DNA of 64,000 nt, taken from contig CBDCYI010000004.1 in assembly GCA_965224085.1 (NCBI GenBank), positions 1,728,001 to 1,792,000 on the forward strand. Direction: 5' to 3'. The notes beneath the pieces are model-generated. The model worked only from the letters and a program-made list of their open reading frames with translations. It searched no databases and was not told where the DNA came from. This document shows, piece after piece, positions 1-64,000 of the stretch. This DNA comes from Candidatus Marinacidobacterales bacterium. GTDB taxonomy: Bacteria > Acidobacteriota > Vicinamibacteria > Marinacidobacterales > SMYC01. The position numbers and the translations under genes were made by a program. How positions within the stretch are numbered: position 1 is the first letter of the stretch; each line of letters opens with the position of its first letter.

Positions 1-1313
1 TGGTCTCGATCGTCTGCGGGATCGAGCCCCGACCCATTCGGCCCATCACCGAGTTCCTGTCCGGACTGATACCTGCGACCTGCCTGCCGGAGCTCTTGCG
101 TCAGCAAGGCTACCGCACCGTCTTCTTTCAGTCGGCGACTGAATTCTTCCAGAATCGTCGTCGACTGGTGGCCAACTTCGGTTACGAGGACTTCTACCCT
201 GGCGAGTCGATGGACAGCCGTGGTTTCGAGCGGGCCAATTACTTCGGTTTCGAAGATGACGTCATGCTCGAGCCCAGCAGAAAGTGGCTGGAAAAGAACG
301 GGAATCATCCTTTTCTCGCTACCTATCTGACCATCACCCCCCATCACCAGTATTTGGCCCCCAGGCGATACGGGAGGGTTCGCTTTGTCCAGCGGGAAGA
401 GCACAACCTCTACCTCAACGCCGTTCGTTATCTAGACTTCTTCGTCAGGAATCTCATCGAGCAGTACCAGCAACTCGGTCTATACGATGAGACCATCTTT
501 GTGATTGTGGGTGACCATGGCGAGGCCTTTGGAGAGCATCGCAGGTCCAAGCACAACAACATCCTCTACGAGGAGGTCATGAGGGTCCCTCTCCTCATCC
601 ATTCTCCCGCGATCGTTTCTGCCGGAGAGCGCGTAGCTGGCCCTGCCAGCCTTCTGGACATCCTTCCTACCGCGGTCGATCTGCTAGGCTTCGAGATCGC
701 GAAAGGCTCCTATCCGGGAAGCTCCATCTTCTCGCTCTCTCGGGATCGGCCGCTTTATTTCAGCTGCTTTCGTGAACGTAAGTGCCTTGGAAGCCTGAGT
801 GGTTGGCTCAAGTTCATTTATTACTATGACGATCAGCCGGATCAGCTCTTTGACCTCTTGGCCGATCCTCTGGAAAGGGAGAACCTGGCGGCCGCGGCGA
901 CCGAAGACGTTTCCTCCCGCCGCACGGAGCTTCAAGAGTGGCGTACAAATCTCGATGCGACCTACAGGCAGCACCACCGCGATCAAATCGAGCCCTATCT
1001 GTTCGATTCCAGACCGCCCATTCAGCACGAAGTAGAGGCGGTCTTCGCTCAGCGCCTGGCCCTAGTGGGCTACGACTTGTCTGAGACGAAGCTGAAGCCT
1101 GGCCAGTCGTTCCGCATCACTTACTACTTCGAGGTTCGCCAGCGCATTCCGCGCAAATGGAGGATCGTGGTGGAAGCGTTGGGAGACAAAGGAAAGCCGG
1201 GCCAGGACAACCAGGCGGAACGGGTGAGGCTCGAACACCATCCCCTGGATGGTCTCTATTTATCGCTCGAAGCCGATGAACATGTGTTCGCCGAGGCTTT
1301 GGTGCACGAATAG
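1..1313 (+). CDS. Sulfatase/LTA synthase-like (alkaline phosphatase superfamily) protein; 5' end probably outside the window, C-terminus apparently truncated near 1260
   Basis: Motifs TITPHH, YLNAVRYLD, VIVGDHGEAFGEH, VPLLI, DILPT, LFDLLADPLERENL; sequence after HHPLDGLY looks unrelated. Confidence 0.8.
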   Translation, partial: VSIVCGIEPRPIRPITEFLSGLIPATCLPELLRQQGYRTVFFQSATEFFQNRRRLVANFGYEDFYPGESMDSRGFERANYFGFEDDVMLEPSRKWLEKNGNHPFLATYLTITPHHQYLAPRRYGRVRFVQREEHNLYLNAVRYLDFFVRNLIEQYQQLGLYDETIFVIVGDHGEAFGEHRRSKHNNILYEEVMRVPLLIHSPAIVSAGERVAGPASLLDILPTAVDLLGFEIAKGSYPGSSIFSLSRDRPLYFSCFRERKCLGSLSGWLKFIYYYDDQPDQLFDLLADPLERENLAAAATEDVSSRRTELQEWRTNLDATYRQHHRDQIEPYLFDSRPPIQHEVEAVFAQRLALVGYDLSETKLKPGQSFRITYYFEVRQRIPRKWRIVVEALGDKGKPGQDNQAERVRLEHHPLDGLYLSLEADEHVFAEALVHE

Positions 1314-1414
1314 GTCTTGACTCCGGCAACCGCTTCGTCTGAGCTTCTCGATACATCGGATCGGCTCCTGAATGGCAGCGCCAAGCGCTACGTCCGCGAG
1401 GGGGAGTTAGACGG

Positions 1415-2190
1415 ACTAGGAGGGTCTCGAGTTGCGTTTTCGGAGATGATCCAAGATCTGCCGGATCACGCTGGCTCGGTGATGAACGACACGATGCGCA
1501 TTTTGCCGCCGCAGTTTTTGCAAATCAACGGGTCGGTTTGAATACACGGCGGATCAAATTGGCCCATCGTCGGCGAAGAGTTTTACGCTGGGTGGCGTTG
1601 AGCTCGTTGTCGTCGGCTGTGGGTCGTTTCTTTCGGGCATTTTTACTTATTCGTAGGGCGTAGTTGCTCTTCTTGTCGTAATGGAGTCTTTGAAGGGAGA
1701 TGGGGCAGCGGACGATATAGCGAGAAATGGTTGCAAGGGCTTGGGTATCGGAGGGATAAAGGTAGAGATCATTATCGATGCTAAAGTGCTCCGGCGCCAT
1801 GAACGAAGAATTTTGATACGTTCGTCAGAGAGAAGGTCGTGTTCTTGTAGAAGTCGAAAGACTTTCTCCCGAAGCAGAAATTCCGCGGCGTGTGTGTCGA
1901 TGTAGGGAACGGGAATCCACTGTCCGCCGGCAAGCCAGACGCCTCTGGAAACGACGGAGTGCAGATGTGGGATTCCAAGCCAAGTTGTCAGAGAATGTCT
2001 GTATGGACGCGACCATGCCGATGCGGACGTTCTGGTCATCGACAGCGGCGGCCATGAGCTCGTAGCCGGCGCGGGCGAGCTCGGTGAGGAGCTCAGGGCG
2101 GAGAGGAAGTAAGGGCGGAGCATTTTGGGAATGGAAAGGTCCACAATCAATGGCCGACGTTTTCCAAAAGCTCGTCCTTGAGAAGGGCGG
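1415..2190 (-). pseudogene. IS91-like (Y2/HUH) transposase remnant with several frameshifts
   Basis: Pieces across frames: DELLENVGH..IPKMLRPYF, HUH motif PHLHSVV, YIVRCPISLQRL, RRWANLIRRVF, DPLICKNCGGKMRIVSFITEP..VIRQILDHL. Confidence 0.75.
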
Positions 2191-2458
2191 CATCCGCCTC
2201 CGTCAAGAATTCGGCGGGATCTTGCCGAAGCCGCCCGCGCAATACGAGTGGCGGCGAAGGCAGGAAGGCGGCCGCCCGCTTCGCACCACATGACGGGCAG
2301 ATGCCTCTCTGTTTGCAGCTGAGAGTGAGTAATTTCTCTAAACCGCATGTATCGCATCTGAGTCTTGCGAAATTCTCTGCTGCATGAATCGAGGCTCGGG
2401 TTAGAATGCCGGTCTGTCAGCTCGTGCGCGTGACGAGAAATCGCGCCTCAATGGAACC

Positions 2459-4183
2459 ATGAACTGGAACATAGAGACCGTGTCGAGCACCGCGCCCCAG
2501 GGTGACAAAAGAGGGTCCGCGCTCGCGGCCGTCGGATTCTTCGTGGCCGTTTCCGTGTGGCTCACGTGGCCACTCGCTCCACGGTTCAGCTCAGGGCTGA
2601 GCTCGAGCCCCGATTCGCTCCTCAACGCGTGGGCACTCGCCTGGAATTTTCACATCCTGCTGCGCGATCCATTCTCTCTGTTCGACGCGAATATCTTCGC
2701 GCCTCGCCCCGACACGCTCGCCTATTCCGAGCATATGATGGGCATCACCGTGCTCGTAGGGCCGGTCTTTTGGGCAACGAACAACCTCGTCCTCGCCTAC
2801 AACGTCGCCTTTTTCGGCTCCTTCGTCCTATCGGGCCTCGGGATGTTCCTGCTCACTCGCGAGCTGACCAACAACGGCTGGGCGGCATTGGTGGCGGGAA
2901 CGATCTTCCTCGCGGCGCCCTATCGCTTTCAGCACGTAGTTCAGCTCCAATTGCTCACCTACCAATGGTTTCCGTTCGTCTTTTGGTGTCTTTATCGATT
3001 TCTGCGGGGAGGCGGATTGGGCTGGCTCGGAGGAGTCGTCATTTTCTCGCTACTCCAGATCCTGTCGTGCAACTACTACGCAATGTACCTGGTGATCGCG
3101 GTGCTTCTATTCGGCGTTCTGCTTTGCGTCGAAACCGCCAGGGCCTCTTCAACTCCGCAGTCAACTCGGTCGCTGTCGGATGCGCGTCTCACGAAAAGCA
3201 CGGCTATGCAACTCGTTCTCGGAGCCATCTGCGTCGGCGTCGTGGCTTTGCCATTCTTTATTCCGTACGAGCGAAACCGCGATCGTGGCTTCTATCGGCG
3301 CTACGAGGATACGGTGCATTACTCGGCGACGCCCTCCGAGTACCTGACACCGAGCGCATTCAACGACGCTCCCCACATTCGGTGGCTTCCTCGCGGTCGG
3401 AAAGCTCTGTTTCCTGGCTTCGTCGCCGTTTTGCTCGCCGCCGCGGGTGCGGTCGCGGGCGCCCGTGAGCGCCGTCTTTTCTGGCAGTTTGGCGTTGCTC
3501 TCCTGTTGGTCGGATTCGTACTCTCACTCGGTCCGGAAACAAGAGCTCTAGGGGTACGTATTCCACTGCCGTATCGTTTATTCCAACTCCACTTCCCCGG
3601 CTTCAACGGCATGCGCGTTCCCGCACGGATCGCGACCCTGGCGCTCGTGGGGGGCAGTATACTTGCCGCCTTCGCCGCAAGGGCTCTACTCGACCACGCT
3701 GGTCGCTTTCGCAACGCCGCGGGCGTCGGACTCGTCGCGCTTCTGTTGTTCGAATACCAAACGAGCTCGCTGGATCGCGTCGTACCGGAGGCGCTCCCGA
3801 TACCTGCGGCTCACCGATGGCTCGCCACGGCAAAATATCCCGGCGCGGTGCTCGTGCTTCCAATTCATGAAGGAGAGGAGATCGTTCGCGAAGCGAGCTA
3901 CATGTACTATTCGACGTCCCACTTCAAGCCACTGGTAAACGGCTATAGCGGCTGGTGGCCGAACGATTATTGGGAGCTCGTCGGACGGCTGCGTCACTTC
4001 CCAACCTCCCGAATCTTGCGCTTTCTCCTCGAGCGTGCGCCGGTGCGCTACGTCGTGATCCACTACTCGGAGATCCCCGAGCCGCGTCGGCGGCAGCTCG
4101 AATCGGCGATGGAGCGGTATCGCGAGCGGATCCCGGAGCGTTTTCGTGATGGCGAGGTCGTTGTGTACGAGATCGTCTCATGA
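2459..4183 (+). CDS. Polytopic membrane protein, GT-C/YfhO-like glycosyltransferase
   Basis: Many TM segments; DSLLNAWALAW, FDANIFAP..TLAYSE, MRVPAR, PLVNGYSG. Confidence 0.7.
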   Translation: MNWNIETVSSTAPQGDKRGSALAAVGFFVAVSVWLTWPLAPRFSSGLSSSPDSLLNAWALAWNFHILLRDPFSLFDANIFAPRPDTLAYSEHMMGITVLVGPVFWATNNLVLAYNVAFFGSFVLSGLGMFLLTRELTNNGWAALVAGTIFLAAPYRFQHVVQLQLLTYQWFPFVFWCLYRFLRGGGLGWLGGVVIFSLLQILSCNYYAMYLVIAVLLFGVLLCVETARASSTPQSTRSLSDARLTKSTAMQLVLGAICVGVVALPFFIPYERNRDRGFYRRYEDTVHYSATPSEYLTPSAFNDAPHIRWLPRGRKALFPGFVAVLLAAAGAVAGARERRLFWQFGVALLLVGFVLSLGPETRALGVRIPLPYRLFQLHFPGFNGMRVPARIATLALVGGSILAAFAARALLDHAGRFRNAAGVGLVALLLFEYQTSSLDRVVPEALPIPAAHRWLATAKYPGAVLVLPIHEGEEIVREASYMYYSTSHFKPLVNGYSGWWPNDYWELVGRLRHFPTSRILRFLLERAPVRYVVIHYSEIPEPRRRQLESAMERYRERIPERFRDGEVVVYEIVS

Positions 4184-4452
4184 GGAGCCTCCAGCTCGTA
4201 GGGAGTTTTCTGGTGACCCGAGCCGAACTACTGACGCTCGTGCTCGCCGTGCTCGCGCTGCCGGTGCGCGTCGCAGTCTCGGCCGGAATGTCCGCAGACG
4301 TGCTGCGCTTCTACTGTCTCTTTGTCGCGTTGGTCGCGGCCGTGGTGACGATCCTTCCCGTGAAGAAGGCGTGGCTGGACGGCCCGCGCCTTTGTCTCCT
4401 GCTCGCAGCGCTTTGGTCGGTGCCGTCCATCCACGACCGTGTCGGTGGATGA
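4180..4452 (+). pseudogene. N-terminal fragment of a membrane protein, truncated at a junction near 4450
   Basis: ATGA overlap with the upstream gene; three hydrophobic segments; ends abruptly where the minus-strand TPP-enzyme gene also breaks. Confidence 0.55.
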
Positions 4453-6289
4453 GAGAGGTCTCCCACACTTTCCACTCGCCAGCGCGCTGCTCCTTGCTGA
4501 TTTTCCCGAGCTCGTCGTTATTGAGAAGCACGTGGGTGATGTTCATGTCGTATTTCACGGCCGTTGTGAGCTCGGCCATGTATTGGCCGAAACCTCCGTC
4601 GCCCCCGATCGAGACCACGGGTCGGCCGTGAAACGGTGAGCCGTCTTCCTGCGTCGCTGCCCACGCACCCATCGCCGCGGGTAGCGCGAAGCCGATCGAG
4701 CCCAGATAGCCGGACATGAGCACGGCTTGGTTCTGGCACTCGAAATAGCGGCCGAAGCTATAAGTATGGTTGCCGACGTCGACCGCAATGATGGCGTCAT
4801 CGGGTACGTGTCGGTTCAAGGCGGCGAATACAGCCGCCGATCCCAAACCCACGTCCGAAATGTCGGCTTCGCGACACTTTTTCTCTTCCCGCCAAATCGC
4901 CCAACGCTCGGCGATCTCGTTCCGACGATCGATGAAGCCGGTTTCACCTCCGAGTTCGTCCCGCAAAATCGACGCCGTCACAGAAATCTCGCCCCAAACG
5001 GGAACCTCCACGCTGTGGAACTTTCCGAGCATCATCGGATCGAGATCGACTTGGATCGTCGGCTTCTTCGGGGTGATGCCGGTATGATTGCTGAAGCTCG
5101 CTCCGAAAACGACGAGCACGTCCGACTCGTTCATGAACCAGCTCGCGATGGGCGTCCCGCTGCGGCCGAGGACGCCGCAGCCGAGCGGATGGGCGTCGGC
5201 GATCAAACCTTTGCCTTTGAAGGTCGTCAATACCGGGGCGTTCATGGTCTCGGCGAGCTCGCGCACAGGCTCCATCTGAAATCGCGCTCCGTGGCCGACG
5301 ATGATCACGGGACGCTTCGAGCCGCGGAGAAGCCCGAGGGCCCTGTCGAGCGATTCTCGAGGCGGCGTGATCTCGCGAGCGGTCACGCGGCCTTCCGGGC
5401 CGCCCGCTTTGGCGCCATCCGGCACTGGCTGAACCTGGACTTCGTCCGGAAAGATGAGATGCGAGACGCCGCGGTTCAATAGCGCGCTTTTGAGGGCGAG
5501 GTTTACGAGCTCCGTGTGGCGGCTACCGTGCAGCACGGGCTGGCTCCATTGAGCGACCTTGCCAAACGCCGCTTGAAGGTCGACTTCTTGGAACGCACCA
5601 GGGCCAAGCACTTGCGTGTCGACTTGGCCTGTCAGTGCGAGCGCGGGCGCCCGGTCTACGTTGGCGTCCCAAAGCCCCGTGAGCATGTTGGTGGCGCCGG
5701 GCCCGGCGATCGCAAAACACGCCGCGGGTCTTCCCGTCAGCTTGCCGTAGGCCGAGGCGGCGAACGACGCGGCGCCTTCGTGGCGCACGCCGAAATAGCG
5801 AAGCCCTCCGGCTTCTTCCTGGCGCCGAATGGCTTCGGCGAGCCCGAGGTTCGAATGGCCGACGATACCGAACACTGCGCGCACGCCCCAGCGCGTCATC
5901 GTTTCCGTCATCAAGTCCGACACAGTGCGCGTTACGGCGACTGGCTCTTCGAAAGCGACATAGATGCCGTCTTCGCGATTTTCTACGGAATAAACGGCGA
6001 TGCCGTCGTCATAGGCTCCGGGCGGCTTGCCGGTAAGGGGATGAAAGTCCCAGCCGTGCCACGGACAGCGGAGAAAACCCTTCTCGATCGAGCCTTCTCC
6101 GAGAGGTCCTTTTTGGTGGGAACACTCGTTGTCGAGCGCCGCGTATTCGCCCTCGTAATGCGTCATGCAAACGGTGGCCAGCCCGCAGGTCACGGCCTTC
6201 ACGCGTCCTTCGGGAAGCTCGTCCGGCTCGAGCGCTTTGTACCAAACTCTTTTGGCCTCGGTCACCGCCTTTCCTTCATGAGAGGTCAT
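4450..6289 (-). CDS. Rieske-domain-fused TPP-dependent enzyme (pyruvate oxidase/acetolactate synthase family), C-terminally truncated
   Basis: Rieske CSH...CPWHGW; RHEGAASFAA, GPGATN, TPP motif GDGGF..NN; start ATG 6289 overlaps the upstream stop; homology ends at VWETSL. Confidence 0.85.
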
Positions 6290-7947
6290 GGTGCTTCGAC
6301 TCCTGCGTAACGAATGCCGGTGAGCTTGGCGATGTCGGGTTTCCACGTCGTGAGATCGCGGAGCTCGAAATCGCGCAGATGCGAGTGGCCGCATGCTCGC
6401 GCGAGGATTTGCATGAGCGTGACACTCGCCGTGAAGTAATTCGCGAGCCGTTTGGCCGATTGGTCGATCAGGAGCCGCGCGCGCAAAGTTTCCTTTTGGG
6501 TCGCGATCCCGACGGGGCAGTTATTGGTGTGACAGGCGCGCATCCCGAGGCAGCCTATCGCCTGAAGCGCCGCGTTCGATAGCGCGATACCGTCGGCACC
6601 GAGGGCCATGGCTTTGACAAAATCCGCGTCGGTTCGAAGGCCACCGGTGGCGATGAGCGTCACGTGGTTCGCTCCGCGCTGGTCGAGATGCCGCCTGGCG
6701 CGGGCGACCGCGACGACGGTGGGCACGGAGATATTCTCCTTGAAGATAGTGGGCGCGGCGCCGGTAGCCCCGCCGCGTCCATCGAGAATGATGTAATCCG
6801 CGCTGGCCTCGAGAGCGAAGTCGATGTCGTCCTCGATGTGTTGCGCCGAAATTTTGAAGCCTATGGGGATACCGCCCGTGGCGTCACGGACCTCCCCGGC
6901 CGCTTCGCGAAAATCCGCGACCGTGCCGAGATCGGGAAAACGGGACGGGCTGATGGCGGGCTCTCCTGGCTTCAGCCCGCGCACGGAGGCGATTTTCTCG
7001 GAGACTTTCTTACCCGGCAGGTGTCCGCCGGTTCCCGTCTTCGCACCTTGGCCGCCTTTGAAATGAAACGCTTGGCACTTTTTGACTTTCTCGAGGCTGT
7101 AGCCGAATCTTGCTGAGGCGAGCTCATAGAAATAGCGGCTTGCAGCTTCTTGCTCGTCGGGAAGCATCCCGCCTTCGCCCGAGCAGATACCCGTCCCCGC
7201 CATCTCCGCGCCCGTCGCGAGCGCGACTTTGGCTTCTTGACTCAGGGCTCCGAAGCTCATGTCGCTCACGAAGAGCGGGATGTCCAGGACGAGGGGCTTT
7301 TGGGCTTTGGGCCCGATGACGAGCTCGGTGCCGATGGGAGCGTCGTCGAGAAGCGGCAAGCGCGCGAGCTGTGCCGTCAGGATTTGGATGTCGTCCCAGC
7401 TGGGGAGGGTGTCGAGGCGAACGCCCATGGCGGTGACCGCTCCGTGATGCCCCGTTTTCGACAGGCCGTCGCGGGCGAGCGACTGGATATAAGCATTCTT
7501 CGGCTCCTCAGGCCCGCCATGCATGTCCTGATAGAGCCCGAGATATTCATCGCGTTTGAAATATTGTGGATGGACGGACTCGAATGCCGCGATTTCCGCA
7601 GCGTCCACGAGCACCACGTCCGCGTCGCGGTCGATGAACGTGCTGAACTTCTCAAGGCGCTCCGCGTTGTTGTACTCGCTCACGCCCGTGTCGTAACGGT
7701 AGTCCCAACCGTGGATGCCACAGATCAGGTTGTACCCATCGATGTGGCCGTCGGCCATGATCGCGTCGCGGTGCTGGCAACGGCCATACAAAACCGAAAC
7801 CTCGTCATCAAATCGAATCACCACCAGATCGACGCTCCCGACAAGTGCATAGGCGGGTTCGCGATCCTCGAGCTCGCTAAAGCGCGCGACTTTGGTGTCG
7901 TGTCCCGTTCTCGGCAAAGTGCTCAATGAAGTCCTCCTGCATGTCAC
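6286..7947 (-). CDS. Rieske-domain-fused FMN-binding glutamate synthase family protein (start uncertain)
   Basis: Rieske CQH...CGIHGW; MSFGALS, GQGAKTGTGGHLPG, DGRGGATGAAP, 3Fe-4S motif CLGMRACHTNNCPVG. Confidence 0.85.
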   Translation of the reverse strand: MTCRRTSLSTLPRTGHDTKVARFSELEDREPAYALVGSVDLVVIRFDDEVSVLYGRCQHRDAIMADGHIDGYNLICGIHGWDYRYDTGVSEYNNAERLEKFSTFIDRDADVVLVDAAEIAAFESVHPQYFKRDEYLGLYQDMHGGPEEPKNAYIQSLARDGLSKTGHHGAVTAMGVRLDTLPSWDDIQILTAQLARLPLLDDAPIGTELVIGPKAQKPLVLDIPLFVSDMSFGALSQEAKVALATGAEMAGTGICSGEGGMLPDEQEAASRYFYELASARFGYSLEKVKKCQAFHFKGGQGAKTGTGGHLPGKKVSEKIASVRGLKPGEPAISPSRFPDLGTVADFREAAGEVRDATGGIPIGFKISAQHIEDDIDFALEASADYIILDGRGGATGAAPTIFKENISVPTVVAVARARRHLDQRGANHVTLIATGGLRTDADFVKAMALGADGIALSNAALQAIGCLGMRACHTNNCPVGIATQKETLRARLLIDQSAKRLANYFTASVTLMQILARACGHSHLRDFELRDLTTWKPDIAKLTGIRYAGVEAP

Positions 7948-8074
7948 GGATAGAAAAGGCTCTCATGAGCCGAATCGCCCGTGGATTAGCCCGTTTAAAT
8001 GCTTGACTGTCCGCGCTTTGCGTTCTGGCGGCCTTTTCTGCGGCGCGGGCGTCGATTGCGATAGAATAGGATCC

Positions 8075-8383
8075 ATGAAATTGTCGGTGTCCCAGCGCGT
8101 TGTTCACGAAAAGTACGGCCTAGGGGTCATCTCCGAAGCCGATTCTCAATATACGGTGATCGAGTTTGATGAGCACGGCGGCAAAAAATTTCTGACCCGT
8201 CTCGTTTCGTTGCAGTCGAGCGACGAGCCGCCTCCGAAGCGACGGCGAGCGCGGAAGACGACCACGAAGGCCGGGACCACCACCAAGAAGAAGACCACCA
8301 AGAAGACGGCGGCTAAAAAGACGACCAAGAAGACGACCACCAAAGCTTCCAAAGCGACGAAGAAAACCACGAAGAAGGCTTGA
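8075..8383 (+). CDS. Small protein with a PcrA/UvrD-CTD- or CarD-like Tudor domain and a Lys/Thr/Ala-rich histone-H1-like tail
   Basis: QRVVHEKYGLGVI..TVIEFDEHGGKKF followed by KKTT repeats; TAGAAT 7 nt upstream of ATG 8075. Confidence 0.7.
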   Translation: MKLSVSQRVVHEKYGLGVISEADSQYTVIEFDEHGGKKFLTRLVSLQSSDEPPPKRRRARKTTTKAGTTTKKKTTKKTAAKKTTKKTTTKASKATKKTTKKA

Positions 8384-8411
8384 GCCCCCGAGAGGGGTGG
8401 TCCGCGACGGC

Positions 8412-9182
8412 CTAGCGCCGCGTGCCAGCTGCGATCTCGGACATCACGTAGGATCCACTCTTCTCGTCCTTCGCGATCTTGAAAAGCCCGAGCCGCGCGC
8501 CATCCTCGACGAGCTCGCTGAAGTTCGAATAACCGTAAGTCGCTTCGTTGAACGACGGCTCCTTCCTCTTCGCCGTTTGTTTGACCATCGAGCTCCACAG
8601 AATTTGCTTGTCTTCACGCCGCAAAGCCTCCATGGCGTCGAGGAGCATCGCGAAAGGCTTCTGTTTCTTTTTCGGGAGGCTCGCGAGGCCTCTAGAGACT
8701 CGCTGCGACTTGGACCTGTCAATGAGATCGTCGTAGAAAATGAACTCGTCACACGCGGCCGCGAGCAAGTCCGATGTCGATTTCCGGAGTCCGAGGCCGA
8801 TCACCGTCTTGTCGTTCTCCTTGAGTTTGGAGACGAGCGGCGCGAAGTCGCTATCGCCTGAGACGAGCACGAAATAGTTGATGTGGTCCTTCGAATAGCA
8901 AAGATCCATGGCGTCGACGACCATCTTGATGTCGGCGCTGTTCTTTCCCGTATAGCGCCGTTGCGGGATGTCGATAAGCTCGATTCCGGCTTCGTGGAGC
9001 GGCTTTTTGTACTTCTTGTAGACGCCCCAGTCCGCGTAGGCTTTCTTGACGACGATCTTGCCTTTCTCGACGATCCGCGCCAAAACGCGGCCTATTTCGA
9101 ACTGATCGAACTTGGTTTCCGTAGCCCCTAGCGCAACGTTTTCGAGATCGATGAACAGGGCGAGCTTCGGCTCTGCGGCCAT
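8412..9182 (-). CDS. NYN domain (LabA/DUF88) protein with C-terminal OST-HTH/LOTUS domain
   Basis: LFIDLEN, KNSADI, LVSGDSDFAPL, CDEFIFYD, PSFNEATYGYSNFSEL. Confidence 0.9.
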   Translation of the reverse strand: MAAEPKLALFIDLENVALGATETKFDQFEIGRVLARIVEKGKIVVKKAYADWGVYKKYKKPLHEAGIELIDIPQRRYTGKNSADIKMVVDAMDLCYSKDHINYFVLVSGDSDFAPLVSKLKENDKTVIGLGLRKSTSDLLAAACDEFIFYDDLIDRSKSQRVSRGLASLPKKKQKPFAMLLDAMEALRREDKQILWSSMVKQTAKRKEPSFNEATYGYSNFSELVEDGARLGLFKIAKDEKSGSYVMSEIAAGTRR

Positions 9183-9258
9183 AGGTGCACTTTAGCAGGA
9201 ATCAGCGTTTGACATCCAATATTCGCACGAGGTGGATGGAGACTAACGCGAGCCCTTA

Positions 9259-10618
9259 AGTTCTGTTACATAATAATATTTACAAATACGAGTTCGGTAA
9301 GAATTAATACCCTCAATCAAGCACGTCGGGGATGGAGAGTGTAATTCCAGTTGCCGTGGAAGGGGTGGATTTTGAGTCGAAGCTCCTGCATTTCTTCGTT
9401 ACTGACCTTCTGGCCTGTCTCGTAGGAGTTCTTGTCCAGCATGGCCTTTACCTTCAAGCCGGTTCGGGTCTTGGTGTTGCCGATAAGATTGACGACCGCC
9501 TCGTAGCTCACGAGAGGCCGTCCTTTCCAGTTCATGCTGACAAAGGAGAATAGTCGATGTTCGATTTTGTTCCATTTACTGGTTCCCGGTGGATAGTGGC
9601 ATACGGTGATGGGAATCTTCAGTTGGTCCGATAGCTTTTGGAGGTGGAGCTTCCAGCCTCGCAGCCGGTTTCCGTTGCTTCCACCGGCGTCCGCGCAAAC
9701 AAGCAGACGTTTCGCCATCGGATAAGACTTTTTTCCGAGTATGCGCCACCATCTCCGGATGCTTTCTACCTCGAATTCCGCAGTCTCGTGAGTAATGCCG
9801 ACGTTGACCAGCGCTTCGTCGCGGGACACATCGTAAGTCCCATAGGGAATTGCTTTGCCCTCAGCCATACTGGGGAAGTCGTGTACAAGAACCGGCTCAC
9901 CTCCGCCCTTCTTCTTCCTCCACGTTTTACCCCTGTTTTCAAAGGCTCCTATCAATTCCTTCTTCTTGGTATCGACGCTCACGACCGGATCCTTGCTTCG
10001 CATGAACTTGCTTACTTGCTTGTTGATGTAACGAAACTGTTTGTCCCGATCCGGGTGCTGATCCCCTTCCAGTCTCTTCACGTTAGCTTGCAGCGAGTAA
10101 CCCATTTCTCCTAGGCGTCGAGCAACTGTCACGTGCGAGACATCGTGACCTTTGCGTTCAAGCTCCTCCGCCATCGCTCTCGTGGACTTGTTCGTCCATT
10201 TGAGATGCTTCATCGGGTCGCCGGCGGTTCTTTCGTCGAGGATCTTCTTCAGCTGCCGCTCGATTCTCGGGTCTAACTCCTCGACCCGCTTTCTCCCCCC
10301 GCCAGGCTTGCGCACTCGGGCGCTGTCGTCATCAACTATCGGCGCTTTCGCTTTGAGTTCCGCCACGCCCTTCATGATGGTCGGCCGCGACATCCCCGTA
10401 AGTCGTGACAGCCGACTGACCCCGCCGCGTCCTTCTTCAAGCGCCCGTTGAGCCACAAAAACACGCGCTTGCGCTTCGTTCAACGTCCCCAGCACCCTCA
10501 ACCAGTGACGCTCAGACTCTGGTACCTTTCGATCTGTTGCCATCCTCGTATAGTCTCGCAACCAGCAGAGGATAGCAGCAATGACAGTGTATTGTAAATA
10601 TTAATATGTAACAGGTCC
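9259..10618 (-). mobile_element. ISAzo13-family insertion sequence with 27-bp imperfect terminal inverted repeats and a 3-bp target duplication (TTA/TAA)
   Basis: Left end AGTTCTGTTACATAATAATATTTACAA vs reverse complement of right end GGACCTGTTACATATTAATATTTACAA; TTA at 9256-9258 and 10619-10621. Confidence 0.9.
9317..10561 (-). CDS. ISAzo13-family DDE transposase (probable start ATG 10543)
   Basis: TAGDPM..LKWT, HPDRDKQF, SVDTKKKELIG, CADAGGSNG, HYPPGTSKWNKIEHRLFS, FHGNWNY. Confidence 0.95.
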   Translation of the reverse strand: MRDYTRMATDRKVPESERHWLRVLGTLNEAQARVFVAQRALEEGRGGVSRLSRLTGMSRPTIMKGVAELKAKAPIVDDDSARVRKPGGGRKRVEELDPRIERQLKKILDERTAGDPMKHLKWTNKSTRAMAEELERKGHDVSHVTVARRLGEMGYSLQANVKRLEGDQHPDRDKQFRYINKQVSKFMRSKDPVVSVDTKKKELIGAFENRGKTWRKKKGGGEPVLVHDFPSMAEGKAIPYGTYDVSRDEALVNVGITHETAEFEVESIRRWWRILGKKSYPMAKRLLVCADAGGSNGNRLRGWKLHLQKLSDQLKIPITVCHYPPGTSKWNKIEHRLFSFVSMNWKGRPLVSYEAVVNLIGNTKTRTGLKVKAMLDKNSYETGQKVSNEEMQELRLKIHPFHGNWNYTLHPRRA

Positions 10619-11959
10619 TTAGGCCAAGTTGAATTGCTCGAGATGGATTCGGATGCGCTCCAGGAACTGGAAGCCGGTCGCGCCGTCGATGATGCGGTGA
10701 TCGAACGTGAGGGCGAGGACCATGATCGGCCGGATCGCGATGGCGTCATCGACGACGACCGGCTTTTTCTGAATAGCGCCGAGGCCCAGAATCGCGACTT
10801 GAGGTTGCGCGATCATGGGGGTTCCGGTAAGTCCGCCGAACATGCCGGGGTTGGTGATGGTGAACGTCGCGCCTTGCACATCCTCGGGGACGAGGCCATG
10901 ACGCCGCGCTTTCTCGGCGACGTTGTGAATGCTCCTCGCTAGCCCGACGAAGTTCGCTTCGTCGGCGTCGCGGATTACGGGAACGATCAAGCCTTCCTCT
11001 AGGGCAACAGCAATGCCGAGGTGAACGTGTTTTTTGAGTGCGATTTGGTCGCCGATGACGGAGGCGTTGAAGATAGGGAATTCTTTGAGAGCGCGCACCG
11101 TCGCTTCGGCGACGAAAGGCGTGAACGAAAGCGGCACCCCTTCAGCCTCTTCAAAATGTGCCCCATGCTCGTTGCAGCGCCGCACGATGCGATGCATGTC
11201 GCACTCGGTGAAGGACGTCACTTGCGCTGAGATCTGTTGGCTCCAGATCATGTGATTCGCAATTTGCTGGCGCATACCGCTCATCGGGATGAGCTTGTCG
11301 TCGGGCTCGGGCCTATAGAGATATTGTGGTGGAGGAGGCGGCGCGGTCGCAGGTGTCGCCACGGGAGGCGGCGCCGGTGCCTGTAAAGCTTGTGGGGAAG
11401 TCGCTAAGCGCGGACTCGCCGGCCGGCGTTCAATGTAGGCCTGTACATCCTTCTTGGTGATCCGTCCGCCGCGCCCAGAGCCTGCGATCGACAAGAGCTC
11501 CCCCATCGGTAGCCGTTGCCGATTCGCGAGTGAGATCACGGCAGGGGAGAGTTTCTGCCCCCTTTCCTCGGTCGACCCCGCCTCCGTCGCCGCCGGTGCC
11601 GGACGCGGTAGCGGCGGTGGCGTCGGGGCCGTGCGCTGAAACGTCATGGGCTCGTGCGACGAACGAAAATGCCCTGCGTTTGCTTTTGGTTCCGAAGGGG
11701 CCTCGGTCGCCGCCTCGGTCGCGGCGTTCCCGAGCGTGGCGACGACGGTGCCGACCGCCACGGTCTCGCCTTCCTGGACGAGAATCTGCTCCAAGATGCC
11801 GGCCGCGGGTGCGGGCACTTCCGTGTCAACCTTGTCGGTCGTAATCTCGAACAGCGGCTCGTCCCGATCGATGCGCTCGCCGGGCTTCTTGTGCCATTTG
11901 ACGATCGTGCCTTCCGTGATGCTTTCGCCCATCTGCGGCATCACGACTTCTGTCGACAT
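10619..11959 (-). CDS. 2-oxoacid dehydrogenase E2 (dihydrolipoamide acyltransferase)
   Basis: Lipoyl domain EITTDKVDTEVP; subunit-binding GSGRGGRITKKDV; catalytic FDHRIIDG. Confidence 0.95.
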   Translation of the reverse strand: MSTEVVMPQMGESITEGTIVKWHKKPGERIDRDEPLFEITTDKVDTEVPAPAAGILEQILVQEGETVAVGTVVATLGNAATEAATEAPSEPKANAGHFRSSHEPMTFQRTAPTPPPLPRPAPAATEAGSTEERGQKLSPAVISLANRQRLPMGELLSIAGSGRGGRITKKDVQAYIERRPASPRLATSPQALQAPAPPPVATPATAPPPPPQYLYRPEPDDKLIPMSGMRQQIANHMIWSQQISAQVTSFTECDMHRIVRRCNEHGAHFEEAEGVPLSFTPFVAEATVRALKEFPIFNASVIGDQIALKKHVHLGIAVALEEGLIVPVIRDADEANFVGLARSIHNVAEKARRHGLVPEDVQGATFTITNPGMFGGLTGTPMIAQPQVAILGLGAIQKKPVVVDDAIAIRPIMVLALTFDHRIIDGATGFQFLERIRIHLEQFNLA

Positions 11960-11963
11960 GGTC

Positions 11964-12938
11964 TCAATACTCCAATAGCTCGCGCGCCGTTGCTTCGATT
12001 TTCCCCTCGGACGGTAGAACTGCGTCTTCGAGTGTCGGGCTGAAAGGGATGGGCACGTCGAGCGCGCCGATTCGTTTGACGGGCGCGTCGAGCGCGTCCC
12101 ACGCGCTCTCTACGATGATGGAGGCGACTTCGCCGCCGATGCCGGACGTGAGCTGTGCCTCGTGGACCACGAGCGCTTTGCCCGTCTTCGATGCGCTCGC
12201 AAGAATCGTGTCTTTGTCGAGCGGCGCGAGACTCCTAAGGTCCACGACTTCGATCTCGACGCCTTCAGCGACAAGCCGCTCCGCCACGCCGAGGCAAGTA
12301 TGCACCATGGCGCCGTAAGTCACGATGGTTAGATCCGTCCCGTCACGCTTGATGTCGGCCACGCCGATAGGGACCTCGAAATCTTCATCCGGAACGTCTT
12401 CGCGAATCCGACGATAGAGATGTTTGTGCTCCAAATAAATGACGGGGTTGTTGTCGCGGATCGCCGCTTTCAGGAGTCCTTTGGCCTCGTACGGAGTCGA
12501 AGGCTGGACCACTTTGAGCCCGGCGACGTGGGTGAACCAAGCTTCCGGGTTTTGCGAGTGATAGGGCCCGCCCCGGAAGCCTCCGCCCGACGGTCCGCGA
12601 AACACGACGGGAACGGGAATGCCCCACCGGTAATAGCACTTGGCCGCGAAGTTGACGATTTGATCGAAGGCGCAGGCTATGAAGTCGGCGAATTGAAACT
12701 CGACGACGGGCCGGAAACCCATGATCGCGGCGCCGCACGCCGCACCGGTGAAACCGGACTCCGAGATCGGTGTATCGATAACACGCTCCTCACCGAACTC
12801 TTCGATGAAGCCGCGCGTGACTTTGAACGCGCCGCCAAAAACGCCGATATCTTCCCCCATGAGGAACACGGAAGGGTCGCGCCGCATTTCGTCCCGCAGC
12901 GCTTGACTGATCGCATCCAAATAACTGACGACGGCCAT
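11964..12938 (-). CDS. 2-oxoacid dehydrogenase E1 beta subunit
   Basis: GEDIGVFGGAFKVT, DTPISE, EFQFADF, YHSQ, EVVDLRSLAPLD. Confidence 0.95.
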   Translation of the reverse strand: MAVVSYLDAISQALRDEMRRDPSVFLMGEDIGVFGGAFKVTRGFIEEFGEERVIDTPISESGFTGAACGAAIMGFRPVVEFQFADFIACAFDQIVNFAAKCYYRWGIPVPVVFRGPSGGGFRGGPYHSQNPEAWFTHVAGLKVVQPSTPYEAKGLLKAAIRDNNPVIYLEHKHLYRRIREDVPDEDFEVPIGVADIKRDGTDLTIVTYGAMVHTCLGVAERLVAEGVEIEVVDLRSLAPLDKDTILASASKTGKALVVHEAQLTSGIGGEVASIIVESAWDALDAPVKRIGALDVPIPFSPTLEDAVLPSEGKIEATARELLEY

Positions 12939-13152
12939 AGCAATCCCAAGAAAACGGCGAAGTATAACACGCGCGCCGTGCACAGGACCGCTCGTGTAGG
13001 AGAGGTGGAGGAGGTGGGGATATCTCCGCATCCCCCTGCCCTGGGACCGCTCGTTCTAGCGGCGCGAAACAGAGAGGCCTCGGCGCACGTTCCACCGGAG
13101 TCGCATGCCTTCCGCGGCGATGGCGAAATTTTGCGCCGACTTGCCGTGGTGT

Positions 13153-14457
13153 CTAGGCAGACTTTGGCAGCCCCGTTTTCGCGATGTGCTCGAAAACGTC
13201 GCAGAAATAATCGAGCTCGTCGAGCGTGGTGTAGATGTTCGGCGTGACGCGCAGGCCGCGAAACTCATCGTGATTGATAGCGACCACGATGATCTTGTGT
13301 TTGTCCCAAAAATAGGTCGCCATGGCGCTCGGCTCCGTGCCTTGGAGCTCGACATTCGCGATGGCGCAGCTCATCTTGGGATTCATCGAGGTATGAAGAC
13401 GAACTTTGGGGATCTCCATCAACTTCTTGGCCCAGTAGTTCTTCAAATAGCGAAGGCGTGCTTCTTTGGGTGCGGCCCCAATCGTGTTGTGGAAAGTGAT
13501 CGCTTCGCCGGTCGCGAGGTAGGGCGCTTCCGAGTGCGTTCCAATCTCCTCGAACTTGCGAATGTTGTCGTCCATGCGCTCGGGCGCCGCCATGAGTGGC
13601 CAGAGTTTTTCTATTTTGTCCCGCTTCACATAGAGCAGCCCTGTTCCCTTCGGCGCGAGGAGCCATTTGTGAAGGCTCGTTCCGAAATAGTCGCAGCCGA
13701 CATCTTCCTGTTTGAACTCGAACTGAGCGAAGGAATGGGCTCCGTCGACCATGACCTCGATGTCGTGCTCGCGCGCGAGGGCACAAATCTCCTTAACCGG
13801 CAGGATCTGCCCCGTGAGATTGATCTGGTGTGACATGAGGATCATTTTCGTTCTCGGTGTGAAGGCGTTCTTGAAGCCTTCGATGAGGGCCTCGTCGCTT
13901 TCAGCAGGTGTCGGGATGGTGAACAGCGTCACGTCGATACCCTCCCGGCGGCTGCGTTGATCGAGCGTCGTGCGCATCCGACCATAGTCCTGCGTCGTGG
14001 TGATGACTTCGTCGCCCGACTTCAAGTCGATGCCGAAGAGCAGGATCTCGAGCGCCTCGGAGGCGTTGCGCACGAGAGCGATTTCTTCCGGATCGCAGCC
14101 GAAAACGCGCCCCAGGCCCTGGCGGACCGACTCGCGGAACGGAGGGAGCAAACGCGCCAAGGTGTAGGACGGAGCTTCTTCCTGCTGCCAAATGTAGTTA
14201 ACGACGGCTTCGGTGACGATCCGCGGCGAGGGGCAGCAATAGCCATTGTTGAGATTGATCATACGACGCGACACGCTGAACGCCTGCTGGATTTCACGCC
14301 AGTAGGTCTCGTTCTGCCCCACGTCGACCGCGCTCTGTGTCGCCACGCTTCGCGTAGCCGCCTCGACACGGCCTAGCGTCGCGGAATCGAAAAGCGAGCT
14401 AACACTGTAAGCGCCCATCCCCGCGCCAAGGGTCCTCAGAAAGCTACGTCGTTCCAT
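13153..14457 (-). CDS. Class V PLP-dependent aminotransferase (isopenicillin N epimerase/cysteine desulfurase-like) with Tat signal peptide
   Basis: MERRSFL twin-Arg motif; VDGAHS, TSLHKWLLAP (PLP Lys). Confidence 0.9.
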   Translation of the reverse strand: MERRSFLRTLGAGMGAYSVSSLFDSATLGRVEAATRSVATQSAVDVGQNETYWREIQQAFSVSRRMINLNNGYCCPSPRIVTEAVVNYIWQQEEAPSYTLARLLPPFRESVRQGLGRVFGCDPEEIALVRNASEALEILLFGIDLKSGDEVITTTQDYGRMRTTLDQRSRREGIDVTLFTIPTPAESDEALIEGFKNAFTPRTKMILMSHQINLTGQILPVKEICALAREHDIEVMVDGAHSFAQFEFKQEDVGCDYFGTSLHKWLLAPKGTGLLYVKRDKIEKLWPLMAAPERMDDNIRKFEEIGTHSEAPYLATGEAITFHNTIGAAPKEARLRYLKNYWAKKLMEIPKVRLHTSMNPKMSCAIANVELQGTEPSAMATYFWDKHKIIVVAINHDEFRGLRVTPNIYTTLDELDYFCDVFEHIAKTGLPKSA

Positions 14458-14481
14458 TCCGATCTCCTAGGTTTTTGGAGT

Positions 14482-14571
14482 AACGAAAGGAGAGGTGGAG
14501 ATAGGAGGAGATAAGGAGATAAAGCCGTTTCGCTTTCCCTCATCTCGTCCTATCCGCACCTTCCCTTCGTT
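14482..14571. repeat. About 35-bp imperfect inverted repeat with one purine arm and one pyrimidine arm
   Basis: AACGAAAGGAGAGGTGGAGATAGGAGGAGATAAGG pairs with CCCTCATCTCGTCCTATCCGCACCTTCCCTTCGTT. Confidence 0.7.
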
Positions 14572-14583
14572 TTCATCAGCCTG

Positions 14584-14790
14584 CTACAACCAAAACTCGG
14601 TTCTTATGAACCGGACGATGTCGCGGGTCCATATGTTGGCGACGAAGCTCGTGCCGCAATAGATCTTGGCAACGCCCGTCATGCCTGGCTTGAAGATGTG
14701 ATCATCGTTAGGAATATGGGCCCGCAAGAGGACCGTCGACGCGTGGCCGTCCGGGGTGGCTACCGGTGCGATCTCGTCCACGGTCGCCTC
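14584..14790 (-). pseudogene. C-terminal fragment of a HlyD-family efflux adaptor
   Basis: ATVDEIAPVA...HIPNDDHIFKPGMTGVAKIYCG...RFIRTEFWL; no start of its own, abuts the truncated kinase. Confidence 0.65.
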
Positions 14791-17129
14791 GAGATCAGCC
14801 ACTGTCCATCCTCGACGTTCGGGAACGGCCTCACATAGACCTCGTACTGGCCCGAGGCGTCCGACTCGTAGGCCAGCCACCGGCCGTCGGGAGAGATCTC
14901 CCCGTTCCGTTCGTTGAACTCGGTCGCCAGAAGGGGCTCCGAAGAGCCCTCGAGGGAAAGCCTTCCGAGGTTGGAATCTTGCCTTCCGAATTCGGAAAAC
15001 ACCAACTGCTTCCCGTCCGGGGTGAAGGCGGATGGAAATTGCAGGTTCTCGCTTTCGGTCAGTCGCTCGACCGTACCGGTGCCGTCGGCCGCTTTCCAGT
15101 AAAGGTTAAATCCGCCGTCACGGTTAGAGGCGAACGCTACCTTCCTTCCGTCCGGCGTCCAAACCGGGTAGAAGTCCTCGGCGGGAGCGAACGTTAGCCG
15201 CGTCAGTGTCTCGCGGGCGAAGTCCCAGATCCAAATGTCGTTCTCCTGGTCGCGCACATCGAGGGCGAGACGGCCCCCATCGGGAGAGATGCGTGGATAC
15301 CTATAGGCACGCGGCTCGGCTGCCAGCGCCTCTTCTCTTCCGTCCCGATCCACCCAGACGAGCGTGCGGTCCACTAGACTACTGCCGGCCACATAGACCA
15401 ATGCACCGGTGTCCGAGACGCTGAAGTGCGCGGCTCCTGTGCTCAAATCAGCGGTCATGACGCCCTCGGCCATGGGTATGGGACCGCTCGTCACCTCGAG
15501 CTTGTCCACATCAAACGGCACGGCCAAAAGCGTTCCATCCAAGACGTAGACGAGGTGACCCGTCGATACGTAGCGGGCGTCTCTGCCGCCTTCGATCAGA
15601 ACCTTTCTCTCTCTGGTCTCAAGAGAATGCACGACGATTTGCGCATCGTCCCAGTTCGTACCGTCTCCGAGGGTAAAGAGCACGGCTTTTTCGCCCGGCA
15701 AGATCTGCGGGCCATGCCCGACCTCTTCCGTTGCCTCCAGCTGGATGAGAACCTCGGGCGTGCCTCCATCGCCGGACACCTGCAAGATGCCAGTCCCGCG
15801 TTGCCCGAAAACAATGGTGTCATCGGCTCCCCACCGAGCTCCCAAAGGAGGCTGAGCGTCACATAGAGTGACAGGTGCACCACCGCTGACGGCGACCTTC
15901 TTGAGTTGCCGCTGCGCGAAGAATCCTACCCACTCACCGTCGGGAGAGAAGAAAGGACTTCGAGCTTCGCCTTCAGTGCCCCGGACAGGAGTCGCCTCGG
16001 TTTGGTCCATGGCACGGAGGTAGAGCTGTTCGTTCGCACTATACACGAGGCGGGTACCGTCCGACGAGACAGCCACGACGTGACGACCCCTACCTGTGAG
16101 CGTTTCCCCGGGGGGCATTGGAAGTGAAAACCGTGCGACGGGTCGCGGTGGTAGATCGGTCCGCATTACCCTCCACACCCCGACACCGGTGACGACGCTG
16201 AGCGCCAACGCACCAGCGACCGTCCTCGAGCGTCGCCAAGCATTGGCCAGAGGGACGACCTCTTCTGTTCCTGCCATGCTCTCGAACGCCCCGTCCATCG
16301 CCAAACGCACGACACCGATGTCCGGCAACCGCCGTTTCGGATCTTTTTCCAAGCAGCGGGTGAGAAACATGCGAAGCGTCGGATCGAGATCCGCCGGTAA
16401 CGCATCCCAGTCCGGCTCCTTCGTCAACACGTACGCGAGTGTGTCCGATACATCCTCGCTCGCAAACGCACGCTTGCCCGTAAGCATCTCGTACAGCACA
16501 ACACCGAACGCCCAAACATCTGCCCTCTTATCGACCTTCTTGCCCTTAGCTTGCTCCGGACTCATGTAAGCCGCGGTCCCGAGAATCACTCCAACCCGAG
16601 TCGCATCTCGTGTGAGTGTGGGTGACATTGAGCTATCAGCCTCAGCTGTTTCCTCTTGGAAGACTTTCGCCAGACCGTAGTCCAGGACTTTGATCTTCCC
16701 GTCCTCCGTCTGCTTGACGTTCGCCGGTTTCAGGTCTCTGTGAACGATGCCCTGTTCGTGCGCTTCCTCAAGTGCTTCCGCCATCTTGCGGGCGATGTCG
16801 AGAGCTTCTTCTAATGGGATGGGACCGCGTGAGATCCGCTCTGCGAGAGTCTCGCCGGGAACGAGCTCGAGCACGAGGTAGTGGGTGCTGTCGGAATGCT
16901 CCAAGCCGTAGATCGAAGCGATGTTCGGGTGGTTGAGAGACGCGAGGACCTTTGCCTCTCGTTGGAATCGTCCCAGGCGTTGTTCGTCTTTGGCGAACTC
17001 TTCCGGCAAGACCTTAATCGCCACATCCCGTCCGAGCTTTGAGTCTTTCGCCCGATAGACCTCACCCATCCCGCCTTTGCCAATGGGCTCGATGATCTCG
17101 TAGTGGGCGAGCTTGTGACCGGGCTGCAC
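14760..17129 (-). CDS. Hanks-type Ser/Thr kinase with TM segment and TolB/PD40 beta-propeller, truncated near 14790
   Basis: IGKGGMGEVY, VAIK, HRDLKPAN, DYGLAK, MSPEQ; repeated SPDG motifs; GTG 17129 with TAACAT upstream. Confidence 0.9.
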   Translation of the reverse strand: MQPGHKLAHYEIIEPIGKGGMGEVYRAKDSKLGRDVAIKVLPEEFAKDEQRLGRFQREAKVLASLNHPNIASIYGLEHSDSTHYLVLELVPGETLAERISRGPIPLEEALDIARKMAEALEEAHEQGIVHRDLKPANVKQTEDGKIKVLDYGLAKVFQEETAEADSSMSPTLTRDATRVGVILGTAAYMSPEQAKGKKVDKRADVWAFGVVLYEMLTGKRAFASEDVSDTLAYVLTKEPDWDALPADLDPTLRMFLTRCLEKDPKRRLPDIGVVRLAMDGAFESMAGTEEVVPLANAWRRSRTVAGALALSVVTGVGVWRVMRTDLPPRPVARFSLPMPPGETLTGRGRHVVAVSSDGTRLVYSANEQLYLRAMDQTEATPVRGTEGEARSPFFSPDGEWVGFFAQRQLKKVAVSGGAPVTLCDAQPPLGARWGADDTIVFGQRGTGILQVSGDGGTPEVLIQLEATEEVGHGPQILPGEKAVLFTLGDGTNWDDAQIVVHSLETRERKVLIEGGRDARYVSTGHLVYVLDGTLLAVPFDVDKLEVTSGPIPMAEGVMTADLSTGAAHFSVSDTGALVYVAGSSLVDRTLVWVDRDGREEALAAEPRAYRYPRISPDGGRLALDVRDQENDIWIWDFARETLTRLTFAPAEDFYPVWTPDGRKVAFASNRDGGFNLYWKAADGTGTVERLTESENLQFPSAFTPDGKQLVFSEFGRQDSNLGRLSLEGSSEPLLATEFNERNGEISPDGRWLAYESDASGQYEVYVRPFPNVEDGQWLISRRPWTRSHR

Positions 17130-17477
17130 AACGCCGACGATGTTACGCCGATGGTCGACGGTCGGCAACTAGGGAACGACGCGCGTAAAGGTCTCTAGAC
17201 CGGGAACGCGGATGGATCGCGTGGGACGGGTCGAATTTCTTCTGGCGGAGATTCGATGGCAGAGCTTATAGGAGGCTAACGCCTTGGGGGGCTGGGCGCT
17301 CAAAAACACCTCGACGCAGGACGGCAAGTTTGGAAGGGTGAATCCCTTCAGCCATTTGTGACGCGACCCTTCTGTCTGTCCCGCTGAGCCGGAACGCAAC
17401 CTTGCTACAATTGATGAAAGCGACAATTCAGAACCGCCAGCACTGAGTTGGAGGCGGTTTTCATAGGGAGTCAACCG

Positions 17478-17700
17478 ATGAGGTGCGCGGTCATCGTATT
17501 TCTCGTGCTCGGTTGCTTGCAAGATCACGTAGCTGCCGGAGAGCAACACAGCGCGTCTGCTGAAGAGGACGAGCTCGATGCGGGTATGCGGGTGAGAGTT
17601 TCGACTCCTGACGTCGACAAAATAACCGGACGCATCGAGAAGCTCACCGCAGATACCCTTGTGATCAAACTCGACAAAGAGTCTCGTTCCATCGATATCC
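17478..17700 (+). pseudogene. N-terminal fragment of a secreted protein
   Basis: Signal peptide MRCAVIVFLVLGCL, then GMRVRVSTPDVDKITGRIEKLTADTLVI; collides with the opposite-strand gene near 17690. Confidence 0.45.
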
Positions 17701-18430
17701 GCGGCGGTGGCGGAACACTTGGAAAACGCCGAACGCGACGAGCGCCGTCGGATAAGCGGCAAGGGCGAGCGGGCGTAGGAATGAGCTCATGGAGTGACCT
17801 GCGAGGAGCGGACGGTCCATCCCGAGATCGGGCATGCCCGTTTGGCTGTACCACGGAGCGGTAACGAATAGGAGCAACGGAAGGTAGAGCGCCGCGTTGA
17901 AGAAGAGCTGATCGGCGCGGTTGTCGACGGGGTCGTCGAAATCGTCGTTTCGACGCTTGTAAAGCACGAGAAAACCCCAGTGCTGGCGCACCACATGGTA
18001 ATAGGCCCAGAGGCGGAAGAAGACGAAGAAGACGTGAGAGCCGAGCGCCATATTCGCAGGTGTCAGTGGCACGAAAAGCCCGAGCACGTACGGCCCGAAC
18101 ACAGCGATCGGCCCGAGCGCAAACCAGCCGAGCGACACGAAGAGCACACTTCGCCGCTGGGACCAGTCGTCGGGGTCGAGCCAAGTCCGTGCGAGCGTCG
18201 CCCATACGTGCGGGGCATCGATGAGAAGGGACCAGCCCGCGAAGACCAAGAGCCCGAGTGTGAAAGCGATCTCGAAGCCTCCCAGACGGAGCTGGAAAAT
18301 CGGTTCCCCTATGGGATCATCCAAACCGTGGCCCGCGATTAGAACGAGTGCGACATGGAACCATCCAGCAAGCGACGAGCCGATATACCAGGGGATATCG
18401 GTCCTCGAACTGTGAAACCACTTCCACGTA
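17690..18430 (-). pseudogene. Internal fragment of a polytopic membrane protein
   Basis: DAPHVWATLARTWLD, WAYYHVVRQHWGF; both ends appear broken. Confidence 0.55.
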
Positions 18431-18443
18431 CACTTCAATGGAT

Positions 18444-18472
18444 TTGGCCTATGGCGCTGGACCCCGTATACT
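18444..18472 (+). promoter_or_regulatory. sigma70-like promoter of the CBS-domain gene
   Basis: TTGGCC-N17-TATACT upstream of ATG 18510. Confidence 0.55.
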
Positions 18473-18509
18473 AAATTAACATCCAAAAAAAATCAGAAAG
18501 GTCCAAGCG

Positions 18510-18938
18510 ATGCATGTCGGAACGTATATGACTCGTGATCCGATCACGGTGTCCGAGGACACGAGTATGAAGGAGGCCATGCTACTCCTTCGTACCCATA
18601 AGATCCGCCACCTGCCTGTCGCAAACGGCAAACAGCTCGTCGGGCTCGTCTCGGACCGGGATATTCGCCGGGCGTCTCCATCGCTACTGTCCGGCATCGG
18701 CAAAAACGAATATGAGCAAGTCCTCGACGACACCACTGTGGCCCGTATCATGACCCGAGAGCCCTTTACCGTGGCCGAGAACACGACTGTCGAAGATGCC
18801 GTGCGGGTCTTGGTCGAGCGGAAGTTTGGGAGTCTCCCGGTCGTCGCGGGCACGGATCTCGTCGGCATTTTCACCGAAATCGATGCCCTGAAAGTCCTCC
18901 TAAGCCAGCTAAACGGGGCTAGCACTCGAGCCCGCTGA
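18510..18938 (+). CDS. CBS-domain pair protein (AcuB-like)
   Basis: MTRDPITV, IRHLPV, LVGLVSDRDI, LPVV..LVGIFTEID. Confidence 0.9.
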   Translation: MHVGTYMTRDPITVSEDTSMKEAMLLLRTHKIRHLPVANGKQLVGLVSDRDIRRASPSLLSGIGKNEYEQVLDDTTVARIMTREPFTVAENTTVEDAVRVLVERKFGSLPVVAGTDLVGIFTEIDALKVLLSQLNGASTRAR

Positions 18939-18995
18939 GCGTGTCCGCCTCCGCCAAGGGGCTCGGATGGACCCCAACTAAGCGGATTCGCTAGC

Positions 18996-20327
18996 TCAAG
19001 CGCGGATCTTGATCTTGTCCCGCCCCTCGTCCAAATCTGGCGTACCGAGCTGCCCTTCCGAGGCCGCGACGATCGTCGCCACAGTGGCGTCCCCCGTAAC
19101 GTTCGTTGCGGTTCTAAGCATGTCGAGGATACGGTCCACACCGAAGATGAGGGCGATCCCAGCGGTTGGTACGTTGATCTGCTGAAGGATGATGACGAGC
19201 ATGATGATGCCTGCTCCGGGAACGGCAGCCGTTCCGATGGAGGCCAAGACCGCCGTGAGCACGATCGTCATTTGCCCATACAAGCCGATGTCCATACCGA
19301 GAGATTGGGCGATGAACACCGCGGCGACGGCCTGGTAAAGAGCCGTACCATCCATATTCACCGTCGCCCCGAGCGGTAGCACGAACGACGAGACTTCCTC
19401 CGAGACACCGAGCTTTTCCTCACACCGCTCCATCGTGAGTGGCAAAGTCGCTCCGCTCGAGCTCGTGGAAAAGGCGACGAGCTGCACCGGAGCGATGCCT
19501 TTGATAAAAGTCTTGAGCTTCATGGGAGTGAAGGCCTTCAACAAACCGAAATAGGTCAAGCTCATGTGTAAGACGAGCCCTAGGACGACGACGACGCTGT
19601 AGTAGCCGAGCGCTCCTAGAAGGTCCAACACTTGGCCAACATCGCCACTTCCGACGAGTTGGGTAATCGTGCGCGCAATCAGCGAGAACACGCCGACAGG
19701 TGCCATCAACATGATGAGGTCAACGAGACGGATCACGACAGCGTTCAAACCTTCGAAAATATCGAGCAGCGGCTTCGCTGTATCTTTTGGCACCTGGATC
19801 AACCCGATACCCACGAAGATGGCGACGAAGACGACTTGGAGCATGTTTCGATTGCTCGAGGCGGACGATAAGAAATTCGAGGGAACGATGTCCTCGAGTA
19901 GCTGCAGGGGGCCGCGATCGTCGACGACTTCGGCCTGCTCCTCACGTTCGCTGACGTTGTCGGCGAACTCAGCCTGAAGCCTTTCTCTCGCCTGCGGAGG
20001 TAGGGCGTCGCCCGGGCGCGTGATGTTTACGAGCAAAAGGCCGATGACAACCGCGATCGCAGTGGTCCCGATATAGATCGCGATAGTTTTGCTCCCGATG
20101 CGCGACAGCTTGCGCAAGTCGCTCAGGGAGGCCACTCCCGTGATCAAGGACGAGAGAACGAGAGGCACCGCGATCAGCTGAAGCCCATTGATGAAGACCG
20201 TGCCGAAAGGAGCGATCCAATCCGAAGTGAATCTACCCCATCCATTGGCGGCTGCGATGACGCCGTAAACGACGCCCAGCAGAAGTCCGACGATGATTTG
20301 CCAGTGAAGCTTGCGATACCAAAGCAT
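18996..20327 (-). CDS. Dicarboxylate/amino acid:cation symporter (DAACS, GltP-like)
   Basis: AFSTSSSGATLP, PLGATVNMDGTALY, DRILDMLRTATNVTGD. Confidence 0.95.
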   Translation of the reverse strand: MLWYRKLHWQIIVGLLLGVVYGVIAAANGWGRFTSDWIAPFGTVFINGLQLIAVPLVLSSLITGVASLSDLRKLSRIGSKTIAIYIGTTAIAVVIGLLLVNITRPGDALPPQARERLQAEFADNVSEREEQAEVVDDRGPLQLLEDIVPSNFLSSASSNRNMLQVVFVAIFVGIGLIQVPKDTAKPLLDIFEGLNAVVIRLVDLIMLMAPVGVFSLIARTITQLVGSGDVGQVLDLLGALGYYSVVVVLGLVLHMSLTYFGLLKAFTPMKLKTFIKGIAPVQLVAFSTSSSGATLPLTMERCEEKLGVSEEVSSFVLPLGATVNMDGTALYQAVAAVFIAQSLGMDIGLYGQMTIVLTAVLASIGTAAVPGAGIIMLVIILQQINVPTAGIALIFGVDRILDMLRTATNVTGDATVATIVAASEGQLGTPDLDEGRDKIKIRA

Positions 20328-20374
20328 AAGGCTGGCGATGATATCAGTTGCCAGCCGTCAGTTGCCAGTCAGCG

Positions 20375-21061
20375 TTAGTTGTTTTGCGGTACGGGTGAGC
20401 TGGCCTCGACCTGATCGGAGGAGATGATTCCAATCGCGGTAGCGGTGGCACCAGCTCCCGAAAGTAAAAGAAGCAGACCACCAGGGAGGGTTCCGTCTGC
20501 GCCGGTGATGAGGGCAAGACAGGCGGACAAATGAGAAACGCACGTTCTCGGGACCCACGGGGGAACATCCGACGTTCGACGACCGTCATCCGCCGCCATC
20601 CAAGCGACTTGTTCCTCACGGTCGATCACGAAACAAAGCTCGGCGACATAGTCGAGCTGAACGTTGAGATCCAAGCGTTGTTTTACTGGAAAGTCGAACC
20701 CCTCATGGCGCAAGGTGAATTCGTAAGTACCGACGGGCGTTTCGCGGATCGCGTACTCGCCCGTCTCGTCGCTAAGCTCACTAACAAAAGTGGCATTTGT
20801 CGCGAGCTGACGGCCGATGACCAACACCGCTTCACGCTCATCCACGAACTCCATCGCATCGAGCTCCGCGAACGTCTCGTCGAAATCCGAATCCTGCGCA
20901 CGTTTCGCTTCGATATGTTCGCGGTAGCGCTCTTTGTCGATTTCATAGACACGCCCGATGACGAACCCCTCGAGAATTTTTTCTTCGGCCGAAGCGCCCG
21001 GCAAGAAAGATGCCATCGCGATCGCGATTGCGGTGAGCCTATGGTTTCCTATCCTCTTCAT
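20375..21061 (-). CDS. Hypothetical exported protein
   Basis: Signal peptide from MKRIGNHRL; beta-sandwich-like SDETGEYAIRETPVGTYEF; hydrophobic C-terminus. Confidence 0.6.
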   Translation of the reverse strand: MKRIGNHRLTAIAIAMASFLPGASAEEKILEGFVIGRVYEIDKERYREHIEAKRAQDSDFDETFAELDAMEFVDEREAVLVIGRQLATNATFVSELSDETGEYAIRETPVGTYEFTLRHEGFDFPVKQRLDLNVQLDYVAELCFVIDREEQVAWMAADDGRRTSDVPPWVPRTCVSHLSACLALITGADGTLPGGLLLLLSGAGATATAIGIISSDQVEASSPVPQNN

Positions 21062-21164
21062 GTCTTCACAGATACACACCCGAGACCCAAACGCTTGGGT
21101 CTTGAAGTATATTTTGCGTTGTTGACAGAAGCTTGTTATTAGTTTAGCGAGGCGAAGTGATTTG

Positions 21165-22361
21165 TCAAACGCCCTGATTCTTCGTGGTCGAGTCCGATCG
21201 GAAAGCGATGGCGGAAATCTTGCCGCCGTCGACCTGAAGAGCGCGCTTTCCATCCAGAATATCGAGCAAATCCTGGCCCGCGACGTCGCGGCGCCACCCT
21301 TCCAATAATGGAAGCTCCGGTAGCACGCCACGGTGATGGCCCGCGGCGAGGGTTTTGAGATCGCCCCGTGTCGCGAGCATCGAGGGGGCGATCTCGGCTT
21401 CGAGAGAGCGCGCATAGAGCCAGGCCTCGAGCAGTCTCGCCACCGAATCGATGTGGGGCGGGACTTTGAATCTTACTTTGTCGGGGGCGGCTTTTTTGAC
21501 CGGATGCTGCAATCCTCTCTTGACGGCTTGAACGATAGCGTCTCCGACTTTAGCAATTTGGTGCGGCTTGAGCGAGCGGATCTGTTTGAGGTTTTGGATA
21601 GAAGATGGACGCCGGCGTGCAATCTCTAAGATGCTCTGATCCCGGATCACCCATCCGCGGGGAAGGTTCCGTGTACGTGCCGTTTGCTCCCGCCACGCCG
21701 CCACCTCACGGAGAACCCCCAAGCTCGCGCTGCTCAGCCCGCTCGTCTTGAGACGCTGGTAGTAGTCAAGAGGCTCCGGCGTGATGTAAGTCGTTTCCAT
21801 TTCCAGACGATGGCACTCTTCTTTGTCCCAGCCGGATCGTCCGAGCGCGTCGAGGCGCTCTCCGAGATGTTTGCGGATCTCGGAAAGATAGCGCACGTCC
21901 TCGAGCGAATATTCGAGCTGCGCTTTCGTGAGCGGCCGCGCCGTCCAATCCGTCAGCGTCTCTAGCTTATTGAGCTGCACGCCGTTAACTTTAGCGACGA
22001 GCTTGGCGTAAGAGATTTGGTCGCCATAGCCGACGAGCGCCGCTGCAATCTGCGAATCGAACACATTTTTCGGAACAGCACCGCCCTTCTCGTAGAGCGC
22101 CGCGAAGTCCTGCTCACCGGCATGGACGACTTTTTCCAAGGATTCGTCGACGAGCAATTCGTAGAGAGGCTCGAGTGTAGATAGAGCGCGCGGATCGATC
22201 ACGGCCTCTATTCCTGGAGCTGCGACTTGCACGATGCCGAGCTGAATGAAAAAAGTGCGCTCGCGGACGAACTCGGTATCGAGGGCAAAGGAATCGAAGG
22301 TGCTGAGTTTCTGGCAAAGCTCTTCGAGCTCGTCGGTTTGTTCGATGACTACATGTGACAT
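21165..22361 (-). CDS. rnd: Ribonuclease D
   Basis: ALDTEFVRERT, KVVHAGEQD, FDSQIAA, TDWTARPL, HRDC region WREQTAR. Confidence 0.93.
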   Translation of the reverse strand: MSHVVIEQTDELEELCQKLSTFDSFALDTEFVRERTFFIQLGIVQVAAPGIEAVIDPRALSTLEPLYELLVDESLEKVVHAGEQDFAALYEKGGAVPKNVFDSQIAAALVGYGDQISYAKLVAKVNGVQLNKLETLTDWTARPLTKAQLEYSLEDVRYLSEIRKHLGERLDALGRSGWDKEECHRLEMETTYITPEPLDYYQRLKTSGLSSASLGVLREVAAWREQTARTRNLPRGWVIRDQSILEIARRRPSSIQNLKQIRSLKPHQIAKVGDAIVQAVKRGLQHPVKKAAPDKVRFKVPPHIDSVARLLEAWLYARSLEAEIAPSMLATRGDLKTLAAGHHRGVLPELPLLEGWRRDVAGQDLLDILDGKRALQVDGGKISAIAFRSDSTTKNQGV

Positions 22362-24814
22362 CAAGACCCAAGTGAGAAACGGAATGAAAAACCCATGTCA
22401 ACGCTGTTGAGAAACTCGCCAAAGCGAGGACTCGCAAGGTTTGACACGACTTCGCGGGGGTTGTAATGGCTCGCCAAGTTAAAGATCTGAAAACCGACAC
22501 GTATCTTACGGCCTTTGACGCTGAGGCCTTTCATCACGCGCACGTCGACCGAAAGAAAATTGGGGAATCGACCGCCGCGATTCCGCTCGCCAAGCGGTAG
22601 ATAACCTTCGCTCGAGACGCTATAGGGAAAGCCAGAGCGCCACTCGACGCCCGGCGACACCGTGATTTCTCCTTTAACGTGCCAGATGCCCCAGAACAGC
22701 GCGCGGTGTGGGACATCGTGACGGAAAAGCGACCTCTCATTGGCGAGAAAAAGAGGCGTCCTCAAATCCTGGTAAAGCGCGGCGAAGTCGTTCAGATCAC
22801 CAGTCGAACGCGCCCGTACGTAGGACAAGAACAGCTCGTTCTTCTCGCGTTTGACGCGCAGTGTGACGTCGAGCTCGCGCGAAAGGGACTTCCCTCGCGA
22901 CGATAAAAGCATGGCGCCCGAGGCACCGTTTTCAACACGGTCCACGATCAGCTCCTTCGAGCCGCGCCGTTCACGGTAGTTCACCCGCAGCTGAAGGTCT
23001 TTTGGGAGCACCTGGCTGAACTCGACATTCCAAGTTGTGCCCCGCGGCATGTCCAGACCTTCGTCAGCCACACTGGGCGCGAAAACGAGCGGAGAGCCTT
23101 CCGGCAAGCCGTCCGCTCCAAAATTTCTTTCGACGCGTCTTTGGAAACGATCGAAGCGGTCCGCATAGAGCAACACACGATCGTAGAAGATGCCCCAGCC
23201 CGCTTTGATGACCGTGCGACCCTTTCGATCGAGCGCAAACGCCGTTGAGACACGCGGCGCGAGTTGATGCTCACTCACGAGCCGGTCGTAGTCGTAGCGA
23301 AGACCGATGTTAAAGCCCAGGCGGTCGGTGAGCCGCCACCGGTCCTGCACGTAAGCCGAAAATTGAACGTCTTCACCGCCAACAGCCGGATCGCCGACGT
23401 ATTCAACCCTCTGGATGACACCGCCCCCGTTGCTTAGAATCTCGACCGGCCGGCCCATATCCGTGCCGGTGAAGCTCGTATAGGAGACATTGCCACCAAT
23501 CTTCATGATGTGCTCCCCGAAGAGATCTGGTGGCGCGTGGGTGCACGAGGAGGCAACCTCGAAACGCAGGCTGTCGCGGTCGAGCTCATTGAAGTAGTTG
23601 CCGCGCAACCCCTCCGGAGTCAGGCGCGAAGGCGCATCGCCCTTAGGGCCGACGGCAACATCGAATGTCTTCACCGCGATGATCGTTTCGACGAATGTGC
23701 GAGAAAAAAAGGACCGCTCGGAGACGGCGAAATTCCAGCCTTTGCTGTTGAAATCCGGCGTGGCATTCGCCGTGACGAGTGCGTTCAAGCCGAGATTGTC
23801 GACCTCGAGGGGAAAGTAGGAGAAGGTCGTCGTGAGGTGATGCTTCTCTGCGAAACGAAAGTCGAGTTGAGTAAAGCTGTCGTAACTCTCGAGTACCCGC
23901 TCGTCCTCACCAGCCGCGACGTCGTAGACACGCGAGCGCACGAAACGATAGGCGAGGCCTTGCGAGAACCAGGCTTTGCCTTTCTTGATAGGGCCACTGA
24001 TCTGGATCTGAGGGACGAACGAGCGGAGGCCATGGATCGTGCCGCCTCTGAAGTTGAAGCTCGGCCACAAGTTCCCGTAGTCCAAATCCCATTCATCCGT
24101 GCCGCCCCGCGTTTCGATCTTCGCAACGGCTCCGGTGATTCGGCCATATTCCGCCGAGTACGGCAAGTTGTTTACTTCGACCGCCTTGATCGCTTTGAGC
24201 GGGAGCTCGACGGCGAACTCCCCCGTTACCGGATCCGTCACGTTCGCGCCGTTCACGAGCAGCGTGGACTGACTGGGACGGGCACCATTGAAGCTCAAGC
24301 GCCCTTCCGGATCCCGCACGACGCCAGGCACGAGCGGGAAAGACTCTTGGAAACGATCCGTAGCAAGCGGCAGGACGTCCAGCTGCTCCGGCGTGAGCGT
24401 GACGACTTCCTCGGGCTCGTTCGCGACCCCATCGGTCGCAACACCTTCGATCATGACGCTCTCCGAGACCCGCACGATTTGGAGGCCCACCTCGAACCGT
24501 GTTTCCTCGCCCGCCACGACACGGACCTTCTCGATCGAATAATCTTCATAGCCGGGAAGCACCACGACGAATCGGCAAAACCCGGCGGGTATATCTCGAA
24601 ACACAAATCCGCCCATGGAGCCGGTGACCTCGACGAACGAGGCACCCGATTCCGTCGTCATCGTCACGAGCACCCCGGGGAGCGGATTTCCGCCCGGACC
24701 GCTGACAGTCCCAACAACGCGCCCAGTACGAGCCTGCGCGAGGGGCGTGCCCGTAGCTGGGAGAACGAAAAGAAGTAATCCGCCCAGGGTCGCTCGAACC
24801 GGAATCTTGAACAC
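22361..24814 (-). CDS. TonB-dependent receptor-like outer membrane protein with N-terminal carboxypeptidase-regulatory-like domain
   Basis: Signal peptide; GRVVGTV..PLPGV; LVPGVV..GARPSQ..VNGANVTDP; SAEYG; YVQDRW; GLRYDYD. Confidence 0.85.
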   Translation of the reverse strand: MFKIPVRATLGGLLLFVLPATGTPLAQARTGRVVGTVSGPGGNPLPGVLVTMTTESGASFVEVTGSMGGFVFRDIPAGFCRFVVVLPGYEDYSIEKVRVVAGEETRFEVGLQIVRVSESVMIEGVATDGVANEPEEVVTLTPEQLDVLPLATDRFQESFPLVPGVVRDPEGRLSFNGARPSQSTLLVNGANVTDPVTGEFAVELPLKAIKAVEVNNLPYSAEYGRITGAVAKIETRGGTDEWDLDYGNLWPSFNFRGGTIHGLRSFVPQIQISGPIKKGKAWFSQGLAYRFVRSRVYDVAAGEDERVLESYDSFTQLDFRFAEKHHLTTTFSYFPLEVDNLGLNALVTANATPDFNSKGWNFAVSERSFFSRTFVETIIAVKTFDVAVGPKGDAPSRLTPEGLRGNYFNELDRDSLRFEVASSCTHAPPDLFGEHIMKIGGNVSYTSFTGTDMGRPVEILSNGGGVIQRVEYVGDPAVGGEDVQFSAYVQDRWRLTDRLGFNIGLRYDYDRLVSEHQLAPRVSTAFALDRKGRTVIKAGWGIFYDRVLLYADRFDRFQRRVERNFGADGLPEGSPLVFAPSVADEGLDMPRGTTWNVEFSQVLPKDLQLRVNYRERRGSKELIVDRVENGASGAMLLSSRGKSLSRELDVTLRVKREKNELFLSYVRARSTGDLNDFAALYQDLRTPLFLANERSLFRHDVPHRALFWGIWHVKGEITVSPGVEWRSGFPYSVSSEGYLPLGERNRGGRFPNFLSVDVRVMKGLSVKGRKIRVGFQIFNLASHYNPREVVSNLASPRFGEFLNSVDMGFSFRFSLGS

Positions 24815-24935
24815 GCGTGATTCACTTTTGGGGAGCTCGATACAGGACCGGCTGGCGGCTTCCGTCGACGAGTCTATCACGTCCACCGAGTTGCGCAGTT
24901 GTGATAGAACTTGCGCTCCAAAGGAGCGAAACGTC

Positions 24936-26405
24936 GTGGACTCTCCTCCCAGCTGGCTCAGTGTTCTACCCCCCCTGATCGCTATCATCACCGCGCTCGT
25001 TACGAAGCAAGTCTTCCTGTCTTTGTTTGCTGGGATCTGGCTCGGCTGGTGCGTTCTCGACGGCGGCAACGTCGTGCTCGGACTCAGGGATGCGCTCCAG
25101 GCGCTCGTCGATGTGTACAAGAGTGATGGGAACACACGGACGATCATGTTCAGCGCGCTCATGGGCTCGTTGATTGCCTTGACGCAGCACTCGGGAGGTG
25201 TTTCGGGTTTCATTCTTTGGGTGACGGAGAAGGGCTACGTTGTCTCGCGGCGCGGCGCGCAGCTGCTTGCGTCTTTCCTTGGGCTCGGGATCTTCCTCGA
25301 GTCTAACATCACGTGTCTCGTGTCGGGATCGATATCGAGACCGCTCTTCGACAAGTTCCGGCTCTCCCGTGAGAAGCTCGCCTATATCTGCGATTCCACG
25401 TCGGCTCCTGTGTGCATCCTCATCCCGATGAACGGCTGGGGAGCCTTCATCTGGGGCGTACTCGCAACCCAAGGGATCGACCGTCCGATCGTAGCGCTCT
25501 TCACAGCAAACCTCTTCAACTTTTACGCGTTTCTCGCCGTGGCCCTCGTATTCTTCATCGTAATCACCGGCCGCGATTGGGGCGCCATGGCGAAGGCCGA
25601 AAAACGAGCTCTCGAGACGGGAAAAGTCATTCGTGACGGCGCCAAGCCCCTCGTTTCCGCGGACGTCCTGGCGCTTCCGACCAAACAAGGCGTGGAGCCG
25701 AAGGCGCGCAACATGATCGTACCTCTGCTCACGATGCTCGTGGCGATGCCGGTCGGCCTCTACATCACCGGTAGCGGGGATACGCTCGCAGCGAGCGAGT
25801 CTACGTCGGTGCTCTGGAGCGTGCTCCTCACGATCCTCGCAGGGAGCGGGTCCACGTCGGTGTTGTGGGCCGTGCTCCTCGCGATCACGGTAGCTTACGT
25901 CCTCTATACGGTGCAGCGCATCTTCAGCCTGAGCGAGTTCATGGAGCTCGTTTTGAACGGCATTGGCGGACTGATGCCCGTCGTGCTCCTGATGATGATG
26001 GCTTTTGCGATCGGCGCCGTTTCGATAGAGCTTCGAACGGGTGAGTATCTCGCCGGCCTCTCCGAAGGCCTTCTCAGCCCGTCTCTCGTTCCCGCCATCC
26101 TCTTCGTGCTAACAGGCTTCATCGCCTTTTCCACCGGAACATCATGGGGCACATTCGCCATCATGCTACCGATCGGCATCCCCATGGCCGAGGTCGTCGG
26201 CGCTCATCTCCACATGACGATCGGCGCCGTGCTTGCGGGCGGGATCTTCGGCGACCACTGCTCTCCCATCTCGGACACGACGATCATCTCGTCCATGGCC
26301 TCTGGCTCGGATCACATCGATCACGTAAACACCCAGCTCCCCTACGCCCTCGCGATCGGAGCCCTCGCGACAGTGTGTTTTCTCGTCGCCGGCGTAGCTG
26401 CTTGA
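24936..26405 (+). CDS. NhaC-family Na+/H+ antiporter-type transporter
   Basis: RBS AAGGAG plus GTG; WLSVLPP, SREKLAYICDSTSAP, FSTGTSWGTF, FGDHCSPISDTT, HVNTQLPY. Confidence 0.92.
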   Translation: MDSPPSWLSVLPPLIAIITALVTKQVFLSLFAGIWLGWCVLDGGNVVLGLRDALQALVDVYKSDGNTRTIMFSALMGSLIALTQHSGGVSGFILWVTEKGYVVSRRGAQLLASFLGLGIFLESNITCLVSGSISRPLFDKFRLSREKLAYICDSTSAPVCILIPMNGWGAFIWGVLATQGIDRPIVALFTANLFNFYAFLAVALVFFIVITGRDWGAMAKAEKRALETGKVIRDGAKPLVSADVLALPTKQGVEPKARNMIVPLLTMLVAMPVGLYITGSGDTLAASESTSVLWSVLLTILAGSGSTSVLWAVLLAITVAYVLYTVQRIFSLSEFMELVLNGIGGLMPVVLLMMMAFAIGAVSIELRTGEYLAGLSEGLLSPSLVPAILFVLTGFIAFSTGTSWGTFAIMLPIGIPMAEVVGAHLHMTIGAVLAGGIFGDHCSPISDTTIISSMASGSDHIDHVNTQLPYALAIGALATVCFLVAGVAA

Positions 26406-26495
26406 GTTTCGTGTAGCCACCGGCTAACGGGCGCTTCAATAGCGGCATGGACGCCGATTGGTAGCAGATAGCAGGTAGCGTGTTCGAAACGGGAC

Positions 26496-27749
26496 TCAGA
26501 GAGAGCGAATCACCAAGACCGTAGCGTCGTCCGTCGGGGCGCCGCCGCTGAAGCGACGAACATCGCTCAGAACGATTCGGCAGACTTCAGCCGCGGGTTC
26601 GCCTTGGTTCTCTTTCAACACGTCGAGCAAACGGCTCCGTCCATAGTCCTCGTCCTCCGCGTTGGTCGACTCGGTGATGCCGTCGGTGTAGAGACAGAGG
26701 AGGTCACCGCTTTGGAGTTGGACGAACTGTTCGAAATAGCGGGGGTTGTCGAAAAAGCCGAGCGGAAATCCGCCGGAGCGCAAGAGCTCCACGTCTCCAT
26801 TCTTACGAAGCACGATCGGAGGTAGGTGTCCCGCGTTGATATAGATGAAGCGCCGCGCTTGCGCATCGAGCACCGCGTAGAACAGCGTGACATATTTAGC
26901 TTTGGGACCCGTCGAGACATGGATGAACTCGTTCGCGCGCTGGAGGATCGAGCGCAACGCGAGCTCACGTTTCGCGAGCGTATAGAGAGTCGCGCGCATG
27001 GCGGCCACGACGAGCGCCGCCGGTGCGCCTTTACCTGAAACGTCCGCCATCGCAAAGCCCCATCGATCGCTCTCGAGCGGGATGAAGTCGTAGTAGTCGC
27101 CGCCGACCTCGTAGGCCGGCTCGATGACGGCGGCGATGTCGAAGCCATCGAGCCGAGGTGCGTCGCTCGGCAGAAGCCCCGACATGACTTGCCGGGCGAC
27201 CTCGAGCTCACTCGTAACCCGGCGTCCGCTCACATTCTCCGAATAGAGAAGCGCCCTCTCGATGGACGGCGCCGCTGCCCGGCTATAGCTCATCAAGATC
27301 TCGAGATCGTCATTCGTGTAGCGCGATGCCTCGTCGGACTCCACCGTGATGACGCCGAGCACACGCCCTCCGCCCCCGATGATCGGTGCTGCAAGCGCGG
27401 TGAGAGTGGACTCCCGAAGGTTCGGGCCTCTGTCCTCGTCCGTCACTGCGAGCTCAGACGAGGCGCGCCCAGAGCGAAGGACCCGCCCCGGCAGATCCTC
27501 GGCGGACTCGAGTCTCCGCGCTTCACGCGCTGCTTCGCTTTCAGCTCGCGCACGCTGGCAAACGATCGCTCCGCCATGACGTTCGCGAACGTAGATGCTG
27601 GCAGACTCGGACGCGAAAAGCGCCCTCGAGCCGGCCAACACGTGGTCGGCGGTGCGGCTCAGGTCCAAGGAGCTCCCTAGAGTCTCCAGGAGATCGAGCA
27701 GCACCCGCGTCTCAGAAGAGGCTCGTACCTCACTTGCCAGTTTCGACAT
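26496..27749 (-). CDS. GAF-domain PP2C/SpoIIE (RsbU-like) phosphatase
   Basis: VGGDYYD, ADVSGKG, NAGH, LYTDGITE, DDAT. Confidence 0.92.
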   Translation of the reverse strand: MSKLASEVRASSETRVLLDLLETLGSSLDLSRTADHVLAGSRALFASESASIYVRERHGGAIVCQRARAESEAAREARRLESAEDLPGRVLRSGRASSELAVTDEDRGPNLRESTLTALAAPIIGGGGRVLGVITVESDEASRYTNDDLEILMSYSRAAAPSIERALLYSENVSGRRVTSELEVARQVMSGLLPSDAPRLDGFDIAAVIEPAYEVGGDYYDFIPLESDRWGFAMADVSGKGAPAALVVAAMRATLYTLAKRELALRSILQRANEFIHVSTGPKAKYVTLFYAVLDAQARRFIYINAGHLPPIVLRKNGDVELLRSGGFPLGFFDNPRYFEQFVQLQSGDLLCLYTDGITESTNAEDEDYGRSRLLDVLKENQGEPAAEVCRIVLSDVRRFSGGAPTDDATVLVIRSL

Positions 27750-27773
27750 AGCCGATCAGTCTAACAAAGGCTC

Positions 27774-28871
27774 TCAGGCTCGGCTAGATTTCGCGGCGAT
27801 TTTCCAAATGCCGAGCGTCAATACCGGCAGAAGATAAACGGCCCAAAACCCGTAAGTAATGGCCCTGTAACCGGTGGAGATTAATTCCTCCAGACCAGCC
27901 TGCGCGATCAATGTCGCGAGCGCCAGCAGGGCGACCGCGACCACTGGGCGCATTCCGGACGGAAGGTGCTTGCTGTTTTCCTCGAAAGAGCGCGAGAGGC
28001 GCTCGTTGAAGGCGTGGATAAGTCCCGTCCCCGTCTCGACGAGTGTGCCGAGAAGCATGATTTGGAATGTCAGAAGAAGGGCGCGCGAGCCGACGCGCTC
28101 AAGAAGGAGGATGGACGGCACGGTCTCGGACAAGACTTGCGGGTACAGTCCCAACATGGCCATATAAAAGAAGAACCCTGGGATGATCGCGATGGGCCCC
28201 GCGAGAAGACCCGCCGTCAACGCCTCTTTGCGGTGTTGCTGGTGGCGGATGGTGAAAAGAACAGCAGGGAGTATACCGACATTATAGGCCGCATATTCGA
28301 TCCCCCCCACGAACCAACCCGGCGTGATTTCGAAAGCACGCAGCGTCGAAACAATGTCATCGCCAAAGGAGACAAAGCATGCGACGACGAACACAACGTA
28401 GACCGCGTAGAGCACGAGCGACCAGAGAGAGAGAAATTTCTCGACGAGCGCCGTACCCTTCAGCACGAGAAAACCGACGCTGGCCATCATCATCGCAACC
28501 GCAACAAGATAAGGCAGCGGAAAGATCTGCTCGACGATGCTCCCTGCCGCCGCCGCGATGACGGACAAAACGATGATCATCAAGATCAGGTAGCAAATCT
28601 CATAGAGCCACCATGCTGGACCGAGGAGAACGCGCGAAAAACTTCGATATTCGTACGTCTTCATCAGGCGCGCGAGCTCGAAGGTCACAGCACCTACCGC
28701 GCTCCAGATCACGGTCGAAACGAGCGTCATGGCGAGAAGACCGCCACCGGGACCGAAGTTCAGGAAGAACTCGACGAGCTCGCGCCCGGTGCCGTAGCCC
28801 CCGGCAATAACCATCGACTGAAAAACGAATCCCGGCAGAAGGTACTTCTGGAAGAACGCGGAATTGAACAT
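27774..28871 (-). CDS. YkvI-family membrane protein
   Basis: IAGGYGTGRELVEFF; about 10 TM segments. Confidence 0.8.
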   Translation of the reverse strand: MFNSAFFQKYLLPGFVFQSMVIAGGYGTGRELVEFFLNFGPGGGLLAMTLVSTVIWSAVGAVTFELARLMKTYEYRSFSRVLLGPAWWLYEICYLILMIIVLSVIAAAAGSIVEQIFPLPYLVAVAMMMASVGFLVLKGTALVEKFLSLWSLVLYAVYVVFVVACFVSFGDDIVSTLRAFEITPGWFVGGIEYAAYNVGILPAVLFTIRHQQHRKEALTAGLLAGPIAIIPGFFFYMAMLGLYPQVLSETVPSILLLERVGSRALLLTFQIMLLGTLVETGTGLIHAFNERLSRSFEENSKHLPSGMRPVVAVALLALATLIAQAGLEELISTGYRAITYGFWAVYLLPVLTLGIWKIAAKSSRA

Positions 28872-28969
28872 GGCGTGCGTTGATACTTCAACTGCCGCTC
28901 TGGATGCAAACGGGAACCGCCTCCCGACGGGGGGAGAGGTCCGATCAATATTAAGAAAAGCTTTTCTTA

Positions 28970-29758
28970 TTATTGATCTTTGGGGGGCGGTGCGGAGAAA
29001 TCGACGATGACCGGTGCGTGGTCGGAGGGTTGTTTCCCCTTGCGCTCGTCACGGTCGACGAAAGCGTTGTGGATGCGCTCGGCTAACGGCTTCGTGACGA
29101 GGACACCGTCGATGCGCAGGCCGTTATCTTTTTGGAAGCCCAACCGCCGGTAGTCCCACCACGAGTAGATACCGCCCTCGGGATGCACGATGCGGAAAGC
29201 GTCGACGAGTCCCCAGTCGATGAGTCGGTCAAAGGCGCCGCGCGCCTCGCGGTGACACAGCACGGATTCTGCCCACAGCTCGGGGTGTTTGACGTCTTTG
29301 TCGTCTGGGGTAATGTTGAAGTCGCCGCAGACCGCGAGCGGCTTCTCGGGATCGGTCTTAGCTTCGAGATATTCGCGAAGACGCGACAACCATTCGAGTT
29401 TGTAGGGCCACTTCTCCGAGGTCACATCGCCACCATTGGGCACGTAGACCGAGATCACCCGCACGCCCGCGACATCGACCGCGATCAGCCGCGCCTGGGA
29501 ATCGTCGGCGCTATCCTCGAGAGAGCGCGTCACGTTCCCGAGCGGCTCTTTGCTCAAGATCGCGACGCCGTTATAGGTCTTTTGTCCATAGATCGCGGAG
29601 TGATAGCCCGCTTGCATGAGCGGGAGCGCTGGGAAATCCTCCTCAGCTATTTTCAGCTCTTGCAAACAAATCGCATCCGGCTCGTGGCGTTCGAGAACAC
29701 CGAAGAGGCGCTCGAGGCGCGTTCTGATCGAGTTGACGTTCCACGTGATGATCCGCAT
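28970..29758 (-). CDS. xth: Exodeoxyribonuclease III
   Basis: TWNVNSIR, LQELK, YNGVAILS, YVPNG, GDFN, SWWDYR, GLRID, SDHAP. Confidence 0.95.
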   Translation of the reverse strand: MRIITWNVNSIRTRLERLFGVLERHEPDAICLQELKIAEEDFPALPLMQAGYHSAIYGQKTYNGVAILSKEPLGNVTRSLEDSADDSQARLIAVDVAGVRVISVYVPNGGDVTSEKWPYKLEWLSRLREYLEAKTDPEKPLAVCGDFNITPDDKDVKHPELWAESVLCHREARGAFDRLIDWGLVDAFRIVHPEGGIYSWWDYRRLGFQKDNGLRIDGVLVTKPLAERIHNAFVDRDERKGKQPSDHAPVIVDFSAPPPKDQ

Positions 29759-29847
29759 TCGTGCGCCGATTATACCCGCCGCTCTCATTGCCTCCACGTC
29801 ACACGTTGCGTTAGGATGCCGCGTCCAATCGGTGAGGTGAGAAAAAC

Positions 29848-30048
29848 ATGAGAGCGTTCTTCCCGATGCGAGGCAGCGAGGTCGTGGCACTTGCGTTCCT
29901 GATCCTCTTCTCGGTCGTGTCCTTCATGCCCCTCTGGCGCACGATCGAAATCGCAGGGATGGCCGCTTTCGGATGGTTCATGGCGGCGCTCATGGTGATT
30001 TCGCCCGCGGTCGCGCTCTTCGTCTTCCTTCGCGAGCGACGTTCTTAG
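29848..30048 (+). CDS. Small 2-TM membrane protein, probable partner of the sodium:solute symporter
   Basis: 66 aa, two hydrophobic helices; stop directly abuts the SSS start. Confidence 0.65.
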   Translation: MRAFFPMRGSEVVALAFLILFSVVSFMPLWRTIEIAGMAAFGWFMAALMVISPAVALFVFLRERRS

Positions 30049-31506
30049 ATGCTCGTCGAACGCGTCCTCGTCCTGTTCTATCTCGCGGGATGTATCGGCA
30101 TCGGCGTCTACGCTTCGAAAAGAGTCCACAGGTCGCGCGACGAATACTGGGTCGCCGGACGGCGCATCGGGACGTTCGTCAACGCCATAGCGATCATGGC
30201 GAGTCTTGCGAGCGGCGGCTCGATCATCGGGGTCATGGGACTCGCCTATTCTCAAGGCATCCCGGCCACGCTCGCGCTCTTCGCTGGCGCGGTGATTGGC
30301 TTTCCGCTCGCTTCACTGCTCGTCGCGCGCCCCCTGCGAAATTTCGGCCGATACACGATCACAGACTTTCTCGCGCACCGCTATCCGTCGGCGATCGTCC
30401 GCTACCTCGTTCCCATCCTCATCATCATCGCCTTTACCATTTACATCGTCGCGCAAATGAAGGCCGCAGGCATCACCGCCAACGCACTTCTCGGCATCCC
30501 CTATGACACCGCCCTCACGCTAGCGACCGTCGTCTTCATCCTCTACGTCTCGATAGGCGGGATGATCGCCATCACTTGGACCGACGTCATCCAAGGTCTT
30601 CTCATTCTCGCCGTGGTGGTGGGGACGGCGCTCGTCATGGTCTGGCGCATCGGCTCACCCTTCGAGCTCATGGACCAGGCGACGCGCGCCGCTCCGGAGC
30701 TCGGTCGCGTCACCAATCAGCCCGTCTCGAGTTATCTCGGCTATTTTGTGATCTGGGCCACGGCCATACCCGTCATCCCCCACATCGTCATGCGTGTGTT
30801 CACCGCGAAGGACGCGCGCGGCGCGCGGTTGTCACTCAATATCGCGATGATCGCCTACAGCGTGATGATCCTCGCAGCTTGTCTCGCGATCGTGCCCGTC
30901 GGCAAGCTGAACTTTCCCGGGCTCGCTGATGCGGATCAAGTCTTTCTCCGCGTGATGGAATCGGAGTTCCCGCCCGTCATCCGCGGGATCGCCGTCGCCG
31001 CCGTCTTGGCAGCAGTGATGTCCACGACCGACGCGCTCCTGCTCGCGTGCAGCTCCGCCATCGCGCACGATTTGCTCGGGAGCCTTTTGCGTGAGCGCGC
31101 GAGCGAAAAAACGCTCACCGCCATCCGCATCGGCTCCGCCTGGGGAATCGGACTTCTGGCGCTCTACTGGGCGTTCTCCCCGCCCGAGCTCATTTCCCAG
31201 TTCTACACGGCCGGAGTGGGGATTCTCAGCGCGAGCCTCTTCGTCCCGACCGTCGCCGGCATTTGGTGGAAGCGCGCGAATTGGCTAGGCGGCGTCCTCG
31301 CTCTCGTACTCGGCGCCGTCACATACGTCGTCATTTACGGCTTCGGGCATTTCGCTATCCTCAACGTCGGGCTCTCGCCCATCCTCGTGGCCCTCCCCGT
31401 GAGCGCGGTCGCAATGCTTACCGGTGGTCTCATTGGGAGCCCCGAATCCGACGCGATGATCGAGCACATCGCGAGCCTCCACAGGAGTGACGCCGAGACG
31501 ACGTGA
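30049..31506 (+). CDS. Sodium:solute symporter
   Basis: YWVAGRRIG, YTITDFL, GGMIAITWTDVIQG, LAAVMSTTD. Confidence 0.93.
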   Translation: MLVERVLVLFYLAGCIGIGVYASKRVHRSRDEYWVAGRRIGTFVNAIAIMASLASGGSIIGVMGLAYSQGIPATLALFAGAVIGFPLASLLVARPLRNFGRYTITDFLAHRYPSAIVRYLVPILIIIAFTIYIVAQMKAAGITANALLGIPYDTALTLATVVFILYVSIGGMIAITWTDVIQGLLILAVVVGTALVMVWRIGSPFELMDQATRAAPELGRVTNQPVSSYLGYFVIWATAIPVIPHIVMRVFTAKDARGARLSLNIAMIAYSVMILAACLAIVPVGKLNFPGLADADQVFLRVMESEFPPVIRGIAVAAVLAAVMSTTDALLLACSSAIAHDLLGSLLRERASEKTLTAIRIGSAWGIGLLALYWAFSPPELISQFYTAGVGILSASLFVPTVAGIWWKRANWLGGVLALVLGAVTYVVIYGFGHFAILNVGLSPILVALPVSAVAMLTGGLIGSPESDAMIEHIASLHRSDAETT

Positions 31507-32949
31507 ATTTCGACCCCGTCTTCAGGTGGTTTCTCGGCGTCACGCTCGTCGCTTACGTCGTGGGCCTCTACGCACTCGCGTTTCGCATGCGCGGGCGCAT
31601 CCAGAGCAGCGAGGACTTCATCGTCGCCGGTCGGCGGCTGAGCTTCACGCTCGCGACAGCGACGCTTCTGGGTACATGGTTCGGCGCCGGGACGATTCTC
31701 GCCGCTGCGGACGAAGTTCGCCGCGAAGGATTGCAAAGCGCCGCGCTCGAGCCCTTCGGCGCCGGCTTCTGTCTCATCGTCGCCGCGTTGTTCTTCGCAC
31801 GACCGCTCTGGGAGATGAAACTCCTCACGGTGAGCGATTTTTTTCGCCGTAAGTTCGACAAACGTGCGGAGGTCGTTTCCGCCGCGGTGATGGTGCCGAG
31901 CTATTTTGGCTGGATCGCCGCTCAGTTCGTCGCCTTCGCGGGGATGCTCGATCTGTTCTTCGGCCTGGACATGACTGTGGGTATCGTGCTCGTCGCCGTG
32001 GTGGCCGTCGGCTACACACTCATAGGCGGCATGTGGTCGGTCACTTTGACCGATGCGTTTCAAATCAGCCTCGTCATGATCGGGCTCGTCGCTCTCGCGT
32101 GGACCACGCTCGCGACGCTCGGCGACGGTAGCGTGCTTTCTGGGCTCGTCCGGCTCTGGGCCGACACCCCACCCGAGATGCGCGAGCCCATCCCCATGGG
32201 ATCAATTCAGCTTCTTTTCGAGTGGCTTGCCGTTTTCGCCGTGGGCGCTCTCGGGAACATCCCAGGCCAGGATTTGATGCAGCGCATTTTTTTTGGCGCG
32301 ATGGGCGCGCACCGCGGTGAAGGCCTGCTATGCCGGCGGGTTTCTCTACATCACCTTCGGCCTCATCCCTGTCACCCTCGGGATCGCGGGGCGCATCCTG
32401 ACACCCGACAGCCTGGAGCACGCCATTCTCCCTGCGCTCGCGCTGAGCTTCTTGGAACCGATCCCTGCCGTCTTCTTCACGGTCGTTCTCGCTTCCGCCG
32501 TGCTCTCCACGATCGATAGCGCTATCCTCTCCCCAGCCAGCGTTTTGTCGCAGAACGTTCTCGAATATGTGAACCGCGGCTTCTTCTCTTCTCTGACGTT
32601 GACGCGGATCGCCGTCGTGATCGTGACCATCGCTAGCCTCGGCTTCGCATTTGCCGGCGAGAGCGCTTACACGCTTCTCGAAGACGCTTACGAGCTTCCT
32701 CTAGTCGGTATGTTCGTGCCGCTCGCCATGGGCCTCTACCGTAAGCCGGTTTCGGCGATGCCGGCGATCGCGTCCATGCTCGTCGGGCTCGGGCTCTGGC
32801 TCGTTCACTACTTCGCCGACTGGAGCTATTTCTTCGAGCCGTGGACATCGGGCCTTCCGTTGAAGCCTGAAGCGTCTCTCACGATGACTGCGTTCAGTCT
32901 ACTCGCCTATCTCGTCACCGAGCTCGCCACGAAAGAAAGGCCGACATGA
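31503..32949 (+). pseudogene. Second sodium:solute symporter (choline-transporter-like), frameshifted in a T8 run at about 32287-32294
   Basis: FIVAGRRL, GGMWSVTLTD, GNIPGQDLMQRIF, continuing in another frame with ASAVLSTIDSAIL. Confidence 0.85.
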
Positions 32950-32982
32950 GCGATCGCGTGTCCTCTGATGCTCAACAATCGC

Positions 32983-34188
32983 CTAGGGAGCCAGGCTGAC
33001 GGCGGCGGGATCGAGCAGAAAAAGACCTTGCTCGATGCCGCTCACGGCGACGACGCCGCTCGGGAAGAATGGATAAACGCTCCAGGCGCCGTTGAACGTT
33101 CGCGCGTTGTCTAGAGGGTAAATATCGAAGAAACCGGCGGGATTGAGCTTTCCATCCGCGACGCCGTCGAGATTGAACAAGCGGAGCCCCGCGCGGTAGT
33201 TCGCCTGATAGACGAGTCGGCCGCGAACATAGAGATTGTGATCGATCGCGGGATAGGGAGCTTCGTGTATGCCAATGAGCAGCGGACGGTCGAGGTCGGT
33301 CAGATCCCAGACCCTCGTCAGCGTGTTGTGGGCGAAGTCCTGCTCGTCGGCCTCGTCGCCAAGAAGTAGAAACATGTGGTCGTCGCTCGTCCAGCCCTGA
33401 TGCGTATAGCCGACGCCGGGATAGCTCGTGCGTGAGATCGAGCGAGGGGCCGCCTTGTTCGTCACATCGACGATGGTGAGCGTGTCCTCGTTGAACGCGA
33501 AGCAGACTTCGCTGCCTCGGTAGTCGCTATCAGGCCCAACATAAGAGACACACTGCGCGTCGTGCGTATAGCCATCGGCGCTGAAGCACCCGGCGAATTG
33601 CGGCTTCCGCGGCTTGTCAAGGTTGACCATGTGCAGGCCGCCGCGACATGTATTGGACCCCAAAATGTATCCGAATCCCGAGTCCTCGTTGATCGCGATG
33701 TTGTGCGCATTCGACAAAGATTCCGTGTCGTAATGCGCTACCGTCGAGAGCTCGACAGGCGGCACCGCCACTTCGAGAAGCGCCTTGAGGTCGAAGACTT
33801 GCATGCCGTGGCCGGGAGCTTCGGAGACGACGAAAGCGTGGTGTTTGTGGACCTTGACGTCGCGCCAGGAGCTCGACGCCGTTCGCGTGGGGAGCCGTCC
33901 CATATAGATCGGCGCAGTCGGGTTCGTGATCTCGACGAAGGCCGTGCCATTTCTCATCCCGAGGAGCACGAATTCCCGTCCCGTCTCGCCGTCGGTCCAT
34001 CCCCAAAGGTCGTGCGCCTCGACCGCCCCACTTCCCAGTTGCTCGAGCGGCATGAAGGCGAGCAAGTCGACACGGTTGCAGGGAAAGCCGCCCGCTGTGC
34101 CGGCCACACAAGGTTGGGCCCCACTCGTAAGGGACGTCGTGAGCACGATCACGAAGCCGAGCGCCCCGAGTACTGTTGTCGATCGCAT
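32983..34188 (-). CDS. Choice-of-anchor B family secreted protein
   Basis: FPCNRVDLL, DLWGWTD, SSWRDVKV, GYTHDAQC, YTHQGW, GAWSVYPFFPSG. Confidence 0.88.
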   Translation of the reverse strand: MRSTTVLGALGFVIVLTTSLTSGAQPCVAGTAGGFPCNRVDLLAFMPLEQLGSGAVEAHDLWGWTDGETGREFVLLGMRNGTAFVEITNPTAPIYMGRLPTRTASSSWRDVKVHKHHAFVVSEAPGHGMQVFDLKALLEVAVPPVELSTVAHYDTESLSNAHNIAINEDSGFGYILGSNTCRGGLHMVNLDKPRKPQFAGCFSADGYTHDAQCVSYVGPDSDYRGSEVCFAFNEDTLTIVDVTNKAAPRSISRTSYPGVGYTHQGWTSDDHMFLLLGDEADEQDFAHNTLTRVWDLTDLDRPLLIGIHEAPYPAIDHNLYVRGRLVYQANYRAGLRLFNLDGVADGKLNPAGFFDIYPLDNARTFNGAWSVYPFFPSGVVAVSGIEQGLFLLDPAAVSLAP

Positions 34189-34229
34189 GCTCACATTGTA
34201 GAGGATATTTACGGATGAACTGGTGTTTT

Positions 34230-34633
34230 ATAGACCACGCCGCCTTTCATCACGAACTTTAATGAAACCCGATTCGAGCGTGATCTTTGGCATGCGCGAC
34301 GCTGTAGATCGCTTCATAGGCAACCGACTCTTGAAGCTTGTGGGTGTCGCCGCCATCACCAGGCCTCCCCGCTATGTGGACGTGGCAATCGATGAGCCCC
34401 GGCAAGACGGTATAGCTACTGAGATCGATCACGCGCATACCGGACGGAACGGCGACGTTGGCTCCGACCCTTTCGACCTTGCCGTCACGGATGACGATAA
34501 CGGGATTCTCCATCGGCGCGTCGAAGCTCGGATCCACGAGAAGCGACGCGCGCACAGCAACGTCCTGGCAGAAGGCCGGCACCGAGACCACGGCGAGAAC
34601 AGATATGACAAACAACGATCGGATGCGACCCAT
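34230..34633 (-). pseudogene. N-terminal fragment of a secreted amidohydrolase
   Basis: Signal peptide; IDLSSYTVLPGLIDCHVH; frameshift before ITLESGF, then the gene breaks off. Confidence 0.75.
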
Positions 34634-34665
34634 GATTATCCTCCCCGGTGAGCGAGGCGAGGATG

Positions 34666-35862
34666 CTAGCACAGATCTTCGTCGAGAAAGCCGACGACGT
34701 GCTCAGCGATAGCGAGCGCGCTCGTCGCTGCAGGAGAAGGCGCGTTCAAGACATGGACGACGTCGTCGATGCGCTGGATGCAGAAATCGTCCACGAGGTT
34801 GCCATCGTGCTCGAGGGCCATGGCGCGCACACCCGCGCCGCCCACCTCGAGATCGTCGCCTGTGACTTCCGGGACGAGGCGTTTGAGCGCGCGAACGAAG
34901 GCGACCTTCGAGAGCGATCGATAATACTCGAGAGCCGCCCGAGTCCAATGTTTTCTTGCCATGCGCCAAAAACCAGCGAAACGCAGCATCTCGCCGACAT
35001 CTGTCCAGTCGACGTCCAGCTTGCGATAGCCTTCCCGCGCAAGCGCCAGCACCGCGTTCGGGCCCGCCTCGATCTCACCGTCGACGCGCCGCGTAAAGTG
35101 CACGCCGAGAAAAGGAAATTGTGGGTCGGGCACGGGATAGATGAGGTTTTTGACGAGACAACGCCGCCGCGGCTTCAGGCGATAATACTCGCCCCGGAAA
35201 GGGACGACGAGAAGCTTCTTCGCACCATCCGAAAACTTGGCGACGCGGTCCGCTTGAAGGCCCGCGCAACACACGACGCGTCTCGCTTCCATGTCGCCCG
35301 CGCTCGACACCACGACGGTAGAGCCCGAGCATCGTTCCAGACCGAACACGCGCGCGCTTTTTTGTATCCTCCCGCCGGCGCTTTCGATCCGCTCGCCGAG
35401 TTTTTCGGCGACGTCACGATAGCCGACGATGCCAGTCTCGGGCGAGAGCAACGCCGCAACACCTTTCGCGTGAGGCTCGATCTCCTCGAGCGCATTGCTT
35501 GAGAGAAGCTCGAGCCCGGAGACGCCGTTCGCCAAGCCACGCTCGTAGAGACCGTGAAGGCGCACCCGCTCATTCTCATTGGTAGCGACGATGACTTTGC
35601 CGCAGAGATCGTAAGCAACATCGTTGGCCGCGCAAAACTCCGTGAGCTTGCGGCTGCCTGCGCGGCAGATGCGCGCTTTCAGAGATCCAGGCTCGTAGTA
35701 GATGCCTGAGTGGATGACCCCGCTATTATGTCCCGTCTGATGAGCGGCAAGTGTCTTCTCTTTCTCGAGTAGAACGACCGATGCTTCCGGCTTCTTTTGC
35801 AAAAGCTCGTGGGCCGTTGCCAGACCGACGATTCCTCCGCCCACGACCACAACATCGTACAC
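34666..35862 (-). CDS. lhgO: L-2-hydroxyglutarate oxidase
   Basis: GGGIVGLA, HQTGHNSGVIHSGIYY, IYPVPDP.FPFLGVH, NAPSPAATS. Confidence 0.93.
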   Translation of the reverse strand: MYDVVVVGGGIVGLATAHELLQKKPEASVVLLEKEKTLAAHQTGHNSGVIHSGIYYEPGSLKARICRAGSRKLTEFCAANDVAYDLCGKVIVATNENERVRLHGLYERGLANGVSGLELLSSNALEEIEPHAKGVAALLSPETGIVGYRDVAEKLGERIESAGGRIQKSARVFGLERCSGSTVVVSSAGDMEARRVVCCAGLQADRVAKFSDGAKKLLVVPFRGEYYRLKPRRRCLVKNLIYPVPDPQFPFLGVHFTRRVDGEIEAGPNAVLALAREGYRKLDVDWTDVGEMLRFAGFWRMARKHWTRAALEYYRSLSKVAFVRALKRLVPEVTGDDLEVGGAGVRAMALEHDGNLVDDFCIQRIDDVVHVLNAPSPAATSALAIAEHVVGFLDEDLC

Positions 35863-36269
35863 AGACCGATTTATGGATCGGAAAGGCGGAAAAGGTCAAT
35901 TCCCGCCTCGTGCCCGAAGCGCCTCTGCTACGCGAACAGTATCGACGAGTTTCTCGATGGCCGCACGCGACCACGTCGCGCTTCGGGTACGGGTAGTGCT
36001 CGAGCTAGCGTAGTAAGAAGAGGGAGTACGATGCAAAGAAGTGAGAGCCGAAGCCTTCGAGCGTGAGCCACCTACTTACCTCCAGTCTCTCTGTTCTCAC
36101 CGCTTCCCTGTTCATGTTGGACGAAGAGTCCGTGTGTAAGTTCGGACTCAAAACTCACTTCGATAATGTTTTTTTTTATCGCTCGACACGACTTCATTCT
36201 ATTGAACGAAAATTCAACGAAATAGTTGAACTTCCGCTAAACTGACGACATGTCAAGTAAGAGCCGTCG

Positions 36270-37352
36270 ATGAGTTCAAAGTGCCGCGTCGTCGCGTTGT
36301 CGCTTCTTCCGCTCGCTCTGTCGGGCTCCTATCTCGCTTTCCAGTTCCCCGCCGTCACCGATGCGCTCTACTCGAAAAGGTTGTACCTGCTCGCCGTGCG
36401 CGGTTTCGCGATGTTCCGACTTTTGCCGTTCTCGTTGGCAGAGCCTCTTTTCGTAGCGCTCGTCCTGCTACTCGTCTACCAGATCTACCGTTCGTCGAGA
36501 GACAAACGACACCGGATCCGACGAGCCGTCGTTGCGATTTGGGTGGGTGCCGGGGCGGTCGCGCTCGCGTTTCTGTTTCTCTGGGGATTCAACTACGCGA
36601 GACCTTCTCTTCAAGACAGGCTAGGCTTGTCGAGAGAGGGAATCGAAGCCAGCGCGGTCCTCGACGCGGGAAGGCGCGCTGCGATGCTCACTTCGGATCT
36701 CTATGAAGAGCTTCTTCCCGTGGCGTCGCCGACTGCCTTACCGTTCGATTTCGAAGAGTTGAACCTTCTGCTCGACGACGCTTACGATCGCCTCGCGCTA
36801 CCTGGGGATGCGCTGTCGTTCCAACCCGCACCGGCGAAGCCGCTCTTAAGCTCTACGTTTTTCTCTTATCTCGGTATCAGCGGGATCTTCATTCCTTTCA
36901 CCGGCGAGCCTTCCGTCAACGCGCTTCAACCCGATGTCGCGCTTCCCATGGTCGTCGCGCATGAAAAAGCGCACCAGCGCGGGATTACCCATGAAGGCGA
37001 AGCGAACTTCGCGGCGTTTCTCGCCTGCGCCCAGGCCGATAACGCGACCTATTTCCGCTACGCCGCCTATCTCTTCGCGACGCGCTATCTCCTAGGCGAA
37101 GCGTCCAACTATCGCCCGCGCGATGAGGTCGACGCAGCATGGGAGCTTTTGAGCAACGGCCCCAAAGACGACATTCGAGCCATCCGAGATTTCTGGCGCC
37201 GCTACGAAGGCCCCGCGGCTGTCGTTGTCACCACGATGAACGATCAATATCTCAGGACGATGCAGGTTCCCGATGGTGCCCAAAGCTACGGCACCGTCGT
37301 GAAGATGCTCTTGGCACTTGACCGGGAAGGGGGGCTTTTCCCGGGGCACTAA
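36270..37352 (+). CDS. DUF3810-like membrane-anchored zincin protein
   Basis: WGFNYAR, GISGIFIPFTGE, HEKAHQRG..EGEANF. Confidence 0.85.
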   Translation: MSSKCRVVALSLLPLALSGSYLAFQFPAVTDALYSKRLYLLAVRGFAMFRLLPFSLAEPLFVALVLLLVYQIYRSSRDKRHRIRRAVVAIWVGAGAVALAFLFLWGFNYARPSLQDRLGLSREGIEASAVLDAGRRAAMLTSDLYEELLPVASPTALPFDFEELNLLLDDAYDRLALPGDALSFQPAPAKPLLSSTFFSYLGISGIFIPFTGEPSVNALQPDVALPMVVAHEKAHQRGITHEGEANFAAFLACAQADNATYFRYAAYLFATRYLLGEASNYRPRDEVDAAWELLSNGPKDDIRAIRDFWRRYEGPAAVVVTTMNDQYLRTMQVPDGAQSYGTVVKMLLALDREGGLFPGH

Positions 37353-37427
37353 AACGATATAGGAAGAAGGCGAGGGGAAGAAGGCGCAACGAAAAGACTC
37401 TTTGCTTATTCGCGTTGAAAAAAATGG

Positions 37428-38876
37428 CTAGAACGATTCGGCTAGTTCGACGAAGGTCTTGACTCCGAAGCCGGTTGCACCTTCGGGGTAGTACTTCCAT
37501 TTTCGTTCCAGGATGAACGGGCCGGCGATATCTAGATGAGCCCACAGGGCGCCGTCGGGGACGAATTCCTGGAGGAAGAGACCTGCGGTGATAGCGCCTG
37601 CGAATTTGCCGCCGATATTGTTTAGGTCCGCATAGGGCGTTTTTAGAAGCTCACGATATTCCTCGATCAGAGGGAGCTCCCAATAGACTTCACCGTGGCG
37701 CGCGCCCGCATCGATGACGGCCCGCACGAGACCGGGATCGTTTCCCATGATGCCCGCGACCGAAGTTCCGAGCGCGCGGATGACCGCGCCCGTGAGGGTT
37801 GCGGCGTCGACGATATGGGTCGCTTTCTCTTCTCCCGCGCGAGCGAGTGCATCGGTCAGCACTAGGCGTCCTTCCGCATCCGTGTTGTCGACCATCACGG
37901 ATTTTCCGTTTTTGGCGACAAAGATGTCGCCCGGCCTCTGCGCTTTGGGGCCGGGGAAATTCTCCGCGGCAGCGACGATGCCAGTAACGGCCACCTTGGG
38001 CTTCAACTTCGCGATCGCTGCCATGGCGGCGAGCACCGCGGCACCTCCCGCCATGTCGCCCTTCATCGTCCACATGCCTTCGGAAGGCTTGATGGAGATA
38101 CCGCCGGTATCGAACGTGATGCCCTTGCCTACAAGAGCGAGGTGGTGTTTCGATTTTTTCGCCGGCCGGTAACGAAGCACGATGAGACAGGGCGGGTAGA
38201 GGCTTCCCTTCCCCACCGCGACGAGGCCGGTATAGCCCTGCTTTTCGAGCTGTGCGCCCGAGACGATCGTAGCTCGGAGCTTGCCCGCGGTGGCGATCTT
38301 CCGCGCAAATGCTGCGAGTGTCTTGGGGTAGACGCGATCACCAGGCTCGTTGACGAGATCGCGAGCGTGGTTGACCTGCTCGCTCACTACTTTGTAGCGA
38401 GTCAGAACGCGCTCCGCCTTTTTTTGTTCGGCAGGGCGACAAACGAGACTCACCGATGCTTTGCGTCCGCTCTTCTCTTTGCGATATTTGTCGAAGCGAT
38501 AGTCGCCGAGAACGAAGCCCTCCGTAGCGCTTCCCACATAGTCCAAGCCGTTCGCGCCATCGAGGACTAGTGCTAATTTCGAGTGGCCGTAATCCGAAGC
38601 GAAGGCGAGCGCGCGCGTCGCGAAAATCTTTACGCTCTCCTTAAGGTCGTAAACCTTCTCGTGCGTCGACGAGTAAACGACGAGCGTTTTACCGTCGAAG
38701 GTTCTCACAACTTCCCGATGAACCCGATCTTTACGAAAATCTTTGCGCACTTCGGCGAGCGCTTTTCCGAGCGGCGAGCTACCGGTCCCGAACAGTTGCA
38801 CGTCGGGGTCGTCGATCGCGATGACGAGGTCCGCTTTTATCCTTTCGATGCTCTGTGTCGTCAGTGATAGCTTCAT
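37428..38876 (-). CDS. pepA: Leucyl aminopeptidase (M17)
   Basis: VGKGITFDTGG, MKGDMAG, NTDAEGRL, ATLTGA, HLDIAG. Confidence 0.95.
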   Translation of the reverse strand: MKLSLTTQSIERIKADLVIAIDDPDVQLFGTGSSPLGKALAEVRKDFRKDRVHREVVRTFDGKTLVVYSSTHEKVYDLKESVKIFATRALAFASDYGHSKLALVLDGANGLDYVGSATEGFVLGDYRFDKYRKEKSGRKASVSLVCRPAEQKKAERVLTRYKVVSEQVNHARDLVNEPGDRVYPKTLAAFARKIATAGKLRATIVSGAQLEKQGYTGLVAVGKGSLYPPCLIVLRYRPAKKSKHHLALVGKGITFDTGGISIKPSEGMWTMKGDMAGGAAVLAAMAAIAKLKPKVAVTGIVAAAENFPGPKAQRPGDIFVAKNGKSVMVDNTDAEGRLVLTDALARAGEEKATHIVDAATLTGAVIRALGTSVAGIMGNDPGLVRAVIDAGARHGEVYWELPLIEEYRELLKTPYADLNNIGGKFAGAITAGLFLQEFVPDGALWAHLDIAGPFILERKWKYYPEGATGFGVKTFVELAESF

Positions 38877-38882
38877 CGTCTC

Positions 38883-40850
38883 CTACTCCGCTTCATCAGC
38901 GTATTTCTCTTTGAGTTTTTCGATCACCGTCGGGTCCGCGAGCGTCGTCGTATCGCCGAGCGCTTTGCCTTCCGCGATATCGCGCAAAAGCCGCCGCATG
39001 ATCTTGCCGGATCGGGTTTTTGGTAGATCCGCGGTCAGAATGATGTCGTCGGGACGGGCGATGGCCCCGATGCGTTTGACCACGTGCTGTTTCAAATCAT
39101 CCAAGAGGGACGGCGGCGCCGGCCGCCCTTCCTTGAGGGTGACGAAAGCTGCAATCGCCTGGCCCTTGATGTCGTGCGCCCTTCCTACGACCGCGGCTTC
39201 GGCAACATCCGGATAGTCGACGAGCGCGCTTTCGACCTCCATCGTCCCGATTCGATGGCCAGAGACGTTCAAAACGTCGTCGATGCGCCCGAGAATCCAA
39301 AAATAGCCATCGGCATCGCGCTTGGCGCCGTCTCCTGGAAAATAGACCTCGTTCGACCACTTGCTCCAGTAGGTCGAAACGTAGCGCTCCGGATCACCGT
39401 AAATGCCACGGAGCATAGAAGGCCAAGGACCTTTGATGGCGAGAAACCCGCCGCCGACCTCGACCGTGCTCCCCGTGCCCGTTACGATATCCAGCTGGAT
39501 CCCGGGGAACGGCTTCGTCGCCGAGCCCGGCTTGGTATCCGTTACTCCCGGAAGCGGCGTACACATGATCGCGCCGGTCTCGGTCTGCCACCACGTATCC
39601 ACGACGGGACAACGCTCGCCGCCGATGTGCTCGTGGTACCACATCCACGCTTCCGGATTGATGGGCTCGCCCACCGTTCCGAGGAGTCTCAGAGACGACA
39701 AGTCGTGTTTCTCCGGCCACTCCGTGCCCCACTTCATGAAAGCGCGGATGGCCGTGGGCGCCGTATAGAAACACGTCACCCCATATTCCTCGACGATCGA
39801 CCAGAAGCGGTCTTTGTCAGGCCAGTCGGGCGAGCCTTCGTACATCACACCGGTGACGCCGAGAGCGAGTGGCCCATAGACGATATAGCTGTGGCCCGTC
39901 ACCCAGCCGATATCGGCCGCGGCCCACCAAACGTCATCGTCTTTGAGATCGAAGACATATTTAGTCGTGGCCGCGACCTGCGTCAGATAGCCCCCCGTCG
40001 TATGGACGATGCCCTTGGGTTTTCCCGTCGTGCCAGAGGTGTAGAGGATGTAGAGCATGTCCTCCGCATCCATCGGCTCGGGCTCGCAATAGTTGTCGAC
40101 GTCGTCCACGAGAACGTGCCACCAGTGATCGCGTCCCTCTTCGAAGCGGATGTGAAAATCGCCGCGTTTGACGACGACGACGTGCTCGACACTCGGCGCA
40201 CCTTCGACCGCCTCGTCGGCCAATTTCTTCAACGGAACGATGTTTCCGCGGCGGTACCCGCCATTTGCAGTTATCACGAGCTTGGCTTCGGCATCGTTGA
40301 TGCGATCTCGAAGCGAGTCCGCGCTGAAGCCACCGAAAACGACACTATGCACGGCGCCAACACGGGTGCAAGCCAGCATCGCGATCGGAAGCTCGGGGAT
40401 CATCGGAAGATAGATCGCGACCCTATCGCCCTTGCGTACGCCCAGTTTCTTCAGCACATTGGCGAACCGATTGACCTCGCGGTAGAGATCCCAATAGGTG
40501 AGCGTGCGTCGGTCGCCAGGCTCACCCTCCCAGATGAGCGCAGCTTTGTTGCGGCGGGCGGTCGCGACATGACGGTCGATACAGTTGGCGCTCACGTTTA
40601 TCTTTCCGCCAACGAACCACTTCGCGTGAGGAGGATTCCAGGAGAGCACCTCGCTAAAGGGCTCCATCCACTCGAGCTCACCCGCCATCCGGGCCCAGAA
40701 AGCCTCGGAATCCTTGTCCGCTTCGTCGTAGAGCGACACGTCACTCACGTGAGCCTTTTCCCGAAAGGCCTCGGACGGAGAGAACTTCCTACCCTCTTGA
40801 AGCAGAGCGTCAATCTCAATCTCCGCGCTTGCATCCTCGCCGTCACTCAT
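38883..40850 (-). CDS. acs: Acetate-CoA ligase
   Basis: [44 protein letters not shown]. Confidence 0.97.
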
Positions 40851-40952
40851 CACAAACCCTCCTTCCACGAAACTCCCATCCGAGATTCTACGACATGTCC
40901 TCCTGTCGGTATACTGGATGTAGTCCCACGAAACCGAGACAGGTGGCCGAAG

Positions 40953-42332
40953 ATGCTGATCCCGCTGACGCATGAGCGCATGACGGTACAACGTCTGCCT
41001 TGGGTCACGATCGGCATCATCGCGATGAACTTCGTCGTCTTTGTTTCTACTTGGCCCACCGCCAAGCAAGACGACGCCCGACGCACCGAAGCCTGGGACG
41101 AGCTCGTCGCCTATGCCGAAGCCCATCCGGGCGTTTGGGAGGACGACTGCGTGCGCTGTCCGGGGCGCGCCGATTTCGACGCCTTGAGCGAGCATTTGCA
41201 GGATGTCGCCTCCGCGCACATTTTTTCTCGATACGGCTACGTCCCGGGAAAGCCTACCCTCCGTGGCCTGTTCGGCTCGATTTTTCTTCACGCAGGCTGG
41301 TCGCACTTGTTGTGGAACATGTACTTTCTGTGGCTCTACGGCTGCAGCATCGAAGATCTTTGGGGGCGCCCACTCTACGCGGTCGTCTATCTCACGGGCG
41401 GCGTGGCCGCCGCGCTCGCCCAAGGCGCCTATGAGCCCAACGCGCTCGGCCCACTCGTAGGCACCTCGGGAGCGATCTCAGCGCTCACTGGTGTCTTCCT
41501 CATACGCTGCTGGGACACGCGCATCCGATTCTTCTGGATGTTCATTATTTTCTTCGGAACGTTTCACGCACCCGCCTGGATCATGTTGGGTTTTTGGATG
41601 ATGAAAGAGCTGTTCAACGCGTTTGTCTATGCGGGCGTCTCGTCGGTGGCATTCTGGGCTCACATTGGCGGCTTCCTGTTCGGCGCCATCGTCGCCTCCG
41701 TTCTCAAGTTGACGCGCGTCGAAGAGAACATCCTTGCACCGGCGCTCGATCGCAAGACCAATCTACTCGGACGCCAGGCGGAGGCTGCCCGCGCGGTCGA
41801 GCTCATGGAGGACGGTGATTATTCGACGGCTACGCGCGCGCTCAAATCGGCCATCCAACAAGCACCACAGGACAGCGATAGCTACCGGCTGCTCGCGCAG
41901 TGCTATCAAGCGCGCGGCCGTCCGCAAGAAGCGACGCGTTGGCTCCGTCAGGAGCTGAAGCTCCACGCCCAAGCGCGGGACGACGTCCTCGTGGCCGAGA
42001 CCTATCAAGAGCTAGTCAATACGGCGCCTGAGCTGTCACTGACGCCGAGAGAACTTTGGAGCGTGGCGACCTCTCTCATGGCGACCGGGAATGAAGGCCT
42101 CGGCGTCCCTCTCTATCATCAGCTGCTCGAGGGCGCGCCGGAACCCATGACGCGCCTGCGAGCCGGTCTCGCACTCGTCGAGCATTATCAGGCCGAGTCG
42201 GACCCGGTACGCGGGCTCGAGATTCTGGACCGCGTCCAGGAGTTCGCCGCGCCGCACGACGAATGGCGCGCGTTCGTCGAGAACAAGCGCACCGCGCTCC
42301 GCGACGCCGCGCCGGCCTTCCTGAGACGGTAG
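40953..42332 (+). CDS. Rhomboid intramembrane serine protease with C-terminal TPR-like region
   Basis: [24 protein letters not shown]; helical C-terminal half. Confidence 0.88.
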
Positions 42333-42348
42333 AGCTTCTCTCTAGCCC

Positions 42349-43842
42349 CTAAGCGAGTCGGCGGAAGAACAAGATCACCATCACCGTGTACAGCTCGAGC
42401 CTGCCGACGATCATCAGGATCGCGAGAAGGACTTTAGCGGGAGCCGGTAGCCCCGCATAGGTCAAACTGGGCCCGACCTCCCCGAAACCGGGCCCGATAT
42501 TGCCGAGGCACGCCGCCGCGGCGGAGAACGACGTGAAAGGATCGAGCCCCATCACCGTCAAGCAGACGCCACCACTCACGAAGAGAAGCACGAAGAGAAC
42601 GAAGAAGGTCGTGACTGAAGAGACGACGTCATCCGGGATGGCGCGCGCGCCCAGCTGGACCGGAAGCACCGCATGTGGCTGGAGAACGCGCTTCACGTCG
42701 ACGGCGATTTTCTTGAAGACGATGAGCAAGCGGACGATCTTCACCGAGCCGCCCGTGGAGCCGGCGCAGCCGCCCGTGAACATCAAGAGAAAGAGCAAAG
42801 TCCTTGTGAGCTCCGGCCAACCGTCATATTCCGCCGTGACAAAACCGGTCGTGGTGACGATGGATACGACCTGAAACGCCGCCAGCCGCACGCCCTCGAA
42901 CAAGGACGGCGTCACGCGGCCGAGCATCAAGTTCAGGAGGACGACGGCGCTCGACACCACGAGGATTCCGAGATAGAGCCGAAGCTCGGAATCTTGTTTG
43001 AGGGCCGAGAATTTGCCCCGAAGCCATTGGTAGTGAATCGCGAAGCTCGCGCCGGCCAAGACCATGAAGAGAGTTACGGTCCATTCGACGCCTGCGCTCC
43101 CGAAAGCGCCGATGCTCTCGTTCTTGGTCGAGAAGCCCCCTGTCGCCATCGTGGCGAATGCATGCGCGACCGCGTCGAGCGGACCCAATCCGAGGAGCAG
43201 CAGGACGACCACTTCAAAGGCGGTGAGCAGGACGTAGATACCCCAAAGGGCTTTAGCCGTCTGAGCGATCCGCGGTGTCAATTTCTCCTGAATTGGACCG
43301 GGCGCTTCCGCCGCAAGAAGCTCCATCCCGCCCACGGCGAGCTTTGGAAGGATCGCGATCCCGAGCACGATGATCCCCATGCCGCCAATCCATTGAGTCA
43401 GCGCGCGCCAGAGCAGGAACGACTTGGGCAAACGCTCCACATCGGCGAAGATGGTGGCGCCTGTCGTGGTGAAACCGGAAGCCGATTCGAAAAAAGCGTC
43501 GACCGCGAAGCCGAAGCCGAACTCGATGACGAAAGGCAGCGCACCCACGAAGGCAGCGACGAGCCAAGCCGACGACACGAGAAGAAATGCCTCGCGGCGC
43601 GCGAAGGTGAACGCGTCACCTTGATGAAAGAACCGCTCGAGAAAGAGACCGAGCCCTGCGACGATGAACGCCGCCACGTAAAACGCCCAACGTGCATTTT
43701 CGCCGGTAAGTTGTCCGACAAGCCCGGGCACGACCAGTGCGAGGCCGAGTGCCAATAGTAAGCGGCCGAGAAGGAAGAGAACGCCCCCGATATTGACGTT
43801 GATGCGAAACCGGCCTCCCGGGCGAGCTTTCGCTTCAGCCAT
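42349..43842 (-). CDS. trkH: Trk potassium uptake membrane protein
   Basis: FESASGFTTTG, QWIGGMG, ATGGFS, TTTGF, GGCAGSTGG, GNIGPG, GRLE. Confidence 0.95.
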   Translation of the reverse strand: MAEAKARPGGRFRINVNIGGVLFLLGRLLLALGLALVVPGLVGQLTGENARWAFYVAAFIVAGLGLFLERFFHQGDAFTFARREAFLLVSSAWLVAAFVGALPFVIEFGFGFAVDAFFESASGFTTTGATIFADVERLPKSFLLWRALTQWIGGMGIIVLGIAILPKLAVGGMELLAAEAPGPIQEKLTPRIAQTAKALWGIYVLLTAFEVVVLLLLGLGPLDAVAHAFATMATGGFSTKNESIGAFGSAGVEWTVTLFMVLAGASFAIHYQWLRGKFSALKQDSELRLYLGILVVSSAVVLLNLMLGRVTPSLFEGVRLAAFQVVSIVTTTGFVTAEYDGWPELTRTLLFLLMFTGGCAGSTGGSVKIVRLLIVFKKIAVDVKRVLQPHAVLPVQLGARAIPDDVVSSVTTFFVLFVLLFVSGGVCLTVMGLDPFTSFSAAAACLGNIGPGFGEVGPSLTYAGLPAPAKVLLAILMIVGRLELYTVMVILFFRRLA

Positions 43843-43848
43843 GTCCCG

Positions 43849-45180
43849 TTATCGGGCTCGAAAAAGCTTCTCCAGAGCTGGCAGCGCTTCTGTCAAACTG
43901 AAGACGAGGGCGCGATCGCCGACCTGAAAGGTGAATTCACCGTCCGGAACGTAGCGCGCCTCGCCTCGAATCACAGCGCCGATGATACTGTCCTTGGGAA
44001 TCTTGAGCTTGCGTAGAGGTGCTTTGAGCGCACGAGAGCCGTCGGGAATCTGAAACTCCACGACCTCGGCGTCCCCGCTGGCGACGAAATCGAGACTCAA
44101 GATTTCGCGGCGATGCACCATTCTCAGAATGGTACCCGCCATAATGAGCCGCGGGGACAACCCGATATCGACACGTGCCGCGCGCAAAACGTTCAGAAAT
44201 TCCGGCCGCTGGTACAGGCTGACGACGATGCGCGCGCCAGCCTCATGCGCCAAATAAGAACTGATCACGTTGCTCTCATCGTCCTGCGTTGCGGCCACGA
44301 AATAGTCGGCCTCCGCGGCGCCCGCCTCCTTCAAAAGCGCCGTATCCGTCGCATCACCATGAAGGACGAGCGCCTGTGGCACGTCGGTCGCGAGAGCGAG
44401 CGCTTTTTGCGCTTGCCGCTGGATGACGGTGACCTGCACGTCGTCTTCGACGAGTTTCTTGGCGAGCCAGCTCCCGACATGACCAGCGCCCGCGATGACG
44501 ACCGTGCGAACCGGCGGCGCTTCAACGCCGATAGCTTTCAGGAATAGTGTAGCCGTCTCGGTCCGGCCCACCGCGTAGATGCGCCGGCCCTGCTTCAGCT
44601 CGGTATCGCCGCGCGGGATCGTGAGCCGTCCGCCGCGCTCGACCCCCACCAAGACCCAACCGTCGGGGCCACGAAGCTCCCGCAGCGGTCGGCCGTAGAT
44701 GTTCGCATCGCGCGAAGGCCGCACCCGAAGCAAAAGAAGCTTCCCATCCTCGAAAAAATGCGCTTTGCTGACGCCCGGAATCCGAGTGAGCCCTAGAATC
44801 TCCTCGGCGACGAGTCGTTCCGGATGCAGAGGGATGATGTTCTCGTCCTCTCGCAGCAGAGGATTCTCACCATATTGAGGGTTCCCGAGGCGGGCCACGC
44901 ATTGCTTGGCGCCGAGGCCCCGCGCGGTCAGCGCGGCGAGCAAGTTTACCGCGTCGGAGTTGGAAACGCTGAAAAAGAGATCGGCCTGATCGATGCCGTG
45001 CTCTTTCAGAAGGCTCGGCTGACACCCGTCGCCATGAATCGCCATGACGTCGAGCTCGGCCTGCACCTTGTGTGCTTGTGCCGAGTCGGCTTCGATGACG
45101 ACGAGGTCGTGCCCCTTCCGTGCGAGGGAGGTCGCGATATGGAATCCGACTTCCCCCGCGCCCACGATGAAGATGCGCAT
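43849..45180 (-). CDS. trkA: Trk potassium uptake RCK protein
   Basis: Two RCK_N/RCK_C units (IVGAGEVG; IAGAGHVG); upstream of trkH. Confidence 0.93.
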   Translation of the reverse strand: MRIFIVGAGEVGFHIATSLARKGHDLVVIEADSAQAHKVQAELDVMAIHGDGCQPSLLKEHGIDQADLFFSVSNSDAVNLLAALTARGLGAKQCVARLGNPQYGENPLLREDENIIPLHPERLVAEEILGLTRIPGVSKAHFFEDGKLLLLRVRPSRDANIYGRPLRELRGPDGWVLVGVERGGRLTIPRGDTELKQGRRIYAVGRTETATLFLKAIGVEAPPVRTVVIAGAGHVGSWLAKKLVEDDVQVTVIQRQAQKALALATDVPQALVLHGDATDTALLKEAGAAEADYFVAATQDDESNVISSYLAHEAGARIVVSLYQRPEFLNVLRAARVDIGLSPRLIMAGTILRMVHRREILSLDFVASGDAEVVEFQIPDGSRALKAPLRKLKIPKDSIIGAVIRGEARYVPDGEFTFQVGDRALVFSLTEALPALEKLFRAR

Positions 45181-45342
45181 CGAACCCAGAGTTCTAGCTC
45201 ATTGTGCGTGCTCGACGCAAATCGTCGATGCTAGCTTTGGTTTTGAGGCAGCCTTGCAGCGAACCATAGCGCGACCCACAGATACTTGACACTAGTAATT
45301 TGGGATTTTGGGTGCGAACATAGACGAACACCCGAAAAACTG

Positions 45343-47286
45343 ATGTCCAAAACTGTCATTCCCGACAAAGTCGGTAGGTACGAACTACGCGGTCTCGTCG
45401 GCGGTGGCGCCATGGGCGTGGTCTATAGCGCCGTCGACCCGGGGCTCGGACGCTCCGTGGCCATCAAGACCATGTCGATCTCTGATTCGCCCCATGAGGC
45501 GGAGCTTCGGAAACGCTTTTTGCAGGAGGCGCAAGCCGCAAGCCAGCTTCAGCACCCGAACATCATCACGGTGCACGAGCTGTTCGAGGAAGGCGATACC
45601 GCTTTTCTCGTGATGGAACTTCTCGAGGGCGCGTCCTTGTCGGCCCTTCTTCGGCGGAAGAAGGTGCTCTCGCTAGCGGAGAAGATCTCTATCATCGACC
45701 AGATAGCAGCCGGTCTGTCCGAAGCTCACGCAAATCGGATCGTCCATCGTGACATGAAGCCTTCCAACGTCTTCGTTGTTCGAAGCGGCGTCGTCAAAGT
45801 TATCGATTTCGGTGTCGCCAAAGTCGGTGAGGGAGAGCTCACGAAAGCGGGCACCGTATTCGGAACGGTCGAATATATGGCTCCGGAGCAAGTCCGTGGA
45901 CAAAGCGTGACGCAGCAAGCCGACATCTTTTCCCTCGGTGTCGTCGCGTACGAGCTCCTGAGTGGCCGCAATCCGTTTCGTGCGGATACGCTCGCCGCGT
46001 CGGTGTTCAAGATCATGTCCGATAACCCGGGCAAGCTGAGCGACGACGCCAATGTTCCTGAAGAAATCGACGCCGTCGTGTTTCGCGCCTTAGCGAAACC
46101 GATGGTCGAGAGGTTCGAATCTCTGCGCGAGCTCCGCGCACATCTGCAAGACGCCGCGGAACAACTCGGGGTCACCCCCAAACCGCCCTTACTCGCGGAT
46201 GAAGATATCGAGATCACCAAGGAACGTGGGGACATTGTGGCGGTATCGGCCACTCCCCGAGTGTCGCAGTGGTCCAACGTCGCCGCGCAGGCGGATCTGC
46301 TCGAACAGACCTATCAGCTAGGCGTCCAAGCCTACGGCAGAGGTGATTATGAGGACTGCGTTTCCAAGATGAGCCAAGTGCTCGACGAAGTGCCCGTCCA
46401 CGCGATGTCGCTGCACTATCTCGCCTCGAGCGAGGAGAGGCTGAGACGCCAGCGTTTGAGCGACGATGCGAGGCAAAAGGCGTCCACGCTTCTGACCGCG
46501 ATGCGCGACGCCCATCGCCAAGGCGACTCGGACCTGGTCACCGAGAAATCCAATGCTTTTCTCTCGCTGGATCCCGAATCCATGGAAGCGCGGTAGTATC
46601 GTCGCAATGCAGAAGCGCGCAAACGGGCCGCAACCGTGGGCGGTTCGCGTCCGCGCGCCGCCGCAGGTCATTCCCAGATGGGAAGCCTAGGAGGGCAAGC
46701 CCGAGGGAGCTTCGGCTACACGTCATCGCCTGGACGCACGATGAGCGCCGCTCAAACACCGCCGGCATTTGCGCCGACTCCAAGTGCTCTTGGCTCGTCC
46801 GCCAACGGAATGTGGATCCTCGCCGGCGTCGCGATCCTCTTCGTAGGTCTTATCGTGGTGTGGCTCGGAAGCTTGGGGAGCCCGGATCTTAGCGTTTCGG
46901 CCAGCCCCGGCCGCGGTCCCAAGGTGCGCGTTTCGCCGTTTGATGGAATGGACGATAGCCAAGCCGTGCAGCTGCAGCTCCAACGACAAGATCCGGAGCC
47001 GGCCCCGACCGCGCCGCCCGCGGGGTTCTCGGTCCAATACGTCATACCGACCAAGATCGAGGTCGGCCGACCCATGACGCTGGGTCTCTTCGGCGACGGT
47101 TTTCCCGAGGACGCCAAAGTTTCTATCGCCGTAGAGGGGGTGGCCATTTTGTCGACCCACGTGCGGAGCCCCGAGCACATCGAAATCCAGATCCAGGCAG
47201 ACCAAGCACACGAGCAGCTCGACATCGTGGTCGAAGACTCCGAAGGCGCTCGGGTCGCGGTCGCTCTCACCGTGCATGAGCGGTAG
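45343..47286 (+). pseudogene. Ser/Thr kinase with TPR-like region, TM segment and C-terminal Ig-like domain; in-frame TAG at 46594-46596
   Basis: VGGGAMGVVY, HRDMKPSN, DFGVAK, YMAPEQ; ORF 46636-47286 is in the same frame (EAR*YRRNAE). Confidence 0.8.
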
Positions 47287-47395
47287 CCAGATGTACCACA
47301 ACCACGCACATCGAGTGCGGTAAATTCACCACGTTACATCATAAGCCACTCGAACAACTATCCCATTTACAACGGGTTGCGACAGAACACTTTCC

Positions 47396-47411
47396 TGGCA
47401 CACGGATTGCT
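47396..47411 (+). promoter_or_regulatory. sigma54 (-24/-12) promoter upstream of wzc
   Basis: TGGCAC-ACGGA-TTGCT is a perfect match to TGGCAC-N5-TTGCW, in an AT-richer intergenic region. Confidence 0.75.
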
Positions 47412-47517
47412 ACACAAGCGAAGCGGGTCCACTTTCGAATTTCATTGGAAATCCAACACACAGCACGTTTTAAGACCACGTCTCTGCCGAGCGTTTTTGA
47501 TTCAGTAGGTTCATGGG

Positions 47518-49817
47518 ATGGAGCTGAAAAAGAGCGAACAGATGTCCAACGCGAATTGGACTCCTCCACCAATGCCGACATCCGAGCCGGAGTCAGCCGA
47601 GTTCCATCCTCCCGAATCGGAGAAGCACCTGAGGGACTATTGGTACGTTATCTTGAAGCGCCGCTGGGTCATCCTCGCGGTTTTCGTTTCGGTCCTGTCC
47701 TACACCGCGGTAAAAGCGCTCATGCGCCAGCCGGTCTATAGCGCGTCCACCGTCCTCCAGATCGATCGCGGCAAGATCAATCTTGTCCAGGACGTGATGG
47801 TTCAGGACTACTGGAGCGGCTACGACGAGTTCTACCCCACGCAGCAGCGCGTTTTGATGAGCCGCAATCTTTCGCGGGGCGTCGTCCGAAGCCTCCGTCT
47901 CTGGGAGCAACCCTATTTCGGAGGCGACAAGACGCACACACCGGACGAGCAAACCGTGGAGGGTCTCGCCGGGCGCGTGGTCGGGATGCTGCAGGTCACG
48001 CAGATTCGGAATACACAGCTCATGGAGCTGAAGTTCACGAGTACGGATCCGCAAGTCGCCGCGGATCTCGCCAATGCGCTCGCACGACAATACATGACGT
48101 TCAGCATGGAAAAAGAGACGACCCTCGCTCGTGACACCGCCGGTTTCATCCGCGAGCAAGTCGAGAAAATACAAGTCGAGATTCAAGAGCGGGAGCAGCT
48201 TCTTCAGGAATACAGCCAGCGCCAAGACCTCATGATGGTCGATGAAAAAGAGCTCCTCGTCATGCGACAGCTCCAAGATCTCAACAGCGCCGTCGCGGTG
48301 GCGCGCACGTCGCGAGCGAACGCGGAAGCCAAATATCGGAGTCTTCGGGCGGCTGACACGCAAATACTACCTGCGGTTCTCGCGAACCCGACCGTCCAGG
48401 GCCTCGTGCAGCAACGCGGCGTGCTCGAAGGCCAAGTCGCCGAGCTCGCCGCCAAGTTCAAGGACGACTGGCCGGATCTGCGCCGCGCCCGCGAAGGGCT
48501 CGCCGACATCAAGAATCGGATCGAAACTGAGCGTAGAGCTTTGACGGTCGACGTCGTGGCGAAGGCCCGGGTGGAGTATCAGGCCGCTGTCAAGCGCGAA
48601 ACCCTCCTGCTCGCGGAAGTCGAAGCTCAGAAGCGAGAAGCTCAGAAGCTCAGTAAGCTCACGACAGATTACAGTCAAATCAAAGCCGGGATTGACAACC
48701 AACGTTCCATGCTGCAGCAGCTGTTACGCAGGCAATCCGAGACGGGTCTGAGACGGGTCTGAGTGCCGAGCTCGGAGCGCGGGAGCCCGTGAACGTCCGC
48801 ATCGTGGAGGCGGCGCTCGTTCCGAAAGCACCCTCCGGCCCGAGCCTTTCGCGAAGCCTATTGCTCGGCAGCGTCGTCGGTATCGCACTTGCCCTCGGAC
48901 TCGCGCTGTTCCTCGACTATTGGGAAACGAGCATCTACACGATCGAGGATCTACGCCGGCAGGTGCCGCTTCCCTATATGGGGATGATCCCTCGACTTAA
49001 TTCCGACACCATTTCGCGCTGGGACGCTCTTGCGGCAGGCGCGATGGCCCCGCACGGCAAGAACATGAATCACACACGCTCGGCACTTGCCTTGTCGCAA
49101 AGCACCAAAATCGCTTCCCGTGCGAAGGAAGACATGTCGCTGATCGCGGAGCGCTTCAAGTTTCTGCGCGGCTCGCTCTTGCTGTCCACGCCCGGCCACC
49201 CGCCACGAACCGTTATCGTAACGGGTCCGGACAAGAACGCTGGCAAAACGTTCGTCGCTTGCAACCTCGCGACCTCGCTTGCCGATCTGGACAAGAAGGT
49301 TCTTTTGATCGACGCAGACCTCCGCAACCCCCAGATCCACAAGGTCTTCCGGTTCAAAAACCGCGTTGGCCTTTCGAGTGTCCTGTCGGGGCAAACGGCG
49401 GTCGAGAAGGGATGCGTCTTTTCGACGATCATTCCGAATCTCTACGTGCTGCTCGCTGGCCCCCCCAGCCCGACTCCCGCCGAACTTCTCGGCTCGAGCA
49501 AGATGGAGGAGACGCTCGAGCAGTGCATGCAGCTTTTCGACTACGTGCTGCTGGACTCGGCGCCTCTCTTACCTGTTTTCGACTCTCACTATCTCACCGT
49601 ACGCGCCGACGCCAACCTCCTCGTCGTCCGGAGCGGACACACTTCGAGAAATGCTGTAAGCCAGAGCCTCGACTTGATTGATCGCGTCGGTGGCAAGGTC
49701 ACGGGGGTCATCTTGAACGACGTGAACCTCGCGGACTACGCTCAGAATTACTATTACAGCTATCACAGCTACGAGTACGGGACTTACGGCGAAGAGCCGG
49801 CGCGAAAGGTCAGTTAA
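47518..49817 (+). pseudogene. wzc: Polysaccharide co-polymerase/tyrosine autokinase, split by an 11-bp tandem duplication at 48739-48760
   Basis: HLRDYWYVILKRRW, coiled coil, Walker A GPDKNAGKT, LLIDADLR, LLDSAP, Tyr cluster YYYSYHSYEYGTY; GAGACGGGTCT x2. Confidence 0.9.
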
Positions 49818-49848
49818 TCGTGCCCCTCACCCGCATCGTTCTCGCCTG

Positions 49849-51033
49849 ATGCCTTCGGTGACGGCCCCCGGGCTCGACAAGCTCACGAGGGCATGCGCCA
49901 AAGAGCTCGCTCAGGGCGCACCTTCCGACTATTTTGTGCGCTCCGAGGTCGAGCGGCTCTCCCCCCTCCTTTATTACGGGTTCGACCGTCTCGGATGGCC
50001 CGACACCGTCCCAGAGGATGAACGTCACCACTTCCGCAAAGCTTACTACGCGAGCGCGGGCCGAAACGTCGAATTGTTGGACGCTCTCGGTAACGCAGCC
50101 GAGGCCCTCTCGGCACGGGATATCCAGACGATCGCAGTGAAAGGCGCGGAGCTCGCGACCAACGTTTATCCGAGCGTCGCACTCCGCCCGATGAGCGATA
50201 TCGACCTCTGTGTGTCGCCCGAGCAGGGCGAAGCTGCGGAGGCTACATTGACGGAGCTCGGATACCGCCCCTATGCGCCGGAAATGACTCCGGGGCTCGC
50301 GCGGAAGACACGGCACGCAAAGTTGTTCATCGGTGGTGCTCGGGACAACATCGCCATCGATCTGCATTGGTCGTTAGTCGGCGGTCTCGGCGACACTCGC
50401 GCACCCCATTACGATTGGCTTCGCGACAATACCGTGAGAAGCGACGCGCCCTACGAGCGGCTTTCGGAGACGGCGCATCTCGCTTATCTGGCCGCACACA
50501 TGAAGCTTCAGCACTACGACGAAGAGATTCCACTCCTGTGGCTCGTCGATTTCACGCTTCTCGCTTCTTCGTCCTCGATGGAGTGGGAGGTGCTCTTCGC
50601 CGATGCGCGCGCTCTTGGGTGGAGCGACGCGCTGGCCGCAACGGCCCGCGATGTGCAACGACGCCTGGGTGCCGATTTGCCCGAGCCGCTCGTGCGGTTC
50701 ACTGACAGCTGGCCGCTGCTGCCGCAGATAGCGGAACTTCATCGGCGGGACGGCCGCGACGAGCCCGAGCGCGTTTGGAACGAGCTCACCACGCTACCCT
50801 GGCACGCACGTTGGGCGCTCCTCTGCGCTCTCGTTCTACCGTCGTTGAGCTACATGCGCTTCCGCTATCCCTCGCTGCCTAGTTGGGCATGGCCGCTCGC
50901 TTATCCGCTTCGATGGGCCCGATTCGTAGCTAAATCTGCAGCGCTCGCTAAGAGGTATGTAGGCCGCGTTGTGCACCGGGAAACACGAACGAAACCGCTT
51001 CTCGCGTCCCCGGATCGCCGCAAAAGCTGGTAG
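49849..51033 (+). CDS. Uncharacterised nucleotidyltransferase (NTP_transf_5-like)
   Basis: AVKGAELA..YP..ALRPMSDIDL, IDLHW, LLWLVD. Confidence 0.88.
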   Translation: MPSVTAPGLDKLTRACAKELAQGAPSDYFVRSEVERLSPLLYYGFDRLGWPDTVPEDERHHFRKAYYASAGRNVELLDALGNAAEALSARDIQTIAVKGAELATNVYPSVALRPMSDIDLCVSPEQGEAAEATLTELGYRPYAPEMTPGLARKTRHAKLFIGGARDNIAIDLHWSLVGGLGDTRAPHYDWLRDNTVRSDAPYERLSETAHLAYLAAHMKLQHYDEEIPLLWLVDFTLLASSSSMEWEVLFADARALGWSDALAATARDVQRRLGADLPEPLVRFTDSWPLLPQIAELHRRDGRDEPERVWNELTTLPWHARWALLCALVLPSLSYMRFRYPSLPSWAWPLAYPLRWARFVAKSAALAKRYVGRVVHRETRTKPLLASPDRRKSW

Positions 51034-51068
51034 AATCTAGGCATACACTAATACATAGGTACAAATGC

Positions 51069-52011
51069 GTGGCTGTGAATTTCGCTGCCTGTAAAACTAC
51101 GCCTTTCGGCGCTCGCTATCTGAAAAACCCAGCCATGTTTCCCCTTGGTTTGGACGGAGAATCGTGGGGAAGCCGCGAGCTATCGCTCGGGGTCTTGGAC
51201 AAGCGGTTTCTCGTATGCGGGCTCAGCGCGGCTCAGGAACATACGATCCGAAGCTTGTGGCCCCGCTTCGTCATCGACGATCCGGACCGCGCGGACGTGG
51301 CGCTGTTCGTGCACCGCGCACCGACGTCCATCTTTATCAAGTTCGACCGCTGGGAGTACACCCTCGATTTCGATTACACGACGAAGTCGCTCTCGATGGC
51401 GGGATTGGATCTCATGGGGCGACTCGAGCTCGTGCCCGAGCTGCGCGCCGCACTTTGGGTGGCAACGGAAGAACACGATCTGTTTCACAGCGCTTTCGAG
51501 AACTTCTTGCGAATCCTCGTCGCCTACGCGGCGCTCGATCTCGGAGGCGGGTTGTTTCACAGTGCTGCCGTCGTGGAGGGCTACTCGGCTTGGCTATTCG
51601 TCGGCCATTCCGGCGCAGGCAAGTCCACCGTCTCCCAACTGGCGCTCGACTCCGGTCGCGCTGTTTTGAGCGATGATTTGAACCCGGTCCTGCCGAATCC
51701 ACGCGGCGGCCTCGACCGTCGTCGGGAGCCCTTTTCTCGGCGACGAAGGCGCCCGCGCGCCGACGCGCCACGCGTTGAACGCCATCTACCGGCTGGAGCA
51801 AGGCGCAAGAGACGGCGTAAGAACGATGGGCGAAGCCGAGACGCTCGCTTCACTCATGGCATCCTCGCCCTATCTCAACCGCGATCCTCACCGGACCGAA
51901 ACGCTGTGCAAAAACCTAGCGACCCTCGCGGGGCGTGTCCCGCAGCGCGTTTTGACTTTTCGGCGCGATGGAACGATCTGGCCCCTCCTCGAACGGAACG
52001 GGGCAAAATAA
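51069..52011 (+). CDS. HprK-related P-loop kinase, with a one-base frameshift near 51712
   Basis: LFHSAAV, GHSGAGKST, LSDD; the shifted frame continues VVGSPFLGD..AIYRLEQG..LTFRRDGTIW to TAA 52011. Confidence 0.8.
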
Positions 52012-52065
52012 TTTGAAGTCAGATATTTAGATCAACGTTTTCTTGCAGTTAAAGGAGCAACTCTG

Positions 52066-52353
52066 ATGATCGACAGGTCGCTTGTTCTCAAGCGTAGGGA
52101 TGACGTTCGGTACCGGATCGTCGGTGATGAGGCGGTTGTGATTCGGCAAAGTGCGGCTGAGGTTCTAGCTCTCAATGACGTGGGGGCGCGGGTGCTCGAG
52201 CTCATCGATGCGGGAGAGACGATGGGCGCTTTGATCGACACGATGGTCGAGGAATACGATGTCGGGCGGGAAGATCTCGCTCGTGACGTCGTGGGGTTCG
52301 TCCAATCGATCCGCGAGGCGGGCATCGTCGAAGGCGTCTCGAACCCGTCGTGA
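52066..52353 (+). CDS. PqqD-family RiPP recognition element (RRE)
   Basis: 95 aa; YRIVGDEAVV..LALNDVGARVLELIDAGET..EEYDV..DVVGFVQSIREAGIV; RBS AAGGAG. Confidence 0.92.
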   Translation: MIDRSLVLKRRDDVRYRIVGDEAVVIRQSAAEVLALNDVGARVLELIDAGETMGALIDTMVEEYDVGREDLARDVVGFVQSIREAGIVEGVSNPS

Positions 52354-53459
52354 GCTACGAGGCAACCGTCGTCCGAGCGTGGCAGGATTTTCATCTGTTT
52401 TCAGCTCTGCTCGAGCTCACTTATCGATGTAACCTCGACTGTTCGTTCTGCTATAACGACCTGGAGCTCGAAGGCGAGCCGCTTCGATTTTCCCAATACG
52501 AGCTTTTGCTCGAGGAGCTTCGCGAGCTCGGCTGTTTGCATCTAGGCCTTTCCGGCGGGGAGCCGTTGGCTCATCCTGATTTTTTTGCGATCGGCAAAAG
52601 AGCTCGCGAGCTCGGCTTCGTGACGCGTATCAAGTCGAATGGCCACGCGCTCGGCGGCGAGATTTTGCGCCGCGTAGAGCGCGAAGTCGATCCCTTCGTC
52701 GTCGAGATAAGTCTTCACGGAGCTATCGCGAGAACCCACGATCGCCAGACGCGCGTCAGCGGGAGCTTCGATCGCCTGATATCGAACCTGGCCGAGATGC
52801 GCGAGCGTCACTTGCGTGTCAAGCTCAAATGCGCGTTGACCCGGTGGAACGAGAGCGAGATCGAAGAGATGTTTGCGATCGCCGACAGATTCGAGATGCC
52901 GCTCGTGATCGACCCAGAGGTCACACCCCGCGACAATGGAGACCTCGAACCGTTGCAGCTCACCGCGTCGCCCGAAGGCTTGAAGCATCTCGTCGCGGTG
53001 CAGTCACGACGTGCGCTCGCGGCGCGCGCCGAGATCGCACGCGAAGGAGAGGCCGACGCCCCGGACTCAGACAGGCATTGTGGGGCTGGAACGGCAGGCA
53101 TCGCCGTGGACCCCTACGGAAACGTCTATCCCTGCGTCCAATGGCGGCGTCCGATTGGAAACGTTCACCAGAGCCGCCTCGCCGATATCTGGAGTGACAA
53201 CGCGCGACTCGATGAAATCCGGCATTTGACGGTCGAAGCGAAGTCGATGCTCGGTGATAGGGAGGAGGCGCCGTTGCTCGCTTTTTGTCCTGGTATCGCG
53301 GAAAGTCTGACCGGCGATCCTCTCGTCGTGCCCGAAGCGGCCTCGAAACGGGCGGCAATACTCGCGGAAGCGGTTCTCCCTCTACATCCATCTAGCCGTC
53401 TCAGAACGTCTCTCGCTGTCCCTCCCGATCCCACCGTTTCGATAAAATCAACTACATAG
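52350..53459 (+). CDS. Radical SAM enzyme with SPASM/Twitch-type C-terminal domain (true C-terminus may be near 53390)
   Basis: ELTYRCNLDCSFC, SGGEP, SNG, CGAG..VDPYGNVYPC, FCPG; GTGA overlap with pqqD. Confidence 0.92.
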   Translation: MSYEATVVRAWQDFHLFSALLELTYRCNLDCSFCYNDLELEGEPLRFSQYELLLEELRELGCLHLGLSGGEPLAHPDFFAIGKRARELGFVTRIKSNGHALGGEILRRVEREVDPFVVEISLHGAIARTHDRQTRVSGSFDRLISNLAEMRERHLRVKLKCALTRWNESEIEEMFAIADRFEMPLVIDPEVTPRDNGDLEPLQLTASPEGLKHLVAVQSRRALAARAEIAREGEADAPDSDRHCGAGTAGIAVDPYGNVYPCVQWRRPIGNVHQSRLADIWSDNARLDEIRHLTVEAKSMLGDREEAPLLAFCPGIAESLTGDPLVVPEAASKRAAILAEAVLPLHPSSRLRTSLAVPPDPTVSIKSTT

Positions 53460-53499
53460 AGATATCGCCGTTCGCGAGCCGCAGCCTCGCAAGAAGAGG

Positions 53500-53690
53500 T
53501 CATGCTCTGTCCGGCGACCGGAGCTTCTCCAGGAATCTGCCCATGTGAGGGTGGCTACGGTCGAGTGGGACTGCGTCCTTGTGAAACCATCGTACGCTCC
53601 GAAACTCGGATTCATCGAACACTAGGTTCTGCCTACGGTCACCCTTCATGACGTACCAGAGGCTCACACCGGTATGACCCGCCAACAGAT
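53500..53690 (-). pseudogene. C-terminal fragment of a NUDIX-like hydrolase
   Basis: AGHTGVSLWYVMKGDR..FDESEFRSVRWF..HPHMGRFLEKL; no N-terminus. Confidence 0.5.
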
Positions 53691-54020
53691 ATCTGCTACG
53701 ATGAGCCACTTTTGCCCGCCCGAAACTCGGCTTCGAAGGAGCATGTGGGCGCAATTCGAGCGTGACGTTGAGCGAGGTGCTCCGACGAGGCCGGGTCGTC
53801 ACGTGGTTTTCCGGATATTCACGAGGAATCGAAGCTACAGGTTTCGTGCGTGGTGGTGCAGCCGACGCGAAGGATGACGACGAGCCGACCTTTCTTGCAC
53901 TCAGGGCGGACGTCGGATTCGGTATCGGTGCCTACGGAGTATGGGGCTGAGGGGAGCGTTCTATACTCGCGGAGTGGTGCTTCCTCTACATCCGGTACAG
54001 CGCAGCTGATGATTAGGCCC

Positions 54021-54200
54021 TTACGATCTCTGGGCGAGGGGACAGGTGCCTACCGTGGCTTTGGCGGGAGGCGACGGGGTGCACAACGCGGCCATGGCTT
54101 CGAGGGGTTCGCGGTAGAGTATCTCGGGACGGCGGTAGGCCTTTTTCTTGGCCGTCCCGTTCCCCCGCTCCTTCTTGTTGCGACTGTTGTCTTGCTTCAT
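54021..54200 (-). CDS. Candidate RiPP precursor peptide, 59 aa: MKQDNSRNKKERGNGTAKKKAYRRPEILYREPLEAMAALCTPSPPAKATVGTCPLAQRS
   Basis: Translated by hand (not in the ORF track, whose shortest entries are 60 aa); AGGTGG RBS 4 nt before ATG; KKKAYRRPEI leader motif; Cys40/Cys53; next to PqqD and rSAM genes. Confidence 0.8.
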   Translation of the reverse strand: MKQDNSRNKKERGNGTAKKKAYRRPEILYREPLEAMAALCTPSPPAKATVGTCPLAQRS

Positions 54201-54257
54201 GGATCCACCTGTTTTTCTAGTTTGATAACACGCTCTTTCCGGACATCGTCAGGACAG

Positions 54258-55428
54258 TCAGTGGGCTAGCATCATGAAGAAGTTCACCATTAGCCGATTC
54301 TTCTCGAAGAGGACGACGTTCGAGCGGCGTTCCAGATACTCCGTAGTGACGCCGACGTCCAACCCCCGGCGTATCCTACAAGTGAGCGAGAGACGATAAG
54401 TGATGTGCTCGTCCATGATTCGCCTATGGAGCTGCCACCGAAAAGAGCCGCCGAAGCGTTGCTCGATGAAGTAGGAGTTCTTCACTGAGAACGGACGTCA
54501 CCGCGTCGCGGGAATAGATTCCCGCCAGCCGATGCCCCCCACTCGCAACGTACGTGACGTCCACGGAACCGATGAGGCCCGCATATTCGACACGGTTCGC
54601 ATCCACGGGGATGAGTCGGCGAAAACCGAGAAGAAGTTGCCCGGAGAGGCCTGCGGAAGGGCTCAAGGGTACGATGGAGCCCGACGACAATGTGGGAGAA
54701 AAATCAAAGCCGGCACGCATCCCGTAAGAATCACTATCCCGGGTCGGGTCGTCGATATCGAGCTTCTCGTAGAAGATGTCGGCGAGGGCGTTCGTTTTGG
54801 CGCTCACCCGGCGTGAGAGATTCATGGATACGGAGTCTCGGACGAAGTTGAGACGATCGAGGATGGTGCTGTCGTCGTTCGGTGTCTGGATGATCCTCGA
54901 TCGCGTTTGCTCGTAGCGTGCGCTGAGTTGGTGACGCCATCCGAGTGCTAGAGTCATCGCCGCGTCGAACTGGTTGGTGCGCATCTCGACAGGAAAGTCG
55001 AACTCCGTGCTGGGCCGGCGGATGTCGTCCCGAAACTCGTTGTTGATTTGAAGTAGATAGCGGCGCCCACCCCAGCCTCCGCCGAGACGGGTGATGTCGA
55101 AGATGCGGCGCAGGTCGGCGTTGTTCTTGTAGTAAACGAAGTCGACTTCTTGGAACATATCGAGAAACGCATTCGAGCCCATGGGCACAGCGAGCCGTAT
55201 CCCGGGTCCGAGTAGCGCGGCGATGTCGGACTGCGCCGCCGGCGTCGACAGAGCATTCGAGTCGTATCCACCGGAGAATCGAATGCTCGGGGTGGCGTAG
55301 AAAGGACCGAGCTCGAAGAATCCGCTTCGCACGTCAGTAAGGCGCTCTTCGATGAGGTCCACGGATTGGGCGGCGGCCGGAGCGGCGACGAGCAGCGCTA
55401 AGAGCGTGAGACGAAAGCTCCACATCAC
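54258..55428 (-). CDS. EPS-locus outer-membrane beta-barrel protein, frameshifted near 54485
   Basis: Signal peptide; GPFYATPSIRFSGGYDSN; alternating beta-strand pattern; continues NSYFIEQRFGG in another frame. Confidence 0.7.
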
Positions 55429-56585
55429 GCGGCGCCCAGAATGCGACCCACGGTCGTATTTTGAAATACCGCGTCAATCAAACCGCGGTGCCAGTCGAAA
55501 TTCGCCTTCTCCCGAATCAAGCTCGCGAGCCCTTCGCGCCGGGCTAGAGACATGAGCCGCTCGATGCCCCAGTCGCTCATGAGCTTGAAGCTCCGCCGGA
55601 GCTTGAGCCCAGTCTCGATCTCATCCTGCAGAAGATCCCGCCACCGCTTCTCGTACGCGCCGAGGGTCGAGCTGTCGAGACGATCTCGCTCGAGCCCAAA
55701 GGCGATAACGTCGGCCGCGATTTCTCCCGTCAGCATGCCGTAGTAAATGCCGCCGCAAGTCGTCGTCTTGATATGGCCGGCCGCCTCGCCGACGACGACG
55801 ACCCGATCCGCATAGCTCTTCGACAAGAATCCAAGAGGAAGGACACTCGTGCGGGTCTCGCCGGCCAGCCCGTTGATGTCGATGCGCTCCGCAATGTCGG
55901 GCCGCGACAAGAAACGCTTGAGCACGCGAGGTCCGTCGCGGCGACACAGAAGGCCGACTTTCGATCGTTGCCGTCCCAAGGGCACGATCCACGCGAAACC
56001 CTCCGGTGCCCATTTGTGGCCCAAATAGACTTCCACGTGCGATGCAGGAAGCTCCAGCTCGGTTTGGACACCCAAGAGCTTGGCAGGAATGTCGTCGAAG
56101 CCGAGCTTGCTCAGAAGCGGCATGCCGGCTCCCGTCGCCACGACCACCACGCGGCACCTCAGAGCCTGTGGCTCCAAGCCCGCGCCTACGGACACGGTCA
56201 CAGCGACGCCTCCAAATACGTTGCGGATGTCGGTGACTCGATGCCCCAACAAAACGGTCGCTCCAGCTTCGCATGCCACGACGCCGAGCTCCGCATCGAA
56301 CTCGCTCCGATCGACGACGTGGGCGAGCGGGGTGTCGGTTCGAAACTCCCAGCGCACGCCTCTCGGTGAGACGAACTCCACGCTGTCAAGGCTGTGGCGT
56401 ACGAGACGCGACGACAGATCGAAACGTCCGAACGCTTCCAAGCCGATAATGCCGCTGCAGTTGACGGGGCGTCCAATCTGGACGTGCTCTTCGAGAACGC
56501 CGACATGGAATCCGGCGCGCGCTAGGCTCGCGGCGGCCGTCAACCCGGCCGGCCCCGCGCCGACGATGAGCACATCAAATTCATC
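55425..56585 (-). CDS. Geranylgeranyl-reductase-family FAD-dependent oxidoreductase (start uncertain)
   Basis: DVLIVGAGPAG, PVNCSG, DRSEFD, FAWIVP, VGEAAGHIKTTTCGGIYY. Confidence 0.85.
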   Translation of the reverse strand, partial: DEFDVLIVGAGPAGLTAAASLARAGFHVGVLEEHVQIGRPVNCSGIIGLEAFGRFDLSSRLVRHSLDSVEFVSPRGVRWEFRTDTPLAHVVDRSEFDAELGVVACEAGATVLLGHRVTDIRNVFGGVAVTVSVGAGLEPQALRCRVVVVATGAGMPLLSKLGFDDIPAKLLGVQTELELPASHVEVYLGHKWAPEGFAWIVPLGRQRSKVGLLCRRDGPRVLKRFLSRPDIAERIDINGLAGETRTSVLPLGFLSKSYADRVVVVGEAAGHIKTTTCGGIYYGMLTGEIAADVIAFGLERDRLDSSTLGAYEKRWRDLLQDEIETGLKLRRSFKLMSDWGIERLMSLARREGLASLIREKANFDWHRGLIDAVFQNTTVGRILGAA

Positions 56586-56593
56586 TTTAGCGG

Positions 56594-57214
56594 TCAGAGC
56601 TTCTTCTCCCTTACTTCCCACTTGCCGCGGAAGGTAATCCAAAACGACAGGAAAATGAGTTTGAGATCGAGCCAGAACGATCGATGGTCGACGTAGAGGC
56701 GATCGAAGCGAAACTTCCGCCGGCGTGAAATGTCACGCCGTGCGTAAATCTGCGCGATCCCGGTGAGCCCGGGAACGACCGCATGCCGCTCGCCATAACC
56801 TGGGATATCCGAAAGAGCCACGTTGCCGCCGCCTCCGGTCTCGGCTTCGTGAGTCGCGAGCGCTCGAGGGCCGACAAAAGACATGTCTCCTCGAAAGATG
56901 TTCCAAAGCTGGGGCAGCTCATCCATCGCCGTCTTGCGGAGCACTTGGCCTATCGGGGTCACGCGCGGGTCGTGTTCTTGAGCCTGCACGGGACCTTCTG
57001 CGCCATCTGCGTTTAGGATCATCGATCGAAATTTGAAACTCCGGAAAGGCTTGCCGGCCTTGCCCACCCGATCCTGGGCGAAGAAAACCGGGCCACCATC
57101 GCCGAGCTTGATGGCAAGCGCGATGAGTCCACCGAGGGGCGTCGCGAGCACAAGCCCGGTTGCTGAAAGCGCGACATCAAGGCCTCGCTTCGCAAGCGGC
57201 GTGGGCTCGAGCAC
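56594..57214 (-). CDS. Priming sugar-phosphate transferase (bacterial sugar transferase family)
   Basis: KRGLD, FKFRSM, DPRVT, DELPQLWNIFRGDMSFVGPR, PGLTGIAQ. Confidence 0.93.
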   Translation of the reverse strand: MLEPTPLAKRGLDVALSATGLVLATPLGGLIALAIKLGDGGPVFFAQDRVGKAGKPFRSFKFRSMILNADGAEGPVQAQEHDPRVTPIGQVLRKTAMDELPQLWNIFRGDMSFVGPRALATHEAETGGGGNVALSDIPGYGERHAVVPGLTGIAQIYARRDISRRRKFRFDRLYVDHRSFWLDLKLIFLSFWITFRGKWEVREKKL

Positions 57215-58419
57215 CGGGCTCGAGAAGCTCGGCTTCGAATAGGTCGTGATAGGCTCGAGCTTGCTTCCGGCGGTCGAACTGAACACCGGCTCTTCGAGCG
57301 TGGCCGCCGAGCTTGCGGGTGAGTTCTCGATCGCGGTGAAGCCGCGTGATCTCATCGACCATTCCTCCAACGTCGCCCGGGGCAACGACCGCCCCGCAAT
57401 CATATTCGCGGGCAATCGAGGCGACTTCTGTTTCCGGCTCCACCGCCGCGACGTAAGCGCGGCCCGCTGCCAGAATTCCGTAGAGCTTGCTGGGCACGAT
57501 GTAACCCGCAAGCCCGGCTTTCAACGAAACGATGAACAAGTCCGCCGAGGCATAGGACTCCGTCATCCGATCTCTCGGCTGGTACGGAAGAAAGAGAACG
57601 TTTTTCAGCTCGCGGCAACGCACGTCATCCACGAGAGCCTGTCTTCGGACGCCATCGCCAACGAGTAGAAAAAGGATCTCCTCGCGTGATGCGAGTTGCG
57701 CGGCTGCTTCGACCACCATGTCGAGATTCTGGGAAAGCCCGAGATTGCCCGACGACGAATCGGTCCTCGAGCCCGTGCTCTCGAGAGAAGGCGTTGTCCT
57801 TTTCGCCCGGCGTCACGATCGAGGTATCTGCCCAGTTGTGGATGACGGTGATTTTCTCTGGATCGGCGTTCTTGCCGTCGACGAGCCGGCGCTTCATGCA
57901 CTCACCGAGTGCGACGATGCGGTCGGCCCTACGCACGAGAAAGACGTTCACGCGCTGCAACACGGCGTTGACCGTCTCGCTTCGAAAATCTTCGAGAAGG
58001 CTCGCAACTTCGGGAAACACGTCCTGGCACAAGAAGACGAAGCGCGCACCCATCCGTTTGGCCGTCATCCACGCGACGAGCCCGATAATCGGCGGATCGG
58101 TCAGAGCCACGACAACGTCTGCCGGCGGGAGACGGAAGCTCGCCCACGTCGCCGCAAGAAAATATGACACGTAGTTGACGAATCGCCCCAAGAAGCCTCT
58201 CGGGGCGAGCCGCGTGCTCTTGGCGCGAAGGATCGTGACGCCTTCGTGCGTTTCAGAAACGCTGAGACCACGAGGAGCGGCCGCGCCCGGTGCCGGGCCG
58301 GCGACCACTGTAACCTCACAATCATAGTCTCGCACGAGGTCTTGGGTGAGCTCGCTGAGAAGCTGCCCCGTCGCGCCGAGGTCAGGGTAGTATGAGCGGT
58401 TGAAGAACACGACACGCAT
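57177..58419 (-). CDS. GT4 glycosyltransferase, frameshifted by a small deletion near 57750
   Basis: YYPDLGATGQL, TDPP, QDVFPE, HNWAD, GNLGLSQNL, VPSKLYGILAAG. Confidence 0.85.
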
Positions 58420-58422
58420 CAA

Positions 58423-59406
58423 TCAGCGCCTCGCCTGCTCCGAAACCACGTTCTTCACGAGCTGGGCTTCCCGAAACCAAGCGATGGTCCTCGAAAGGCC
58501 TTCGCGAAACCCGGTCGTCGCGCGGAACCCGAAGGTCGTCGCGGCCCGATCGACGCTCAGGCAGCGCCGCGGCTGCCCGTTGGGCTTCGTCCTGTCCCAG
58601 AGAATCTCGCCGGCAAAGCCAATGAACTCGGCGATGAGCGTCGCCAGATCCTTGATTGAGATTTCGAAACCGGCGCCGAGATTGACCGGCTCGGCGCTGT
58701 CATAGGCCATCGTCGCCGCGACCACGCCTCGTGCGCAGTCCTCGACGAAAAGAAATTCTCGCGTGGGCGATCCGTCGCCCCAACAGACGAACTCGCGGTC
58801 GCCGCGCTCAATGGCTTCCTGGCATTTGAGCACGAGCGCTGGGATCACATGGGAGCTCGCGGGATCGAAATTGTCCCACGGTCCATAGAGATTCACCGGC
58901 AACAGATGAATCGCGTTCATCCCGTATTGAGCCCGATAAGCTTGCCCTTGCACGAGGAGCATTTTCTTCGCGAGCCCGTAGGGCGCATTCGTTTCTTCTG
59001 GATAGCCGTCCCAGAGGTCGTCTTCTGAGAAGGGCACTCTGCTGTGCTTGGGGTAGGAGCAAATCGTACCGACGCTTACGAACTTCTCGACGCCGTTTCG
59101 GCGCGCATATTCGATGAGCTGAACGCCCATGATGAGATTCTCGTAGAAAAAGCGGCCAGGATTCTCCCGATTCGCGCCGATGCCCCCGACGACCGCGGCA
59201 AGATGGATCACGATGTCGGGCGCATGGACGCGATAGAGCCTTGCAACCGTCTCTTCCGCGGTAAGGTCATATTCCGCGGAACGTACGATAACGACGTCCC
59301 GCGCACCTTGCGCGATGAGCTCTTCGTAGACGTGGCGGCCGAGAAACCCACCCCCGCCAGTGAGCACGATCCGTTTCGAGCCGAGATCGATTGGCGGTTT
59401 CTTCAT
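58423..59406 (-). CDS. fcl: GDP-L-fucose synthase
   Basis: [59 protein letters not shown]. Confidence 0.93.
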
Positions 59407-61209
59407 GACGCTTGTCTCGTTTCCGCGACTGCGGGGGCCGGCACGACTTTCCGCTTGTCAAAGCGCTTCTCGAGGACATGGCTTCCGAGAACGAGCACGT
59501 CCATATCCGTTCGCAAAAAACAGTCGATTGCCTGTCGTGGCTCGTGCACGATGGGCTCGTTCTCGTTGAACGACGTATTCAGGAGCACCGGAACGCCGGT
59601 ACGCGTTTCGAAAGCCTCGAGGAGCCGATGGTAGATTGGGTTTTGCTCCCGACTGACCGTCTGCAATCGCCCAGAGCCATCCACATGAGTTACCGCCGGT
59701 AACACGTCACGCTTGTCTTTCGCAACCGGGTAGACTTGAAGCATGAACGGATCGGGGAGGGCGCCTTCGAAGTAATCGTCCAGCCGCTCTTCGAGGATCG
59801 ACGGTGCAAAGGGCCGAAATTTCTCACGACGCTTGATCTTCGCGTTCAAGATATTGCGCATGTCGGACCGTCTGGGATCCGCGAGGATGCTGCGATTGCC
59901 CAACGCTCGCGCTCCCCATTCCATGCGGCCTTGAAACCAGCCGACGACCTTCCCCGCCGCCAACTTCTCCGCGGTCCAATCGGTCAGCGCGTGAAGCTCG
60001 TGCATCTGCTCGGCCGCGCACGCGCGCTCGAGCTCACCGTCGCGTCCCCGCAGGGCCGCGAGCACGCTGGCATCGTCGAAGGCCGTACCCCAGTAGCCGT
60101 GCTCCATGGTGAACTTGCGGGGCTTTTTCAGAACTTGATGCCACACGAAATAGGCGGCGCCGAGCGCAGTACCGTTATTCCGCGGCCGCGGGCTGGATGA
60201 AAACGTTCTCGAACGGGGTCTCGGCGCGAAGCTTCCCATTGGCAACGCTGTTCATGGCACATCCACCAGCGAGGCAGAGCCGTTTCGATCCGGTACGCGC
60301 GTGCAGCTCTCTCAGAACGTGAAAGGCTGATTTTTCGAAGACTTTTTGGAGCGACGCGGCAATCGCGTGATGCCGCGTTGTCACCTCTTCGTTCGGCGCG
60401 CGAGCGGGGCCGAGCAGCTTTTCGAGCTCTTCGGTAAAAACCTTATCGATGGTGGGCGCCCCGTCACCCCAAGTCATCACCACCTTTTCGGAGCCGTGGC
60501 GGAAATAGCGCATGACGAGTGAAACCTGTCCGTTCTTCTCGAGCCGGACTAGCTTCGAGATCGCCTCTGCGTATTCGGCCTCGCCATAGGGTGCGAGCCC
60601 CATGACCTTGTACTCGTCTCCGTAGCTCGGAAAGCCGAGGAACTGCGTGAACGCAAGATAGAGAAGTCCCAGGGAATGCGGGAAGTAGGTGCGGGCGTGA
60701 ACGTCCAAGCTGCTCCCCGTTCCGTGCGCCATCGACGTACTCACAAAATCACCGAAGCCGTCGATGGCGCAGACGGCCGCCTCCTCGAAAGGCGAGACGT
60801 AGAACGCGCTCGCCAAGTGTGCCGGGTGGTGCTCTACATCGTGAAAGCGCGCTCGAACGTGGGACGGCGAAAGAGAAAGCGTGTAGGCGACCTCCTCGAC
60901 GACGCCTCGCACTTTGGACTGGTTGCGCAAACGGTCCCAAAGAAACGAAACGTTCGGCTTACGGCAAAGCGCGTAGAGAAACTTCCGGCTTATGTGAGCT
61001 TTCGGATCCCTCGAGACGGCGAAGTAGTCGATCTCTTTTCCGTTGATGCCCGCGATCGCGAGGCAGGCGCGGATGGCCTCCGAAGGAAACCCAGCACAGT
61101 GTTTCACGCGGCGAATGCGCTCCTCTTCGACCGCGGCGATGAGCCGCCCATACGAGATCAACACGGCGCTCGCGTCGCCGTGATAGGCGTTGATGCCGAG
61201 AATGTTCAT
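59403..61209 (-). CDS. NodU/CmcH-family carbamoyltransferase, frameshifted near 60178
   Basis: [65 protein letters not shown]. Confidence 0.92.
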
Positions 61210-61408
61210 AGGTCGACTGGCTGGAGAAGCCTCCCCGTAAGACCGAAGTCCCGGAATCGGCGTTTCGCGTGATTTAGAATTGAATCGGATGATTGAAGCT
61301 TTGATTTAATTATACGCAACGGATAAATGGGTGTAAATCCCTGCATGCACGTGCCCACCCGCACAGAATGCTGTATTCTATGAGCACACCCTTTTCAATC
61401 AAGGAATC

Positions 61409-63271
61409 GTGAGTCAATTTTTTTTGTGGCTGCCGTTTTCGCCTGGGCAGCAGGTACGACGGACCATCTCCGAGATGGGACGCGCAAGCCGCTCGCAGCC
61501 AGACGAGCTCGAAGACCATTGCCAGCTGCCGGACCTCGGCGTCGGAACGCTCGAGCGGGACAGCGCACCGTCAGCACAGCCCGCGACGCTCGCCGGACAC
61601 CATTTATGGTTCTTCGGCGAAGCCTATGACGGCCATGGGCTCGGCAACGTTGAGGCGGTTGAGGCGGTCGAGGCCTTCGACTTCCGGCGAAAGCTCCTCG
61701 AGCTCGTCCTCGATCAAGGACCCGACGTCTTGCGAGCGCTGGATGGCGCGTATGTCGTCGCCCTTTGGCGAGCAGAGAGCACAACGCTCAGAGTCGTGAA
61801 CGATCGTTACGGCACCCTCCCTCTCTACTGGTCCAACAACGGCGACGGCTTCGCCATGGCCAGCACCGTCCGAGCCATATTGATGGCCCCGGGAGTCGAG
61901 CCTATGCCGGACATCCAGGCGCTTCGTGAAGCCGTGACTTTCGGAGGCTACCGCCTCGGAGAGCGTACCAACGTCGAAAACGTGAAAATGCTTTACGGAG
62001 GGACCGAGCTCTCTGTGCGCGGCAACACGGTCACAAAGAAGCGCTACTGGAGCTATGCGGCGATCGAAGAACGCGACTCTGGACTCGACGTCGACGTGCT
62101 GATCGAGCAAGCAAGCGAGCTCTGGACCCGAGCGATCAGGCGTCGCTTGCCGCGAAACGGGCGATCGGGGCAGACCTTGAGCGGCGGCCTCGATAGCCGC
62201 GCCATCCTCGCCGAAGCGGCGCCTTCGTGTCCTGAATGGGTCGCGGTGAGCTACGGCCTTCCGAATAGCGATGACGTCCAGATCGCGAAACGCGCTGCCG
62301 AAGCTTCCGGCGTAGCGTGGGTCTACCACGATCCTTATATGCGCGAGCCGCACTGGCTCGAATCCCGCACGAGCTTCGTTCAACAGACGGACGGGCTCAT
62401 CGACCTGACGGATCTGATGCACGTCGCTTCCGTCCACGCACAGGCCCAACAACTCGACGTGCATTTCAGCGGTTATATCGGAGACGCCGTGTGCGGCCCC
62501 ACCTTCACCGATGTCGAAAACGCTTTGGACCTCAAGAGCGCCCTTCCCTTTTACGGGACGCGTCTCGGGATGGACGATGTCGACGCCGAGCGCCGGATCG
62601 AGGAGATCGTCGCAGGACTTTCCGGCGCTCCGCCTCGTTTCGCGCTCTTCGAGCACAAGATCCCACAATCGACGAATCGATGGGTCGACGCGTGGCGGCC
62701 ATGGCTCGCGGTACGGCGGCCGTTTCTCGATTACGACCTATTCGATTTCTGGCAAGGCTTGCCGGTCACGCTTCGCCGTGAAGGTCGCCTATACGAACGC
62801 TGGCTGACGCACCGCTTTCCGGAGCTCTTCCGAACGATCCCGAACCAGAAAGACATGGTCCCCGTTCTCAGCTCACCACTGCGTCGCCAGATCGTTCGAA
62901 GCGTTCGCTTTGCGACACGCAAAGTGCTCGGAGTGGTGAATCTGAAGACACGCTCGCGCAGCTATCACGATGAGCACGGGCACTGGTCCCAGCCAAAGAA
63001 TCGGAGCCGGATCTAAGAAGCGATTCTTCGCCCGGAATCGGTGTCTTGCGACGTCTTCGGGCGCAACACCGTCCGAGCGTTTCTCACACATTGGTTCGAG
63101 ACGAGCTTGAACCCTACCCAAGTGATCGGTGCCTTATACGTCTTCGAGACCTATCATCGCGACCTCGCGAGTCATCTTGGAGAAAGTGCGCAGAAACAGC
63201 ACGAACAAGCTCCGATCACGATGCTCGAGACAGCGCCGCCAAGAACCGCTCGCGAAAACGGGCCGCCGTAA
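61409..63271 (+). pseudogene. Asparagine synthetase-like amidotransferase with in-frame TAA at 63014-63016
   Basis: LDGAY, NDRYGTLPLY, LSGGLDSR, RRPFLDYDL; ORF 63041-63271 is in the same frame. Confidence 0.8.
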
Positions 63272-63735
63272 ACTGCGTTTCGAATCGCCTTCGGGCCTCG
63301 GCGCCCATCGCGCGCCTTTTTTCGGGCTTTCCAAAGAGCTCGACGATGAGGTCTGCTAGTCGCTCTTTGGCGTCGAGTGCATCGGGGGCGACGACGAACC
63401 CCGTCACGCCGTCTTCTATGATCTCGCTCGGAGCACCTTCTCCACCGATACAGAGTTTGGAAGCGCGCATGGCTTCGAGAAAGACGAGGCCAAAGCCTTC
63501 GCCGCGGCTCGGCATGATGAAAAAGGCGCACTCGCTGTAGAGCTTCTCGAGCTTCTCGTCATCGACCGTACCGACAAAGCGAATGCTCCCCGAAAGCTTC
63601 AACGCGCGCGCCTTGTTCTCGAGGCGATTCCGATCGTTTCCGCCACCCACCACGACGAGCTCCGCGTCGGGGTGGCGCTCGGCAACGTCGTCCCAGATTT
63701 CGAGCAGAAGATCGTGTCCCTTGTACTCCGAAGAG
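63216..63735 (-). pseudogene. C-terminal half of a GT4 glycosyltransferase
   Basis: YKGHD, MPSRGEGFGLVFLEAM, DGVTG; N-terminal half replaced by unrelated sequence. Confidence 0.8.
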
Positions 63736-63918
63736 GAACGAAGGGACGAACATCGATGGGAGCCCGAAGTCCAGATAGGCTTCCGCCGCATATCCGAAAG
63801 CGATGCTCGTACCTTGCTCCGCCCCGGCGACAAAAACCCCGGAATAGGTGCGCACCATTTCACTGTCCGATAAAAGCGCGCCTTTGTCCGGAAAGAGAAT
63901 TCTCGGTGTCACGACCAA
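63736..63918 (-). pseudogene. Internal fragment of a Wzy-like polysaccharide membrane protein
   Basis: TPRILFPDK..GTSIAFGYAAEAYLDFG..F. Confidence 0.5.
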
Positions 63919-64000
63919 ATCCTCATCCCCCCCGGGCTCCTGAGCCCTAGACGAGATACAGTTGTGGATGAGCTCAATCTTCTCGGCAGGAACGCCCGAC

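Follow-up and report, generated by a model that had tools for sequence, protein, structure and literature searches.

A probable RiPP-type maturation module in an envelope polysaccharide locus of Acidobacteriota

Kinases that phosphorylate the C-terminal serine of lasso peptides are described as carrying a His-Lys-Asp-Asp motif (PMC9266682), and PsmN, a member of an uncharacterised nucleotidyltransferase family, is reported to be required for placing a hexose on the serine phosphate (PMC6993621). The SynChlorMet cassette, of which we found no mention in the literature searched, brings together an HprK-like ScmC kinase, a PqqD-like protein and radical-SAM/SPASM enzymes, its models naming two radical-SAM genes (TIGR04250/04251, ScmE/ScmF). 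SkfB and CteB (sactipeptide/ranthipeptide), as well as PqqE and MftC, are RRE-dependent radical-SAM enzymes that combine a twitch/SPASM auxiliary domain with a short, Cys-containing peptide. PorU is described as cleaving a C-terminal signal and attaching anionic lipopolysaccharide to its cargo (PMC8545088, PMC4560394). Each of these systems shares features with a locus in the 64,000-nucleotide stretch of DNA analysed here (the window), which an earlier note had read as a RiPP-type maturation cassette set into an exopolysaccharide locus. The features of this class are indeed present in the precursor, the PqqD protein and the radical-SAM enzyme, and we consider it likely that the region is a module for RiPP-type peptide maturation that forms part of an envelope polysaccharide locus of the Wzc/Wzy type and represents a large, unnamed and almost purely acidobacterial family. 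On the best reading of the data the module is new, extends across the phylum Acidobacteriota and is linked to loci for envelope glycans; it has similarities to both the SynChlorMet cassette and the kinase/nucleotidyltransferase pair of lasso-peptide clusters, and belongs to neither.

Scans with Pfam and NCBIfam models recovered all genes named in the earlier note in the order given there (Table 1). The gap between wzc and the nucleotidyltransferase gene is exactly the 31 bp that had been claimed (49818-49848, + strand), the radical-SAM gene overlaps the PqqD gene by 4 bp, and the 59-aa ORF is, as proposed, the final gene of the convergent polysaccharide operon on the - strand. The region had been drawn to position 63271; the carbamoyltransferase gene however extends only to 61209, and the asparagine-synthase-like gene beyond it, which had gone unnamed, has homologues in none of the 80 related loci described below. 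The wzc product exceeds the cut-off for Wzz (PF02706) with 30.3 bits and, at 154.8 bits, that of 108 for the tyrosine autokinase model TIGR01007. Together with the priming transferase and the glycosyltransferases, the Wzc autokinase accounts for the features of a Wzx/Wzy-type locus present in the window, with wzc and the GT4 gene frameshifted. Neither Wzy_C nor Poly_export was detected in the window by tblastn, and Wzy, Wzx and Wza were not detected by Pfam among the ORFs scanned; these functions may lie beyond the window, as the locus runs past its end at 64000.

Table 1. Features of the maturation module and the surrounding polysaccharide genes in the window
Feature	Position	Strand	Basis and state
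wzc (chain-length determinant and tyrosine autokinase)	47518..49817	+	split into ORFs 47518-48762 and 48789-49817
NTP_transf_5 nucleotidyltransferase	49849..51033	+	intact; PF14907 E 1.5e-45
ScmC/HprK-type P-loop kinase	51069..52011	+	frameshifted near 51717; tblastn, fold model, weak profile matches
PqqD-family peptide chaperone (RRE)	52066..52353	+	PF05402 E 2.4e-14, 53.9 bits (cut-off 23.4)
Radical-SAM/SPASM enzyme, reduced (twitch-like) SPASM	52350..53459	+	Radical_SAM PF04055 E 7.9e-17; SPASM PF13186 E 2.1e-8
59-aa precursor peptide	54021..54200	-	AGGTGG 4 nt before ATG; conserved family
BBP2_2 outer-membrane barrel	54258..55428	-	frameshifted near 54481-54545; PF10082 23.9 bits (cut-off 23.7)
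Geranylgeranyl-reductase-family flavoprotein	55425..56642	-	TIGR02032 189.8 bits (cut-off 158.8)
Polyprenyl-phosphate sugar-phosphate (priming) transferase	56594..57511	-	Bac_transf PF02397 E 5.7e-59
GT4 glycosyltransferase	57177..58422	-	frameshifted near 57742-57752; N and C halves in separate ORFs
GDP-L-fucose-synthase-like (fcl-like) epimerase/reductase	58423..59406	-	Epimerase PF01370 E 3.8e-54; NF047922 274 bits (cut-off 500)
Carbamoyltransferase	59403..61209	-	frameshifted near 60178-60191; Carbam_trans_N and Carbam_trans_C in separate ORFs
Asparagine-synthase-like gene, outside the conserved cassette	61409..63016	+	Asn_synthase and GATase_7 matches

Among 8000 proteins scored, 2013 matched the radical-SAM family at E<=1e-3, the best 120 of which are all at least 54% identical. 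From 388 loci in GTDB species genomes we kept 80, of which 78 are acidobacterial by record label. The conserved core consists of kinase, PqqD, radical-SAM enzyme and peptide; the kinase was found in 73 of the 80 loci and PqqD, adjoining the radical-SAM gene, in 77. As the core is present in nearly all of these loci, and as the arrangement recurs at 53-80% protein identity in two of them (L001 and L016), we regard it as going beyond chance. The expectation of the earlier note that homologous cassettes would adjoin polysaccharide genes in relatives was borne out: among the 40 loci flanked by 9 kb or more of sequence on each side, 35 (a raw count) have Wzy_C, Bac_transf, Poly_export or Wzc no more than 10 kb away. 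NTP_transf_5 occurs in 33 of these fully flanked loci, Wzy_C in 30, Bac_transf in 21 and Poly_export in 13.

In most relatives the nucleotidyltransferase, Wzy_C, a SipW-like peptidase, the kinase, PqqD and the radical-SAM enzyme are encoded in one operon, with median same-strand gaps of 19-104 bp (upper bounds) and with NTP_transf_5 typically located some 4 kb upstream of the radical-SAM gene. The coupling of the maturases to a wzc operon, on which the earlier note had built, thus holds for the window but not as a rule, the order wzc, nucleotidyltransferase, kinase, PqqD, radical-SAM being found at only 3 of the 80 loci. Similarly, the reported absence of a leader peptidase, ABC exporter and immunity gene stands for the window ORFs scanned, and tblastn retrieved no SipW-like, B2-like (at E<=1e-3) or C25 gene from the window; candidate peptidases are, on the other hand, encoded in most relatives (a SipW-like protein in 37, a PorU-like C25 protein in 22 and a lasso-B2-like protein in 17 of the 40 fully flanked loci).

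The 59-aa ORF, put forward in the earlier note as the precursor partner of the cassette, is a real gene. It occurs in single copy in the window and matches no Pfam or NCBIfam family, and its own family comprises at least 1222 database clusters at 90% identity (650 at 50%), all of them unnamed. A member was found by tblastn at 60 of the 80 related loci and by HMM at 10 more, that is at 70 of 74 testable loci, since six of the remaining ten end less than 100 bp past the radical-SAM gene. The gene is always convergent to the radical-SAM gene, at a median distance of 78 bp. The peptides are 53-68 aa long and consist of a variable N-terminus, a leader motif [YWF]xxPxI[LVT] (177 of 180 peptides) and a strongly conserved C-terminal half of about 30 residues that contains two Cys and an invariant Lys and ends in Ser. 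The Cys-Cys spacing is 13 in 173 of 180 peptides and the terminal Ser is present in all 180 checked; the tail of the window peptide deviates from the GPISS ending of the family and is one residue shorter. The core peptide is near-invariant across classes of Acidobacteriota.

This invariance throughout the phylum, in combination with the operon fusion that relatives show to genes for Wzy_C, a priming transferase or PorU-like proteins, points to the product having a housekeeping role alongside the polysaccharide at the envelope rather than to an antibiotic. The gene directly ahead of the peptide gene on the same strand encodes a PorU-like C25 protein at 27 of 60 loci, Bac_transf at 9 and the barrel at 3. 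At 19 of the 60, the peptide gene lies alone beside a divergent gene with no polysaccharide or C25 gene ahead on its strand, and none of the four polysaccharide markers was found in 5 of the 40 fully flanked loci. These loci and the varying architecture of the neighbouring genes would fit, and the raw marker counts would allow, an ordinary stand-alone RiPP, such as a secreted signal or antimicrobial whose cluster merely tends to lie near envelope genes that contribute neither to its biosynthesis nor to its function. We nevertheless hold this to be rather unlikely, as the core is nearly invariant across classes, unlike antimicrobial cores, as the window showed neither an exporter nor an immunity gene among the ORFs scanned, and as Wzy_C and NTP_transf_5 are packed closely together with the maturases in one operon at most of the fully flanked loci.

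Within the module, PqqD would bind the leader and hand the peptide on to the radical-SAM enzyme. The predicted complex of PqqD and peptide lends weak support to this binding, with an ipSAE of 0.50 against 0.00 for the best of three controls, a result that may reflect PqqD-leader complexes already solved; the runs agreed in at least 93% of contacts, with a partner pLDDT of at least 52. Of 157 solved complexes 116 reach the 0.50 mark, as do 2 of 215 mismatches; only 18 of the 157, and both mismatches, do so at an ipSAE of at most 0.60. A natural PqqD-peptide fusion protein (P0372) is present in the database, and its model has low confidence in the peptide part (pLDDT 55-75).

The radical-SAM enzyme exceeds the cut-offs of both PF04055 and PF13186. 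In the family alignment the three Cys of the CX3CX2C motif (C27, C31, C34) are invariant, and since only three further invariant Cys follow (C244, C262, C313), the SPASM domain is classified as reduced. The closest solved relatives are PqqE (3.8e-20), SkfB (4.6e-15) and CteB (1.4e-10). Unlike these enzymes and MftC, the protein reaches no curated model at its cut-off and has three conserved Cys behind the core; the best NCBIfam matches, NirJ, MftC (3e-25) and PqqE (5.6e-24), all lie far below their cut-offs, and the type of reaction is therefore a guess. With its presumed single-cluster, twitch-like domain, the enzyme would most likely cross-link the peptide through one or both Cys, in the manner of a thioether. 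A different outcome, which we consider improbable, would be a cofactor-like small molecule cut from the conserved C-terminus of the peptide, as for PQQ or mycofactocin, and used by an envelope or polysaccharide enzyme. Mycofactocin is oligoglycosylated, and the invariant, Ser-ended C-terminus, the presence of a PqqD chaperone, the ranking of MftC and PqqE among the named models and the position of PqqE as best solved relative would all agree with such a product. The distance of those scores from the family cut-offs argues against it, as do the extent of the conserved part, which with its two invariant Cys and Lys exceeds what a cofactor precursor needs, and the lack of a partner redox enzyme conserved with the core in the related loci.

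Under the reading as a cross-linked envelope peptide, the kinase and the nucleotidyltransferase would act on the C-terminal Ser. In sequence the kinase bears only a weak likeness to HprK. The window copy matches TIGR04355 at E 0.0068 and the intact L001 copy ScmC (TIGR04249) at 9.3e-8, and the NCBIfam assignment of the kinase to HprK/ScmC lies below the curated cut-offs. The predicted model adopts the PEPCK/HprK P-loop fold; all of the 50 fold matches listed are PEPCK, HprK itself being absent among them, and the closest atlas clusters carry the Pfam annotation ScmC. H156, GAGK(S/T) with K177, and SDD with D194 and D195 are invariant or nearly so in the family and match the His-Lys-Asp-Asp motif of the lasso kinases. 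Both features by which lasso-type tailoring of a C-terminal Ser is recognised, this motif in the kinase and a Ser-ended precursor, are thus found here, and the likeness to PadeK, ThcoK and the PsmK/PsmN pair extends to an uncharacterised nucleotidyltransferase, PsmN being comparable to NTP_transf_5 (PF14907) by description only, and to a PqqD-type RRE. In contrast to those clusters, the module has a radical-SAM enzyme instead of a lasso cyclase, no ring-forming acidic residue in the core, an invariant core and a home in the phylum Acidobacteriota.

By analogy with paeninodin and pseudomycoidin, the kinase would phosphorylate the C-terminal Ser and the NTP_transf_5 protein would be needed for adding a further group, possibly a sugar, to the phosphate. 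A covalent link by which the peptide primes, caps or decorates the polysaccharide is suggested by gene linkage and analogy and is unproven. In a more far-reaching version, to which we assign a low probability, a ribosomal peptide cross-linked by the radical-SAM enzyme would prime or cap the polysaccharide: the kinase would phosphorylate the Ser, NTP_transf_5 would start a phospho-sugar link, and a Wzy_C-type ligase, or a PorU-like transpeptidase in other lineages, would couple the peptide to the undecaprenyl-linked polymer. Such a peptide-polysaccharide conjugate would, if real, be of a hitherto undescribed kind.

The window copy itself may be inactive, since the kinase gene and five of its neighbours carry lesions; when compared with an intact syntenic relative, six genes between 45.3 and 61.2 kb contain a frameshift or stop. 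One frameshift each splits wzc, the kinase, the barrel, the GT4 gene and the carbamoyltransferase. In wzc the reading shifts from frame +1 to frame +3 within 48723-48750, where an 11-nt unit is tandemly repeated (48739-48760), and the L001 counterpart is a single ORF of 763 aa. In a tblastn search with the L001 kinase, frame +3 covers residues 2-208 as far as 51716 and frame +1 takes over at 51718 with residues 209-302; the conserved His, GAGK(S/T) and SDD positions all lie 5' of the frameshift. The L001 barrel (427 aa), GT4 (418 aa) and carbamoyltransferase (621 aa) likewise each align to the window in two frames. Six lesions, together with a spacer of 561 bp between the radical-SAM and peptide genes compared with the median of 78 bp in relatives, might suggest that cassette and polysaccharide genes were mis-joined in assembly or that the 59-aa ORF arose by chance. 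Such an artefact is very improbable: L001 and L016 have their genes in the same order all the way from the Ser/Thr kinase gene to that of the carbamoyltransferase, and with it the whole 45-61 kb layout, the GC content stays flat (0.57-0.63 across the window), and the peptide family has hundreds of members.

The comparison with lasso pairs, SynChlorMet and HPr-rel-A cassettes drawn in the earlier note is apt as an analogy; as a family assignment it fails on the cut-offs. That the region is a lasso-peptide cluster, with the asparagine-synthase-like protein as cyclase, is scarcely credible and we reject it: the best NCBIfam matches of PqqD are lasso PqqD models (3e-9), the putative cyclase matches its model at 1.8e-13, kinase/nucleotidyltransferase pairs are known from lasso clusters and a B2-like gene occurs in several relatives, but the cyclase model NF033535 is matched with 50 bits against a cut-off of 525 by a gene that the related loci lack, the window has no B2 gene, and no Asp or Glu follows the conserved LEA in the precursor alignment to form a macrolactam ring at position 7-9. 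SynChlorMet shares with the module a kinase, a PqqD-like protein and radical-SAM/SPASM in one cassette, and ScmC is the best NCBIfam match of the intact L001 kinase. The scores nevertheless fall short of the cut-offs (ScmC 31.7 against 125 for L001, ScmF 66.8 against 400, ScmE 61.4 against 400), ScmD (TIGR04248) is not among the matches of the window PqqD, and the module differs in its single radical-SAM gene, its own precursor family, its NTP_transf_5 partner and its polysaccharide-locus setting; membership was rejected. The same applies to HPr-rel-A, with 19.7 against 200 for TIGR04352 (L001 kinase) and 20.1 against 35 for TIGR04353.

A likeness to PorU concerns those relatives in which the peptide gene directly follows that of a C25 protein, here 1350-1760 aa long. 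PorU is the best NCBIfam match of this protein (2.8e-62; 210.7 against a cut-off of 420), and the comparison with type IX secretion covered the C25 gene, which the window lacks. Two C25-peptide fusions are present in the database and may be read-through gene calls.

Listing of the open reading frames together with Pfam and NCBIfam scans bears out the gene map drawn in the earlier note, including the 31-bp gap that separates wzc from the nucleotidyltransferase gene on the same strand (see table). Downstream of the carbamoyltransferase gene, the minus strand encodes an fcl-like epimerase/reductase, a GT4 glycosyltransferase, a Bac_transf priming transferase, a flavoprotein and a BBP2_2 barrel, and ends in the 59-aa ORF, the candidate precursor peptide, which translates as MKQDNSRNKKERGNGTAKKKAYRRPEILYREPLEAMAALCTPSPPAKATVGTCPLAQRS and whose ATG has the sequence AGGTGG 4 nt upstream. 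The flavoprotein is common only to the window and two related loci, L001 (the intact syntenic relative used as reference) and L016; it could, speculatively, act on a polyprenyl carrier lipid.

Features of the locus and of its surroundings in the window
Feature	Coordinates	Strand	Observation
ISAZ013-family DDE transposase	9320-10561	-	E 4.6e-138
wzc	47518-49817	+	Wzz, 30.3 bits; TIGR01007 (autokinase), 154.8 bits vs cut-off 108
NTP_transf_5 nucleotidyltransferase	49849-51033	+	E 1.5e-45; intact
P-loop kinase	51069-52011	+	frame-shifted
PqqD chaperone	52066-52353	+	E 2.4e-14; intact
Radical-SAM/SPASM enzyme	52350-53459	+	4-bp overlap with PqqD; intact
100-aa ORF	53500-53802	-	coding-like GC3
59-aa ORF (candidate precursor)	54021-54200	-	57 bp after BBP2_2 barrel; intact
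Geranylgeranyl-reductase-family flavoprotein	55425-56642	-	above NCBIfam cut-off; inside polysaccharide operon
Carbamoyltransferase	59403-61209	-	first in transcription order of the listed minus-strand genes
Asparagine-synthase-like protein	61409-63016	+	N-terminus without Cys nucleophile
Glycosyltransferase	63216-63999		two overlapping ORFs in different frames

In agreement with the earlier note, no peptidase or exporter was found among the ORFs scanned in the window; the first 45 kb, which hold housekeeping genes and a single ISAZ013-type transposase, likewise yielded neither, nor any Wzy_C or C25 gene. The transposase gene adjoins genes for the E2 and E1-beta components of a 2-oxoacid dehydrogenase, beside which no E1-alpha gene was seen. 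Rfam returned no family at gathering score over the whole window, and a scan of 53300-54600 gave no promoter-like and one terminator-like site, not above shuffled sequences. Pfam searches with the small or partial ORFs at 51775-52011, 53500-53802, 54258-54485, 63041-63271 and 63559-63999 gave no match; the 100-aa ORF among them, which lies in the spacer between the radical-SAM and peptide genes (53460-54020, 561 bp), may be a gene remnant. The asparagine-synthase-like protein is encoded among the polysaccharide genes on the opposite strand; its N-terminus lacks the Cys nucleophile that glutamine-dependent asparagine synthases typically have.

More than 2000 relatives of the radical-SAM protein were found in the database; among the top 120, identity is never below 54% and length ranges from 328 to 395 aa. 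When GTDB genomes were scanned, one per species, 388 radical-SAM loci emerged, and the 80 best were kept together with flanks of at most 10 kb per side. All but two of these (from Myxococcales and Chromatiaceae) are labelled Acidobacteriota, the 78 including Thermoanaerobaculia, Holophagales and Vicinamibacteria. Using tblastn with the window proteins (E≤1e-5), the kinase was detected in 73, PqqD in 77 and the 59-aa ORF family in 60 of the 80 loci, and an HMM built from the peptide alignment (A2) recovered the peptide in 10 more. Since six of the ten peptide-less loci stop less than 100 bp after the radical-SAM gene, the peptide is present in 70 of 74 testable loci; in L047, L057, L073 and L080 it is absent even in a relaxed HMM search. 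In L057, where the radical-SAM gene is present without the family peptide, another small ORF whose leader is of YxxPxL type lies next to a PqqD-like ORF (11110-12364, minus strand). The peptide gene is opposite in strand to the radical-SAM gene in 70/70 loci, and the distance between the two has a median of 78 bp (10th-90th percentile 16-236 bp; 60 tblastn-positive loci).

At 90% identity the peptide family forms no fewer than 1222 clusters, every one hypothetical or nameless and none with a Pfam domain; at 50% identity it has 650 representatives (E≤1e-3). Its nearest ESM-atlas clusters are unnamed, and neither Pfam, NCBIfam nor the atlas provides a name for the peptide-cassette family. A full-text literature search, whose reach mostly excludes subscription journals, returned nothing on the cassette, nor did the term 'SynChlorMet' occur in the texts it covered.

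Conservation within the peptide is low over the N-terminal 20-30 residues and strong from the leader motif onwards, with P25, L33, E34, A37, C40, K47 and C53 (window numbering) as invariant columns of A2. Scoring of 180 sequences (60 locus peptides and 120 database peptides) showed a C-terminal Ser in every one, a last Cys 7 residues before the C-terminus in 179, the leader motif [YWF]xxPxI[LVT] in 177, a Cys-Cys spacing of 13 residues in 173 and the ending GPISS in 168. The tail of the window and L001 peptides is deviant, shorter by one residue, and nevertheless terminates in Ser. Among the database proteins, P0372 (155 aa) naturally combines a PqqD domain and a family peptide in one chain, and P0255 and P0371 (714 and 1426 aa) are Peptidase_C25 proteins with the peptide at their C-terminal end. 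The latter two retain an internal Met ahead of the peptide and might stem from read-through in gene calling.

Neighbouring genes were counted by tblastn (E≤1e-6) in those 40 loci whose flanks extend 9 kb or more in both directions; our own gene calls with single-linkage clustering merged unrelated genes and served just for choosing representatives. A SipW-like peptidase occurs in 37 of the 40, NTP_transf_5 in 33, Wzy_C in 30, a PorU-like C25 protein in 22, Bac_transf in 21, a second PqqD in 18, a lasso-B2-like peptidase in 17, Poly_export in 13 and Wzc in 3. One or more of the markers Wzy_C, Bac_transf, Poly_export and Wzc occur in 35/40 loci, a raw count uncorrected for chance; L021, L046, L048, L072 and L075 have none of the four. 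In the common layout, NTP_transf_5, Wzy_C (sometimes with TPR repeats), a small signal-peptidase-I-like protein (TIGR02228 at 1e-8 to 7e-10, under cut-off), the kinase, PqqD and the radical-SAM enzyme follow each other on one strand with median gaps of 19-104 bp (upper bounds). The window's arrangement of wzc, nucleotidyltransferase, kinase, PqqD and radical-SAM genes, with the barrel ahead of the peptide, is shared with L001 and L016 only; wzc is also present in L015. Across 60 loci, the gene just ahead of the peptide on the same strand encodes C25 in 27, Bac_transf in 9, a barrel in 3 and another protein in 1, with only a divergent gene preceding the peptide in 19 and a contig end in 1. Kinase, PqqD, radical-SAM enzyme and peptide form a conserved four-gene core with genetic linkage to genes for envelope polysaccharide, and the cassette family is a widespread, nameless one of RiPP type with an unusual and consistent polysaccharide context. 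A mis-assembly joining the cassette to the polysaccharide genes is very unlikely, given the synteny with L001 and L016 and the flat GC content (0.57-0.63 across 40-64 kb).

About 17 of the 40 relatives harbor a second cassette near the first (for example L003 11736-14131, L005 11804-15214 and L068 3529-8078), consisting of a DUF3344-like protein, a 168-aa PqqD, a lasso-B2-like peptidase (NF033537, 8.7e-18) and an HprK-related kinase A-like protein (1.6e-16), with no sign of a lasso cyclase. Two large conserved proteins of ~870 and ~650 aa, without Pfam or NCBIfam match, are encoded between Poly_export and the nucleotidyltransferase in 18/40 and 21/40 relatives, respectively (for example L003 900-3521 and L009 3689-5701).

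The radical-SAM enzyme features the CX3CX2C triad (C27, C31, C34), followed by just three further invariant cysteines in alignment A1 (C244, C262 and C313), with C262 located in a CX17C stretch with G-x4-C. This pattern would fit a half-SPASM, twitch-like domain with one auxiliary cluster. The protein scores below every curated NCBIfam cut-off (best NirJ, 110.6 bits vs 515, and MftC, 89.1 vs 265), and its best solved relatives are PqqE, SkfB and CteB. In the kinase family, a His, GAGK(S/T) and SDD are invariant (alignment A4). The AlphaFold model of the kinase (pLDDT 93) matches ATP-PEPCK (E 4e-8, TM 0.45), which assigns it, at the level of predicted structure, to the PEPCK/HprK P-loop fold class; a sequence-profile search of solved structures returned P-loop matches only, with HprK itself at E 0.41. 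ScmC is its best NCBIfam match, and in the atlas cluster closest to it 56% of the proteins carry Pfam ScmC. Lasso-cluster kinases of this type are described as carrying a His-Lys-Asp-Asp motif and phosphorylating the C-terminal Ser of the precursor (PMC9266682), and in pseudomycoidin a nucleotidyltransferase of an uncharacterised family is subsequently needed for 1-2 hexoses on that Ser phosphate (PMC6993621).

A predicted complex of PqqD and the peptide scored 0.50 in each of three runs (best of three controls, 0.00), a mark reached by 116/157 solved complexes and 2/215 mismatches, with scores of 0.60 or under obtained by only 18 of the 157 solved complexes plus both mismatches. The runs agreed on 93% or more of the contacts, and the partner's pLDDT was 52 or higher. 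As similar complexes have already been solved, this pass may reflect likeness, and the prediction lends weak support to binding of the peptide by PqqD. In the model of the P0372 fusion (from A6) the PqqD part is confident, while the peptide part has pLDDT 55-75 and no contacts are given, so that it is uninformative on docking. In a MAFFT alignment of P0372 with PqqD proteins and peptides (A5), the leaders were misaligned onto the PqqD C-terminal helix; the stretches look alike by eye, which may be chance.

Taken together as a pathway, PqqD would present the peptide leader, the radical-SAM enzyme would cross-link the core, most simply via Cys40 and/or Cys53, the kinase would phosphorylate Ser59 and the nucleotidyltransferase would enable further addition on the Ser59 phosphate. 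In most relatives the leader could be removed by the SipW-like, B2-like or C25 peptidase, possibly by a cut behind the Ala-rich stretch preceding Cys40. The module resembles a SynChlorMet cassette to which C-terminal tailoring of the lasso type has been added, but falls under the curated cut-offs of the SynChlorMet, HPr-rel-A and lasso families. The resulting product might be a peptide acting with or on the polysaccharide, or alternatively a stand-alone signal or a cofactor-like molecule; the phylum-wide invariance of the core appears to fit cofactor or structural peptides, unlike antimicrobial RiPPs. The boldest reading, a covalent peptide-polysaccharide conjugate, we consider improbable. A lasso cluster can be dismissed: the asparagine-synthase-like protein is far under the cyclase cut-off (50 bits vs 525) with homologues in 0/80 related loci, no B2 gene was found in the window, and an acidic acceptor is absent from the peptide core.

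If the module works in this manner, it defines a large RiPP family, with peptide clusters in the hundreds and 388 loci at species level, and would offer a testable non-lasso substrate for the widespread ScmC/HprK-type kinases and NTP_transf_5 proteins. The near-invariant core and the genetic fusion with polysaccharide assembly genes suggest that a ribosomal peptide is a permanent element of the envelope or biofilm matrix in the Acidobacteriota, a phylum that is dominant in soil and poorly cultured, and the cassette makes peptide-linked exopolysaccharide in bacteria a directly testable question.

The copy in the window is possibly defective. Lesions were called against L001, which shows the same gene order from a Ser/Thr kinase to the carbamoyltransferase with proteins 53-80% identical; the closest genome compared at the DNA level has 67% radical-SAM identity. 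Six genes are disrupted, all within the region syntenic with L001 (45286-61209); judged by their length and Pfam coverage, the long ORFs of the first 45 kb appear complete. The Ser/Thr kinase, a single ORF of ~650 aa in L001 and L016, carries an in-frame TAG at 46594-46596, and in the cassette kinase the reading frame switches from +3 to +1 at ~51717. In wzc the frame changes from +1 to +3 at 48723-48750, coincident with two tandem copies of the 11-nt unit GAGACGGGTCT (48739-48760); this duplication accounts for the +2 shift. The BBP2_2 barrel, GT4 and carbamoyltransferase genes contain one frame change each. These six lesions may be real mutations or assembly faults; the nonsense codon and the 11-nt duplication are unlike typical homopolymer errors. 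The two overlapping ORFs of the glycosyltransferase at the end of the window likely mark a seventh break.

Follow-up and report, generated by a model that had tools for sequence, protein, structure and literature searches.

A putative peptide maturation cassette with a kinase and a nucleotidyltransferase in an acidobacterial exopolysaccharide locus

The stretch of 64,000 nucleotides analysed here (the window) contains what appears to be a ribosomal-peptide maturation cassette set into a Wzx/Wzy-type exopolysaccharide locus, in which the C-terminal serine of the peptide would be phosphorylated and then decorated by a nucleotidyltransferase (NTase). We consider the chances of this reading as a whole to be about even. 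In the proposed pathway, the PqqD protein would bind the 59-aa precursor through its Y-x-x-P leader, as suggested by the motif, and the radical SAM/SPASM enzyme is predicted to modify the Cys-containing core. A ScmC-type kinase with the HPr-kinase fold would phosphorylate the C-terminal Ser in the way that PadeK, ThcoK and PsmK act on lasso precursors. This step is proposed because of homology, the retained catalytic residues, the co-occurrence of kinase and precursor and the invariance of the Ser. The adjacent PF14907 NTase might then add a sugar or a nucleotide to the phosphate in this lineage, a weaker proposal which is made because PsmN is required for the hexose on phospho-Ser in pseudomycoidin.

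Gene order and frameshifts

The genes of the cassette were found in the order NTase, kinase, PqqD and radical SAM/SPASM enzyme, followed by the convergent precursor gene (Table 1). The NTase starts 31 nt past the end of the C-terminal half of wzc and the radical SAM gene shares its first 4 nt with the end of the PqqD gene. The first-pass annotation had described the same picture, with both enzyme types present, the NTase directly following wzc and a radical SAM enzyme in the place of a lasso cyclase/peptidase pair. All of this agrees with our results, as the NTase matches PF14907, the kinase has a P-loop kinase fold, the radical SAM enzyme matches PF04055 and PF13186, and neither a lasso cyclase nor a B2 peptidase, nor any PF13471 match, was found in the cassette. 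The sole Asn-synthase-like gene of the window (61409-63016) is located 7 kb off, among sugar genes. The PqqD protein matches the NCBIfam models for lasso PqqD and PQQ PqqD below their cut-offs and ScmD is not among its seven NCBIfam matches. No NCBIfam model reached its cut-off with the radical SAM enzyme.

Table 1. Features of the cassette and its flanks in the window
Feature	Position	Strand	Evidence
wzc N-terminal (Wzz/chain-length) part	47518..48762	+	PF02706, TIGR03017/TIGR01005 matches
wzc C-terminal tyrosine autokinase part, Tyr-rich tail	48789..49817	+	TIGR01007 E 2.1e-45, above cut-off
PF14907 nucleotidyltransferase (PsmN/LppN-like), 394 aa	49849..51033	+	PF14907 NTP_transf_5 E 1.5e-45
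ScmC-type HPr-kinase/PEPCK-fold P-loop kinase, frameshifted	51069..52014	+	motifs, fold, profiles
PqqD-type peptide-recognition protein (RRE)	52066..52353	+	PF05402 E 2.4e-14
Radical SAM/SPASM peptide maturase	52350..53459	+	PF04055 E 7.9e-17, PF13186 E 2.1e-8
Putative 59-aa precursor, C-terminal Ser	54021..54200	-	leader motif, conserved residues
Beta-barrel (BBP2_2) gene, upstream of precursor	54424-55428	-	
Geranylgeranyl-reductase family gene, upstream of precursor	55425-56642	-	
Polyprenyl glycosylphosphotransferase gene, upstream of precursor	56594-57511	-	

The gene order of the window was observed again in eight more genomes of the same family, and the core of peptide, radical SAM enzyme, PqqD and kinase was also found in Acidobacteriota and Myxococcota records. 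Therefore, the cassette is more than a chance arrangement. Of 401 genomes sampled from the phylum, 44 contain the precursor, which was also found in Myxococcota records. We found no description of the precursor family in the literature searched and no NCBIfam model for it, and the same literature held no description of the combination of HPr kinase, PqqD, radical SAM enzyme and nucleotidyltransferase.

Two genes of the locus are frameshifted in this strain. An additional C at 51716/51717 breaks the kinase frame; a DNA alignment shows GACC here and GAC in two relatives. The intact kinase of relatives is one ORF of about 300-320 aa. A break at the four-letter step 51696-51699 was also considered, where the frame is open, but the DNA alignment places the break at 51716/51717. 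In wzc, which is a single ORF of 763-765 aa in relatives, comparison with two relatives shows that a tandem duplication of 11 bp at 48739-48760 (GAGACGGGTCT x2) interrupts the reading frame. The kinase frame was found to be broken in the contigs of all four sequencing runs, which come from three studies, and the 11 duplicated wzc bases are missing from the contig of one run. A sequencing artefact behind the two frameshifts was rejected on the basis of these run contigs (assembled contigs, not raw reads). Since kinase and wzc are both frameshifted, phosphorylation, and probably also polysaccharide export, has most likely been lost here, and the peptide pathway is probably no longer functional in this strain.

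Precursor and kinase

The precursor gene has AGGTGG 5 nt upstream of its ATG and the encoded peptide ends in CPLAQRS. Members of the family share a [Y/W]xxP leader and a C-terminal Ser, together with two Cys that are invariant and one Lys that is nearly so. In an alignment of 108 precursors, picked by typical precursor length, the YxxPx[IV] leader begins with Tyr in 102 rows and Trp in 6, and its Pro is present in all 108. The peptide that follows the conserved EAMAA, which is the putative core, contains neither Asp nor Glu.

That the candidate precursor ends in Ser had been noted in the first-pass annotation, which added that a lack of conservation at this position would speak against its phosphorylation. 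The residue was found to be highly conserved. It is present in 10/10 orthologues, in 120/120 of the matches listed from a profile search with 1102 matches in all, and in the 40 of 40 non-redundant related loci that have a precursor. Among the 150 best cluster representatives of 496, the last residue is Ser in 145, the others being three Thr, one Arg and one Ile, where the Ile-ended representative is a 475-aa repeat protein. The residues ahead of the terminal Ser differ (ISS, IAS, QRS, QKS, LSS, FS, GS and others) and no internal column of the 108-row alignment was observed to contain at least 80% Ser/Thr. To judge from these alignments, the terminal Ser is almost invariant and is the sole conserved hydroxyl residue of the family.

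The kinase carries a Walker A motif (GHSGAGKST) and an LSDD motif, both upstream of the frame break, and all four residues of the His-Lys-Asp-Asp motif likewise precede it. This motif is described as essential in lasso kinases in a review of these enzymes. The catalytic His, Lys and first Asp were found in 28/28 kinases whereas the second position is Asp in 22 and Glu in 6. For the fold and profile comparisons we used an intact orthologue, 88% identical, from a genome of the same genus. Its AF2 model (pLDDT 93.2) was matched by Foldseek to PEPCK (E 8.6e-7) and to the HprK/P of L. casei (1kkl_B, E 3.5e-4, TM 0.52 on target), and a sequence search of solved structures gave weak matches to PEPCK (E about 0.005) and HprK/P (E 0.023). 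With hhalign, the kinase was aligned to that of a Paenibacillus cellulosilyticus lasso cluster (L081:9484-10431) at 96.8%, E 2.2e-10, over 115 columns with 28% identity; the comparison covers this one lasso-cluster kinase. The precursor of that lasso cluster is likewise Ser-ended. The kinase is thus genuinely homologous to that of the lasso cluster, and its catalytic His, Lys, Asp and Asp are retained.

The earlier label of HPr-kinase-like applies to this enzyme at the superfamily level, where both fold and profile agree with it, but not below that level. In Pfam no family matched, including the ScmC family PF27840, and in NCBIfam the ScmC model gave 19-40 bits against a cut-off of 125 while the HprK-related A and B models fell below their cut-off of 200. 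The nearest ESM Atlas clusters are ScmC and HprK-related kinase A (score 0.98).

The kinase was observed to follow the precursor closely. It is present in 34 of 41 related loci, and in 34 of the 36 with room for it, since contig ends truncate five of the seven loci in which it was not found. In one locus of 18 kb (L052) a precursor ending in Ser is accompanied by the radical SAM enzyme and PqqD but by no kinase, and another (L067) has the precursor alone. In the phylum sample, where relatives are not independent, a kinase-family match was found in 44/44 precursor-bearing genomes as against 72/357 others. A search with the kinase against plasmids returned two weak matches, and a complex prediction with the kinase and precursor of one relative, both supplied as alignments, gave a score of 0.14 (mark 0.32).

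Nucleotidyltransferase, site of phosphorylation and glycan link

The NTase matches PF14907 with 156 bits (cut-off 31.2) and its Asp-x-Asp (SDIDL) is retained in 10/10 relatives. The alignment with the NTase of the P. cellulosilyticus lasso cluster (hhalign 98.6%, E 5.5e-16) shows that the two PF14907 enzymes are genuinely homologous. In PsmN, which is termed an uncharacterised NTP transferase in the original work, the metal-binding Asp-x-Asp is D134/D136, and the enzyme is needed for a hexose on phospho-Ser that blocks phosphatase, its own reaction being left unresolved there (PMC6993621/PMC9266682). Deletion of LppN brought no change in a heterologous host (PMC13381572). Decoration of the Ser phosphate by the NTase is best described as plausible.

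The NTase is an accessory part of the cassette. It occurs in 16 of the 22 loci with at least 6 kb of sequence upstream of the kinase and is missing from six. In the family-level relatives that possess it, the NTase adjoins the kinase in 7/7, and in other lineages the two are separated by 0.5-5.7 kb that contain Wzy_C/TPR genes; these divergent NTases were missed by tblastn with the NTase of the window and found by profile. It is possible, though doubtful, that the NTase is unrelated to the peptide and is a polysaccharide-locus enzyme, for example for sugar activation or decoration, which merely adjoins the cassette. The loci without an NTase and the intervening genes would fit this explanation, and so would the wide distribution of PF14907, which was found in 242/401 genomes of the phylum sample (37/44 with the precursor and 205/357 without), far above the 44 that have a precursor. 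However, sets of kinase and PF14907 enzyme, with or without PqqD, are also found apart from sugar genes, namely on contig 5 of this genome, on pSymB of S. meliloti and in lasso and linear-peptide clusters. Furthermore, three related loci (L051, L063 and L071) pair the NTase with a second HprK-related-A-like kinase, to which L071 adds a second PqqD. These sets and pairings speak against that explanation.

With regard to the kinase, the residue on which it acts has to be considered separately. Two site preferences are known among HPr-kinase-like peptide kinases, and BsfK and LppK take Ser3 of the core (LppK: PMC13381572), so the target site is not readable from homology. The 19th position of the leader motif is the invariant Cys40, whose offset from the leader Tyr (19) equals that of the phospho-Ser3 in the motif of the linear peptides. 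By analogy, this could point to an action of the kinase near the leader-core junction. Among the best NCBIfam matches of the radical SAM enzyme, all far below their cut-offs, are the maturases of mycofactocin and PQQ, whose action is at or close to the C-terminal part of their peptides. In addition, L052 retains the Ser with no kinase nearby and the top fold matches of the kinase are PEP carboxykinases, which are small-molecule enzymes. Taken together, it might be that the terminal Ser serves another enzyme (the radical SAM enzyme at the C-terminus, in the manner of the mycofactocin maturase, or one of leader or tail processing, or of export) and that the kinase acts elsewhere, either close to where leader and core meet, like LppK and BsfK, or on some substrate other than a peptide in the polysaccharide pathway. 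We regard this as unlikely. A kinase directed to the junction would find no conserved internal Ser/Thr there, and the kinase tracks the precursor and PqqD rather than sugar genes over two phyla and in varied neighbourhoods. The characterised relatives, in the literature found, are also peptide kinases aided by an RRE. Phosphorylation of the terminal Ser thus remains the preferred reading.

A further proposal, in line with the phosphodiester link suggested in the first-pass annotation, goes beyond phosphorylation. The exopolysaccharide or its repeat unit might be joined to the phospho-Ser by a Ser-O-phosphodiester-sugar bond, so that the peptide primes, anchors or caps the glycan, with either the NTase or the putatively co-transcribed polyprenyl glycosylphosphotransferase making the bond. 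We infer such a link from the gene neighbourhood and think it improbable. The cassette is found within polysaccharide loci throughout the related loci, wzc adjoins the NTase in the window and in seven relatives, and a glycosylphosphotransferase was observed upstream on the strand of the precursor in 25/39 loci, within less than 1 kb in 10 of them. In other lineages the kinase is flanked by Wzy_C genes, and the Wzy_C gene of the present locus is 17 kb distant. The block of phosphatase by the PsmN-dependent hexose would also fit such a bond, as would the capsule loci, so far unexplained in the papers on them, in which the paeninodin-like and linear phosphorylated peptides of Bacilli are located. 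On the other hand, six of 22 loci do without the NTase, 14/39 have no glycosylphosphotransferase on the upstream side of the precursor (some through contig ends), and no peptide-primed bacterial polysaccharide of this kind was found in the literature searched. If this ribosomal peptide nevertheless served to prime or anchor the exopolysaccharide, which we hold to be improbable, it would not be a free natural product but a Ser-O-phosphodiester-linked peptide-glycan conjugate, and this would explain the capsule-locus setting of the kinase/NTase-tailored peptides in Bacilli. Wzy_C as a peptide O-glycosyl ligase was rejected, because the gene lies far off here and adjoins a Wza-type export gene, which makes it more simply a polysaccharide polymerase.

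Comparison with known systems

HPr-kinase-like enzymes are known to phosphorylate ribosomal peptides in lasso systems and, as of 2026, also linear ones in Bacillota (PMC13381572), and these two groups are the nearest published counterparts of the cassette. Here the kinase/NTase/RRE kit is combined with a radical SAM/SPASM enzyme. The family of the peptide is a large one, as one library gave 1102 matches and a second one 496 clusters, and its only invariant hydroxyl is that of the last residue. It offers a second, independent place to ask what role such peptides have in capsules or biofilms.

The HPr-rel-A set consists of HprK-related kinase A (TIGR04352), PqqD (TIGR04353) and a PF14907 NTase, which is the NTase type that belongs to such sets. 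Trios of kinase, PqqD and NTase that resemble it were found on contig 5 of this genome and, in L051, L063 and L071, next to the cassette. The kinases of these trios match TIGR04352 with 60-64 bits and thus fall short of its cut-off (200). The kinase of the window matches TIGR04352 worse than ScmC. To our knowledge, neither a precursor nor a function has been assigned to this set. The SynChlorMet system (TIGR04248 ScmD, TIGR04249 ScmC, TIGR04250/04251 ScmE/ScmF), which was compared by its database models only, shares with the cassette an HprK-related ScmC-type protein, a PqqD and a radical SAM/SPASM enzyme. It differs in having two radical SAM enzymes where a single one is found here, and the present proteins score 61-67 bits with ScmE/ScmF against 400, and 19-40 with ScmC against 125. 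The names of the SynChlorMet models convey neither an NTase nor a Ser-ended precursor family.

The linear polyphosphorylated peptides (LPP; lppA-K-B-S-D-N, Popov et al. 2026, PMC13381572) also combine a kinase, an RRE and an NTP transferase without a lasso cyclase, and they share with the present family the YxxP leader and the polysaccharide-locus setting. A further resemblance to LPP is an S24/archaeal-type signal-peptidase-like ORF, which adjoins the kinase in four related loci (L048, L049, L050 and L064). The LPP core set is made up of a SpI-like peptidase, an RRE, a kinase similar to HprK, an NTP transferase plus an exporter similar to MsbA (PMC13381572). This set is incomplete in the window, where RRE, kinase and NTase are present and neither a signal-peptidase-like gene nor an ABC (MsbA-like) exporter was found among the ORFs scanned from 45286 to 57511. 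The phospho-acceptor in LPP is Ser3 of the motif YxxPxVLxHQxIxFETxxS (PMC13381572); LppK thus targets the core and not the C-terminus, and the equivalent position in the present family is an invariant Cys. The LPP system has no radical SAM enzyme, to judge from the main text of PMC13381572, in which the term does not occur, and in the parts of that publication consulted Acidobacteriota appear solely as rows of a supplementary table.

The phosphorylated and phosphoglycosylated lasso peptides are represented by paeninodin (PadeK), by ThcoK and SyanK, and by pseudomycoidin with PsmK and PsmN (PMC6993621, PMC9266682). The background given on them in the first-pass annotation, of a kinase acting on the C-terminal Ser and an NTase implicated in glycosylation, agrees with these two papers. 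Lasso systems share with the cassette an HPr-kinase-like kinase with His-Lys-Asp-Asp, a PF14907-type NTase, a discrete PqqD/RRE, the [Y/W]xxP leader and a conserved C-terminal Ser, which is the target in lasso precursors. In contrast, the cassette has neither the macrolactam cyclase nor the B2 peptidase, and its putative core lacks the ring-forming Asp/Glu. In their place are a radical SAM/SPASM enzyme and, in the peptide, two Cys that are invariant, and the kinase is of the ScmC type. Furthermore, the lasso hosts are Bacillota and Proteobacteria, whereas the present family is found in Acidobacteriota and Myxococcota.

The precursor and its terminal serine

The last residue of the 59-aa precursor was found to be a highly conserved serine. 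Orthologues of the radical SAM/SPASM enzyme (rSAM) are present in 10 related genomes (55-91% identity; the tally includes G027, an unpublished genome), where the gene order is the same in eight, and the precursors of the window and nine related loci are all Ser-ended (10/10). A profile of these ten precursors served as the query for wider searches. It retrieved 1102 proteins at E <= 0.01, with Ser as the last residue in 120/120 among the matches listed, and matched 496 clusters in a library where a single sequence represents each 50%-identity cluster. The best 150 of these 496 clusters end in Ser (145), Thr (3), Arg (1) or Ile (1), the Ile-ended match, a 475-aa repeat protein, probably being a false hit. 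Among non-redundant loci, the precursor was observed in 40 of 41 and is Ser-ended in 40/40. These sequence sets overlap and their counts are not additive; by each count, the residue that the first-pass annotation had proposed as the site of phospho-glycosylation by the kinase and the nucleotidyltransferase has been kept.

The residues preceding the last Ser vary widely. An alignment of 108 precursors, picked by typical length, shows conserved columns at a leader Tyr/Trp-x-x-Pro (Tyr 102, Trp 6, Pro 108), L-E, Ala, two Cys, Lys and the last Ser, and no internal column in it reaches at least 80% Ser/Thr. The invariant first Cys (Cys40 of the window's precursor) is the 19th residue from the leader Tyr22.

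Kinase and nucleotidyltransferase

The kinase matches the NCBIfam models for ScmC and HprK-related kinases A and B below threshold only, and a Pfam scan gave no family match. The closest clusters in the ESM Atlas carry the names HprK-related kinase A / ScmC (score 0.98). A confident structure model of an 88%-identical intact orthologue (pLDDT 93.2) has PEP carboxykinases (E 8.6e-7) and, with a weaker E value, L. casei HprK/P (E 3.5e-4) among its fold matches. Across 28 sequences, His, P-loop Lys and first Asp never vary, and the second acidic position is occupied by Asp in 22 and by Glu in six; according to a review, lasso kinases require a His-Lys-Asp-Asp motif.

A tblastn search of plasmids with the PF14907 nucleotidyltransferase (NTase) turned up a locus at 5785-11230 of a Paenibacillus cellulosilyticus plasmid record (L081) that proved to be a complete lasso cluster of the paeninodin type. 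It holds a PF14907 NTase, an Asn-synthase-like cyclase, a precursor ending in ...TVTIS, an HPr-kinase-like gene, PqqD (B1) and a transglutaminase-like B2 peptidase, and is unannotated in the plasmid collection's gene table. Aligning the kinase profile of the window's family with the kinase of this cluster gave a probability of 96.8% (E 2.2e-10), and the His, GAGKST and DD of the two line up; profile alignment of the two NTases gave 98.6%.

The kinase was found in 34 of 41 loci, and five of the seven loci that lack it are cut off where a contig ends. Two related loci lack it in different ways, L052 (18 kb) having precursor, rSAM and PqqD and L067 the precursor alone. Among 401 genomes sampled evenly from the phylum, the unpublished G209 included, the precursor (E <= 1e-5) occurs in 44 and a kinase-family match (E <= 1e-20) in 116; such a match is present in 44/44 precursor genomes against 72/357 others, relatives not being independent. 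The results for individual loci draw on neither G209 nor G027.

The NTase is an accessory part of the peptide system. PF14907 occurs in 242 of the 401 genomes (37/44 with the precursor against 205/357 without). Where at least 6 kb is available upstream of the kinase (22 loci), an NTase lies on the kinase's strand in 16 and none is seen in six; it abuts the kinase in the seven loci of the window's family and is 0.5-5.7 kb away in the other NTase-bearing loci. Its Asp-x-Asp is kept in 10/10 relatives, and PsmN activity is reported to have needed D134/D136.

The kinase and NTase set, in some cases with PqqD, recurs on contig 5 of the same genome, on S. meliloti pSymB and in L051, L063 and L071. 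The latter three are Holophagales/Thermoanaerobaculia records with two kinases per one precursor, where the NTase lies beside the second, HprK-related-A-like kinase (L051 4301-6615, L063 12293-14262, L071 14253-17020) that matches HprK-related kinase A at 60-64 bits, below cut-off; in L071 a second PqqD accompanies the NTase as well. The contig 5 locus (L080, 6215-8310, minus strand) is an rSAM-less trio of a weak kinase-family match (E 8e-4 to the kinase profile), a PqqD-domain protein and a PF14907 NTase. For this trio, no precursor of its own was seen. Its PqqD domain is fused to a Cys-rich C-terminal tail (171 aa), which might itself be the substrate.

Locus layout and gene breaks

The elements that the first-pass annotation had listed are all present; the precursor lies beyond the interval it had assigned, on the opposite strand to the enzymes. 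The cassette is located inside a Wzx/Wzy-type polysaccharide locus, as judged from flanking glycosyltransferase, Wza-type exporter and Wzy_C genes, which are found together with GDP-sugar epimerase, carbamoyltransferase and Asn-synthase-like genes; sugar and export genes extend to 8.5 kb past the window's end. G+C in the window is 56-63%, and the source genome (6.9 Mb in 12 contigs) has its relatives in the Acidobacteriota.

Genes of the cassette and its surroundings (window positions)
Feature	Position	Strand	Remark
Ser/Thr kinase	45286-46596	+	head of operon-like row
216-aa protein	between Ser/Thr kinase and wzc	+	assigned to no family
wzc, two pieces	47518-48762 and 48789-49817	+	
PF14907 NTase	49849-51033	+	E 1.5e-45
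P-loop kinase	51069-52014	+	
PqqD	52066-52353	+	
radical SAM/SPASM enzyme	52350-53459	+	end of operon-like row
59-aa precursor ORF	54021-54200	-	good ribosome-binding site; C-terminus ...CPLAQRS; last of minus-strand genes
geranylgeranyl-reductase-family gene, then beta-barrel gene	between glycosylphosphotransferase and precursor	-	separate the two in the window's family
polyprenyl glycosylphosphotransferase	56594-57511	-	converges on plus-strand row

Lasso cyclases are members of the Asn-synthase-like superfamily. The Asn-synthase-like gene at 61409-63016 (weak PF00733, E 1.5e-11) was not interpreted as a cyclase of this kind, there being no B2 peptidase and no acidic residue in the core, which we guessed to be the stretch after the conserved EAMAA. 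This gene sits among sugar genes, and a second, stronger Asn-synthase-like gene was noticed just past the window's end.

The kinase reading frame shifts after ...LSDDLNPVLPNPRGGLD, where DNA alignment with two relatives places one extra C at 51716/51717. Both kinase halves are in a single ORF in 33/35 judged relatives (29/31 with six twice-fetched loci counted once), a set that leaves aside three loci matching one half only; in four the ORF is cut by a contig end. Of the remaining two, L037 likewise has a frameshift and the contig of L062 ends inside the gene. In wzc, one ORF of 763-765 aa in relatives, the frame is broken at 48739-48760, where 11 bp are duplicated in tandem (GAGACGGGTCT twice). 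Contigs of runs from three studies span both break sites with no differences, as compared at contig level and with near-identical runs that may include the window's own source. A fourth run's contig, with several base differences, still has the extra C where it crosses the kinase site but is without the 11 bases of wzc, an absence that would restore the frame. Both breaks are thus carried by the organism rather than introduced by this assembly; the one in wzc differs between close strains, and the one in the kinase is more widely shared. Carried by the organism, the frameshift most likely leaves the kinase inactive in this strain.

A further three genes appear to be interrupted, each as overlapping ORFs that lie in different frames: a putative sodium:solute symporter-like gene named from its translation (31503-32949), a GT4 glycosyltransferase gene (57177-58422) and a carbamoyltransferase gene (59403-61209). 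Counting these, wzc and the kinase, there would be five broken genes in the window's last 34 kb, four of them in the polysaccharide locus, and the breaks could represent loss of a capsule pathway. The closest relative, a same-genus genome (L031, G003), has a frameshifted NTase and keeps kinase, PqqD and rSAM (rSAM 91% identical); no precursor was found anywhere in its single 10.2-Mb contig, where different genes come after the rSAM. Split rSAM genes also occur in L036, L037 (which has a 3-kb insertion), L038 and L039. These changes could be decay or long-read errors.

Comparison with published phosphorylating systems

PadeK, ThcoK, SyanK and PsmK are reported to (poly)phosphorylate the C-terminal Ser of the lasso precursor, and the addition of one or two hexoses to the phosphate of this phospho-Ser is described as requiring PsmN (PMC6993621, PMC9266682). 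We consider phosphorylation of the precursor's terminal Ser by the kinase to be an evenly poised proposal. The main caution concerns the target site, as kinases of this kind have two published site preferences: BsfK is reported to act, assisted by a peptide-recognition protein (RRE), on Ser3 of its core, and LppK also on Ser3 (Popov et al. 2026, PMC13381572). Decoration of the phosphate by the NTase in this lineage is a more tentative second step, and the rSAM may cross-link the Cys-containing core. A phosphodiester between peptide and glycan appears improbable, yet is compatible with a striking synteny, where wzc abuts the NTase and the precursor lies downstream of a same-strand polyprenyl glycosylphosphotransferase gene in 25/39 loci (within 1 kb in 10).

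The precursor has no match among the NCBIfam models, and the matches of rSAM, PqqD and kinase all fall short of the model cut-offs; our literature search found no description of a Ser-ended peptide/rSAM/PqqD/kinase system. Besides the lasso peptides, a close comparison is with the linear polyphosphorylated peptides (LPP) of Bacillota, where a core set of kinase, RRE, archaeal-type signal-peptidase-like leader peptidase, exporter and NTP transferase is described as embedded in capsule loci and LppN deletion as having no effect in a heterologous host (PMC13381572). The term 'radical SAM' is absent from the main text of that paper; in its supplementary tables, a word search found some signal-peptidase/RRE pairs from Acidobacteriota. 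Signal-peptidase-like ORFs adjoin the kinase in four related loci (L048, L049, L050 and L064), as in LPP sets. The caution on the target site extends to Cys40 of the precursor, which occupies the same offset from the leader Tyr as phospho-Ser3 in the published LPP leader motif. The system can be seen as combining the phosphorylation kit of lasso peptides and LPP with a radical SAM enzyme, in the polysaccharide loci of another phylum.
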